Source of the DNA: Myxococcaceae bacterium
Lineage (GTDB): Bacteria > Myxococcota > Myxococcia > Myxococcales > Myxococcaceae
Reading direction: 5' to 3'
Length of the DNA: 40,638 nt
Assembly: GCA_019686135.1 (NCBI GenBank)
Contig: JADGHL010000037.1
Span: 1 to 40,638 of the forward strand
Under the pieces are notes generated by a model. That model worked only from the letters and a program-made list of their open reading frames with translations. It made no database searches and was not told the origin of the DNA. Of the stretch, positions 1 to 40,638 are shown one piece after another (position 1 is the stretch's first letter; the number at the start of each line of letters is the position of its first letter). The position numbers were made by a program, and so were the translations under genes.

Positions 1-144
1 CTCCCACCACCCGAGCTGCGCGAGCCCCCGGAAGCCGCCCCGCGCCAGGTGGATCAGCGTGAACAGCACCGCGATCGCCGGAAGCTGCCGGCTGGCGCGG
101 CCGAGCAGCTGAACCGGGGTACGCGTCGCAGACAATGCCGGCAT
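1..144 (-). CDS. Partial CDS: N-terminal ~48 aa of a probable membrane protein that continues beyond the window start
   Basis: The reverse-complement ATG at 142-144 lies 2 nt downstream of the ftsB stop. Translation begins MPALSATRTPVQLLGRASRQLPAIAVLFTLIHLARGG, which is hydrophobic and membrane-like. The feature is truncated by the window edge. Confidence 0.3.
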   Translation of the reverse strand, partial: MPALSATRTPVQLLGRASRQLPAIAVLFTLIHLARGGFRGLAQLGWWE

Positions 145-146
145 GG

Positions 147-485
147 CTACTCCACGTTGAAGACCACTTCGCCCGGGCGGACGTAGCCCAGCTCCTCCCG
201 CGCGGCGCGCTCCAGCGCGGCCCGGTCCTTCCGCAGGGCTTCAATCTCCCGGACCATCTGCTCGTTCTGCGCGCGCAAGGCCGCGTTGCGGGCCTCAAGC
301 TCCGCTACGTCCCGACGCAGCGTCAGGTAGCGGCGGAAGCCGCGCGCGTCCGCCATCGACACCAGCGCCAACACGCTGGCCGATCCGACCGCCACGTACA
401 CCCACTTCCGTCGAACGAGCATCCGCCCGGGCACGCTACCAGCGGCCGGCGACCCCGCAAGAAAACCGCTGCAGGCCTGTAGCAC
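147..485 (-). CDS. ftsB: Septum formation initiator, FtsB/DivIC family
   Basis: The 112-aa product has one N-terminal TM helix (VYVAVGSASVLALV) followed by a leucine-zipper-like coiled coil (LTLRRDVAELEARNAALRAQNEQMVREIEALRKDRAALERAARE) and a conserved C-terminal motif (LGYVRPGEVVF). This is the typical FtsB architecture. Confidence 0.6.
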   Translation of the reverse strand: MLQACSGFLAGSPAAGSVPGRMLVRRKWVYVAVGSASVLALVSMADARGFRRYLTLRRDVAELEARNAALRAQNEQMVREIEALRKDRAALERAAREELGYVRPGEVVFNVE

Positions 486-497
486 CCTCCCCGGCCG

Positions 498-1022
498 TCA
501 GCGCTTCACCGCTTCGTCCACCGCCGCGCGGAGGTCGGCGGCGTCGGCCAGCCCGGGCCAGGCGGCCACCACCGAACCGTCCCGGGCGAACAGCACGGTC
601 GTGGGCAGCTCCCTCACGCGCCCGTAGGGCGTCTCGCCCTTCACCAGCGCCTCGCTGGCGATCAGCACCGGGAACCCCAGCCCGGCCTGCGCGGCGAACG
701 GTTCGAGCACGCGCCGGCCGTCGAGATCCATCCCCACCGCCACGACCTCCAGGCCGTCCGCGGCGTGCTCCTTCTTGAGTTCGGCGAACAGGGGCAGCTG
801 GCCGAGGCACGGGAAGCACCAGGTGGCGAAGAACGTCACCAGCGCCGGCCGGCCATAGAGCCGCGCGGGATCGAAGCGGGCCGGCGCCGGCGCATCCGCG
901 CGCTCGAGGCGGAGCGGCTGGTAGTAGTCGATGGGGCTCTCGTCCTTCGCGGGGACGTGCGCGCAGCCCGCGGCGGCGCAACAGGTCGCCGCGAGCGCCA
1001 GCCACGCCGCTGTGCGCTGCAT
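498..1022 (-). CDS. TlpA/ResA-like periplasmic thiol:disulfide oxidoreductase (thioredoxin fold), probable lipoprotein
   Basis: A WCFPC thioredoxin active-site motif is present. A lipoprotein-type signal peptide (MQRTAAWLALAATCCAAAGC) is present. The internal ATG at 1022 is preferred over the track start at 1082, which would overlap fur by 55 nt. Confidence 0.7.
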   Translation of the reverse strand: MQRTAAWLALAATCCAAAGCAHVPAKDESPIDYYQPLRLERADAPAPARFDPARLYGRPALVTFFATWCFPCLGQLPLFAELKKEHAADGLEVVAVGMDLDGRRVLEPFAAQAGLGFPVLIASEALVKGETPYGRVRELPTTVLFARDGSVVAAWPGLADAADLRAAVDEAVKR

Positions 1023-1027
1023 GCCGG

Positions 1028-1498
1028 TCAGCTCGCCGACTGCCCGGGGTTGGCCGCCACCTCGCGCTGGCAGTTCCGGCACAGGCCGTACAGCTCCATC
1101 TTGTGCGAGACCACGGTGAAGCCGTGCTTCCTCGCCACCGCGTCCTGGAGCGCCTCGATCCGGTCGTTCTCGAACTCGACGATCAACCCGCAGCGCGTGC
1201 AGATCAGGTGATCGTGGTGGTGCCGGCCGACCGCGGCCTCGTAGCGGGTCTGTCCGTCCCCGAAGTTCCGGGGGTGGGCCAGCCCGCAGTCGGCGAGCAG
1301 CTTCATCGTCCGGTACACCGTGGCCACCGACACCCGCGCGTCCTGCTTCCGCACGCGCGCCCAGAGGTCCTCGACGGTGTGGTGCCCCTCGAGGTCGAAG
1401 AAGGTGTCGATGATGAGGGATCGCTGACGGGTGGACTTGAGCCCGTGCTGCGCCATGTATCGGGACAGCACCTCGTCGCGATCCGCCGTCGACGTCAT
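1028..1498 (-). CDS. fur: Ferric uptake regulator family transcriptional repressor (Fur)
   Basis: The 156-aa product has a winged-helix N-terminus (TRQRSLIIDTFF...) and the HHHDHLICTRCG...CRNC metal-site motifs characteristic of Fur/Zur/PerR. The real start is an internal ATG at 1496-1498, not the 409-aa track ORF. That ATG overlaps the upstream gene's stop as ATGA. Confidence 0.8.
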   Translation of the reverse strand: MTSTADRDEVLSRYMAQHGLKSTRQRSLIIDTFFDLEGHHTVEDLWARVRKQDARVSVATVYRTMKLLADCGLAHPRNFGDGQTRYEAAVGRHHHDHLICTRCGLIVEFENDRIEALQDAVARKHGFTVVSHKMELYGLCRNCQREVAANPGQSAS

Positions 1499-2058
1499 GG
1501 ATAACGCTCTCCCCACTTCTGGATCGCTCCCTCGGTGTCCGGTGCGCCCAGGTCGGTTCCGGTGAGCACCACCAACGAGCGGTGGGCCTGCTCCCGGACC
1601 TCCGGATCCGGATCCTTCATTGCGCGCACCAGCAGTGAACCATATTTGTGTCCGTCCGGACGACTCCGCGCCACCTCCGCCGCGAGCGCGCGCACGTGCG
1701 GGTTGCTGTCCATCATCAACTCCGCCAGCGGATCCTCCGGCGGCGCGGTCCGGTAAGACTTGGCTGGAAGCAGCAGCACGAAGAACAGGCACGCCGCACC
1801 GATCTGGAAGAACGCTTTGAACGCGGAGTACTTCCCGGCCCGCACCAGCGCCAGCCGGTAGGCCGCGAAGCAGACGATGAAGGCGAGGAACACCCAGGGC
1901 GCCGCTTTGGCCACGCGGGCGGGGAGCGCCAGCGGAGACTCGCGCGCCCACAGCGCCAGGGCCGCCGACCCCACGAGCAACGCATACAGCACCCCGGCCA
2001 GCGCCGGCCCTGCCTGGATGCCACCCAGCCGGGGCGGCTGCTCTGCTTGCGTCTCCAT
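1495..2058 (-). CDS. Membrane protein with C-terminal HEAT/PBS-lyase-like repeats
   Basis: This is the C-terminal 187 aa of the 628-aa track ORF. It has two or three TM helices, then DSNPHVRALAAEVA...KDPDPEVREQAHRSLVVLTG HEAT-like repeats. An alternative start lies at 2085 (MGRTNLSSA). The remainder of the track ORF (2059-3381) is antisense to the Fis-like gene. Confidence 0.55.
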   Translation of the reverse strand: METQAEQPPRLGGIQAGPALAGVLYALLVGSAALALWARESPLALPARVAKAAPWVFLAFIVCFAAYRLALVRAGKYSAFKAFFQIGAACLFFVLLLPAKSYRTAPPEDPLAELMMDSNPHVRALAAEVARSRPDGHKYGSLLVRAMKDPDPEVREQAHRSLVVLTGTDLGAPDTEGAIQKWGERYP

Positions 2059-2163
2059 CGCGCTGCTTAGATTGGTGCGCCCCATGGTTCGTTGACACCG
2101 GGGGCCCCGGAAGATAAGGGCACCGCCCCCTCCTGGCACCAGAGATTTCGCAGGTTTCGAACG

Positions 2164-3390
2164 ATGGCGAGCGCGTGGCAACGAAGGCGGAACCCGGACG
2201 AGGTCCCGACGCCGGTGGCGATTGCGGTGTCGGACTTCTGCCGGCGTGCGGGCGCACAGGCCTCCGCCGCCGAGGTCCGCGAGGCGCTCGCGCTTCTGTC
2301 GGAGGAGGAGGACTTCCGGGTGCGGACGCTCACCGACGGTGAGCCGAAGTCCCGTCCGCTGGGGCCTTTCGCGGTGGTGGATGTGCTGCGCGGCACCGAC
2401 GAAGCGCTCGCCGCCACCCGGCAGACATCGGGATACTACGAGGTGGTCCGCGAGCTCGCCCAGGTCCGCGCGGAGCGCTCGCCCGTGCCCGCCGCCGCGC
2501 CCGCGCCCATCCCCGCTCAGACGGCTGTGCCGACGGCGCCCGCGCCCACATCTCCGGCCGCCCCGGCGAACGCATCCAGCCGGAAGGGCAAGGGACCGCG
2601 TCCCGCACCGCCCAGCATGTCCGAACGCATCGCGCCCCGGAAGCGGGAGCCTTCGGCCGGAACGGTGCCGGCGCTCGAGCCGGCGCGTCCGCGCGACGCC
2701 GTCTCGCCGAAGGGCCGGTTCGCCACCCTCTCCCCCAGCAAGCTCTCCGTGGAGGAGCTGTTCACGCCGTCCGCGGCGCGGCTGCTCAAGGACCGCGTCG
2801 AACAGCACCCCGACCGGTTCGCGCTCACCCGCGCGCTCGCGGAGCAGTACGGCGGTCGCAAGGAGGGACAGCCGCTGCGCACCGAAGATCTGGAGCGCGC
2901 GCTCGAGCACCACAAGCTCCTCGAGGTGCTCGCGCGGAAGGAGCGGGAGGCCGTGCTGGGCGCCTTCACCGAACAGCGCGGCGCCGCGGGCCGGGTCGCG
3001 TGGGCGCTGGGGCTGTCGATCACCGAACTGCACAAGCTCATCCGCTCTCTGGGGATCGCCTCCGAGGTGGAGCAGATCAAAGAGCGTTTCCGCCGCGAGG
3101 CCCTCAGCGGGAAGAACCTCGGCGCCCGCATCGATCTGCTCGGGCGCGGCAAGTACCTCTCCGATCTCGGCATCCGCCGACGCTTCGACGAAGCGCTGCG
3201 GGCGGATCTGAAGAAGCTCCTCGAGAAGCACGCGCCGCGCGCGCGGGATCTCGGCGATCTCTTCGTGCTCGCGGCCCGGGCCGAGGGCACCCAGGCCGAG
3301 CTGCTCGAACGCGCGGTCGAGCGGCTCGAGCTCATGAAGGAGGTCCGCAAGCTCGTCCCCGAGCCGGCGGCCACTCCTCACGCAACCTGA
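2164..3390 (+). CDS. DNA-binding protein with Fis-type helix-turn-helix and a Pro/Ala-rich linker
   Basis: The segment GRVAWALGLSITELHKLIRSLGI matches the Fis/NtrC C-terminal HTH pattern. The protein has a Lys-containing, protein-like composition. Start is placed at ATG 2164 (MASAWQRRR); the track start at 2092 is a TTG. The gene is divergent from the fur operon. Confidence 0.55.
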   Translation: MASAWQRRRNPDEVPTPVAIAVSDFCRRAGAQASAAEVREALALLSEEEDFRVRTLTDGEPKSRPLGPFAVVDVLRGTDEALAATRQTSGYYEVVRELAQVRAERSPVPAAAPAPIPAQTAVPTAPAPTSPAAPANASSRKGKGPRPAPPSMSERIAPRKREPSAGTVPALEPARPRDAVSPKGRFATLSPSKLSVEELFTPSAARLLKDRVEQHPDRFALTRALAEQYGGRKEGQPLRTEDLERALEHHKLLEVLARKEREAVLGAFTEQRGAAGRVAWALGLSITELHKLIRSLGIASEVEQIKERFRREALSGKNLGARIDLLGRGKYLSDLGIRRRFDEALRADLKKLLEKHAPRARDLGDLFVLAARAEGTQAELLERAVERLELMKEVRKLVPEPAATPHAT

Positions 3391-3408
3391 CGAACACGAG
3401 GCGACACC

Positions 3409-3723
3409 ATGCCCATCTACGAGTACGTCTGCTCCAAGTGCGAGAAGACCCAGGACGTTCTGCAGAAGGTGAGCGATCCCGCCCCCACGAAGTGCGAGTC
3501 CTGCGGGGCGGAGGGCACGCTGAGCCGGAAGGTCAGCCGTACCTCGTTCGTCCTCAAGGGCGGCGGCTGGTACGCGGACCTATACAGCTCGACGCGGAAG
3601 AGCGGCAGCGGCGAGGGCGGATCCTCCAGCGGCTCGAGCTCGTCCGGATCGGGCAGCCGCTCCAGCTCCGGGAGCTCGTCGGGCTCCAGCAGCACCGCCG
3701 CGGCGGCGGCGCCGTCGAAGTAG
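3409..3723 (+). CDS. FmdB family zinc-ribbon regulatory protein with a Ser/Gly-rich tail
   Basis: The N-terminus MPIYEYVCSKCEKTQDVLQKVSDPAPTKCESCGAEG contains two CxxC pairs, the FmdB/CxxC_CxxC_SSSS signature. The C-terminus is a low-complexity GSSSGSSSSGSGSRSSSGSSSG tract. Confidence 0.7.
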   Translation: MPIYEYVCSKCEKTQDVLQKVSDPAPTKCESCGAEGTLSRKVSRTSFVLKGGGWYADLYSSTRKSGSGEGGSSSGSSSSGSGSRSSSGSSSGSSSTAAAAAPSK

Positions 3724-4012
3724 CTTGGAGGCGCCGTCCAAAAATTCGCGCCGGCGATCGACCTGCTCCACACTGCAGGCGTGCCCTTCCCTTCCACGAA
3801 GCGCCCGCGTCGCCGTTGCGTGTTGTGCCATCTGCCGGAGCTGATGGAAGTCCCCGGCTTCGGCAAGTTCCTCTTCGTTCCCGATCCTCAGGGTCGCGGC
3901 CCGGTCTGCCCGCGCGGCCGCGGCTGCGAGGACCGCCAGCGCCAGCTGTCCCTGCTTGGAAACGACGCCGAAGCGCACTGAGATGGGCGTCCGCCCCAGG
4001 AGGTCCACCCGC

Positions 4013-4618
4013 ATGTCGCCGTTGACGCTCGCAGCCTGGGTCGCGCTCGCCGCCGTCGGCGCTCCCTCTCCCGCCGACGGCGCCGGGCCAGCCCCGGCGC
4101 AAGGCATCCACCTCACCGGATCGCCGCGCAGCGCTTCTCTGCTGCAGGACGCCGGGCTGGACGCGTCCTGGCGGCCATCCACCTCGCCCGCCTTGCGGCT
4201 GACCGACGATGTGCGGCTCTTGCGGAGCGAGACGCCCCTGCCGCTCGATCAGGGAGGCGGCGTCAGCTCGGATCTGCGGCAGATCCTGGCGCTGGTCCTC
4301 GGGTTCGTCCCCGGCTTCGGGCTCGGCCACCTCGTCGCGCGCGACCGCGACGGGTTCATCCTCTTCCTGGTGGTCGACGTCGCACTCTACGTGCTGTGGG
4401 GGACCGTGGGCTGGTGGCTGTGGCACCCATTCGGGTTCATTGGCGGGGCGCTGTGGCTGGTGGTCCACGTGATCCAGGCGCTGGACGCCTACGCGGAGGC
4501 GGGCGGGCCGCGGATCGTCCAACTGATACGCGACACCACGGTGGAGGTGGCCTCGTCCACCGCGCACCGGCTCGATCCGCCGCGGGTGACCGCGAAGATC
4601 TTCGAATATTCGTTCTGA
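4013..4618 (+). CDS. Hypothetical membrane protein (signal peptide, C-terminal Trp-rich TM helices)
   Basis: A GGAGG sits 9 nt upstream of ATG 4013. The signal peptide is MSPLTLAAWVALAAVGAPSPADG. TM segments include ILALVLGFVPGFGLGHLVA and LYVLWGTVGWWLWHPFGFIGGALWLVV. Confidence 0.45.
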   Translation: MSPLTLAAWVALAAVGAPSPADGAGPAPAQGIHLTGSPRSASLLQDAGLDASWRPSTSPALRLTDDVRLLRSETPLPLDQGGGVSSDLRQILALVLGFVPGFGLGHLVARDRDGFILFLVVDVALYVLWGTVGWWLWHPFGFIGGALWLVVHVIQALDAYAEAGGPRIVQLIRDTTVEVASSTAHRLDPPRVTAKIFEYSF

Positions 4619-4625
4619 CTCAGGC

Positions 4626-5363
4626 GTGCTAGGCACCGTCGCCATGCGACGGCTCCTGGCAATCCCGGTCCTGAGCGCGGCGCTGGCTTGGTGCGCCTGC
4701 GCCTCGCACACGCAGATCCCGGCCGACGAGCGCGCCAGCATCGAGCGCGAGCTCACCAGCGGATATCCGCAGAAGTACCTCAAGCTCTCCTACTACGTGA
4801 CCCCGTTCTTCGGGGACGGGACCAAGAAGTTGCTGACGCCGGTCCCGCCGGACGAAGTGCGGCTGCTCAACAACCCGGATGGCACGCCGGTGAACCCCGG
4901 GCCAGTGGAGAAAGTGCTGCCTGCCGGCAAGCGCGCGCGGGTGTTGAAGGTGGAGTTCCCCACCTCGTGGGTGGTCACCGAGCGCGTCCCGTACACGCCG
5001 CGAACGCAGCCGTGGGTTTACCTGAGCGTGGAGGGCGAACCGAACACGTTCCCGCTGATCCTGGTGCTCCGCCAGGGCATCAAGACGCGGGACGACTTCC
5101 TCAACGAGCTGGGCCGCTACCTCTCCGATCAGGATCCCATGCCGACGATCCGCACCTGGAGCGACGCGATCCAGCAGGCCATCGAGACGAAGTCCGCGGT
5201 CACCGACATGCCCACCGAAGCCCTGGAAATGGCGTGGGGCTACCCGGAACACATCAAAGTGGAGCTCGAAGGCGACAAGCGCCTCGAAACCTGGGTCTAC
5301 CCGGGCCGAAAGCGCATCGCCCACATCGTCGACGGCCGCCTCGTCCGCACGGAAACCAAATGA
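4626..5363 (+). CDS. Hypothetical lipoprotein
   Basis: A signal peptide with a lipobox-like motif (LSAALAWCAC) is present. The mature domain has a balanced composition. An alternative start lies at 4644 (MRRLL). Confidence 0.6.
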   Translation: MLGTVAMRRLLAIPVLSAALAWCACASHTQIPADERASIERELTSGYPQKYLKLSYYVTPFFGDGTKKLLTPVPPDEVRLLNNPDGTPVNPGPVEKVLPAGKRARVLKVEFPTSWVVTERVPYTPRTQPWVYLSVEGEPNTFPLILVLRQGIKTRDDFLNELGRYLSDQDPMPTIRTWSDAIQQAIETKSAVTDMPTEALEMAWGYPEHIKVELEGDKRLETWVYPGRKRIAHIVDGRLVRTETK

Positions 5364-5412
5364 ACCAGTGAGTAGTGACTGGTGAGTAGAGGGTAATACT
5401 CACCCACTGGTT
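5363..5412. terminator. Bidirectional intrinsic terminator-like hairpin between convergent stop codons
   Basis: An outer stem AACCAGTG/CACTGGTT encloses an inner hairpin GGTGAGTA-GAGGGTAA-TACTCACC. T-rich runs follow on both strands (TTCAATTTCT on the plus strand, TTCATTTGGTTT on the minus strand). The segment is unusually AT-rich for this genome. It starts at the plus-gene stop and ends inside the PHP gene's stop codon. Confidence 0.45.
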
Positions 5413-6131
5413 CAATTTCTCCATCTGCGGCGCTTCTTCTTGCCGCGCTTCGCTTCGACTTCCCTCGCTTCTCCGGGGCGCGAGGGCCTCGGCAATTCGC
5501 CCATCTGTACGGCCCAGAACCGGCCATTGAGCAGGGCTTTCACCAGATCCTCATTGGAGTTCAGGTCGTCCTCGAACAGCGTCGCTCCGAAGCCGATCTC
5601 ATCCAGCGAACCGCGCGCGTCGCTCCCTCCCACGCAGCCCACGTTCAGCTTCTCCGCCGCCTCCACCGCGAGGTCGTTCTGCGACTGCCTCAGCTTCGGG
5701 TTGTAGCCCTCCACCCCCGAGAGCAGCTTGAGGCCGAGGATGTAGTCGAGCGCCGGGTACGGATAGTCCCGGTCGTACGGCCGCGCCGCCACGATCGCCG
5801 CGCCGAGCTGCCGCACCTTCGGCAGCGCCTCCTCCGCGCTCCACGGACGCTCCCGGTTCGAACCCCACATCTGCACCGGTTCGGGCGCCTGCTCCGGCTT
5901 CGGGAAGAAGCAGAGGTACTGGCCCTTGTCGGTGTTGAGCTCGAGCCCGACGAACACCTTCACCTTCGACGTACGGCCGATGTCGAAGAGCTCGTCACAA
6001 CCGTCCTGGGTGTTCGTCTCGGTGAAGCACACCGCGTCCAGTCCGTGCGACGCGGCCCGCTCCAGCACCGCCCGCGGGTCCAGCGTGCACCCCTGCGAGA
6101 GGTACGAATGGCAATGCAGGTCGATCAGCAT
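5412..6131 (-). CDS. PHP-domain metal-dependent phosphoesterase
   Basis: The N-terminal motif MLIDLHCHS is present. Conserved His/Asp ligands of the PHP fold are present (CFTETN, GLELNT, GGSDARG). The product ends in a C-terminal Lys/Arg-rich tail. Confidence 0.7.
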   Translation of the reverse strand: MLIDLHCHSYLSQGCTLDPRAVLERAASHGLDAVCFTETNTQDGCDELFDIGRTSKVKVFVGLELNTDKGQYLCFFPKPEQAPEPVQMWGSNRERPWSAEEALPKVRQLGAAIVAARPYDRDYPYPALDYILGLKLLSGVEGYNPKLRQSQNDLAVEAAEKLNVGCVGGSDARGSLDEIGFGATLFEDDLNSNEDLVKALLNGRFWAVQMGELPRPSRPGEAREVEAKRGKKKRRRWRN

Positions 6132-6185
6132 CGGGGCGCCTATACAAGCGCGCCCGGCGGCTGTCGACGCCGTTGACCGGAGCGC

Positions 6186-6410
6186 CTACGCCCTGGCCGC
6201 GGGCTGCTCGAACATCGGCAGCGCCTGCGCCTTCGCCTTGCGCTCCTCGTTGACGCGGATCAGGTACCCCATCAGCATCAGCGACGAGGTGTTCTCCAGC
6301 ACCCGCGACGGATCCTTGCTGATCAGATTCGCGCTGTAGCTGAGGAAGAACTGCGCCAGCTCTTCGCCCGCCTCGCGGACGATCAACGCGTTCAGCAACG
6401 AGGCATCCAT
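6186..6410 (-). CDS. Small hypothetical protein (74 aa from MDASLL; could extend to a GTG near 6488)
   Basis: Only the C-terminal portion of the 196-aa track ORF looks protein-like (FFLSYSANLISKDPSRVLENTSSLMLMGYLIRVNEERKAKAQ). The N-terminal portion is antisense to the small plus-strand ORF and its promoter. The gene sits immediately upstream of the PHP gene on the same strand. Confidence 0.3.
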   Translation of the reverse strand: MDASLLNALIVREAGEELAQFFLSYSANLISKDPSRVLENTSSLMLMGYLIRVNEERKAKAQALPMFEQPAARA

Positions 6411-6570
6411 CGTCCGGATTGCGTTGATGAACTCCACCGCGAGGTCTTTCTTGCTCTTGAAATCGTCCACGCCGCCCCCACTCCCGTCGCCCCCTGCGAC
6501 GCGTTGCAATCTATGCACGCCCCCGGCGCCGCCTACTGGGTCCGGCAACCCATCGGAGTTCTTCACGGTT

Positions 6571-6602
6571 TTTGACAGTCTGAACGTCGACGTGCGATAA
6601 AC
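6571..6602 (+). promoter_or_regulatory. Candidate sigma-70-like promoter for the small ORF at 6630
   Basis: A TTGACA hexamer is followed by a 17-18 nt spacer and a GATAAA -10-like hexamer. The gene's ATG is about 30 nt downstream and is preceded by GGCGAGG. The surrounding region is lower-GC. Confidence 0.3.
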
Positions 6603-6629
6603 ATGCCCTATCGCGAAGGCGAGGTTCCG

Positions 6630-6821
6630 ATGTTCACGGGCGTGAAGGTGTTCTCGGCGACGAAGGCCAAGGAGCGCGAGGAGCTGGGGGAGAACGTCAC
6701 CCGCTGGCTGAGATCCAACTCGGATCTGGAAGTCGTCGATCGCGTCGTCGTCCAGAGCAGCGACAACGAATTCCACTGCTACACGCTCGTCCTCTTCTAC
6801 CGGAACAAGTCCGAAGTGTAG
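6630..6821 (+). CDS. Small conserved hypothetical protein (63 aa)
   Basis: The product MFTGVKVFSATKAKEREELGENVTRWLRSNSDLEVVDRVVVQSSDNEFHCYTLVLFYRNKSEV has a globular, non-repetitive composition. A GGCGAGG Shine-Dalgarno sits 7 nt upstream. The gene is convergent with the amylase gene. Confidence 0.45.
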   Translation: MFTGVKVFSATKAKEREELGENVTRWLRSNSDLEVVDRVVVQSSDNEFHCYTLVLFYRNKSEV

Positions 6822-6833
6822 CCACCCCGGCCG

Positions 6834-8972
6834 TCACTGCGGAATCCACAGCCCCGCGCTCTGCGCCGGCAACGGCAGGGTCAGCATCCCTTCGTGGATG
6901 GTGGCGCTGCGGCCGCTCACCACGTCCGTCAGCACCAGCCCGTCGGCACCCTTGAGCCGCCCGCGCAAGGCCACGGTGCGGGCCTGTTCGCCGCCGCGGT
7001 GGATCGTCACCACCGCGCCATCGTCGCTTGCCGCGTCGTCCCGCTCGAGGATCAGCGTGTCCGCCTCTGCCACCAGCGTGTAGCGCGCGCCGAAGCGCAG
7101 CCCACGGTTGTGCCGCCGCGCCTGCCCCACCTTCTTCACGTGCTCCAGCAGTTGGGCCTCGGGCGCGCTCAACGCCGCGCCGAAGCGCATCATCCGCCGG
7201 TTGTCCGGATCGCCCGCGCCGGGCAGGCCGATCTCGTCGCCGTAATACAGCAGCGGCACGCCGGGCAGCGTGAGCGCAAACGTGAGCGCGTCCCGCGCGC
7301 GGGCGAACGCGCCATCGTCGGTGACACTTCCGGGAGGCCGGTTCGCGCTCCACGCCTGCGCGCCGGCGTCCCCGTCGATCTGGTTGGCCGCGATGGAGAT
7401 GAACCGCGGCACGTCGTGGTTGCCGATGAAGGGGGAGTTCAGCGTCACCGGCGGATAGGCCGCGTCGTTCGCCTCCAACGCGTCGGCGATCGCCGTCAGG
7501 GGACCGCCCTTCGCGAACGCGTCGATGATCGACCAGTACAGCGGGAAGTCGAACTGCCCATCCAGCTCGTTGGGTCCCAGGTACTGAGCGATCTGCGCCC
7601 GCCCGTCGGTGCCGGTGAACGTCTCGCCGACGAGGTACCAGGCGATCCCGGTCCGTTGGCTGATCTCGTGCAGCCGCCCGGCGATGGTTCGGCCGGCGAC
7701 GTGATCGACGTGCTTGACCGCGTCCAGCCGGAAGCCGTCCAGGTCCGCCGCTTCGATCCACCACAGCGCGTCTTCGGCGAGCTGCTCGCTGGCCTGGGCG
7801 TTGCGCCAGTTGAGGTCCGGCAGATACGGCGTGAACCAGCAGTCCAGCCGCCGCGCCTCCCAGTCGCACTGGCTCTCGCCGCACACGCAGCTGTTGCCGG
7901 TGTTGAACCACCCGTCCAGCCGGTGCGCTGCGAAGTACTCGTGCTCTTCATGGACGTGGTTGATGACCAGATCGGTGATCACCCGGATCCCGTGCGCGTG
8001 CGCCGCGCGCGTGAGCGCCCGGAGGTCCTCCAGCGTTCCGAAGCGCCGCTGCGGCTCGCGCGCCTTCGAGGGCCAGTACCCGTGATAGCCGGTGTACAGG
8101 TGGCCGCCGGTGCCCGGGAACGCGCCGTCCGGGTTCGCCTGCACCGGCGAAATCCAGATCGCCCGCACGCCGAGGTCGTCGAAGTAGCCCTCGTCGATCT
8201 TCTGGGTGATTCCGGCCCAGTCGCCGCCCTCGTAGTTCGCCTGCGGATCGACGTCGGGCACCGGAGCGTCGTTGGACGGATCGCCGTTGGCGAAGCGGTC
8301 CGTGAACGCGAAGTAGAGGATCGCCTCCTGCCAGTCGAACCGCTCGGCCTCCACCCAGAACGGGAGGTACAGCGGCCGGGCGGAGCGCCCCTCCCCGTCC
8401 TGCGCGGCGATCGTCAGCGTGTGCTTGCCTTCGGGAAGGCCTTCGAGGTGCAGCTCGAAGCGCCCGTGCGCGTCCGGAAAAAGGTCGCCACGCACCTGCC
8501 CGTCGAGGGTGACCGTGCTCCAACCGGCCTCTGGCGTCGCCCGCCGGTTCCCGTCGACGTACTGCGCGACCAGCCGCACCTCGCCTAGCGCCGGCTGGGT
8601 GAAGGACTCGAGCCTCAGCTCCGGAACGCTGCAGTCGACGACGCGCAGGAGCGAGTACTCCTCGTTGCCGACCCAGCGGCGATACGGGTTCGCCTCGTCC
8701 AGCACCCGCCCCCCGCCGACCTCCAGCGCATACGCGTAGTCGCGGGGCTCCAGCGTGGCGGTGAAGACGAAGGCGCCGTCCTGTTGCCGCACCATCGGGT
8801 CGCCGGAGAAGCCGTTCCATTCGCCCCGGATGAGCACGCCGTCCCCCGGCAGCGAAGCCGGGGGGACGAAGCGGACGGTGATCGAGCAGTCCCGCACCGG
8901 ATACGGGTACTCCGCCGGCGCCGGGCAGCCCGCGGCGCAGGCGGCGAAGACGAACAGCAGTGCGGGCCGCAT
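6834..8972 (-). CDS. Glycoside hydrolase family 13 (alpha-amylase family) lipoprotein with an N-terminal beta-sandwich domain
   Basis: GH13 conserved regions are present: DLVINHV (region I), GFRLDAVKHV (region II), YLVGETF (region III), FIGNHDVPR (region IV). The lipoprotein signal is MRPALLFVFAACAAGC. Start is placed at the internal ATG 8972. Confidence 0.8.
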   Translation of the reverse strand: MRPALLFVFAACAAGCPAPAEYPYPVRDCSITVRFVPPASLPGDGVLIRGEWNGFSGDPMVRQQDGAFVFTATLEPRDYAYALEVGGGRVLDEANPYRRWVGNEEYSLLRVVDCSVPELRLESFTQPALGEVRLVAQYVDGNRRATPEAGWSTVTLDGQVRGDLFPDAHGRFELHLEGLPEGKHTLTIAAQDGEGRSARPLYLPFWVEAERFDWQEAILYFAFTDRFANGDPSNDAPVPDVDPQANYEGGDWAGITQKIDEGYFDDLGVRAIWISPVQANPDGAFPGTGGHLYTGYHGYWPSKAREPQRRFGTLEDLRALTRAAHAHGIRVITDLVINHVHEEHEYFAAHRLDGWFNTGNSCVCGESQCDWEARRLDCWFTPYLPDLNWRNAQASEQLAEDALWWIEAADLDGFRLDAVKHVDHVAGRTIAGRLHEISQRTGIAWYLVGETFTGTDGRAQIAQYLGPNELDGQFDFPLYWSIIDAFAKGGPLTAIADALEANDAAYPPVTLNSPFIGNHDVPRFISIAANQIDGDAGAQAWSANRPPGSVTDDGAFARARDALTFALTLPGVPLLYYGDEIGLPGAGDPDNRRMMRFGAALSAPEAQLLEHVKKVGQARRHNRGLRFGARYTLVAEADTLILERDDAASDDGAVVTIHRGGEQARTVALRGRLKGADGLVLTDVVSGRSATIHEGMLTLPLPAQSAGLWIPQ

Positions 8973-8982
8973 CCGCCTCCGC

Positions 8983-11900
8983 CTACAGGCAGGCAACGTT
9001 GTAGACGGTGCAGCCCGTCCGCGACCCGGCTGCCGTGCTCGACGAGTAGCAGCCCCACGTGGTCCCCGAGACATTGGACTTCGTCGGGTCGTAGCCGCTG
9101 TTGGACGAGTTCACGAATCCGAACTGCTGGCCGAGGGTCGTGGGGATGGTCACCGTGTTGCCGTGCCACGAGTTGGTCCCGCAGCAGCTCGACCACGCGG
9201 CGTTCGAGACACCCACCAGGCACTGCCCAGCGAAGGCCGGCGAGAAGTTGATGAAATAGGAGATGGAGAAGTTGCAGGAGTTGGTCGCCCCGAGCGAGGC
9301 GATGGTGGAGGTGCCGTTCGAAGCGTGGCTCACCAGCTTGCGGCCGATCGCCGCGCACGAACTCTCCGCCACTGCCTGGGTGCAGTTGCCGCTGGTCCCG
9401 TTGCCGCAGGGCACGAACATCACCGGCAGCTGGTTCCCGGCGACGTCGAAGACGAACCCGGTGTTCGTGTTGCAGGTCACCTGGATGTTCGTCACCGGCC
9501 CGTTGTTGACGGTCCCCGAACCGTTCGTGACGTAGCAGACCAGGCCGGACGGCTGGGTCTGGACGGTTACCTGGTAGGTCGATCCGTTGGGCACCGGCGT
9601 CGGGAAGGTGAACGCACCGTTGCTGGAGATCGGCAGGGTCTCGCCGTTGTTGTTCTGGAGCACGAGGCCCGGTCCGGTCAGCCCGGTCACGGTGCCGCCG
9701 ATCGGATAGGGCGTGTTCACGCAGAAGACGGGAATCGTCTGGTCGCCGAGGCCCATGATCCCCGTCGGCGAGCTGACCGTGCACACCTGATCCGGCGACG
9801 TGGGCTGCGTGAGCACGGTCACGTTGTACGTGCTCCCGCTGGGGACCATGGTGGGGAAGGTGTAGATGCCGTCGGCCGGGATCGCGAGGTTGTCCCCGCC
9901 GTTGTTCTGCAGGACCAGACCGGTGCCGGTCAGCCCGCTCACCGACACCTTCAGATTGAAGGGCTGCGCCGTGCAGTTGACCTCCACCGAGGTGACGTTC
10001 GCCCCCGCCATGGTGCCCGAGCCGTTGGTGATGCCGCAGAACTGCGTGGGCGAGGTCGGGTGCGTCTTCACAGTCACGAGGTACGGCGATCCGCTGGGGA
10101 CAGGCTGCGGGAAGGCGAAGGTGCCGTTGCCGGAGATCGGCAGGTCGTCCCCGCCGTTGTTCTGCAGCACGAGCCCGCTACCGGAGAGGCCCACCACCGT
10201 GCCGCCCACCGTGTACTGATTGATGGTGCAGTTCACGGTGATGCTCTTCACGTTGGTCGCGCCCACCGTCCCGGTGCCCCCGCTCACCGTGCACTGCTGC
10301 CACGGATTGGTGGGCTGGGTCTTCACCGTGACCGAATAGGTTTGCCCGCTCGCAAGACGCGTGGGGAAGGTGAACGGCTGGCTCCCGGTGCCGACCACGG
10401 TCACGTCATCCCCGAGGTTGTTCTGCAGCACCAGCCCGGAGCCCGCCAGGCCCACCACCATCCCGCCCACCGTATAGGTGTTGGTGACGCAGGTGACCTG
10501 GACGTCGGTGACGTTGGCGTTGGTGACCGTGCCGAAGCCGTTGGTCACGGTGCACGTCTGCGACGGGGAGATCGGCTGGGTGAGGACGGTCACCCAGTAG
10601 TTGCTGCCGCTATCGACCTGCGCGCTGAAGGAGAAGCTGCCGTTCGCGTTGAGGGTGAGGTTGTTCCCGCCGTTGTTCTGCAGCACCACCGTCCCGGCGA
10701 GGCCGCTGATGGTCCCACCCACCGAGTACTTGTTGGTCGTGCAGGACACCAGAACGCTGGTGACGTTTCCGGAGCCCACCGTCCCCGCCCCGTTCGTCAC
10801 CACGCAGGTCTGCGACGGCGCGAAGGGCTGAGTGGCCACGGTCACGCTGTAGGGCTGGCCGCTGATGATCGGCGTCGGGAAGGTGAAACCGCCGTTGGCG
10901 CTGATCGGCAGATCGTCCCCACCGTTGTTGCGCAGGACCATGCCGCTGCCCACCAGCCCGGTCACGGTCCCGCCCACGGTGTAGGTCGGCGCGGTACAGC
11001 TGACCGTGACGTTGGTCACGTCCGCGCCGCCCACGACACCGGTCCCTGACGCCACCGCGCAGATCTGCGCGGGGCTGGTGGGCTGGACAGCGACCACCAC
11101 CTCATACGGCGTCCCGCTCAACAGCGGCGTGGGGAACGCGAAGCTGCCGTTGGCGTTGATCGGAAGCGGCGCGCCGCCGTTGAGCGCGAGCATGAGGCCG
11201 GAGCCCTGCAGCCCGGTGACGGTTCCGCCAATCGTGTAGCTGTTGGTCGAGCAGTTCACCGCGACGGAGGTCACGTCCCCGCCCTGCACGGTCCCAGTGC
11301 CGCCGGTCACGGTGCAGGTCTGCGAAGGGTTGGTGGGGTTCGCGCTCACGGTCACCGCGAAGGTGCCGCCGCTCGGAACCGGGGTGGCGAAGGTGAACAC
11401 GCCGTTCCCGGTGATGGTGAGGTCGTCCCCACCGTTGTTCTGGAGCACCAGCCCCGATCCCTGAAGCCCGCTGACGGTCCCGCCCACGCGGAACGTGTTG
11501 GTGACGCAGGTCACCTGCACGTCGGTGACGCCCGAGCTCCCCATGATGCCGCTGCCGTTCGTGACGGTGCAGGTCTGTGACGGCGCGCTCGGCTGCGTCA
11601 GGACGGTCACGCTGTAAGGCTGCCCGCTGGGGACCTTCTTGCTGAAAGTGAATGGGCCGTCCGCGGTGATGGGCAGGTTGTCGCCGAGGTTGTTCTGCAG
11701 CACGAGGCCGCTGCCGAGCAGCCCGGTGACGGTGCCGCCCACCGGCAGCCCGTTGGTCTCGCAGGTCACCACCACCGAGGTGACGTTCCCGTTGGCCACC
11801 GTCCCTTCGCCGTTGGACACGGTGCAGGTCTGCGCGGGGCCGACCGGCTGCGACTTCACGGTCACCGAGAACGCATCGCCGCTCCGGACCGGCGTGGGGA

Positions 11901-12609
11901 AGGCGAACGCGCCGTTGGCGTTGATGGCGATGGCGTCGGCGTGGTTGTTCTCGAGCACCAGCCCCGTGCCGGCGAGCCCGCTCACCGTCCCGCCCACGAC
12001 GAAGGAAAGCGTGCTGCAGTTGACCGAGACCGTATTCACCTCCCCCGCAACGACGGTCCCCGAGCCGCCGATCACTTCGCAGGTCTGGCTGGGCGATGTG
12101 GGCTGCTCGAGCACGGTCACGGTGAACGCGTCACCGGGCTTCACCTCGACGGGGAACTCGAAGGGACCGTTCTGGGTCACCTCGAGATCGTTGGCGCCGT
12201 TGAGCTGAAGGACGAGGCCGGATCCCTCCAGGCCCATCACCGTGCCGCCCACGTGCAAAGCGTCGGTGGTGCACGCGACGGAAATGTCGGTCACGTCCGC
12301 CGAGACCACCGTGGTCGGCTGCGTCACCACGCAGGTCTGCGCGGGCGAGGTCGGCTGCTCTTTGACGGTCACGGCGATCGACGCGTTCTTCGCCACCTTC
12401 GTGGCGAACGTGAACGGGCCATCCGCGGTCACCGCGAGATCGCTCCCGCCGTTGAGCTGGAGGATCAGCCCCTGTCCCTGCAGCCCGGTGACCGTCCCTC
12501 CGACGGAGAACTCCGGGTTCTCCTCCGGCGGCGGAGGGGTGCAGGACGAACAGGCTGCGAAACCGAAAACGAGCGACGCAGCGATCGCGGGCAGGAATCG
12601 ACGGAACAT
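8983..12609 (-). CDS. Large (1208 aa) lipoprotein with 12 tandem ~85-aa Ig-like (two-Cys) repeats and a Cys-rich C-terminal domain
   Basis: The lipoprotein signal is MFRRFLPAIAASLVFGFAAC. The repeat consensus is GGTVTGLxGSGLVLQNNGGDDLxIxxNGxFTFPTxVxSGxxYxVTVxTQPTSPSQTCTVTNGSGTxxxxNVTxVxVxCxT, occurring 12 times. A ~160-aa C-terminal domain carries about 14 Cys. A strong GGAGG RBS precedes the gene. The plus-strand ORFs across it are Arg/Gly/His-rich antisense artefacts. Confidence 0.75.
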   Translation of the reverse strand: MFRRFLPAIAASLVFGFAACSSCTPPPPEENPEFSVGGTVTGLQGQGLILQLNGGSDLAVTADGPFTFATKVAKNASIAVTVKEQPTSPAQTCVVTQPTTVVSADVTDISVACTTDALHVGGTVMGLEGSGLVLQLNGANDLEVTQNGPFEFPVEVKPGDAFTVTVLEQPTSPSQTCEVIGGSGTVVAGEVNTVSVNCSTLSFVVGGTVSGLAGTGLVLENNHADAIAINANGAFAFPTPVRSGDAFSVTVKSQPVGPAQTCTVSNGEGTVANGNVTSVVVTCETNGLPVGGTVTGLLGSGLVLQNNLGDNLPITADGPFTFSKKVPSGQPYSVTVLTQPSAPSQTCTVTNGSGIMGSSGVTDVQVTCVTNTFRVGGTVSGLQGSGLVLQNNGGDDLTITGNGVFTFATPVPSGGTFAVTVSANPTNPSQTCTVTGGTGTVQGGDVTSVAVNCSTNSYTIGGTVTGLQGSGLMLALNGGAPLPINANGSFAFPTPLLSGTPYEVVVAVQPTSPAQICAVASGTGVVGGADVTNVTVSCTAPTYTVGGTVTGLVGSGMVLRNNGGDDLPISANGGFTFPTPIISGQPYSVTVATQPFAPSQTCVVTNGAGTVGSGNVTSVLVSCTTNKYSVGGTISGLAGTVVLQNNGGNNLTLNANGSFSFSAQVDSGSNYWVTVLTQPISPSQTCTVTNGFGTVTNANVTDVQVTCVTNTYTVGGMVVGLAGSGLVLQNNLGDDVTVVGTGSQPFTFPTRLASGQTYSVTVKTQPTNPWQQCTVSGGTGTVGATNVKSITVNCTINQYTVGGTVVGLSGSGLVLQNNGGDDLPISGNGTFAFPQPVPSGSPYLVTVKTHPTSPTQFCGITNGSGTMAGANVTSVEVNCTAQPFNLKVSVSGLTGTGLVLQNNGGDNLAIPADGIYTFPTMVPSGSTYNVTVLTQPTSPDQVCTVSSPTGIMGLGDQTIPVFCVNTPYPIGGTVTGLTGPGLVLQNNNGETLPISSNGAFTFPTPVPNGSTYQVTVQTQPSGLVCYVTNGSGTVNNGPVTNIQVTCNTNTGFVFDVAGNQLPVMFVPCGNGTSGNCTQAVAESSCAAIGRKLVSHASNGTSTIASLGATNSCNFSISYFINFSPAFAGQCLVGVSNAAWSSCCGTNSWHGNTVTIPTTLGQQFGFVNSSNSGYDPTKSNVSGTTWGCYSSSTAAGSRTGCTVYNVACL
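9460..12500 (-). repeat. Tandem ~255-bp coding repeats (12 copies) inside the large lipoprotein gene
   Basis: The protein-level periodicity of ~85 aa implies DNA tandem repeats of ~255 bp. Conserved nucleotide stretches support this, including gttgttctgcagcac, ccggtcac and ggtgccgcccac. Boundaries are approximate. Confidence 0.6.
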
Positions 12610-12679
12610 GGGGGAGCCTCCGGAGGTCACCCGCCTGTGGGGCGGACGGGCACCTTAGACCACCGAGCCCCGCGTTCAT

Positions 12680-13972
12680 TCAAGGGCGAGCCACACTCTC
12701 CGGACTTCCGGTCGATGCGGGACCACGACTGCGATCGTCCTGCACGATCCTCACCGGGTAGGCGGCGCCGTGACGGTCGAGGTGACGCTCCACGAGCTCG
12801 AGGCCCATCCGCTGTGGCCCCCGGTCGTCCGGCGCGCGCACGTCGATCGCCTGCCCCTTCCGGTGGACCACCACGCGACGGCCGAAGTCCGCGGCGAGCT
12901 CCCACCATCGCGCCGACCCGCCCTGCTCTGCGCCGCCGGCGCGGCGGGGCGACGTCAGGTGGATCTCCTCCCAGGGGCCGGTCTGCTCGAGGAACGCCTC
13001 CAGCCGGTCGAGGTCGTCGTCGCCATCGCCCTTCAGCCAGAACGGCACCGCGCCCGCGCGCAGCACCTGTCGCGGGTGCACATCGACGAAGGAGCCGACC
13101 GCCAGCGGCCGTTGGCCCAATCCCGCCTCCTGGTACCACTGCGCGTACAGCGCGGCGACCAGCGGGGAGAGATCGTCCGGTTCGTCGAAGAGGATCCGCG
13201 CCAGCTTGAAACCGTGCTCGCGCGCGAACGCATCGAGGTCATCCCGCAAGCCCGGGTCGAAGCCCCACAGTGCCTCTGGCGCCAGCTCGGCGGGTCCGGG
13301 CGGCCGCCATTCGCCGAGCAGGTCCGCGCGGTCGCTCCCCTCGTCGTCCGGGTCGCCCTGAGACTGCTCTCCGAGCGCGCCGAGCTGGAAGAGGTGCCGT
13401 GGGCCCACGCGGATCATCGGCCACGCGCGGCGGCACTCGATCACGAAGATGGTCCCGCCCGGCGCGAGCGCCTCCCGCAGGAACGCCGCGTACGCCTCGC
13501 CCAGGCGGATCCGGTTGAGGTGGAAGGACACGGCGCGCGTGCGCTCCCCTTCCGCCGGATCGTGCACCTGGTACAGGCGCCACTCCGGGTTCGGTTCCAG
13601 AACGCAGCGCCCCCACTCCGCTCCGAACGCGATGGCGTCCTTCGGGGTGCCCGGGCGCGCAGCGACGGGCAGAAGCACTGTCTGCGGAAGCCACGGAATC
13701 CGGAGCGCCGCGCACAGGTGCACGAGCGCGCCGGACGCCGAGCCGATCGCCACCGCGCGATGGCGCCCGGGCGGGTACAGCCCGGCCGACCACCGGGCGA
13801 TCGCCTCGGCGCGCACCCGCCGCAGCGCTCGCGGCGCAACGCGCTTGGGCGCTCGGCGCGCCTGCACCCAGGGCGGCGGAGGGAGCCGCGCCGGTTCCGT
13901 CCATGCGTGCGCGGTGGCGCGGAGGAAAGCGGTGGACACGTCCACGTCACACAGAAGGCGCCGCACCCTCAT
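12680..13972 (-). CDS. Hypothetical protein (~430 aa), divergent from glgE
   Basis: The composition is protein-like, with many Trp, Phe and Asp (GTIFVIECRRAWPMIRVGPRHLFQLGALGE, WLKGDGDDDLDRLEAFLEQTGPWEE). The overlapping plus-strand ORF shares codon boundaries but is Arg-rich and garbage-like. The start is uncertain, with candidates at 13972 (MRVRRLL) and 14134. Confidence 0.45.
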   Translation of the reverse strand: MRVRRLLCDVDVSTAFLRATAHAWTEPARLPPPPWVQARRAPKRVAPRALRRVRAEAIARWSAGLYPPGRHRAVAIGSASGALVHLCAALRIPWLPQTVLLPVAARPGTPKDAIAFGAEWGRCVLEPNPEWRLYQVHDPAEGERTRAVSFHLNRIRLGEAYAAFLREALAPGGTIFVIECRRAWPMIRVGPRHLFQLGALGEQSQGDPDDEGSDRADLLGEWRPPGPAELAPEALWGFDPGLRDDLDAFAREHGFKLARILFDEPDDLSPLVAALYAQWYQEAGLGQRPLAVGSFVDVHPRQVLRAGAVPFWLKGDGDDDLDRLEAFLEQTGPWEEIHLTSPRRAGGAEQGGSARWWELAADFGRRVVVHRKGQAIDVRAPDDRGPQRMGLELVERHLDRHGAAYPVRIVQDDRSRGPASTGSPESVARP

Positions 13973-14148
13973 CTCCGGCTCCGCGAATCGCTGCGCCCGG
14001 CCATGCGCATCCCCTTCGGGAGAACGTAGCGATCGCCCCGGATCGGGAACCCGGAGCCACCCAGCGCCAGGCCGCCCGACAACCGGACGTTGGAGGTGGG
14101 CTCCGGGCGTGCTGCGTCGCCTCTGCGTGATCAACGTGTCCGCGGGCC

Positions 14149-16152
<2,004 letters not shown>

Positions 16153-16181
16153 GACGACCCGTGGCGTACGACACTCGCTCC

Positions 16182-17906
16182 ATGAGCACGCAGCAGATCG
16201 CCGCCGCCACGCCCGATGTCGCCCAGACCTCCGGGGACGTCCGCGGCGAATCCGCACCTGCGGATCCGCTCTGGTACAAGCGCTCGATCATCTACGAGCT
16301 GCACATCCGCGCGTTCCACGACTCGAACGCGGATGGGATCGGCGACATCCCGGGGTTGATCGAGAAGCTGCCGTACCTGCAGGACCTCGGCGTCGACGTG
16401 CTGTGGCTGTTGCCGATGTACCCGTCTCCGCTGCGCGATGACGGCTACGACATCGCGGACTACTACAACATCCACCCCGACTACGGGACGCTCAAGGACT
16501 TCGAGCGGCTGGTGAACGAGACCCACCGCCGGGGGATGCGCATCCTCACCGAGCTGGTGATCAACCACACCAGCGACCAGCACCCGTGGTTCCAGGAGTC
16601 GCGGCGCGATCCGCGCTCGCCCAGGCGCGACTGGTACGTCTGGAGCGACACCGACGAGAGGTACAAGGGCGCGCGGATCATCTTCCTCGACACCGAGAAG
16701 TCGAACTGGACGTGGGATCCGCTGGCCAAGCAGTACTACTGGCACCGCTTCTTCTCGCACCAGCCGGACCTCAACTACGACAACCCCGAGGTCCAGGAGG
16801 CGATGCTGGACGTGATGCGCTTCTGGGCCCGGATGGGGGTGGACGGGTTCCGGTGCGACGCGGTGCCGTACCTCTTCGAGCGCGAGGGCACCAACTGCGA
16901 GAATCTCCCGGAGACGCACGCGTACCTCAAGCGGCTGCGCGCCACGCTGGACCGGGAGTTCCCCGGGCACCTCCTTCTGGCGGAAGCGAACCAGTGGCCG
17001 GCGGACGTGCGCGTCTACTTCGGCGAAGGCGACGAGTTCCACATGGGCTTCCACTTCCCGGTGATGCCCCGCCTGTTCATGGCGCTGCGCCGCGAGGAGC
17101 GGACGCCGATCGTCGAGATCCTCCAGCAGACGCCGATGATCCCCGAGACCTGCCAGTGGGCGATCTTTTTGCGCAACCACGATGAGCTGACCCTGGAGAT
17201 GGTCACCGACGAGGAGCGCGACTACATGTACCGGGAGTACGCGGCGGATGCGCGCATGCGGCTCAACCTGGGGATCCGCCGCCGCCTCGCCCCGCTGATG
17301 GACAACGGCCGCCGGCGGATCGAGCTGATGCACGGGCTGTTGTTCTCCCTGCCCGGCACCCCGGTCATGTACTACGGCGACGAGATCGGGATGGGGGACA
17401 ACATCTACCTGGGCGATCGCAACGGCGTCCGCACCCCCATGCAGTGGACCTCCGATCGCAACGCCGGGTTCTCCCGCGCGGACAGCGCCCGCCTGTACGC
17501 GCCGCTCATCGCCGATCCGGTCTACGGCTACCAGGCAATCAACGTGGAGGCCCAGGAGCGCACGCGGACCTCGCTGTTGCAGTGGGTCAAGGAGCTCATC
17601 CGTTCGCGCCAGCAGTACCCCGCGTTCGCGCTGGGCGATCTCAAGTGGGTCCTGCCGTCCAACGAGCGGGTGCTCGCGTTCATCCGCCAGTGGCGGGACC
17701 AGATCCTGCTGGTCGTCTGCAACCTCTCCCGCCATGCCCAGCCGGCGGAGATCGATCTGTCCGAATGGAGAGGGTTCACCCCGGTCGAATTGTCCGGAGA
17801 GACGCCCTTCCCGAAGATTGGCGATGTGCCCTACCAGCTCTCGCTGGGGCCCTACATGTTCCTCTGGTTCCGGCTCGAGCGGCCGATCCATCCGGTGAGC
17901 CCATGA
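16182..17906 (+). CDS. treS: Trehalose synthase (maltose alpha-D-glucosyltransferase), unfused form
   Basis: The product opens [53 protein letters not shown] and carries GH13 regions ([41 protein letters not shown]). The track ORF includes upstream antisense-frame read-through; the true ATG is at 16182. It ends in an ATGA overlap with mak. Confidence 0.85.
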
Positions 17907-19273
17907 CGCCCTTCGACCCCAATGCCCTGCCCGCGTTCCTCCAGACCCGCCGCTGGTTCGGCGGCAAGGGGCTGCCGATCAAGGCGATCCAGGTGCTCGA
18001 ACAGGTGGTGATCAACGCCCGCGGCGACCGCGCGCGCGACGACGAGGAGGGCTTCACGCTGGCGGTGCTGGAGGTCCAGTACCCGCTCATCCACCCCGAG
18101 CGCTACCTCGCGCCGCTGAAGGTGGATCCGGACGGGACGATCCACGAGGCGATGGAGGACGACGCGCTCGGCCGCGCGCTGTTCCGGATCATCCGCGAGG
18201 AGAAACGGGTCCCCTCCGCCGGCGGGGTGATGCGCGGGGAGATCGTCGGCGATCCCTCCGTGCTGCGTGCGCTCCCGGTGGAGCCCGGGGTGCGGCGCAT
18301 CTCCGCGGAGCAGTCCAACACGTCGCTCATCTACGAGGACCGGGTCATCCTCAAGCTGATCCGGAAGATCGACATCGGCAACAACCCCGAGTGGGAGATG
18401 GGGCAGTTCCTTCGCCGCAACGGCTTTCGGTACACCCCGCCGCTTCTGGGCGGGATCGTGCTCGAGGGCGGCCCGGTGCACTCCACCGTCGCCGTGGCCC
18501 ACCAGTTCGTCCCGGTCGAGTCCGACGGCTGGTCGTGGGCGCTCGAGGAGATGCGCGGCGCGCACCTGTCGCCCGGGTTCCTCGCCGAGGTCAAAAAGCT
18601 CGGGGCGCGGCTGGGCGAACTGCACCGCATCCTCGCGTCCGATCCCACGGATCCGCTCTTCGCACCCGAACCGATCCAGACCGAGGATCTGCAGCGCTGG
18701 GCCGCGTCGATCGTCGGAGAGCTCGGCGTCACCATGGCCGCCGCCGCCTCCAGCGTGCCCGAGCTCAGCCGGCGTCACGAAGAGCTGATCGCCCACATCC
18801 AGAGGCTGGCCACGGTGAAGCCGTCCGGATCGAAGATCCGGATCCACGGCGATCTGCACCTCGGTCAGACGCTGCGCACCGCCGGCGAGTGGCTGATCTT
18901 CGACTTCGAGGGCGAGCCGGCGCGGACCTACGCCCAGCGCCGCGAGAAGCACTCGCCGCTGCGCGATCTCGCCGGGCTCCTCCGGTCGTTCGCCTACGCG
19001 TGCGCGAGCCTCGAGCTCAAGGGCGCGCCGTTGATCGACCGCGAGACGCCGATCCGCAAAGCGCTCCTTCAGGGCTATCTGTCCGAAGCCACCGCGCCCG
19101 GACTGCTCCCCGAAGACGACGAGACGTTCGACGTGCTGCTGGGGACGATGGAGCTGGAGAAGCTGCTCTATGAGCTGCGCTACGAAATCCACCACCGGCC
19201 CGAGTGGGTGAAGATCCCTGCGCGCACGCTGATGGAGCTCAACGCCCAGAAAGAGGGACCGCGCCCCGCATGA
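17903..19273 (+). CDS. mak: Maltokinase (maltose 1-phosphate-forming; Pep2/Mak family)
   Basis: The 456-aa product has aminoglycoside-phosphotransferase-like motifs ([18 protein letters not shown]) and Mak-type N-terminal domains. The start overlaps the treS stop (ATGA). The stop overlaps the glgB start (ATGA). Confidence 0.8.
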
Positions 19274-21474
19274 CGAAGCTCTCCGATCCGGCAGAGGTCG
19301 AAAGGCAGATCGCCGCGCTCACCGAGCTCCGCCACCCCGATCCCCACGCGCTCCTCGGCATCCACCCCGAAGGCGACGGCGTCGTCATCCGCGCGTTCCG
19401 GCCCAACGCGGAGAAGGTGGTCGCGCTGCCGGATGGAGGTGGCCGCGTCGAGCTCCGACACCTGTCCCGTGGCGTGTTCGAGGGCCGCGTCACGAACACG
19501 GAGCTGTTCCGCTACCGGCTCGAGGTCACCTACCCCGGCAACCGGGTGTTCACCTTCCGCGATCCGTACAGCTTCCTCCCTACGCTGGGAGAGCTGGACC
19601 TCCACCTGATCGGCGAGGGCCGTCACGAGCGGCTCTGGGAGCGGCTGGGGGCGCATCCGCTCCACCACCACGGCGTTGCGGGCACGGCATTCGCCGTGTG
19701 GGCGCCTACCGCGGCGAGCGTCTCGGTGGTGGGCGACTTCAACGGCTGGGACGGACGGCTCCACCCGATGCGCCGGATGGGCGCCTCCGGAGTCTGGGAG
19801 CTGTTCATCCCGGAGGTGGGCGAAGGCACCCGCTACAAGTTCGAGATCCGCCCGCAGCACGGCGGCCCGTTCCTCCTCAAGGCGGATCCGCTGGCGTTCC
19901 GCACCGAGGTCCCGCCGCTCACTGCGTCGGTGGTTCACGACCTCGGGCACTACCCATGGGGCGATGCCTCCTGGCTCGCGCAGCGCGCGAAGCGGGCGAA
20001 GGACGTCTACCCGCATCCGTTCGCGATCTACGAATTGCACCTGGGCTCGTGGCGTCACGTGGTGGAGGACGCCGGGCGGCCGCTCACGTACCGGGAGATC
20101 GCCCCCGCGCTGGCGGACTATGTGAAGCAGCAGGGCTTCACCCACGTGGAGCTGCTCCCCATCGCCGAACACCCCTACGGCGGGAGCTGGGGCTATCAGG
20201 TCACCGGCTACTACGCGCCCACCGCGCGGTACGGCCACCCGGACGATCTGCGCTACCTCATCGACTACCTCCACCAGCACGAGATCGGGGTGATCGTGGA
20301 CTGGGTGCCCGGCCACTTCCCCAAAGACGCGCACGGGCTGGGGCGGTTCGACGGCACCGCGCTCTACGAGCACGCCGATCCGCGCCAGGGCACACAGCCG
20401 GACTGGGGCACCCTGGTCTTCAACTTCGGGCGCAACGAGGTGAAAAACTTCCTCGTCGCCAACGCGCTCTTCTGGATCGACCAGTACCACGTCGACGGGC
20501 TGCGCGTGGACGCGGTGGCCTCGATGCTCTACCTCGACTACTCGCGCCCGCCGGGCCAGTGGATCCCCAACCGCAGCGGCGGCCGCGAGAACCTCGAGGC
20601 GATCGCCTTTCTGCGCGAGATGAACGACGCGGTCCGCCGCCTCCACCCGGGCGTGGTCACCATCGCCGAGGAGTCGACGGCGTGGCCGAAGGTGTCACAG
20701 CCCATCTCCGAGGGCGGGCTGGGCTTCCACTTCAAGTGGAACATGGGCTGGATGCACGACACCCTGCTCTACTTCTCCAAAGATCCGATCCACCGGCGCT
20801 TCCACCACAACAACCTGACCTTCGGCCTGCTCTACGCGTTCAGCGAGCACTTCGTGCTGCCGCTGTCCCACGACGAGGTGGTGCACGGGAAGGGATCGCT
20901 CCTCGCGAAAATGCCGGGGGACGAGTGGCAGAAGTTCGCCAACCTGCGCGCGCTGTTCGGGTGGATGTGGTCCCACCCCGGCAAGAAGCTGCTCTTCATG
21001 GGCGGCGAGTTCGGCCAGGGCCGCGAGTGGTCGGAGGCGCGCTCATTGGACTGGCACCAGTTGGAGCACTGGGGTCACCGAGGGCTGCAGAAGCTCGTCG
21101 CGGACTTGAACCGCCTCTACGTGACCGAGCCGGCACTCTTCGAGCAGGACGACATGCCGCTCGGGTTCCAGTGGCTGCAGGCGGACGCGGCGGAGGTGAA
21201 CGTCTTCGCCTTCGTGCGGTGGCCGAAGAACGGCGAGCGCCACCTGGTGTGCGCCGCCAACCTCGCCCCGGTCCCGCGCGAGCGCTACCGGATCGGCTTT
21301 CCGAAGGCCGGCCCGTACGTGGAGGCGCTCAACACGGATGCGGAGGACTACGGCGGTAGCGGGATGGGCAACCTCGGACAGGTGGTCGCCACCGAGGTCC
21401 CCTGGGACGGGCAACCTGCGTCCGCCGAGGTGACCCTGCCGCCGCTCTCGGTGGTGTGGTTCACGCCGTCGTGA
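19270..21474 (+). CDS. glgB: 1,4-alpha-glucan branching enzyme (GH13_9)
   Basis: A CBM48 N-terminal region is present (FAVWAPTAASVSVVGDFNGWDG). GH13 regions are present (VDWVPGHFP, GLRVDAVASMLY, IAEEST, FVLPLSHDEVVHGK). The start is the internal ATG at 19270 (MTKLSDP). Confidence 0.85.
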   Translation: MTKLSDPAEVERQIAALTELRHPDPHALLGIHPEGDGVVIRAFRPNAEKVVALPDGGGRVELRHLSRGVFEGRVTNTELFRYRLEVTYPGNRVFTFRDPYSFLPTLGELDLHLIGEGRHERLWERLGAHPLHHHGVAGTAFAVWAPTAASVSVVGDFNGWDGRLHPMRRMGASGVWELFIPEVGEGTRYKFEIRPQHGGPFLLKADPLAFRTEVPPLTASVVHDLGHYPWGDASWLAQRAKRAKDVYPHPFAIYELHLGSWRHVVEDAGRPLTYREIAPALADYVKQQGFTHVELLPIAEHPYGGSWGYQVTGYYAPTARYGHPDDLRYLIDYLHQHEIGVIVDWVPGHFPKDAHGLGRFDGTALYEHADPRQGTQPDWGTLVFNFGRNEVKNFLVANALFWIDQYHVDGLRVDAVASMLYLDYSRPPGQWIPNRSGGRENLEAIAFLREMNDAVRRLHPGVVTIAEESTAWPKVSQPISEGGLGFHFKWNMGWMHDTLLYFSKDPIHRRFHHNNLTFGLLYAFSEHFVLPLSHDEVVHGKGSLLAKMPGDEWQKFANLRALFGWMWSHPGKKLLFMGGEFGQGREWSEARSLDWHQLEHWGHRGLQKLVADLNRLYVTEPALFEQDDMPLGFQWLQADAAEVNVFAFVRWPKNGERHLVCAANLAPVPRERYRIGFPKAGPYVEALNTDAEDYGGSGMGNLGQVVATEVPWDGQPASAEVTLPPLSVVWFTPS

Positions 21475-21477
21475 CGG

Positions 21478-22359
21478 CTACGGGCCGGGCTCCTTCCGGT
21501 CCGGACGATGGTTGCGGTGCTCGTCCCGCTTCGGGTACAACTTCTTCAACGCGGACCTGAGCTGCGGGATGGGCGGCAGGTTGCCGATGCCCGCCGCCGC
21601 CGCGCCACCGATGCCGCGCGCGAGATCCGAACGGGCGGCCGCTTCCACCAGGGAGCGCGCAACCTCCGGGTGGCGGGTCACCGCAGCGGTGGCCGCGTCG
21701 GCGAGCTCGCCTTCGTCCATCCGCGCGATGGTGCGGTCGAGGATCACGTCCGCAATCGACCGATCCACGATCGCCAGATCCGTCAGCGCGTCCACCATCA
21801 GCGCCAGCGCCTCCTTGTCCGAGGCGATCATCTGCATCACGGCCTTCCGATCGGCGAGCATCGCCGCAAGGAACTGCGCCCGCGCGTCGGGGTGATCCTT
21901 CACGTGGGCGATCATCTCCTCCGTGAGGTGCTTCACCGCGACGGGCCGCGAGGCGATCGCCGCCACGCCGATCTTCGCGCGCGCGTCGATCGCCCGGGAG
22001 ATCGCGTGCTGGGCCGGAGGCACGTTGACGGCCGCCTCCTGGGTACGGATGAGGATCTGCTCCAGCGACCGCGGGAATTGCACCAGGTGCCCGGCGGTCA
22101 TGCGGGCGATCGCTGGATCCTCGAGATCGCGGCTCATGTTCAGGATGAAGCGGTCCAGGGTGCGGGGATGGCGGACGGTCATCTGCACCAGCTGGTCGAC
22201 GTACTCGGGGTGCTCATCGAGCACGCGCAAGGTGGCCTCGAAGGCCTTTTCCCGCGCGGAGTCGCTCTCCACCACCCGGCCGATCAGCTTCGACTGCGTG
22301 TGCACCGAAAGACAGCCGGTGAGCCCCAGCGCCGCGAGAATCGCGATCCATCTCCACAT
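21478..22359 (-). CDS. Hypothetical alpha-helical lipoprotein
   Basis: The lipoprotein signal is MWRWIAILAALGLTGC. The mature part is Ala/Leu/Asp-rich and helical. Its stop lies 3 nt from the glgB stop, in convergent orientation. Confidence 0.5.
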   Translation of the reverse strand: MWRWIAILAALGLTGCLSVHTQSKLIGRVVESDSAREKAFEATLRVLDEHPEYVDQLVQMTVRHPRTLDRFILNMSRDLEDPAIARMTAGHLVQFPRSLEQILIRTQEAAVNVPPAQHAISRAIDARAKIGVAAIASRPVAVKHLTEEMIAHVKDHPDARAQFLAAMLADRKAVMQMIASDKEALALMVDALTDLAIVDRSIADVILDRTIARMDEGELADAATAAVTRHPEVARSLVEAAARSDLARGIGGAAAAGIGNLPPIPQLRSALKKLYPKRDEHRNHRPDRKEPGP

Positions 22360-22737
22360 GGCCCGGGCAGGTAGGGCCGCCACCGCGTCCGCGCACCCGG
22401 CCCGGGTGCCCGGGGAGGACCGCTCCGTCGGACTGAGGACGGAGGGACCGCCGTCGGAGTGCACACCGCGACGTTGCTCACCGCTCACGTGTCGGTCGTG
22501 GGCACCCGCGCAGCGCGCAAACTGCCTTGCGGCCGGAGATCCACGGACGCGGACAACCCTCGACAGAGGCGGAGTGCGGCGAAGGCCTCATCCGTAGCGG
22601 GTCGCCACGCCGCGCGGACGACGGCGTCCTCTCCCGCAACGTTCGACGCAACGCCCCCGAGTTGGAGCCCGTCACCGATCCGTCGCGACGGCCGCAGCGG
22701 GCCGCGTGCGGTCCGATCGCCGTTCCCGCCAGGCGCC

Positions 22738-23262
22738 TTACTTCGCCTGCTCGCGCAATGAGGCCACCCAGGCCTCCGGGAGCCCGGCGCTTTGGGCGCC
22801 GCGCTCCAGCGCCTCGACGAAGCGATCGCTCACCGGGCCTTCGCTGCTGGCGCGCCGCGGGTTCGTCGTGAACGCCACCGCGTCCACCTCGCTGCCGTCC
22901 TGGAGGCGCACGCGCACCGGCCGTTCGACGCACATCCCCGTCACCGCGCCCTCCTTGTGCTGGACGATCGGCCAGTCCTTCGCGGCGATCTCGAACACGC
23001 GCCCGAACACGCGCGCCCCTTTCCGGTCCGTCAATCCCGCCACGCGCCCGCCCCACCAGCGCGAGGGGAAGTCGTACACGAGCCCAACATCCAGCGCCTC
23101 GCCGATCCGCCCCACCGGGAGCTCGAAGAAGTCGTAGCCGTGCTGCGCGCGCCACTCGAGGAACGCCTCGCGGTCGAGGATGGTGGAGTAGGCAAAGTAG
23201 AGCCGCGCACCGCCGGAAGCGGCCTCGCGGGCCTTCATCACCTGATCGTAGTGGGAGTCCAT
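22738..23262 (-). CDS. Gamma-glutamylcyclotransferase / AIG2-like family protein
   Basis: A GGCT-like YFAYGS-type motif is present (LYFAYSTILDREAF), with the characteristic spacing of the later Glu (VYDFPSRWWGG...FEIAAKDW). A GAGG sits 6 nt upstream of ATG 23262. The track ORF start overlaps tRNA-Pro and is rejected. Confidence 0.5.
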   Translation of the reverse strand: MDSHYDQVMKAREAASGGARLYFAYSTILDREAFLEWRAQHGYDFFELPVGRIGEALDVGLVYDFPSRWWGGRVAGLTDRKGARVFGRVFEIAAKDWPIVQHKEGAVTGMCVERPVRVRLQDGSEVDAVAFTTNPRRASSEGPVSDRFVEALERGAQSAGLPEAWVASLREQAK

Positions 23263-23325
23263 GGCTGCCTCTTTTATGGCAACGCCCGCGGCGCGCACGC
23301 GGAGATGTTCGGGCGTGGACGCGCC

Positions 23326-23371
23326 AAAGGAAAAGCCGTGAGACCCTCGGGTGTCCCCTGAGATCTCACGG
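23326..23371 (-). terminator. Intrinsic terminator downstream of tRNA-Pro
   Basis: On the minus strand, a CCGTGAGA...TCTCACGG stem (8 bp, internally structured loop) is followed by CTTTTCCTTT. Confidence 0.35.
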
Positions 23372-23379
23372 CCCTTCGA

Positions 23380-23456
<77 letters not shown>

Positions 23457-23560
23457 TTACGGATTCAGCTGATGCGGGTACTGCGGAAGGCGGCGGCGTT
23501 ATGCCCGCCGCTGTTCCGAGAATCAAGGACGACTTCCAGCTCCGCGCGCGGACGGGACGG

Positions 23561-23929
23561 CTACTCCCCGTCGGACTCGATCTCGTCGCCCTCTTCGTCG
23601 AAGTCCGGCGTGTTGGCGGCCTCCGCGCCGGGCGTCTTCCCGTCGCCCCAGTCTGCGGCGTTGAGCGCAGCCTTGAGGACCTGGCTGGGCCGGAACGTCA
23701 GCACCCGCCGCGCGGAGATCTCGATCTCCTTGCCGGTCTGGGGGTTGCGCCCCACCCGAGCCTTCTTGAAGCGAACCTGGAAGTTCCCGAAGCCGGAGAT
23801 CTTGATCTTGTCCCCGCGCTCGAGCGTCTCCTTCACGGTGTCGAACACCAGCTCGACGATCTCCGCCGACTCCTTCTTGGAGAAGCCGACCTTCTCGTAG
23901 ACGCCTTCGATGATGTCCGCCTTGGTCAT
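23561..23929 (-). CDS. ihfA: Integration host factor alpha subunit (HU/IHF family) with an acidic C-terminal extension
   Basis: The first ~95 aa are a canonical IHF-alpha (GFGNFQVRFKKARVGRNPQTGKEIEISARRVLTFRPSQVLK). The gene follows pheT as in the conserved pheST-ihfA arrangement. An extra ~27-aa Asp/Glu-rich tail is present. Confidence 0.85.
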   Translation of the reverse strand: MTKADIIEGVYEKVGFSKKESAEIVELVFDTVKETLERGDKIKISGFGNFQVRFKKARVGRNPQTGKEIEISARRVLTFRPSQVLKAALNAADWGDGKTPGAEAANTPDFDEEGDEIESDGE

Positions 23930-24004
23930 CCGGTTCCTCTGTGGTCCTGATCTCCCTGCCGCTTTTGGCAGGGTTCGCGCACAGGTGTCAACCTGCCGCG
24001 ACCA

Positions 24005-26449
24005 TTAGGCATTTTCTCCACGGAGGGCGGCGCCCAGGCGCTCGTTCACCTGCTCGACGATGCGCTTGTGCGCCTCGTTCACCTCGGCATCGGTGAGGGT
24101 GCGGTCCTCCGCCCGGTAGCTCAACGCGAACGCCAGGTTCTTCTTGCCCTCCGGGATGGGCTGGCCGGTGTACACGTCGAAGACGCGCGCGTCCTCCACC
24201 AACTTCCCGCCCGCCTGGAGGATCACCTCGCGCACCTCGGCCGCGCTCCGGGCGGCGTCGACCACCACCGCGAGATCGCGCAGCACCGCAGGGAAGCGGG
24301 TCAGCGCCACCGCCTTCGGGCGCAGCACCGCCGCCTTCTCCAGGCGCGCCACCTCCAGATCGAACAGGAACGTCCCTGACGGCAGATCGAGCGCCTTGGC
24401 CGCCGCCGGGTGGAGCTCCCCCAGCGTCCCCAGCGTCACCCCGTTGGCGAGGTACACCCGGGCGCTCGCGCGCGGGTGGTACGGCGCCATCTCCACCGGC
24501 GCGAACTTCGCGTCCTCGATCCCCAGCGCGCCGAGCACGACCTCCACCGCCCCCTTCGCGTCGTAGAAGTCGATCCGCGCATCCGGCGACGTCCAGTGCC
24601 GGCCTGCCCTGAGGCCCGAGAGCACGCCCGCGACGTGCAGCACCTCGCGCGCCACCGGCCGGTGCTCGTCTCCGCCGTCCTCGTTCTGCTCGTAGGTGCG
24701 GCCCCACTCGTACAGCCGGACGCTCTGGGCTTGATGCCGCACGTTGTGCGAGAGCGCCTGCAAGAGCCCCGCGTACATCGTCGTGCGCATCACCGACTGC
24801 TCGGCGGAAAGCGGGTTCTTGAGTGCGATCGCCTCGATGGGCTTGCCCAGAAGGGGCAGGTCGCGGAGCGTCAGCCAGCTCAGCTCCTTCGGCGAGACGA
24901 ACGAGTAGCTGACCACCTCCATGAACCCCGCGCCCGCGAGCGCAGTGCGGATCCGCTCCTCCACCCCGGTACTGGAGGGCTCCATCTCCAGCCGGGCGGG
25001 GGCGCGCGGCATCACGCTGGGGATCCGGTCGTACCCGCGGATCCGCGCGACCTCTTCGATCAGATCCTCCTCGCGGTCCACGTCCACGCGCCAACCGGGC
25101 ACCTCGAAGGTGGCCCGGGCCGCGTCCTCGGCCACCGCCTCGAACCCGAGCGCCCCGAGGATCCGCTTCGTTTCCTCCGCGGGCACGTCCACCCCGAGCA
25201 GCCCGCCCACGCGCGCATACGGCAGCGTCACGCGCCTGCGCGGCTGCGGCTTCGGGTACACGTCGATGGCGCCCCGGAGCACCTGCCCCCCGGAGAGCTC
25301 GGCGATGAGCGCCGCCGCGCGGTCCAGCGCCTTCGGCACCGCCTCGATGTCCGCCCCGCGCTCGAAGCGGTGCGAGGCCTCGGTGTGCAGCCCGTGCCGC
25401 CGGGCCGACCGCCGCACCGAGGACGGCTGGAACCACGCGCTCTCCAGGAGCACCCGCGTGGTCTTCTCCGTCACCTCGGAGTCGGCCCCGCCCATCACGC
25501 CGGCGATCGCCTGGGGACGGTCACGGTCGGCGATCACCAGGTCGTCCGGATCCAGCGCGCGCTCTTTGCCATCGAGCGTCGTGAGCTTCTCGCCCTTCTT
25601 CGCCAGCCGGACGACGATCTCGGGCCCCGCCAGCTCGTCGAGATCGAACGCGTGCAGCGGGTGCCCGTACTCGAGCAGCACGTAGTTGGTGACGTCGACC
25701 AGGTTGTTGATCGCCCGGATCCCGCAGGCCTTGAGGCGGTCCTGCATCCACTGCGGAGACGGCCCCACGCGGACGTTCTCGATGATCCGCGCCGCGTACC
25801 GGGGCGCGCGGTCCAGCGCATCGATGCGGACCTTCGCCCGATCGCTCGCCGCGCCACCGCCCTCCTTCAGATCCGCCGCGGGGTACCGGAGCGGCACGCC
25901 GAAGATGGCCGCCACCTCGCGGGCAATGCCCAGGTGCGAGAGCGCGTCGGACCGGTTGGGGGTGACGTTGACCTCGAACACCGTGTCGTCCAGCCCGAGC
26001 GCCTGGACGATCGGCAGGCCCACCGGCAGCGCGGGGTCGAGGATCATCAGGCCCGAGTGCTCGTCGTCGAGGCCCAGCTCGCGAGACGAACAGAGCATCC
26101 CGAAGCTCTCCACGCCGCGCAGCGTCGCCTTCTTGATCTTCACGCCCCCGGGCAGCGTGGTGCCCACCGTGGCGAGCGGCACCTTGTCGCCCACCTTGTA
26201 GTTCTTCGCGCCGCACACGACCTGCAGCACGCCGTAGGCGCCCGCGTCGACCCGGGTCACCGAGAGCTTGTCCGCGTTGGGGTGCGGGCGGGACTCGGTG
26301 ATGAGCGCCACCACCACGCCCTCCAGCCCCTCCCCGGCGCGGATCTGACCTTCGATCTCCAGGCCCGCCATGGTGAGCCGGTGCGCCAGCTCCGGCGGCG
26401 GCACCGCCGCGTCCGCGTAATCCGCCAGCCACTTCAGTGAGAGCTTCAT
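24005..26449 (-). CDS. pheT: Phenylalanine--tRNA ligase beta subunit
   Basis: The 814-aa product begins MKLSLKWLADYAD, the canonical PheT N-terminus, and has tRNA-binding, B3/4, B5 and FDX-ACB domains in order. The start shares one nucleotide with the pheS stop (TGATG). The 996-aa track ORF includes upstream antisense read-through. Confidence 0.9.
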   Translation of the reverse strand: MKLSLKWLADYADAAVPPPELAHRLTMAGLEIEGQIRAGEGLEGVVVALITESRPHPNADKLSVTRVDAGAYGVLQVVCGAKNYKVGDKVPLATVGTTLPGGVKIKKATLRGVESFGMLCSSRELGLDDEHSGLMILDPALPVGLPIVQALGLDDTVFEVNVTPNRSDALSHLGIAREVAAIFGVPLRYPAADLKEGGGAASDRAKVRIDALDRAPRYAARIIENVRVGPSPQWMQDRLKACGIRAINNLVDVTNYVLLEYGHPLHAFDLDELAGPEIVVRLAKKGEKLTTLDGKERALDPDDLVIADRDRPQAIAGVMGGADSEVTEKTTRVLLESAWFQPSSVRRSARRHGLHTEASHRFERGADIEAVPKALDRAAALIAELSGGQVLRGAIDVYPKPQPRRRVTLPYARVGGLLGVDVPAEETKRILGALGFEAVAEDAARATFEVPGWRVDVDREEDLIEEVARIRGYDRIPSVMPRAPARLEMEPSSTGVEERIRTALAGAGFMEVVSYSFVSPKELSWLTLRDLPLLGKPIEAIALKNPLSAEQSVMRTTMYAGLLQALSHNVRHQAQSVRLYEWGRTYEQNEDGGDEHRPVAREVLHVAGVLSGLRAGRHWTSPDARIDFYDAKGAVEVVLGALGIEDAKFAPVEMAPYHPRASARVYLANGVTLGTLGELHPAAAKALDLPSGTFLFDLEVARLEKAAVLRPKAVALTRFPAVLRDLAVVVDAARSAAEVREVILQAGGKLVEDARVFDVYTGQPIPEGKKNLAFALSYRAEDRTLTDAEVNEAHKRIVEQVNERLGAALRGENA

Positions 26450-27486
26450 CAGAACTGCCTCAGGAAACGGATGTCGTTCTCGAACAGCGTGCGCAGATCG
26501 TCGATGCCGTACCGCAGCATCGCCATCCGCTCGACGCCCATGCCGAACGCGTAGCCGCTGTACTTCGACGGGTCGTAACCGGCGGACCTGAACACGTTGG
26601 GGTGGACCATCCCCGACCCCAGGACCTCCAGCCACCCGGTCTGCTTGCACACGCGGCAGCCCTTGCCGGCGCAGATGACGCAGGAGACGTCCACCTCCGC
26701 GGAGGGCTCGGTGAACGGGAAGAACGAGGGGCGGAAGCGCGTCCGGGTGTCGGCACCGAAGAACGCGCGGACGAAGGCATCCAGGGTCCCCTTCAGCTCG
26801 GCGAAGGTGACGCCCTCGTCGACGAGCAACCCCTCCACCTGGTGGAACATCGGCGAGTGGGTGAGGTCGCTGTCGCGCCGGTAGACGCGGCCGGGCGCCA
26901 CCACGCGCACGGGCGGCTCTGTCTGGAGCATCGCGCGGATCTGCACGGGGGATGTGTGCGTGCGCAGAAGAACCGGCTGCGTCGACCGCACCCACGGGGC
27001 GTCCACGAAGAAGGTGTCCTGCATGTCCCGCGCGGGGTGGTCATGCGGGAAGTTGAGCGCCTCGAAGTTGTGCCAGTCCTGTTCAATCTCCGGGCCCTGG
27101 GCGATCTCGAACCCCAGCCGCCGGAAGATCTGCACGATGTCGTCCATCGTCCGGGTCACCGGATGGCGGTGCCCCGGCGGGATCTGCCGGCCCGGGAGGG
27201 TGACGTCGACCTTCTGGCCCTTGAGCTCCGCCTCCAGCTTCTTCGCCTCGGCGCGCTGCACCGCTTCGGCGAGCAGGCCCTCCAATTCGGCCTTGATCCG
27301 GTTGGCCACCTCCCCCACGCGGCGGCGCTCGTCCGGCGCCAGCTTCCCCATCCCGCCCAGAACGGCGCTCAGCTCGCCCTTCTTGCCGAGGTACTTGATC
27401 CGCAGCTCTTCGACGCGGCCCGGATCGTCCGCCCCGCCGATCTCCCGGCGCGCCGTCTCGGCGATCGCGTTCAGTCGGTCCTGCAT
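26449..27486 (-). CDS. pheS: Phenylalanine--tRNA ligase alpha subunit
   Basis: The 345-aa product has class II aaRS motifs (FRPSFFPFTEPSAEVDV, GMGVERMAMLRYGIDDLR) and an N-terminal coiled coil. Confidence 0.9.
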   Translation of the reverse strand: MQDRLNAIAETARREIGGADDPGRVEELRIKYLGKKGELSAVLGGMGKLAPDERRRVGEVANRIKAELEGLLAEAVQRAEAKKLEAELKGQKVDVTLPGRQIPPGHRHPVTRTMDDIVQIFRRLGFEIAQGPEIEQDWHNFEALNFPHDHPARDMQDTFFVDAPWVRSTQPVLLRTHTSPVQIRAMLQTEPPVRVVAPGRVYRRDSDLTHSPMFHQVEGLLVDEGVTFAELKGTLDAFVRAFFGADTRTRFRPSFFPFTEPSAEVDVSCVICAGKGCRVCKQTGWLEVLGSGMVHPNVFRSAGYDPSKYSGYAFGMGVERMAMLRYGIDDLRTLFENDIRFLRQF

Positions 27487-27509
27487 GGACGTGTGGCTCC
27501 TTCAAAGAC

Positions 27510-27541
27510 GAAAAAACGGGCTGCCCGCGAAGGCAGCCCGT
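27510..27541 (-). terminator. Rho-independent terminator after rplT (also positioned as a pheS leader hairpin)
   Basis: A perfect 10-bp stem ACGGGCTGCC/GGCAGCCCGT with a 6-nt loop is present. On the minus strand it is followed by TTTTTT. It sits between the rplT stop (27577) and the pheS start (27486). Confidence 0.55.
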
Positions 27542-27576
27542 CTCGAAAAGATCAGCGCTCCAACGCGCTTTCTGGC

Positions 27577-27924
27577 TCAGGCCGCCCTGGCGATGTTCGC
27601 CACGGCGGCAAAGCCCGCGGGATCGGCCACGGCGAGATCGGCGAGGATCTTGCGGTCGATGGCGACCTTCGCCTTCGCCAGCCCGGCGATCAGCCGCGAG
27701 TACGACAGCCCCACTGCGCGCGCCGCCGCGTTGATGCGGACGATCCACAGAGCGCGGAAGTTCCGCTTCTTCGCCGCGCGGTCACGGCTCGCATAGTCGA
27801 GCGCGCGCTCGACGGCCTGGTTCGCCCGCTTGTAGCAGTTCTTGCGGCGGCCCCGATAGCCCTTGGCGAGCTTGAGGATCCGATTCCGCCTGCGACGAGC
27901 CTTGACACCCTTCTTGACGCGCAT
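27577..27924 (-). CDS. rplT: 50S ribosomal protein L20
   Basis: The product begins [42 protein letters not shown], highly conserved L20 sequence. Confidence 0.9.
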
Positions 27925-27963
27925 CTGCTGCTCCTGAAACGAAAACCTGTTCGGACGGAAGGA

Positions 27964-28173
27964 CTAGTTCGCCCCGTAGGGGAACAACTCCTTGATGACC
28001 TTCTTCGCGTCCATCTCACGCAAATGGCCGGTGCCACGCGTGCGGCGCGAGTGCTCGGCGTTTTTGGAAAACGTGAAGAGGTGCTTCGCGTAGGCCCGCG
28101 CGAACTTCACCTGGCCGCTCTTCTTCACGTGGAAGCGCTTCTTCGCGCCGCTCTTCGTCTTCAACTTCGGCAT
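27964..28173 (-). CDS. rpmI: 50S ribosomal protein L35
   Basis: The product begins MPKLKTKSGAKKRFHVKKSGQVKFARAYAKHLFT. The track start is 11 codons upstream of the conserved MPKLKT. Confidence 0.85.
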   Translation of the reverse strand: MPKLKTKSGAKKRFHVKKSGQVKFARAYAKHLFTFSKNAEHSRRTRGTGHLREMDAKKVIKELFPYGAN

Positions 28174-28273
28174 GGAAACGACCCTCAAAGTCGGAAAGGC
28201 GCGCACATTTGCCTTGTCGCGGGACGACTGTCAACAAGGAGCGCTTGCGCCGATTTCCGGTTGCGGTGGCGGT

Positions 28274-28936
<663 letters not shown>

Positions 28937-28990
28937 GTGAAGCTACCTCCAATTGGGGCGTTGACCCGCCCGGGTTCGAAAAACCGCGGG

Positions 28991-29018
28991 AACATACTGT
29001 CCCACACCTCTGAGTCAA
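28991..29018 (-). promoter_or_regulatory. Candidate sigma-70-type promoter for infC, located in the thrS-infC spacer
   Basis: On the minus strand, TTGACT is followed by a 16-nt spacer and TATGTT, about 50 nt upstream of the GGAGG RBS. Confidence 0.3.
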
Positions 29019-29146
29019 GGTGAGCCGCTTGCTCTCCGCTCAGGGGTCGACGCAGCGCGCTGTGGCCTCAGTGAAGTAACGCGTGCCCTCGCCGGTGCTC
29101 TTCCGCCAACTCTGGGAGCACCGGCGCGCCGGCGGGCCATTCGGGC

Positions 29147-31081
29147 CTACGGCAGCGCCGCCTCCTTCGCCAGCAGCTCTTCGAACGCCTCCGCGCTCAT
29201 GAACTTCAGATCCTCGCCGCCGTAGCGCCGGGGCGAGACGCCCTTGTCGGCGACCTCGCGATCGCCCACCACCAGCGTGAACGGGATCTTGTGGATCTGC
29301 GCCTCGCGGATGCGGGCGTTGAGCGTCATGTTCCGTTCGTCCAGCTCCACGCGGAAGCCCCGGGCGCGGAGCCGGTCCCTCATCGCCCGCGCGTAATCGA
29401 GGTGGCGGTCGGCCACGGTGACGATCGTCGCCTGCACCGGCGCCAGCCACACCGGGAACGCGCCGGCGAAGTGTTCGATCAGGATGGCGATGAAGCGCTC
29501 GAACGACCCGTAGATGGCGCGGTGGATGACCACCGGGCGGTGCTCGGCGTTGTCCTCGCCCACGTAGGTCAGGTCGAACCGGTCCGGCGACGGCGCGAGG
29601 TAGTCCACCTGGAAGGTGCCCAGCTGCCACTTGCGGCCGATCGAGTCGGACACGTCGAAGTCGAGCTTCGGGCCGTAGAAGGCGCCCTCGCCCGGCTTGT
29701 GCTCCGCCTGTAGCCCGAGCGCATCCAGCGCGCCCTTGAGCGCGGCCTCGGCGCGATCCCACATCTCGTCGGAACCGAGCCGCTGCACGGGCCGGGTGGA
29801 GAACTTCACCGCGTACTTGAGCCCCACCGCGTTGTAGACGCGATCGAGCAGCTGCACGAAGCGCTTGGCCTCCTCGGTGATCTGCGACTCCATCGCGTAG
29901 ATGTGCGCGTCGTCCTGGGAGAACTGCCGCACCCGCGTGAGCCCGCCGAGCGATCCGGTGGCCTCGTTTCGGTGCAGCGGATCGAACGTGGAGAAGCGCA
30001 GCGGGAGATCGCGGTACGAGCGCTTCTTGAACCCGTACATCAGGTGGTGGGACGGGCAGTTCATGGGCTTGAGCGAAAAGTTGTGCTCGTTCCCCTCGCT
30101 GTCCCAGACGAGGAACATGTTCTCCTTGTACTTGCCCCAGTGGCCGGACTGCTCCCAGAGCAGCTTGGAGAACATGAGCGGCGTCTTCACCTCCTGGTAG
30201 CCGTTCTCGGCGGTGAGCTTGCGCATCCAGTTGGAGAGCACCGTGTAGATGGCCGTCCCGCGCGGCAGCCAGAACGCCGCTCCCGGCGCCGCGGGGTGGA
30301 ACTGGAACAGCTCGAGCTCCTTGCCGAGGCGGCGGTGATCGCGCTTCTTCGCCTCCTCTAGGCGTTTGAGGTATTCGTTGAGCGCCTTCTTGTCGAAGAA
30401 GGCCGTGCCGTAGATCCGCTGCAACATCGCGTTGCGCGAATCCCCGCGCCAGTACGCGCCGGAGGACGACAGAAGCTTGATCACCCCCACCTTGCCGGTG
30501 GAGGGCCCGTGCGGCCCGAGGCAGAAGTCGACCCAGTCGCCGTGCCGGTAGAGCGTCAGCGTCTTCGCGCCGCGGGCGACGATGTCCTTGACGATCTCGA
30601 CCTTGTATTTCTCCCCCAGCTTCTCGAAGAGCGCGATCGCCTCGTCCGCGCTCACCTCTTCGCGCACGAAGGGGAGGTCCTTCTGGATCTCCTTGTTCGC
30701 CTCCGCCTCAATCCGCTCCAGGTCCTCGGGCGTGAACGGCGTCTCTTTGGCGAAGTCGTAATAGAAGCCGTCCTCGATCGCCGGGCCGATCGTCACCTGC
30801 GTGCCCGGGAACAGCCGCTGCACGACCGAGGCGACGATGTGCGCCGCGTCGTGGCGGATCACCTCCAACGCCTCGGGGTTGCGATCCGTGAGGATCTCCA
30901 GCTTCCCGTCCTCGAGCAGCGGCCGGGCGAGATCCATCTCCTGGCCGTTGAGCCGGGCGACGACCGCCGCCTTCGCCAGGCCGGGGCCGATCTGCGACTT
31001 CACGAACTCATGGATGGTGGTCCCGCGGCGGATGGACTTCTGGGAACCGTCGGGGAGCGTGACCGTGACCTGATCTGCCAT
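29147..31081 (-). CDS. thrS: Threonine--tRNA ligase
   Basis: The 644-aa product has a TGS domain N-terminus ([13 protein letters not shown]), a class II core ([14 protein letters not shown]..., [26 protein letters not shown]) and an anticodon-binding C-terminus. Confidence 0.9.
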
Positions 31082-31120
31082 CTGCCAATCTCCGCCCGGA
31101 GCGATACGAAGGCCCAGGGC

Positions 31121-31162
31121 ACAAAAGACGTGGGCGGCACAGCCTCGTCGACCGTGCCGCCC
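31121..31162 (-). terminator. Intrinsic terminator downstream of tRNA-Val
   Basis: A perfect 9-bp stem GGGCGGCAC/GTGCCGCCC with a 13-nt loop is present. On the minus strand it is followed by GTCTTTTGT. Confidence 0.45.
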
Positions 31163-31180
31163 GCCTGAAGGTTCAACGCC

Positions 31181-31255
<75 letters not shown>

Positions 31256-31371
31256 AGATGTCGAAGGCCGGCGCGAAATAGCAGTCGACCTGTGGGGCGT
31301 CAAGGCAATGCACGGGAGGGAACCTGCCGGACCGACGCGCGCATTCCGACACTGCTGACACTGGGGGGCGT

Positions 31372-32070
31372 TCAGCGGCGGGGCTCCCCCGCCAGGCGGA
31401 GCGCCGTGCGGATCACCGCGTCGAACATCGCCGGGGTCAGCCGCCCCGTCTGCGTGTTCTGCTGGCTGACGTGGAAGCAGCCGAGGATGAGCGGCGCGTC
31501 GCCGATCCGGGCGATGGCCCCTTGCGCGAACTTCGGCCGCGGCTTCGGCAGCCGCTGGCCCGCCCGCTCCAGGTGGCGCAGCGTGGAATCCCAGGCGTGC
31601 GCGCCGAGCGCGAGGAACACCCTGGGGCGAAGGAGCGCCAGCTCGCGATCCAGCCAGTGGGCGCAGGTGCGGAACTCCTCTGGCGTGGGCGCGTTGTTCG
31701 GCGGCGCGCAGCGCACCGGCGCGGTGATGAAGACGTCATGGAGGGTCAGCCCGTCGTCGCGGCTGGTGCTGGTGGGCTGATTCGCCAGCCCGGCGCGGTA
31801 CAGGCGGGCGAAGAGGAAGTCCCCGCTCCGATCGCCCGTGAAGAACCGCCCGGTGCGGTTGCCTCCATGCGCCGCCGGCGCCAGGCCGATGATCACGATC
31901 TTCGCCTTCGGATCGCCGAAGCCCGGCAGAGGGCGTCCCCAATAGGTCTGATCGCGGAACGCGCGCCGCTTCTCGGTGGCGACCTTCTCCCGCCAGGCGA
32001 CCAGCCGCGGACAGGCGCGGCAGGTGATGATCTCCGCATGAAGTCGGGCGAGGGCGTCGCGCGTCTGCAC
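31372..32070 (-). CDS. Uracil-DNA glycosylase superfamily protein, Fe-S type (family 4/5; GLAPA motif suggests family 5 UDGb-like)
   Basis: An N-terminal Cys pattern is present (CRACPRL), followed by a motif-A-like IIGLAPAAHGGNRTGRFFTGD and a C-terminal HVSQQN-type motif B. Family 4 has GE(A/G)PG at this position, whereas GLAPA is the family 5 signature; that distinction is from memory. Confidence 0.7.
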   Translation of the reverse strand: MQTRDALARLHAEIITCRACPRLVAWREKVATEKRRAFRDQTYWGRPLPGFGDPKAKIVIIGLAPAAHGGNRTGRFFTGDRSGDFLFARLYRAGLANQPTSTSRDDGLTLHDVFITAPVRCAPPNNAPTPEEFRTCAHWLDRELALLRPRVFLALGAHAWDSTLRHLERAGQRLPKPRPKFAQGAIARIGDAPLILGCFHVSQQNTQTGRLTPAMFDAVIRTALRLAGEPRR

Positions 32071-32131
32071 GGAGTGGATCTATCGCGCGAAAGCCCACAG
32101 AGGCGAGGCACGATTCCGTTCCCACGGGCGG

Positions 32132-35100
32132 CTACCGGGCCGGTTCCGCGGGCGGGGGGATCGCCTGCAACAGCTGCAGCGCTTCGTTGACGTGCTGCCA
32201 CACCTGAATGGCGCGCAGCGATCCCCCGCCCTCCTCCTTGAGGCTGCGGCGCGCCATGCGGGCCAGCGGAGCGAGCGCGCGCTGCACCAGCTCCACCTGA
32301 CGGTCGTAGGCGGCCGGATCCGGACGGGCATCGGGCGCGGGCGCGCGGCGCACCGCCTCCTGCAGCACCTCCGCGGACAACGACGTGGGACGTTCGGCGA
32401 TCGCCCGCAGCACCTCTTCGAGTCGCATCAGGTACGGCGTCAGATCCGGTGCGGCCGGTCCTTCCGCGCGCGGCGCCTCCTGCGCCCGGGCTGGCTGCGC
32501 CGCCGCCTTCGCCAGCTCCAGGAGCGCGGCATGGAGGGCGTCCAGCTTCATCCCCAGCGCGGTGAGCGCGACCGAGGACGGCGCGACGTCCGGCGCGCGG
32601 GCAAAGGGCGTCTCCCCCAGCGCCGCAGAGGCCTGCGACACGGCGTCGCGGATCCGCCCGAGCTGCTGTTCCAGCGCAGAGAGCCCGCCGGTGACCCGCG
32701 CCACCGGATCGTCCTCCCGCCCGCCCAAGAGCTGCAGCCGCGCCCAGCTCCGTTTGATTTCCTCCCACCGCGCCCGCTGTTCCGGGGTCAGTTTCCCGCG
32801 CAGCTCGGCCAGCTTGAGCAGGTTCTGCTCCGCACCGGTGGTGAGCGTCTGCGCCTCGCCGGCGTAGTGATCGTCGATGACCCGGTCCAGCTCCTCGTCG
32901 GTCATCGCCGATACGACCTTGTCGGCGATCTTCGCCATGTTCCGGTAGCTGCCCTGCAGCTTGAAGGGCGGCTCGGTGCGGAACCGGTCGTCCTGCGAGG
33001 CCGAGGCGATGTACGCCTGGTTCACCTTGAGCAGCGTCTGCTGCACCTTGAACAGCCGCTGCAGCACGGCGGTGATCTCCTGCACCTCCACCGCCGACCA
33101 GGCGTACGACAGATCGGTGAGCGGGATCTGTTCGCCCTGGGCCATCCGGATGAGCTTCCAGGTGTCCTTCGGATCGCGCCCGGCGAGCGGCGCGGTGACC
33201 GGGTTGGAGGTGAGCGCGTTCTCCACGTAGCTGAGCGCGAACAGCTCCTCCCGTCCGCCGAGGATCTCGCCGAGGTTGTAGGTGTCCGCGCGGTTGGCGA
33301 GCATGTCCGGGATCCGGAAGCGCTCGCCGGACTCGGTGTACGGGTTGCCCGCCATCACCACCGCGAACTTTTTGCCCCGAAGGTCCCAGGTGCGGCTTCG
33401 GCCCTTCCAAACGCCCTCCACCTTCCGCTGCCCGTCGCACAGCGAGATGAACTTCTGCAACAGCTCGGGCGAGGTGTGCTGGATGTCGTCGAGGTAGAGC
33501 AGCACGTTGTTGCCCATCTCGAAGGCGAGGTTGATCCGCTCCACCTCCTGCCGCGCCGCGAGGTTGGGCGCATCCTCCGGATCCAGCGAGGTCACCTCGT
33601 GCCCCAGCGCGGGGCCGTTCACCTTGACGAACACCAGCCCCAGCCGCGCGGCCACGTATTCGATCAACGTGGTCTTCCCGTAGCCGGGCGGGGAGATCAC
33701 GAGGAGCAGGCCCATCCGGTCGGTGCGCTTGGTGTCGCCGGCGGTGCCCAGCTGCTTCGCGAAGTTCTTGCCGATGAGCGGCAGGTACACTTCGTCGATC
33801 AACCGGTTGCGCACGAAGCTGGAGAGGATCTTCGGCTTGAGCTCGTCCACCCGGAGGCGGCGGCGCTCGGCGTCGAGGATCTCCCGGAGCCGGGCCCGGA
33901 AGGCGCGGTACTTCGGAGCCCCCGTGCGCAGGTAGCCAAAGAGCCGCTCCGAGAACTCGTCCAGGGCGAGCGTGAGCTTCTGGCCACTGATCCGCGGGTG
34001 GTTGCCGAGCAGCCCGTCCAGCTCCACGACCGTGCGCGCGCTCGAGACCTCGCGGTCGATGGCCCGGTCGCACAGGATGATCGCCTCGGCCTCGGCGATC
34101 TCCGCGCCGGCGCCCTGCTTCGCCGCGTCCGCCCACGCCGTGAGCCACTCGTGCACGAGCGCGCGCTGTTCGCGCCACCGCCCGTTCAGCTGGCGCAGGT
34201 CCTCCTCCAGCTCCCGGCGGGTCCCGGCGCGTTCGAGGTGTGCCCAGAAGGCGTCCTTGTGCGTCACCGACGCCTGGGCGGTGGTGAAGCGTGGCTGCTC
34301 GCGGGTGAGCTCTTCGACGAGGTAGCGGGCGGCGAGCTGCGCCTCGTCCCCGCTACACGGCGCGCCCACCCGCTCCGCGAACGCGCAAAGCTCCGGCGTC
34401 AGCTCCTCCGCCAGCGACAAAAGCGCCGAGGTCCGCGCGAGGTGATCGCGCAGCCGGCCGTAGCTCACCGCACGGCGATGCCAGATGGCGCGCGCGTGCT
34501 CGTCCTTGTGCCACGCCCAGAAGAGCTGCGCGTGCGCCCGGGCCACAGGTCCGAAGCGCAACAGCCCCGCGGTCTGCCGGAGCGCCAGCACCGCGGCGAG
34601 GATCTTCGCCGCATCCGCGTCGTGGACCCCGCGCTCGTAGCCTTCGTCGTAGCGCTCCTGCGCGTACGAGCGGACGAGCGGCAACAGCGCCTCGGCGTCC
34701 GCGCTCGAAGGCAGCGGCGGTGTGCGCCCGTCCTCCGCGTCGAAGAGCATCGACGCGGCCAGGTACTCGCCGCGGTAGATCGCCTTCGTCTCGGAGACCA
34801 GGTGCTGGTCCCAGAACGGCCGCGTGTCCTCCAGCGCCTCCAGGTTCAGCGGCTCATAGAAGTCCGTCCCGGTCAGATGCAGCGCCAGCGCGCCATCGCG
34901 TGGCACCACGGTCAGCTCCAGCGGCTGGGTGTTGACGTTGAACCGGTGCGGCCCGAGCTTGATGACGCTGGCCCCGTCCTCGAACAGGTCCTGCTTGTCG
35001 CGCAGGATGCGGGCGGCGTCCTGCTTCGTCTGCTTGAGGCGGGAGGTGAGCTCGTCGGCGCGCACCGAGTCGCCCAGCGAAAGGAGCTGTTCGGCGATGG

Positions 35101-37555
35101 CCTGGGCCTTGTGCACCATCGCGTCCGAGGCGAACCAGGCGTTGAGCTCGTCCTCGGTCTTGAAGGTCTCCGCGCGCCGCTTCAGCCCCTGAAGGATCCG
35201 GTCCGCGGCCTCGAAGAGGTTCTGCGCGCGGCGCTGCCGTTCGTCGAGGAGCTGCTGCCGCTTCGCCCCGAACGCCTCGTGCAGCTCCTCGCGCTTCTTC
35301 GCCAGCTCGGCGACGAACTCGTCCAGCTCCCCGAAGCGGCCCTCGAGCTCCTCCAGCTGCACCATCAGCCGGGAGAGTTGCTCGTCGCACTTCTCCGGCG
35401 TGTCGCTCTGGCCGATCGCGCTCTCGATCGCCTGGCCGAGCAGCTTGAACTGGGCGGCGAACTCAGCGCGGCCTTCCCGGCCGGCGATCTCCTTGCGGCG
35501 CGCCTGCACCGTGGCGCGGACGCGGTTGAGGTGGCTGAAGACCTCGCTGATGCCCTCGAGGATCTTCGCGCGCGCGACCGGGTCGCCCACCTGCAGCTGC
35601 CCCACCACCTCCGCCAGCACGTTGAGCCCGGCGGAGGTCTGCTCCAGCTCGGAGGTGATGGGGACGAGATCCGCGCTCCGCTCCGCCTTCTGACCTGCTT
35701 CGAGCAGCGCCCCGAGCTTCGCGGTCAGGGGCGCCAGCGCGTCCTTGTCGAGCAGAAAGCTCACGCACGCCTGCGAGAGCACGTCGAAGTGCGCCTGGGT
35801 CGCCCGCTCCAGCTCGGCGATGCGGTTCAGATCGACGTATCGGACCTCCTTGAGGGTGATGAGGTGCCCGCGGTGCCGGCGCAGCCCATCCAGCGCCTCC
35901 ATGAACTCCGACACCGAGGTGAGCGAGTCGGGGAGCACGCCGTCCACGCGCCGGGCCTGTTCGGCCTCGGCCTCGGCGAGGACCTCGCGCGCCTTCTGCT
36001 TGAGCGCCTGGACCTTCTCGAACTCGGCGACGATCAGATCCGCCGAGCGGCGCAGGTCCTCCACCGGCTGGGCGAGGTTCGTCTCCGGGTTGCCCAGCCA
36101 GTGGTAGCCGTCCAGCATCCGGGTGCAGGCGGCGATCAGATCCTCGAACGCGCGGCGGCTGGTGTGCTCCGCCTCCGCCATCCGCTTGATCGTGTAGGCC
36201 TCGGAGATCCCCCGCACCAGCTCAGCGTTACCGATCTTCGAGAGGAACGATCCGTCGGCCGGCTTCGACTGCGCGGCGTGCTCGGCCGAGACGAACGGCG
36301 TCTGCCAGATCTGCACCGGGTGGACGCGCTGCGGCTCGTCGCCGGCGGAACGGAAGACGATCATCTTTCCGTCGCCGAAGAGCGAGTAGCCGTGACACTG
36401 AATCGGCGTGGCCACCTCGCGGCGAACGAGGTTGTACGGCAGCAGCACGTACCGGCCCTCGTTGGGCTCGAAGAAGATGTAGAGGACGTCCTCGCCGTTG
36501 GGCGAGCGGATGGCGCGGCGGAAGATGAGCCCTTCGGGGCGCTCGTCGAAGACCTTGTAGTCGCCGGTCTGCAGGTAGTAGCCGCCGGGGAAGATGATCC
36601 CCTGGTCCTCGGGGAGCTGGATGCAGGCGTTGCCGATCGCGTCGATCCGCACCACGTGGCGGGTGCGGGTGTTGAAGACCAGGTACCGCCAGGTCTCTTC
36701 GCGGAAGGGCAGCACCTTGAGGAGGATCAGCGTGCCGACCTTCGCATAGTGGATCTGCGCGTCGTCGAGCGACTGGTTCTTGTCCTCCACCTCCTCCCGG
36801 TAGATTCCCAGCCCGTCCTCGGTGTTGTTCTCCACCTTCACGGTGAGATCGCCGCCCACCGTCTCCACGAACACCTCGTTGAGGATGTTGACGTGCGGGT
36901 GGCGGCCGCGGACGAACTGGTCGCGGCCGGTGGGGATCCACTCGAAGTCGTGTGACGGCGGGAACACGTTCTCCCGCTCGCCCGCGTTGTCGATGTAGGT
37001 CGCGCGGCCGGACGGATCGAGGTTGAAGCGGAAGACCTTCACGTCGCGGGCGGACTCGCCCACCTGGAAGACCATCAGCAGCCGGCCATCGAGGTGCCGC
37101 AGGTAGGACAACCGCGTGCCCTTGTAGTAGCGGTACAGCTCCTGGAAGTCCTTCACGAAGCGCGGGTCGGCGAGGAAGCCGCCCGCCTCGGTGGCCGGGA
37201 CCTCGGAGAGATCGAACCCGTCTGCGGTGGGCTCGAACCGGTGGAGCGACATCACGTCGGAGACCTGCGTCTCCGACTTGAGCCCGATGAAGACGTTGAA
37301 CCCGAACAACAGGTGCCGGCCCACCGACTTGATGTCGCGGGGCACGCAGTTGTGCTCGGTGCGGACGCGCTCGTTTCCGAGGATCGCCAGCTCGGCGCCG
37401 GAGAAGAGCTGCTTGCGGCGCTCGTTGAGCGCGTCCGCGCGCGCGCCCAGCTCCTTCGCGTGGGCCAGAAGGCGCGCGCGGATCACCTCATAGGAGCCGC
37501 CGTCCAGCTCCGGGCCGGCGCTCGCGGCCTCCCCCTGCGGCTGCTCGGTGGCCAT
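32132..37555 (-). CDS. Giant (1807 aa) multidomain protein with a single MoxR/dynein-type AAA_5 ATPase module; function unknown
   Basis: Walker A is LLVISPPGYGKTT (DNA ~33668-33685). Walker B is VLLYLDDIQH. MoxR-like sensor motifs are present (AGNPYT...RIPDMLANRADTYNLG). There is a ~480-aa N-terminal beta-rich region, a ~650-aa helical/coiled-coil middle and a ~440-aa helical C-terminus. A GAGG RBS overlaps the flotillin stop. The plus-strand 1587-aa ORF is an antisense artefact. Confidence 0.8.
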   Translation of the reverse strand: MATEQPQGEAASAGPELDGGSYEVIRARLLAHAKELGARADALNERRKQLFSGAELAILGNERVRTEHNCVPRDIKSVGRHLLFGFNVFIGLKSETQVSDVMSLHRFEPTADGFDLSEVPATEAGGFLADPRFVKDFQELYRYYKGTRLSYLRHLDGRLLMVFQVGESARDVKVFRFNLDPSGRATYIDNAGERENVFPPSHDFEWIPTGRDQFVRGRHPHVNILNEVFVETVGGDLTVKVENNTEDGLGIYREEVEDKNQSLDDAQIHYAKVGTLILLKVLPFREETWRYLVFNTRTRHVVRIDAIGNACIQLPEDQGIIFPGGYYLQTGDYKVFDERPEGLIFRRAIRSPNGEDVLYIFFEPNEGRYVLLPYNLVRREVATPIQCHGYSLFGDGKMIVFRSAGDEPQRVHPVQIWQTPFVSAEHAAQSKPADGSFLSKIGNAELVRGISEAYTIKRMAEAEHTSRRAFEDLIAACTRMLDGYHWLGNPETNLAQPVEDLRRSADLIVAEFEKVQALKQKAREVLAEAEAEQARRVDGVLPDSLTSVSEFMEALDGLRRHRGHLITLKEVRYVDLNRIAELERATQAHFDVLSQACVSFLLDKDALAPLTAKLGALLEAGQKAERSADLVPITSELEQTSAGLNVLAEVVGQLQVGDPVARAKILEGISEVFSHLNRVRATVQARRKEIAGREGRAEFAAQFKLLGQAIESAIGQSDTPEKCDEQLSRLMVQLEELEGRFGELDEFVAELAKKREELHEAFGAKRQQLLDERQRRAQNLFEAADRILQGLKRRAETFKTEDELNAWFASDAMVHKAQAIAEQLLSLGDSVRADELTSRLKQTKQDAARILRDKQDLFEDGASVIKLGPHRFNVNTQPLELTVVPRDGALALHLTGTDFYEPLNLEALEDTRPFWDQHLVSETKAIYRGEYLAASMLFDAEDGRTPPLPSSADAEALLPLVRSYAQERYDEGYERGVHDADAAKILAAVLALRQTAGLLRFGPVARAHAQLFWAWHKDEHARAIWHRRAVSYGRLRDHLARTSALLSLAEELTPELCAFAERVGAPCSGDEAQLAARYLVEELTREQPRFTTAQASVTHKDAFWAHLERAGTRRELEEDLRQLNGRWREQRALVHEWLTAWADAAKQGAGAEIAEAEAIILCDRAIDREVSSARTVVELDGLLGNHPRISGQKLTLALDEFSERLFGYLRTGAPKYRAFRARLREILDAERRRLRVDELKPKILSSFVRNRLIDEVYLPLIGKNFAKQLGTAGDTKRTDRMGLLLVISPPGYGKTTLIEYVAARLGLVFVKVNGPALGHEVTSLDPEDAPNLAARQEVERINLAFEMGNNVLLYLDDIQHTSPELLQKFISLCDGQRKVEGVWKGRSRTWDLRGKKFAVVMAGNPYTESGERFRIPDMLANRADTYNLGEILGGREELFALSYVENALTSNPVTAPLAGRDPKDTWKLIRMAQGEQIPLTDLSYAWSAVEVQEITAVLQRLFKVQQTLLKVNQAYIASASQDDRFRTEPPFKLQGSYRNMAKIADKVVSAMTDEELDRVIDDHYAGEAQTLTTGAEQNLLKLAELRGKLTPEQRARWEEIKRSWARLQLLGGREDDPVARVTGGLSALEQQLGRIRDAVSQASAALGETPFARAPDVAPSSVALTALGMKLDALHAALLELAKAAAQPARAQEAPRAEGPAAPDLTPYLMRLEEVLRAIAERPTSLSAEVLQEAVRRAPAPDARPDPAAYDRQVELVQRALAPLARMARRSLKEEGGGSLRAIQVWQHVNEALQLLQAIPPPAEPAR

Positions 37556-37564
37556 GGCGCAGCC

Positions 37565-39622
37565 TCAGCGCGTGGGCCGGGGCTCGACGTTGGAGGACTC
37601 GCCTGCGACTGGGCCCCCGCGCTCCGCGGCCATCTTCGCCATCAGCGCGGCGAGCGCGACGTGGGACGCGTCCTGCGCCACGCCCGGCCGGGAGAGGATC
37701 TCCTTGAGATCGTCCGGGAGGCTGCGGTCGCCCTCGAGGTACGGCTTGAGCGCGGTGCGCAGCGCGCCGGAGCTGTCGATCGCCGCGTCTGCGGACTGGC
37801 CGAGCGTGACCGCCCGCATGAACTGGTCGAAGAACTTCCCCTCGCCGCCGACGATGTGGATCTTCGCGTTGCCCATCGCCTCGGACATGACCTGCGCCTG
37901 GCTGGAGGCGATCTGCGTGCGCGCGGTGATCGACGCCAGCTCCACCTCCTTCTCCTTCTGCAGCCGGAGCCGGTACTCCTCGTGCGCGCGGGAGGCCTCG
38001 TCCAGCGCCTTCATCGCCTCCGCCTTCTCGGCGATGCCCTTCGCCTCGGCGACCAGCTTCTCCTGGATCGCCACCGCCTCCGCCAGGCCGCGCAGCTTGA
38101 TCGCCTCCGCCTCGGCCTGCTCCACGCGCACCTGCGCCAGCCCCTTCTCCACGTCGCCCGCGGCCTCGGCCAGCTTCCGCTCCTTGATCACCCGGGCCTC
38201 GGCCAGCCCCACCTTCTCGATCGCCACCGCGTCGGCCTCCTTCACCCGCACCTCGCCCAGCCCCTTCGCGCTGTGCTCGGCCTGGATGCCCTCGGCCAGC
38301 CGGATCTTCGCCTTCGCCAGCCGGTCCGCCGCCTCCATCTCCGCGTCGGCGAGCTGCAGCTTCTTGCGCGCCTCGATCTTCGTGACCTCCTCCGAGGCCT
38401 CGGCCGCCTTGATCTCCTTGACCAGAAGCTCCTGCGCCTCGGCCTCGGCGTGGACGATGGCCGCCTCCTTCTGGCGCTTCGCCTCGGCGATGAGCCGCAG
38501 GTCTTTGATGTTCTCCTCCTCCTGCGCCACCGTCTTGTCGACCGCAATCCGCGTGCGCACCACGTCGGCGATCGCCTTGCGCTCCACCTCCAGCGCCTTC
38601 TCCTTGGCGATCCGCTGCAGCTCCACCTCGCGCTCGCGGGCGATCGCCTCGAGCTGACGATCCTTTGCGACCTTCTCGCTCTCGATCCCGACGATCCGCT
38701 CGCGGTTCTTCTGCGCCACCTCCACCTGGCGCAGCTTGTTCTGGTCGTTGATCAGGATCTCCTCTTCCGCCTTGATGCGCGCGAGCTGGGCGCGGGCGTG
38801 CTCTTCCGCCTTGACCCGTTCGGTCTCCGCCGCCTCGCGGGCGCGGATGGTCTCGATCTCACGCTTCTGCTTCGCCTCCGCCTCCGCCTGCTGCCGCTCG
38901 AGCGCCAGCACCGCCTCGTTGGCTTCGACGTTCTGCTTGGTGATGGCCTTGCGCTCGTTCTGCCGGAACTCGTTGGTGAGGATGTTCTGCGCCGCGGTCA
39001 TCTCGGTGATTTTCCGGATGCCCTGCGAGTCGAGGATGTTGTCCTTGTCGAGCAGCTCGATCGGCGTCTGCTCGAGGTAGTCGATGGCGACGTCCTCCAG
39101 CATGTAGCCGTTGAGGTCCTTGCCGATGACCTCGACGATCTGATCCTTGAAGTGGTCGCGCGACTTGTAGAGGTCTTCGAAGTCCATCCGCTTGCCCACG
39201 GTCTTGAGGGCTTCGGAGAACTTGGCGACGAACAGATCCTCCAGCGTCTTCGGATCCGAGGCGCGCGCGCAGCCGATCGACTGGGCCACCTTCAGCACGT
39301 CCTCCTCGGTCTTGTTCACCCGCACGAAGAACGCGACCTTGATGTCCGCGCGGATGTTGTCCTGGCAGATCAGCCCTTCCTTGCCGCGCCGGTCGATCTC
39401 GATGGTCTTCAGCGAGATGTCCATCACCTCGGCGCGGTGGATGACCGGCAGCACCAGGCCGCCGTTGAAGGTGACCTTCACGTCCCGGACGCCGTTGATG
39501 ATGAGCGCCTTGCCCTGATCCACCTTGCGGTAGAGCTTGACCACCAGCCAGGACATCCCGAGCGCGAGCACCACCAGGGCGGCCGCGCTGCCACCGACCA
39601 GGACAATCGTGTTGTTATCCAT
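37565..39622 (-). CDS. Flotillin-like SPFH/band-7 protein (YqiK/FloT-like) with a long Ala/Glu/Lys-rich coiled coil
   Basis: An N-terminal TM helix is followed by YRKVDQGKALIINGVRDVKVTFNGGLVLPVIHRAEVMD, the flotillin signature. An SPFH domain and EA-repeat-like coiled coil follow (AEAEAKQKREIETIRAREAAETERVKAEE...). ATG 39622 (MDNNTIV) is preferred. A GTG at 39682 is the alternative start. Confidence 0.8.
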   Translation of the reverse strand: MDNNTIVLVGGSAAALVVLALGMSWLVVKLYRKVDQGKALIINGVRDVKVTFNGGLVLPVIHRAEVMDISLKTIEIDRRGKEGLICQDNIRADIKVAFFVRVNKTEEDVLKVAQSIGCARASDPKTLEDLFVAKFSEALKTVGKRMDFEDLYKSRDHFKDQIVEVIGKDLNGYMLEDVAIDYLEQTPIELLDKDNILDSQGIRKITEMTAAQNILTNEFRQNERKAITKQNVEANEAVLALERQQAEAEAKQKREIETIRAREAAETERVKAEEHARAQLARIKAEEEILINDQNKLRQVEVAQKNRERIVGIESEKVAKDRQLEAIAREREVELQRIAKEKALEVERKAIADVVRTRIAVDKTVAQEEENIKDLRLIAEAKRQKEAAIVHAEAEAQELLVKEIKAAEASEEVTKIEARKKLQLADAEMEAADRLAKAKIRLAEGIQAEHSAKGLGEVRVKEADAVAIEKVGLAEARVIKERKLAEAAGDVEKGLAQVRVEQAEAEAIKLRGLAEAVAIQEKLVAEAKGIAEKAEAMKALDEASRAHEEYRLRLQKEKEVELASITARTQIASSQAQVMSEAMGNAKIHIVGGEGKFFDQFMRAVTLGQSADAAIDSSGALRTALKPYLEGDRSLPDDLKEILSRPGVAQDASHVALAALMAKMAAERGGPVAGESSNVEPRPTR

Positions 39623-39712
39623 CGTGTTCGGACCTCGCGATCGCGTGAAGGAGACAGCGGACAGGACCGCGCTTCGTAGCACGATCCGGGAGAAAGACGC
39701 CCGAAGGGCCCG

Positions 39713-40495
39713 TCAATTGCGTGCCGCGGACCGGGAGGACCGCGACAGGTGCGCGCGCGCCATCGCCTCGGCGAGCCGCGGATCGCGAAGCTGACTCACT
39801 TCTTCCGGGAGCAGCCACTCCACCGGTTCGATCTCGTAGGCTTCCTTCTGCTTGTCGTACTCGAGCAGGAGCACCTGGTCGCCCTTCTTCAGCGTGTTCT
39901 CCCGGGTGCAGAAGATGGGGAGCACCAGCCCCGCGCCCCCGTCCTCGAGGTGCGCCTGACCGAACTTCGCGTCCACGCGAAGGGAGGAGACAATGGCGAC
40001 CTTGCCGAGGAGGTGGCGGCGCTTCGGTGCAGTGCGGATGGTGAAGAGCGGCCTGAGCGGTCGGGCGGTCACGCTGGAGAGCACGAACGCAGAGACCAGC
40101 GCCAGCACGAGAATGAGCCCGCCGCCGATCCACGGACCGAGAAATCCACCGAGCGCTGGGCCCAAAAACCACGCGCCCAGCATGGAGGTGATCCACCCCC
40201 AGACCGTGAGGAAGGTCACGATCATGGTGGCGGGGACCGTGCCGAACCCCAGCGCTTCGAGGAGCGCGCCCTTCCCCTCCAGCCCGTCGTGGACATGCGC
40301 GTGCGCGTCCGCCACGCCCGCCTTCGCGTCGATCCCGTCGATGAGCCCCGCCTTCGCGTCCAGCGCGCCGTCGCCGCCCAGCTCGATGCCCACCGCGCCC
40401 ACCAGCACCAGCAGCCAGTAGACCAGCACCACGATCAGCAGCGTCGTGAAGATCGCCGTCGGGAAGCTGAACGCGAGCGCGAGGAACGTCGACAC
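39713..40495 (-). CDS. NfeD-like / YqiJ-like inner-membrane protein (multi-TM N-terminus, C-terminal OB-fold-like domain)
   Basis: It sits upstream of and co-oriented with the flotillin gene, as in yqiJ-yqiK and nfeD-flotillin pairs. Several TM helices are present. The C-terminus LLGKVAIVSSLRVDAKFGQAHLEDGGAGLVLPIFCTRENTLKKGDQVLLLEYDKQKEAYEIEPVE resembles the NfeD beta-barrel. The start is a GTG. Confidence 0.6.
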   Translation of the reverse strand: MSTFLALAFSFPTAIFTTLLIVVLVYWLLVLVGAVGIELGGDGALDAKAGLIDGIDAKAGVADAHAHVHDGLEGKGALLEALGFGTVPATMIVTFLTVWGWITSMLGAWFLGPALGGFLGPWIGGGLILVLALVSAFVLSSVTARPLRPLFTIRTAPKRRHLLGKVAIVSSLRVDAKFGQAHLEDGGAGLVLPIFCTRENTLKKGDQVLLLEYDKQKEAYEIEPVEWLLPEEVSQLRDPRLAEAMARAHLSRSSRSAARN

Positions 40496-40638
40496 GGGCC
40501 GGAATTCAGCACGCCGCCGCCGGCAGGGGAAGCCGGCCCCGGCGCGGCGGCGCGTCGTGGCCGGTGGTGGAGCCGGTTGGGACTACGTCCGCGCCGCCCG
40601 GCGATTGCGTTCACGAAACGCATGCGGGCTGGGGATCG

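Follow-up and report, generated by a model that had tools for sequence, protein, structure and literature searches.

A flotillin gene followed by one for a soluble protein of 1807 residues raises the question of whether the two form part of a single membrane module and, if so, what that module does. The stretch of DNA analysed (hereafter the window) is 40,638 nucleotides of a Myxococcaceae contig (JADGHL010000037.1), in which an earlier note had read four co-oriented minus-strand genes at 31372-40495 as an operon. All four open reading frames were confirmed, and each has a GC3 of 0.90-0.95 in a contig of 69% G+C, as is typical for real genes. The features of the locus are as follows.

39713-40495, minus strand: gene 1, YqiJ/YuaF-type membrane protein, 260 aa (ORF)
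37565-39622, minus strand: gene 2, flotillin (YqiK/FloT type), 685 aa from its ATG (ORF)
37556-37567, minus strand: flotillin/giant junction (sequence)
32132-37555, minus strand: gene 3, giant soluble protein, 1807 aa (ORF)
31372-32070, minus strand: Fe-S uracil-DNA glycosylase (UDG) gene, 232 aa (ORF and Pfam)

The junction reads ...cgc TGA ggctgcgcc ATG, bearing out the observation that the flotillin stop lies inside the TGAGG of the giant gene: the TGA (37567-37565) is overlapped by GAGG, 9 nt separate it from the giant ATG, and that ATG, at 37555, stands 7 nt past the TGAGG. A GAGG likewise precedes the flotillin ATG (39622), 8 nt before it, and a GTG further upstream, at 39682, is also open as an alternative start. 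Linkage was assessed in 80 genomes or loci carrying the giant gene from at least six phyla, which span Myxococcota, Actinomycetota, Gammaproteobacteria, Planctomycetota, Acidobacteriota and Eremiobacterota. Flotillin was present in 75 of the 77 loci testable for it and, with a single exception, lies directly upstream in the same orientation; at two Sorangium-type loci (L012, L013) no flotillin occurs within 10 kb of the giant gene. The gap between the two genes ranges from -1 (a TGATG overlap, at two loci) to a few hundred nucleotides and is mostly below 150 nt. The adjacency is thus conserved in relatives, and it is kept in family members just 33-37% identical and on plasmid pQBR103. Identical gene order across dozens of genomes is far more than chance would give. 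Pairwise identities of the giant and flotillin also co-vary (r 0.94, Mantel p 0.001), a mirror-tree correlation equally expected for any two co-inherited genes.

A YqiJ-like gene was detected in 58-69 of the 80 loci, the number varying with the query, and lies upstream of flotillin in the majority. No conserved fourth gene was found on either side of these three in the flanks of about 80 loci, and a UDG gene, which in the window matches PF03167 (E 5.5e-30), lay near the giant in 0 of 80. The proposed operon therefore holds for the YqiJ-like, flotillin and giant genes but not for UDG, which is an unrelated chance neighbour of the cassette. The UDG gene starts 61 nt past the giant stop, with no terminator-like hairpin in the gap and a strong one beyond UDG at 31162-31132; it may be co-transcribed with the cassette in this genome. 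The cassette is present in all Myxococcaceae genera in a core-gene-like manner, and is otherwise patchy across phyla with 50-60% identity between them, suggesting horizontal transfer; copies occur on megaplasmids. Its neighbours in the window, where the contig ends 143 nt upstream, are housekeeping genes (thrS-infC-rplT-pheST), and in M. stipitatus they are metabolic genes. The three genes of the locus represent one copy of a cassette that is widespread and passed on as a whole.

The first two proteins are a yqiJ-yqiK-type pair, as the note had proposed. Hydropathy gives the gene 1 protein about three hydrophobic segments (residues 3-42, 78-96 and 114-147), followed by a soluble C-terminal domain (~160-235) with the conserved pattern LVG..C.V.TG.VD..FGQA...DGGAGL...VR......L.RGD.AL...YD. 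It did not match NfeD in Pfam. A profile of 28 orthologues matched E. coli YqiJ across the transmembrane and C-terminal regions (hhalign probability 92.5%, E 4.8e-7), and Pfam YqiJ_N matches 2 of those 28; the Cellvibrio orthologue matches it at E 6.9e-5. In the flotillin, by hydropathy and composition, residues 3-32 form an N-terminal membrane anchor and the SPFH/Band_7 domain spans ~33-180; after these come a long coiled coil rich in Ala and Glu and a C-terminal extension. Its match to Band_7 (PF01145, E 1.7e-13) emerges only from a search restricted to the N-terminal 231 residues. Over 435 aa it shares 29% identity with E. coli YqiK (E 1e-37), and it weakly matches human flotillin-1 chains. 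Orthologues in other phyla are 48-65% identical to the window copy, a sign of a separate subfamily under tight constraint.

Both partners have hydrophobic segments; the giant has no hydrophobic or transmembrane segment. It has more than 7000 relatives at E<=1e-10, falling into 782 clusters at 50% identity, with full-length members of 1590-2036 aa. It matches Pfam PF12458 (DUF3686; E 6e-205), PF25472 and, above its cut-off, PF00004. Despite an AAA_5 score below the Pfam cut-off (20.8 against 22 bits), structure comparison places its AAA+ module in the MoxR/dynein class, supporting the assignment made from the sequence alone. The giant matched no well-characterised family of known, unrelated function, a finding that the note had named as one that would refute the module reading. 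The giant divides into the following regions.

36302-37387, minus strand: residues 57-418, β-propeller of ~7 blades (AlphaFold2 and Foldseek)
34985-36286, minus strand: residues 424-857, stacked long helical bundles, including Pfam DUF7902 (605-689)
33851-34975, minus strand: residues 861-1235, orphan middle domain (AlphaFold2, invariant columns)
32996-33730, minus strand: residues 1276-1520, single MoxR/AAA_5-clade AAA+ module
32681-32995, minus strand: residues 1521-1625, conserved helical domain after the AAA+ module (model)
32135-32680, minus strand: residues 1626-1807, variable Ala/Pro/Leu/Arg-rich helical tail (alignment, composition)

The propeller, which follows a long helix (residues 22-51), makes up the bulk of Pfam DUF3686. 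The AlphaFold2 model of residues 1-870 has a mean pLDDT of 85, and Foldseek matched it in the PDB to β-propellers only (WD40, prolyl-oligopeptidase, clathrin heavy chain, IFT-A and Elp1); the best E was 1.8e-5, and TM-scores were low. Across phyla this region is 60% identical to the query, and 71 of its 364 columns are near-invariant. The middle domain, in a model of residues 850-1650 (pLDDT 84, pTM 0.71), is built of a helical domain placed between a small β-sheet unit and another small β unit. Its invariant motif is DEGYERG.HD.D, and searched alone it had no Pfam match at E<=1. The nucleotide-binding motifs of the AAA+ module are all invariant: Walker A is SPPGYGKTT (K1294) and Walker B is LYLDDIQH (D1356-D1357), and a β-hairpin precedes sensor 1 (MAGNPY, N1404), followed by a candidate arginine finger (ANRAD, R1422) and the lid. 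Since Walker B has Asp-Asp rather than Asp-Glu, the protein might act as a slow switch and not as a motor. The β2-α2 stretch (NGPALGH) shows no evident Ar-Φ-Gly pore loop, which argues against a threading unfoldase. The helical domain after the module has 66% identity, 30 of 105 columns near-invariant and the motifs RTEPPFKLQGSYRNM and TLTTGAE.NLLKL. The tail lies outside the conserved core: it has 13% identity and 49% gaps, is missing or unalignable in many orthologues, and gives weak apolipoprotein A-I/A-IV matches (E ~0.002-0.02); actinobacterial and gammaproteobacterial matches to the giant stop near residue 1640-1650.

The earlier statement that no flotillin operon with such an ATPase had been described was wrong. 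Ravi, Anantharaman, Aravind, Gennaro et al. (2024, mSystems, PMC11237479) reported a YqiJ/YuaF - band-7/flotillin - β-propeller AAA+ operon that partners PspA envelope-stress systems, in a purely computational study that gave no ATPase clade assignment, structure, linkage statistics or experiment. They described an extended form, with a CesT/Tir-PspA dyad and sometimes PLD, and an 'abbreviated' form without the dyad. The window locus is the abbreviated form: unlike the extended one it shows three genes only, and its close relatives have no adjoining PspA. The full extended arrangement occurs in Cellvibrio (DUF2170 (YjfI)-PspA-YqiJ-flotillin-giant-rhomboid-PLD), whose giant is 48% identical to that of the window over ~1,700 residues. 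PspA lies directly upstream and rhomboid directly downstream at three related loci; PspA, rhomboid and yjfKLMC-like genes lie just upstream of the cassette on pQBR103; PspA is directly downstream and convergent in an unrelated metagenome lineage; and TelA is downstream in two further lineages. These neighbours mark a minority of loci (PspA is among 5 of 95 immediate neighbours, four of them within one gammaproteobacterial clade), and PspA, rhomboid and TelA are absent beside the cassette in the window's close relatives. The published contextual inference of a membrane-stress role (PMC11237479) agrees with our analysis.

On balance we consider it probable, if only by a little, that the cassette uses ATP to remodel a flotillin scaffold under membrane stress, with UDG unrelated to it. 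The suggested membrane-scaffold-tethered remodelling ATPase remains the best reading, for which gene content, order, conservation, folds and AAA+ clade are the observed ground; that the proteins touch one another, form a ring, act on such a substrate and serve in stress is inferred. Flotillin, held in the inner membrane by the hydrophobic segment at its N terminus, would oligomerise on the cytoplasmic side via its SPFH and coiled-coil regions, and the OB-like C-terminal domain of the YqiJ-like protein may stabilise the assembly, as in S. aureus FloA-NfeD. The giant would dock on this scaffold via its β-propeller and helical-bundle arm, probably form a MoxR-type ring through its single AAA+ module, and spend ATP on remodelling scaffold or clients during membrane stress, either loading, releasing or extracting client membrane proteins or assembling and disassembling the flotillin lattice. 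MoxR-family ATPases normally pair with a VWA/MIDAS partner; none was conserved in the flanks of about 80 loci, which counts against the giant as a MoxR-type remodeller.

The giant could instead supply energy to a membrane proteolytic hub like HflK/C-FtsH or mitochondrial SLP2-PARL-YME1L, with flotillin corralling substrates that the giant passes to a separately encoded protease, for example a rhomboid. We think this unlikely. A rhomboid gene does directly follow the giant in four gammaproteobacterial loci, and one directly precedes the cassette in an unrelated metagenome lineage and on pQBR103; however, it is missing from most loci, including the window and its close relatives, and the giant has no protease domain (Pfam), transmembrane segment or evident canonical pore loop. 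MoxR-clade ATPases are not known as protease partners. SPFH cages around AAA+ proteases are themselves established (HflK/C-FtsH; PMC13220708).

It is quite improbable that the giant is a MoxR-type maturation chaperone for one membrane enzyme complex, its AAA+ ring inserting a cofactor or activating a client enzyme while flotillin merely localises it. Such maturation is exemplified by CbbQ/CbbO for Rubisco and NorQ/NorD for nitric-oxide reductase, but the flanks of ~80 loci hold no conserved VWA/MIDAS partner or candidate client enzyme, and the giant is ~7x the size of a MoxR ATPase and has two parts foreign to MoxR proteins, the propeller and the helical arm.

Phage defence, offered earlier as an option, found no support. 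The patchy distribution and megaplasmid copies described above, and AAA_21, NACHT or AAA_16 domains in a few neighbours (3-4 of 95), would suit an anti-phage or other conflict system combining an NTPase with a sensor/effector anchored in the membrane. Yet PADLOC gave no meaningful match for the four proteins (giant only, E 0.0045-0.0073, 13-14 bits), 50,697 phage records contain no copy, and effector domains such as a nuclease or toxin are missing from the cassette. It is present in a core-gene-like manner across Myxococcaceae genera, beside housekeeping genes in the window and metabolic genes in M. stipitatus. We therefore regard a defence role as very doubtful. Least credible, and largely refuted by neighbourhood and fold, is an SMC/Rad50-like DNA-repair ATPase working with UDG in one four-gene functional operon: it draws on the PF12458 title 'ATPase involved in DNA repair', the NCBI name 'DNA repair ATPase' and the hairpin-free 61 nt to UDG, but UDG is missing at all 80 related loci, the PF12458 region is predicted to be a propeller in which a P-loop is absent, the sole ATPase is a MoxR-clade AAA+ module rather than an ABC-type SMC head, faint LmuB and RuvB matches are confined to coiled coil or P-loop, and Pfam detected no DNA-binding domain in the giant. 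The database name is without supporting evidence, and literature searches for 'DUF3686', 'PF12458', or 'flotillin' and 'DNA repair ATPase' together found no paper.

The scaffold-remodelling reading can be set against known systems. E. coli yqiJ-yqiK and B. subtilis yuaF-floT share the gene order and both families; the E. coli pair, in contrast, has no third gene (sibD/ibsD follow yqiK), and YqiK is shorter than the cassette flotillin (553 vs 685 aa). Unlike MoxR-family AAA+ proteins (CbbQ, NorQ, RavA) and the AAA_5 modules of midasin and dynein, the giant carries a single module towards the C-terminal end of 1,800 residues, has no VWA/MIDAS partner, has DD rather than DE in Walker B and scores below the Pfam AAA_5 cut-off. 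As in HflK/C-FtsH and SLP2-PARL-YME1L, an SPFH-family scaffold is coupled genetically to an AAA+ ATPase, with a rhomboid in some clades, but the giant is soluble, without a protease domain and of a different AAA+ clade from FtsH, and a flotillin on the cytoplasmic side takes the place of HflK/C as scaffold. In S. aureus FloA-NfeD, too, an operon begins with a gene pair for a flotillin and an OB-domain membrane partner; there the NfeD OB-like domain binds the flotillin coiled coil, and the complex is reported as an ATP-independent holdase with no dedicated ATPase (PMC11222466), FloA being a short SPFH5-type flotillin. If the giant remodels scaffold or clients with ATP, it would add an ATP-dependent arm to a flotillin holdase that otherwise works without ATP.

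The cassette lies on the minus strand near the right end of the window (~69% G+C over 40,638 bp). The four open reading frames that an earlier note had placed there were all found at those positions, and GC3 was 0.90–0.95 in each of them.

39713-40495, minus strand, gene 1, YqiJ-like protein, ORF of 260 aa
37565-39622, minus strand, gene 2, flotillin, ORF of 685 aa counted from its ATG
32132-37555, minus strand, gene 3, the giant protein, ORF of 1807 aa
31372-32070, minus strand, gene 4, uracil-DNA glycosylase superfamily protein (UDG), ORF of 232 aa

The sequence that joins the flotillin's stop codon to the giant's start codon reads TGAggctgcgccATG; therefore GAGG overlaps the flotillin stop and the giant's ATG follows 7 nt past TGAGG, which bears out the proposed coupling layout with a stop codon inside the Shine-Dalgarno sequence. 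A GAGG also lies 8 nt 5′ of the flotillin ATG. The UDG gene begins 61 nt after the giant stop, in agreement with the ~60 nt first noted. Scanning the window, we found no terminator-like hairpin between the giant gene and the UDG gene, and a 13-bp one (13 pairs, 10 of them G-C) 3′ of the UDG gene at 31162-31132 on the minus strand. Since a hairpin follows the UDG gene and none precedes it, this gene may ride on the giant's transcript, sharing it in this window by accident of position. The contig stops 143 nt 5′ of gene 1 (window 40496-40638); any gene in front of the cassette, such as a PspA dyad, would therefore lie outside the window. Neither these 143 nt nor the rest of the region yielded a σ70-type promoter, a result that carries no information in a myxobacterium.

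When a single genome was scanned for each species, at least 583 genomes encoded a relative, and linkage was counted in the best 80 loci of these. The 80 loci come from Myxococcota, Actinomycetota (Nonomuraea, Amycolatopsis, Micromonospora, Nocardiopsis and others), Gammaproteobacteria (Cellvibrio, Paraglaciecola), Planctomycetota, Acidobacteriota and Eremiobacterota, with single MAGs labelled Alphaproteobacteria, Burkholderiales and Clostridia, and their giant proteins are 48–74% identical to the window's. A flotillin (48–65% identity) was present in 75 of the 80, directly upstream of the giant and on the same strand at every locus except L023, where 6.4 kb separate the two. Of the five loci without a flotillin, three are truncated at a contig edge, leaving 77 testable loci. 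The sole clear exceptions among these are L012 (Sorangium sp. So ce176) and L013 (a MAG), where no flotillin or YqiJ-like gene was found within ~10 kb upstream of the giant. Depending on the query, 58–69 of the best 80 loci yielded the YqiJ-like gene. Most flotillin-to-giant gaps are <150 nt, and at two loci the genes overlap as TGATG. Even four of the most distant family members, at 33–37% identity, keep cassette-type genes directly upstream, namely a ~205–245-aa gene and a ~673–683-aa Band_7 gene; at the fourth of these loci the contig holds only the C-terminal part of the flotillin. Pairwise identities of giant and flotillin correlate (r 0.94, Mantel p 0.001), a pattern that shows co-inheritance of the two as a unit and not interaction as such. 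Linkage is near-obligate in one direction only: a giant implies a flotillin, but a flotillin does not imply a giant, as in E. coli, whose yqiJK pair lacks a third gene. The cassette also occurs on 13 plasmid, megaplasmid or chromid records, and the replicons include pQBR103 of Pseudomonas fluorescens SBW25, Streptomyces and Deinococcus megaplasmids, and Vibrio and Photobacterium second replicons. Two ~4-Mb Proteus mirabilis 'plasmid' records in PLSDB (4.08 Mb) are evidently chromosomes; the N-terminal 500 residues of the P. mirabilis relative are 55% identical to the window's giant.

The UDG gene was found at none of the best 80 loci, and we rejected it as a module member. Of the four-gene module first proposed, the association of giant with flotillin and YqiJ-like gene therefore stands and the UDG falls away. 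No conserved fourth gene emerged from clustering of the flanking ORFs of the best 80 loci or from a Pfam census of 95 immediate neighbours. The UDG itself matches PF03167 (E 5.5e-30) and scores well below the cut-offs of the NCBIfam family-4 models, and its Cys 17, 20, 121 and 136 fit an Fe-S site. It carries the motif GLAPAAHGGNRTGRFFTGD, which, with the cysteine pattern, we take to resemble family-5 (UDGb) more than family-4.

Full-length Pfam searches of the flotillin and of the YqiJ-like protein returned nothing, even at E<=10, and the family answers for both came only from fragment searches and profile comparison. For the flotillin, a long Ala/Glu-rich repeat region may be what made the search fail, though this is a guess. 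Gene 1 has about three hydrophobic segments by hydropathy, and a profile of 28 orthologues aligned with E. coli YqiJ in both the membrane region and the C-terminal region (hhalign 92.5%, E 4.8e-7); a few of the orthologues matched Pfam YqiJ_N. NfeD (PF01957) was not matched at E<=10 by gene 1, whole or as its C-terminal 179 residues, or at E<=0.01 by any of the 28 orthologues. Sequence comparison thus links gene 1 to YqiJ (DUF1449) and not to the NfeD model itself, and the description 'NfeD-like' holds only loosely. In the flotillin, the N-terminal 231 residues match Band_7 (E 1.7e-13, 51.5 bits against a Pfam cut-off of 23.6), and a single N-terminal hydrophobic segment spans residues 3-32. 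The protein aligns with E. coli YqiK at 29% identity over 435 residues (E 1e-37), a stretch that contains its Ala/Glu-rich central region. Against the NCBIfam FloT equivalog NF058507 it scored 20.8 bits (cut-off 700), and against the Pfam Flot C-terminal domain PF15975 it gave E 0.61; gene 2 is a flotillin homologue, not a FloT equivalog. The YqiK match of gene 2 and the YqiJ match of gene 1 therefore make the two a yqiJ-yqiK-type pair, as had been recognised at the outset.

The giant was modelled with AlphaFold2 in two pieces, residues 1-870 (pLDDT 85) and 850-1650 (pLDDT 84, pTM 0.71), using 21-sequence alignments drawn from substrings of homologues. All features below except the tail are from these models.

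Residues 22-51, long helix
Residues 57-418, β-propeller of ~seven blades
Residues 424-857, long helical bundles
Residues 861-1235, orphan mixed domain
Residues about 1276-1520, AAA+ module
After the AAA+ module, to residue ~1625, conserved helical domain
Residues 1626-1807 (window 32135-32680), variable Ala/Pro/Leu/Arg-rich tail

PF12458/DUF3686 covers residues 35-485 (E 6e-205; window 36101-37453) and PF25472/DUF7902 residues 605-689, and residues 861-1235 searched alone had no Pfam match. The DUF3686 domain forms 782 clusters at 50% identity (E<=0.001), whose full-length members all have 1,590–2,036 residues, and the family therefore has a single architecture. Compared over 77 loci drawn from several phyla, the giant's AAA+ core keeps 80% identity to the window's copy, with 85 of 165 columns near-invariant; identity is 60% in the β-propeller and 13% in the tail, half of whose columns are gapped. 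The tail is missing in many orthologues and gave weak matches to apolipoprotein A-I/A-IV amphipathic repeats (E about 0.002–0.02).

Pfam found one AAA module, with PF00004 above its cut-off. No variation occurs across the 77 loci in Walker A (GYGKTT), sensor 1 (GNP) or the NRAD arginine. The canonical Walker B, hhhhDE, was not found in this module; the motif is LYLDDIQH, Asp-Asp rather than Asp-Glu, with both Asp invariant in the same loci. The nearest structural relatives of the module are MoxR-type modules, which places the modelled ATPase in the MoxR/midasin/dynein clade. The MoxR/dynein-class (AAA_5) assignment of the earlier note is thus upheld by structure and not by Pfam AAA_5, which at 20.8 bits fell just below its gathering threshold of 22. 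A PDB sequence search with the giant family profile was uninformative, giving only P-loop snippets (RuvB, NVL, Rpt3) and apolipoprotein-like tail matches. Placement in this clade narrows the plausible mechanisms for the giant.

Some related loci carry membrane-stress genes beside the cassette. Cellvibrio sp. OA-2007 has a co-oriented run of DUF2170 (YjfI type), PspA/IM30, YqiJ-like, flotillin, giant, rhomboid and PLD genes, and three loci related to it have PspA immediately 5′ of the cassette and a rhomboid immediately 3′ of it. On pQBR103 (L089, NC_009444.1 85452-100867), a PspA-rhomboid-DUF2491-DUF350-DUF1190-glutathionylspermidine-synthase cluster resembling E. coli yjfJKLMC directly precedes the cassette and an MvaT/MvaU gene follows it. 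PspA lies directly downstream in one unrelated metagenome lineage, a rhomboid directly upstream in another, and TelA after the cassette in two further lineages. PspA is the commonest suggestive neighbour, yet it accounts for 5 of 95 immediate neighbours, and the window's nearest relatives have other genes upstream, such as an O-methyltransferase. Contexts with PspA, rhomboid or TelA are a minority, and suggestive.

By analogy with FloA-NfeD, the flotillin and the YqiJ-like protein would together form a scaffold that is anchored in the membrane and faces the cytoplasm. The giant, in which hydropathy found no hydrophobic or TM segment, would dock on it as a soluble protein via the propeller and helical arm, and its MoxR-type ring would remodel the scaffold or its clients in membrane stress. 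The earlier note had suggested a microdomain-anchored remodelling machine, with stress or defence as alternatives; remodelling is the best-supported reading, although we put it forward tentatively. [quoted passage not shown] Such a capped cage would be the bacterial counterpart of HflK/C-FtsH or of the mitochondrial SLP2-PARL-YME1L hub; if true, a flotillin microdomain would for the first time have a motor dedicated to it, and flotillins would be tied mechanistically to the PspA system. A simple threading unfoldase is disfavoured by the DD Walker B and by the lack of an Ar-Φ-Gly pore loop, in whose place the giant has NGPALGH.

A proteolytic hub of the HflK/C-FtsH type, with the giant working with a rhomboid, would draw on the rhomboid neighbours; Pfam found no protease domain in the giant, which has no TM segment either, and we consider this reading unlikely. 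It is still less probable that the giant is a MoxR-type maturation chaperone. The lack of a VWA partner speaks against a classic MoxR role: no VWA/MIDAS gene is conserved in the flanks, and VWA is outside the 25 most frequent neighbour families. One VWA gene was seen near the cassette, in M. stipitatus only. An anti-phage or defence system is very improbable, and we rejected it: PADLOC-DB 2.0 gave only three matches (E 0.0045–0.0073, 13–14 bits), all to coiled coil or P-loop, no record in the phage collection has a relative, the M. stipitatus copy is flanked by metabolic genes, and the window's cassette sits beside a core translation cluster (23561-31081) and not in a defence island.

29147-31081, minus strand, thrS, downstream of the UDG gene
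28274-28786, minus strand, infC
27577-27924, minus strand, rplT
26449-27486, minus strand, pheS
24005-26440, minus strand, pheT
23561-23929, minus strand, HU/IHF-family gene

The window also encodes a GlgE-type maltosyltransferase and a GlgB branching enzyme of an α-glucan pathway, at 14149-16152 (+) and 19204-21474 (+). DNA repair together with the UDG, a reading the protein's database name would favour, we regard as hardly credible given the 0/80 count and the propeller fold of PF12458. The NCBI name 'DNA repair ATPase' and the title that PF12458 bears in Pfam, 'ATPase involved in DNA repair', found no support here, nor did any link of the giant to DNA. An SMC/Rad50-type ATPase is not supported, as the only P-loop is in the AAA+ module and there is no ABC-type split head flanking a coiled coil; nor is a DNA-repair gene context, on the UDG count. 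The PF12458 region (residues 35-485) is predicted to fold as a β-propeller without a nucleotide-binding motif, and on this model title and name are an annotation error in thousands of entries. Correcting it mends a widely propagated annotation.

The role of bacterial flotillins is still debated, and a flotillin subfamily nearly always encoded with its own conserved 1,600–2,000-residue ATPase offers a handle for experiments. Tractable hosts are Myxococcus, Cellvibrio, Proteus and P. fluorescens SBW25, whose well-studied pQBR103 is a ready experimental system. Together, our results confirm the original observation and support its interpretation in part.

Comparative genomics has already described cassettes of this kind, which have never been tested experimentally. 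Ravi et al. 2024 (PMC11237479) give a brief, computational account of such an operon, and the claim that no described flotillin operon includes an ATPase of this size does not hold. The window shares its features: a flotillin with hydrophobic segment 3-32, Band_7 and the Ala/Glu-rich YqiK-aligned region; a giant with helix 22-51, β-propeller 57-418 and AAA+ 1276-1520; and a 3TM YqiJ/YuaF protein with ~three hydrophobic segments and the YqiJ match. The extended form is matched gene for gene by the orthologous Cellvibrio locus, CesT/Tir (DUF2170)-PspA dyad included, and what the window shows fits the abbreviated form. We are confident in identifying the cassette as this YqiJ/YuaF-flotillin-β-propeller AAA+ operon. 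Literature searches on DUF3686/PF12458, on flotillin with 'DNA repair ATPase' and on MoxR with flotillin returned nothing relevant, and a search for experimental work on the operon found none among the papers covered; the classic SPFH survey mentions no ATPase partner. In HflK/C-FtsH the AAA+ partner is TM-anchored and carries an M41 protease domain, whereas the giant has neither, and MoxR systems normally have a VWA/MIDAS partner alongside, unlike this cassette. S. aureus FloA-NfeD is an ATP-independent holdase in which the flotillin's coiled coil is bound, and its oligomers are stabilised, by the OB-like domain of NfeD (PMC11222466). What our analysis adds to the described operon is the MoxR-clade assignment, the DD Walker B and the domain map of the giant, together with the one-way, near-obligate linkage, the removal of the UDG from the module and the exposed misnomer.

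Follow-up and report, generated by a model that had tools for sequence, protein, structure and literature searches.

The window analysed here, a stretch of 40,638 nucleotides, carries a gene for a protein of 1807 amino acids (Table 1). A preliminary description had reported this open reading frame, and both its position and its minus-strand orientation are confirmed; the peptides quoted at that time are all present in the translation, including the beta-rich ones at aa 359–381 and 401–421. The gene starts with an ATG and has a Shine–Dalgarno-like GAGG 8 nt upstream. The stop codon of the preceding gene, which encodes a flotillin-like protein, is 9 nt from the start. An NCBI protein entry, 'DNA repair ATPase [Myxococcaceae bacterium]', is 100% identical to the product. 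In Pfam the translated sequence matches DUF3686 (PF12458) at aa 35–485 (E 6.3e-205, 448 of 448 profile positions covered), and the rest of the Pfam set consists of DUF7902 and one weak AAA/AAA_5 match.

More than 7000 homologues were retrieved, with identities of 44–74% over 90–100% of the length across phyla, and the open reading frame is therefore not a chance one. Homologues range in length from 1590 to 2036 aa, have an identical Pfam set and are collinear, with DUF3686 followed by DUF7902 and a single C-terminal AAA+ module. The DUF3686 domain is N-terminal without exception in ~780 representative clusters. The protein, which is cytoplasmic and ~200 kDa in size, is an orthologue of the known DUF3686/BacE family; it is an ordinary member and does not represent a new kind of system. 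No solved relative was found in the PDB by single-sequence or family-profile searches, whose hits were either confined to the P-loop or artefacts from designed coiled coils. Literature searches under the family name (DUF3686, PF12458), or for 'DNA repair ATPase' together with flotillin, found nothing, and a search joining flotillin with MoxR returned unrelated papers only.

In a conserved operon the ATPase gene stands third, after a yqiJ/nfeD-like gene and a flotillin gene. This conserved operon, and the catalogued DUF3686/BacE family of the literature, are context that lay beyond the preliminary description. The flotillin-like protein is 29% identical to Escherichia coli YqiK over 435 aa (E 1e-37) and matches human flotillin-1 (9bq2) with E 0.002; its match to NCBIfam FloT is weak. 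A search for a C-terminal element that sets apart the flotillins linked to the ATPase gave an uninformative conservation profile. The first gene is termed YqiJ/NfeD-like on the basis of its position, its topology and a weak Pfam YqiJ_N match in a homologue (locus L042), as a pairwise comparison of the window protein with E. coli YqiJ was not significant. The window stops 143 nt upstream of this gene. No sigma-54 promoter was found in these 143 nt, and sigma-54 matches in the window are fewer than the chance expectation; no sigma-70-like promoter was found in 30900–40638.

The operon was followed through 80 loci, one per species, from Myxococcota, Actinomycetota, Gammaproteobacteria and Acidobacteriota. 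In 76 of the 80, a YqiK-type flotillin gene precedes the ATPase gene on the same strand, in most cases directly. Three of the four exceptions to the pairing of flotillin and ATPase are loci without upstream DNA, and at locus L059 the ATPase is present without a nearby flotillin gene. The flotillin stop and the ATPase match are separated by a median of ~100 nt, by ~2.2 kb in five loci and by ~6.5 kb in one. A homologue of the YqiJ/NfeD-like protein is encoded at the corresponding position in 63/80 loci, and a divergent open reading frame of ~200 aa, seen in Actinomycetota, takes this place in 13 further loci, mostly those without a hit. All-versus-all clustering of six-frame open reading frames, with the three core genes masked, yielded clade-specific extras only. 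These include, in Gammaproteobacteria, DUF2170 and PspA genes upstream (12 loci) and rhomboid (8) and phospholipase D-like (PLD; 7) genes downstream; the DUF2170 and PspA genes are seen in gammaproteobacterial loci only, and all of these extras are membrane-related. In the window, a uracil-DNA glycosylase gene (family-4-like) lies 61 nt downstream of the ATPase gene on the same strand, as would suit the database name, and the wider setting includes the housekeeping genes thrS, pheT and glgE. The glycosylase gene and thrS recur as neighbours of the ATPase in none of the 80 loci, and for this reason a DNA-repair context was rejected.

The structure was examined in two AlphaFold (AF2) monomer models, A and B, with pLDDT of 86–88. 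From N- to C-terminus the models predict a domain that resembles a propeller, a pair of long scaffolds made of helical bundles, a single AAA+ module of MoxR type, a C-domain of helices and a flexible tail (Table 1). The N-terminal ~480 aa had been described as beta-rich, and DSSP strands and the extent of DUF3686 bear this out. A propeller or a sandwich had been suggested for its fold; the N-domain is predicted to be propeller-like, with Foldseek probabilities of 0.98–1.0 to the clathrin terminal domain and to prolyl-oligopeptidase and neuraminidase propellers.

Long helices had been assigned to aa 480–1130 and 1370–1807. These are real but not uniform, as beta structure interrupts them at aa 864–902 and 1168–1197, and the second range is not helical throughout, as aa ~1640–1745 are variable and modelled with low confidence. 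In the tail, pLDDT is below 50 at aa 1649–1660 and 1687–1745, and two end helices at aa 1747–1798 are moderately confident. The helical regions are structured and not of low complexity, with 27–67% identity across phyla and almost no gaps; the second helical region is the least conserved structured part (27–43%, gap-free). In all, ~800 residues form conserved helical bundles in the models, broken by the two small beta elements, with helices of up to 58 residues and pLDDT mostly of 80–95. A custom and crude heptad score, which gives weak evidence only, did not distinguish most helices from shuffled sequences. The models suggest helical bundles rather than classic coiled coils.

Table 1. Genes of the conserved operon and features of the 1807-aa protein, with positions in the window.
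Feature	Position	Strand	Remarks
ATPase gene, 1807-aa DUF3686/AAA+ protein (BacE family)	32132..37555	(-)	ORF list and translation; stop codon 32132-32134
Flotillin-like gene (TM, SPFH, long EA-rich helices)	37565..39682	(-)	Likely start Met21 at 39622
YqiJ/NfeD-like membrane protein gene	39713..40495	(-)	Hydrophobic N-terminal half; soluble beta-rich C-terminal part
DUF3686 N-domain (aa 35-485)	36101..37453	(-)	PF12458; helix aa 21-51, ~27 strands aa 57-418; AF2 model A pLDDT ~90+
First helical scaffold (aa 486-857)	34985..36100	(-)	Predicted long helices including aa 495-539, 659-716, 745-795
DUF7902 (aa 605-689, inside first helical scaffold)	35489-35743	(-)	Pfam
Small beta domain (aa 864-902, VIKLGPHRFNVNTQPLELTVVPRDG...)	34850..34966	(-)	Strands in both AF2 models; 53-63% identity across phyla
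Second helical region (aa 924-1234)	33854..34786	(-)	AF2 model B pLDDT ~95; small beta element aa 1168-1197
AAA+ module (aa 1240-1625)	32681..33838	(-)	Alpha/beta core aa 1283-1450, then conserved helical lid/C-domain aa 1450-1625
Walker A, SPPGYGKTT (aa 1288-1296)	33668-33694	(-)	Kept in 80/80 loci; Ser in place of usual first Gly
Walker B, LLYLDDIQH (aa 1352-1360)	33476-33502	(-)	Kept in 78/80 loci, DE in none; Asp-Asp for usual Asp-Glu
Sensor 1 GNPYTE (N1404) and putative arginine finger ANRAD (R1422)	33272..33349	(-)	72/80 and 77/80 loci
GSYRN (aa 1535-1539), putative sensor 2 arginine R1538	32939..32953	(-)	Kept in 77/80 loci
Variable Ala/Pro-rich C-terminal tail (aa 1640-1807)	32135..32638	(-)	8-24% identity, many gaps

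The presence of a single ATPase module is borne out, as both Pfam and the two models display one P-loop only. The core had been placed at aa 1195–1350. It lies ~90 residues further along, at ~aa 1283–1450; the earlier range fully holds Walker A only, as Walker B starts at aa 1352 and its DNA coincides only in part with the earlier DNA span. The AAA_5 label attached to the module is marginal by sequence: PF07728 has a cutoff of 22 bits and scores 20.8 when the whole protein is searched, 24.2 when the segment is taken by itself and 28–32 in homologues. The generic AAA family (PF00004) scores 28.9 bits on the whole protein and roughly ties with AAA_5 on the isolated segment. On the structural side the nearest neighbours of the module are MoxR, midasin and dynein, and not RuvB or SMC; the closest relatives are CbbQ and NorQ. 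Matches to RuvB do occur, and span ~45 residues at the P-loop with 17–19 bits against cutoffs of 282–299.

Conservation of the Walker and arginine-finger residues, counted over the 80 loci (Table 1), does not point to the degenerate ATPase that would have refuted the preliminary description. In homologue alignments all the nucleotide motifs are invariant or nearly so, with sensor 1, arginine finger and sensor 2 invariant. By analogy with MoxR-type motifs, N1404 would act as sensor 1, R1422, within the sensor-region peptide RIPDMLANRADTYNL (aa 1414–1428, DNA 33272–33316), as an arginine finger and R1538 as the arginine of sensor 2. Two deviations run through the whole family, an Asp that replaces the catalytic Glu of Walker B and a Ser at the start of Walker A, and with them ATP turnover may be slow or work as a switch. 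The AAA+ module has no evident aromatic pore loop, and a threading mechanism is thus not indicated.

MoxR proteins are ~250–500 aa long and work with a VWA partner; two of them, CbbQ and NorQ, each activate a specific enzyme (Rubisco and NO reductase). The protein described here differs from this class (CbbQ, NorQ, RavA) in its 1807 aa, of which ~1240 residues are N-terminal to the module, in a Walker B with DD and not DE, and in a marginal AAA_5 sequence match (21–32 bits). It also has no linked VWA partner: Pfam finds no VWA domain in the protein, and no VWA gene is found among conserved neighbours in the 80 loci. Dynein and midasin (Rea1/Mdn1), for their part, carry six concatenated AAA modules per chain, whereas the BacE-type protein has one and lacks both a MIDAS domain and a microtubule-binding stalk.

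A member of the family that is already described is encoded in Pseudomonas aeruginosa by the bacABCDEF 'biofilm-associated cluster' (PA14_16140 to PA14_16200), where BacE is PA14_16190 (Wallart et al., 2024, PMC10948618). This gene probably corresponds to PA3728, which appears in the literature in mutation lists only. The P. aeruginosa homologue retrieved here, P0131, is found in the order DUF2170, PspA, a 213-aa protein, a 688-aa protein, P0131, PLD, YaeQ, RecJ and an M4 peptidase. This order matches that of bacABCDEF and supports family identity with BacE (PMC10948618). Like the 1807-aa protein, BacE combines DUF3686, DUF7902 and AAA/AAA_5; the two are similar in length (1746 versus 1807 aa) and share ~49% identity over the full length. 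In both, the gene follows a flotillin gene (BacD/PaFlo3 in P. aeruginosa) and a YqiJ/NfeD-like gene (BacC). The Myxococcaceae operon is the abbreviated form: DUF2170 (BacA) and PspA (BacB) are confined to the gammaproteobacterial loci, and downstream the PLD gene (BacF) is absent and the unrelated uracil-DNA glycosylase gene is found.

In P. aeruginosa the orthologue has been shown by others to be co-transcribed and co-regulated: RT-PCR joins bacD to PA14_16190, and mutation of bacA is accompanied by a joint increase of BacB to BacF, by 6- to 13-fold (PMC10948618). Deletion of PaFlo3/BacD has almost no phenotype in P. aeruginosa (PMC13086221). Abbreviated operons, in which a band-7/flotillin gene and a YqiJ/YuaF gene are sometimes joined by the ATPase gene, are widespread (Ravi et al., 2024, PMC11237479). 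The same authors mention in one sentence, without structure, motif analysis or function, a 'novel AAA+ ATPase with beta-propeller repeats' (PMC11237479). Their description fits the architecture and operon of the Myxococcaceae ATPase, in which the propeller-like domain is at the very N-terminus.

As the gene almost always follows a flotillin gene, a role at membrane scaffolds is favoured, and DUF3686/BacE ATPases more likely have such scaffolds than DNA as their target. Our best guess, to which we give about an even chance, is that the protein is an ATP-driven remodeller of flotillin/PspA scaffolds. The AAA+ modules would form a homohexameric ring, by likeness to CbbQ and NorQ, and the propeller and helical arms would project from it and bind the flotillin (SPFH) assembly on the inner side of the membrane. 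A further target of the arms, in Gammaproteobacteria, may be the PspA polymer encoded alongside. The turnover of ATP would then remodel, disassemble or recycle these scaffolds in membrane stress or maintenance. Conceptual parallels are offered by Vps4 with ESCRT-III/Snf7, whose superfamily includes PspA, and by FtsH in cages of HflK/C, which are SPFH-family proteins; each is an AAA+ machine tied genetically or physically to a polymeric membrane scaffold. Against this reading stand the near-absence of a phenotype when PaFlo3/BacD is deleted, the Walker A and Walker B deviations, the lack of an evident aromatic pore loop, and locus L059.

Gene linkage taken alone fits flotillin as a substrate, a platform or a regulator of the ATPase. 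With flotillin as a mere platform at membrane microdomains, the protein might serve as a chaperone of MoxR type for the maturation or insertion of a specific client in the membrane or periplasm. This is the strongest of the alternatives, and unlikely. It draws on the activation of specific enzymes by CbbQ and NorQ, the closest structural relatives, on a propeller-like domain that could bind a client, and on Staphylococcus aureus FloA–NfeD, which has been reported, as cited in PMC13086221, to stabilize unfolded proteins. It is weakened by the lack among conserved neighbours of a gene for a VWA/MIDAS adaptor, the usual MoxR partner, and by the conservation across phyla of the flotillin and NfeD-like genes only, with no candidate client gene.

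A monomeric or dimeric force-generating motor or tether, a cut-down dynein or midasin with a helical lever or stalk and no hexameric ring, is improbable. The ~800 helical residues N-terminal to the AAA module are linker-like, and dynein heavy chains are among the top Foldseek matches, but TM-scores to dynein are at most 0.12. A dynein or midasin ring, moreover, needs six AAA modules per chain where there is a single one here, and a single AAA+ module needs the arginine finger of a neighbouring subunit, which is conserved.

A system of anti-phage defence or other conflict, in which the large ATPase and an HKD/PLD nuclease-like effector would cause membrane or DNA damage on infection, is very improbable. 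Giant NTPases are common in defence systems, a PLD (HKD) gene is found downstream in some Gammaproteobacteria, and the patchy distribution in Pseudomonas suggests horizontal transfer (PMC13086221). Searches bearing on defence were, however, negative or nearly so, and on these grounds it was considered unlikely. Neither the ATPase nor the flotillin, the NfeD-like protein or the glycosylase had a significant PADLOC match (E 0.0045–0.0073 and 13–14 bits only), no relatives of the ATPase were found in viral contigs, and among 72,556 plasmid records only 13 have it, the majority at least 0.4 Mb long and several chromosome-sized. In addition, the PLD gene is missing from most loci, the window gene sits amid housekeeping genes, and for a defence gene identities of 44–74% between phyla are unusually high.

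The least probable of all is a DNA repair ATPase, SMC/SbcC/Rad50-like or RuvB-like and acting on damaged DNA, as NCBI and Pfam name it: beyond the name, the glycosylase gene and the P-loop-only RuvB matches, it can point to recJ two genes downstream of the ATPase in P. aeruginosa and to a weak PADLOC match to LmuB in the helical region, but profile searches including Pfam and NCBIfam found no DNA-binding, nuclease or ABC/SMC/Rad50 domain in the protein, the conserved partners are all membrane proteins, and a literature search found no paper that backs the name. Our guess is that the name stems from coiled-coil similarity to SbcC-type COGs.

Remodelling of flotillin and PspA scaffolds remains the preferred function. 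In a more specific form, which we regard as possible and rather doubtful, the protein would be the first ATP-driven machine dedicated to remodelling flotillin (SPFH) assemblies in bacteria, a MoxR-type hexamer of ~1.2 MDa with six arms, tipped by propeller-like domains, that take hold of the cage of flotillin and NfeD and of any PspA polymers. If this is true, the hexamer would disassemble or reshape these scaffolds in membrane repair and would be the SPFH equivalent, in bacteria, of Vps4/ESCRT-III. The question on which the ATPase bears is that of the assembly, turnover and energy coupling of bacterial flotillin and PspA scaffolds. With its giant size, its high conservation and a gene fixed beside flotillin in at least ~600 species, this AAA+ protein is the obvious candidate for the energy-consuming component, yet throughout the databases it bears the name 'DNA repair ATPase'. 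A corrected label and the domain map open the question to direct tests in tractable hosts such as P. aeruginosa, Myxococcus and Streptomyces.

The 1807-amino-acid protein is securely assigned as a MoxR-like AAA+ ATPase of the BacE/DUF3686 family, encoded in a yqiJ/nfeD-like-flotillin-ATPase operon, and is an orthologue of a catalogued, already noted family. Pfam places DUF3686 at residues 35-485 (E 6e-205) and DUF7902 at residues 605-689, with weak AAA-type matches at residues 1284-1407. The whole protein scores 28.9 bits against PF00004 (AAA) and 20.8 bits against AAA_5, slightly below the AAA_5 cutoff; for the isolated segment and for homologues the two profiles are in a near tie (24-32 bits). 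An extra PilZ domain (PF07238) is present in one homologue of 1890 amino acids, P0093, and hints at a possible c-di-GMP input in some family members.

Every peptide quoted in the preliminary description is found in the translation, and the observation is real once its coordinates are corrected: the core had been placed at residues 1195-1350, but the motifs lie further C-terminal. The structural reading, an AAA_5 core with a beta-rich N-domain and long helices, is largely right yet incomplete. The gene lies in sequence of ∼70% G + C; its ATG follows the stop codon of the same-strand gene before it by 9 nt and has a GAGG 8 nt upstream.

Features of the ATPase, its gene surroundings and homologous loci (residue spans of domains from AlphaFold2; motif counts among 80 homologous loci)
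Feature	Nucleotides (strand)	Residues	Remarks
Alpha-amylase family enzyme	6834-9074 (-)		Housekeeping
Candidate 1215-aa ORF	8983-12630 (-)		Sole match DUF4369 (aa 975-1048); partly overlaps other long ORFs in high-GC sequence
GlgE maltosyltransferase	14149-16152 (+)		Housekeeping
pheT	24005-26995 (-)		Housekeeping
thrS	29147-31081 (-)		Housekeeping
Hairpin	31132-31162 (-)		13 bp stem, 10 G-C pairs, then T-rich run; between glycosylase gene and thrS
Family-4-like uracil-DNA glycosylase gene	31372-32070 (-)		61 nt downstream of ATPase
ATPase gene	32132-37555 (-)		ORF encoding 1807 aa
Helix		21-51	
∼27 strands		57-418	
Long helices		424-857	Up to 58 residues
Small beta domain		864-902	
Helices		924-1160	
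Beta element		1168-1197	
AAA+ alpha/beta core		1283-1450	Beta-hairpin between Walker B helix and sensor-1 strand
Walker A SPPGYGKTT	33668-33694 (-)	1288-1296	Located in translation; 80/80
Walker B LLYLDDIQH	33476-33502 (-)	1352-1360	Located in translation; DD 78/80, DE in none
RIPDMLANRADTYNL	(-)	1414-1428	Located in translation
GNPYTE (sensor 1)			72/80
ANRAD (putative Arg finger)			77/80
GSYRN (putative sensor 2)			77/80
Helical lid/C-domain		to ∼1625	
Variable linker		1640-1745	pLDDT < 50 at 1649-1660 and 1687-1745
Two terminal helices		1747-1798	
Flotillin-like gene	37565-39682 (-)		Transmembrane segment, SPFH domain, long EA-rich helical region; directly upstream of ATPase
Membrane protein, YqiJ/NfeD slot	39713-40495 (-)		Soluble C-terminal part; upstream of flotillin gene
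Extended gammaproteobacterial operons	L042 3584-14649; L067 3389-14428; L081 1722-11952		Homologous loci

Two overlapping AlphaFold2 models, built on 101-sequence alignments, have mean pLDDT values of 87.6 (residues 1-1000) and 86.2 (residues 851-1807). The modelled N-domain appears propeller-like. The predicted helical parts are described as scaffolds of the bundle type and not as canonical coiled coils, and a crude heptad test is consistent with this choice. Sequence and profile searches returned no solved structure of any family member. The top Foldseek matches of the model of residues 1-1000 (window 34556-37555) are a nuclear-pore ring nucleoporin and clathrin heavy chain (E ∼1e-6, TM-scores of at most 0.12); the resemblance to these membrane coats, with their propeller and helical-repeat layout, is loose and one of architecture only.

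Among the more than 7000 homologues scored, those from Myxococcota and related groups share 55-74% identity over the full length, and those from Gammaproteobacteria 44-51%. With one genome taken per species, a pattern scan, which gives a lower bound, finds the family in at least 598 species; these belong to Myxococcota, Actinomycetota, Gammaproteobacteria and Acidobacteriota. Further members, from Deinococcus, Hymenobacter, Vibrio and Proteus, come from plasmid records. An exhaustive search with residues 1-500 yielded 782 representative clusters. The N-domain is N-terminal in every one and complete proteins have 1590-2036 amino acids, so the family has a single architecture. Conservation is strong and almost without gaps from residue 20 to ∼1625, with identity peaking in the AAA core (71-83%), and residues 1640-1807 are variable with many gaps. 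The preliminary description had weighed a degenerate ATPase and low-complexity helices; neither was found, as the motifs are kept in 72-80 of the 80 loci and the helical regions, at 27-67% identity, align almost gaplessly. Two deviations are family-wide: Ser instead of the usual Gly at the first Walker A position (all 80 loci), and Asp in place of the usual catalytic Glu in Walker B (78 loci). They may point to slow or switch-like ATP turnover.

The flotillin-like product shows 29% identity to E. coli flotillin YqiK over 435 amino acids (E 1e-37) and also matches human flotillin-1. A flotillin gene lies upstream on the same strand in 76 of the 80 loci; three of the other four have no upstream sequence, and the fourth, L059 from a Labilithrix MAG, lacks a flotillin gene within 8 kb upstream. 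The two genes are adjacent in most loci, with gaps of ∼2.2 kb in five and ∼6.5 kb in locus L012, where other ORFs intervene. Homologues of the membrane protein occupy the YqiJ/NfeD slot in 63/80 loci, and a divergent ORF does so in 13, mainly loci without a homologue match; direct comparison of the window's protein with YqiJ was not significant. Some gammaproteobacterial loci add DUF2170 (YjfI-like/BacA) and PspA/IM30 genes upstream (12 loci), and a rhomboid protease gene (eight) and/or PLD-like (HKD) gene (seven) downstream.

Operons with CesT/Tir (DUF2170), PspA, an AAA+ ATPase with beta-propeller repeats, a YqiJ/YuaF protein and sometimes a PLD hydrolase have been described, and abbreviated operons without PspA, the form present in the window, are common (Ravi et al. 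2024, PMC11237479). In P. aeruginosa, bacABCDEF (PA14_16140 to PA14_16200) is co-transcribed as determined by RT-PCR, and BacB to BacF are 6- to 13-fold more abundant when bacA is mutated (PMC10948618). Loss of BacD/PaFlo3, the flotillin, alters the phenotype little (PMC13086221). In this species the homologue, P0131 (1746 amino acids), lies in the order DUF2170, PspA, 213-aa protein, 688-aa protein, P0131, PLD, YaeQ, RecJ, M4 peptidase; since this order matches, P0131 is BacE. With lasB being PA3724, the gene order indicates that P0131/BacE should be PA3728. A literature search finds PA3728 otherwise in mutation lists only.

Flotillin and the NfeD-like protein are the only universally linked partners, and the optional PspA, rhomboid and PLD proteins are all membrane-acting. 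An ATP-driven machine that would work on, or from, the flotillin scaffold is therefore the most economical reading. Caution is called for because Walker B is without its usual Glu, Walker A begins with Ser, no aromatic pore loop is found in the ATPase and one locus is without flotillin. A MoxR-style chaperone for a client, with flotillin merely its platform, is rather unlikely. For the scaffold-bound machine a hexameric ring is expected by analogy with CbbQ and NorQ, and propeller-like heads and helical arms would be the binding elements; a non-ring motor is improbable. A defence system is a shade more doubtful still, and the surroundings are neither a mobile nor a defence island.

The NCBI protein identical to the ATPase is named 'DNA repair ATPase [Myxococcaceae bacterium]', and the neighbouring glycosylase gene may be co-transcribed with it in the window. 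The strong hairpin beyond probably ends transcription of the operon, although it may instead belong to a thrS leader. However, a repair enzyme is very hard to credit: the protein has no repair domain, its RuvB similarity is confined to the P-loop and no repair neighbour is conserved. Neither a uracil-DNA glycosylase gene nor thrS adjoins the ATPase in any of the 80 other loci, so the glycosylase is a coincidental neighbour; recJ, two genes downstream in P. aeruginosa, is not conserved in position. The useful outcome is a corrected annotation and a domain map of a BacE/DUF3686 family ATPase.
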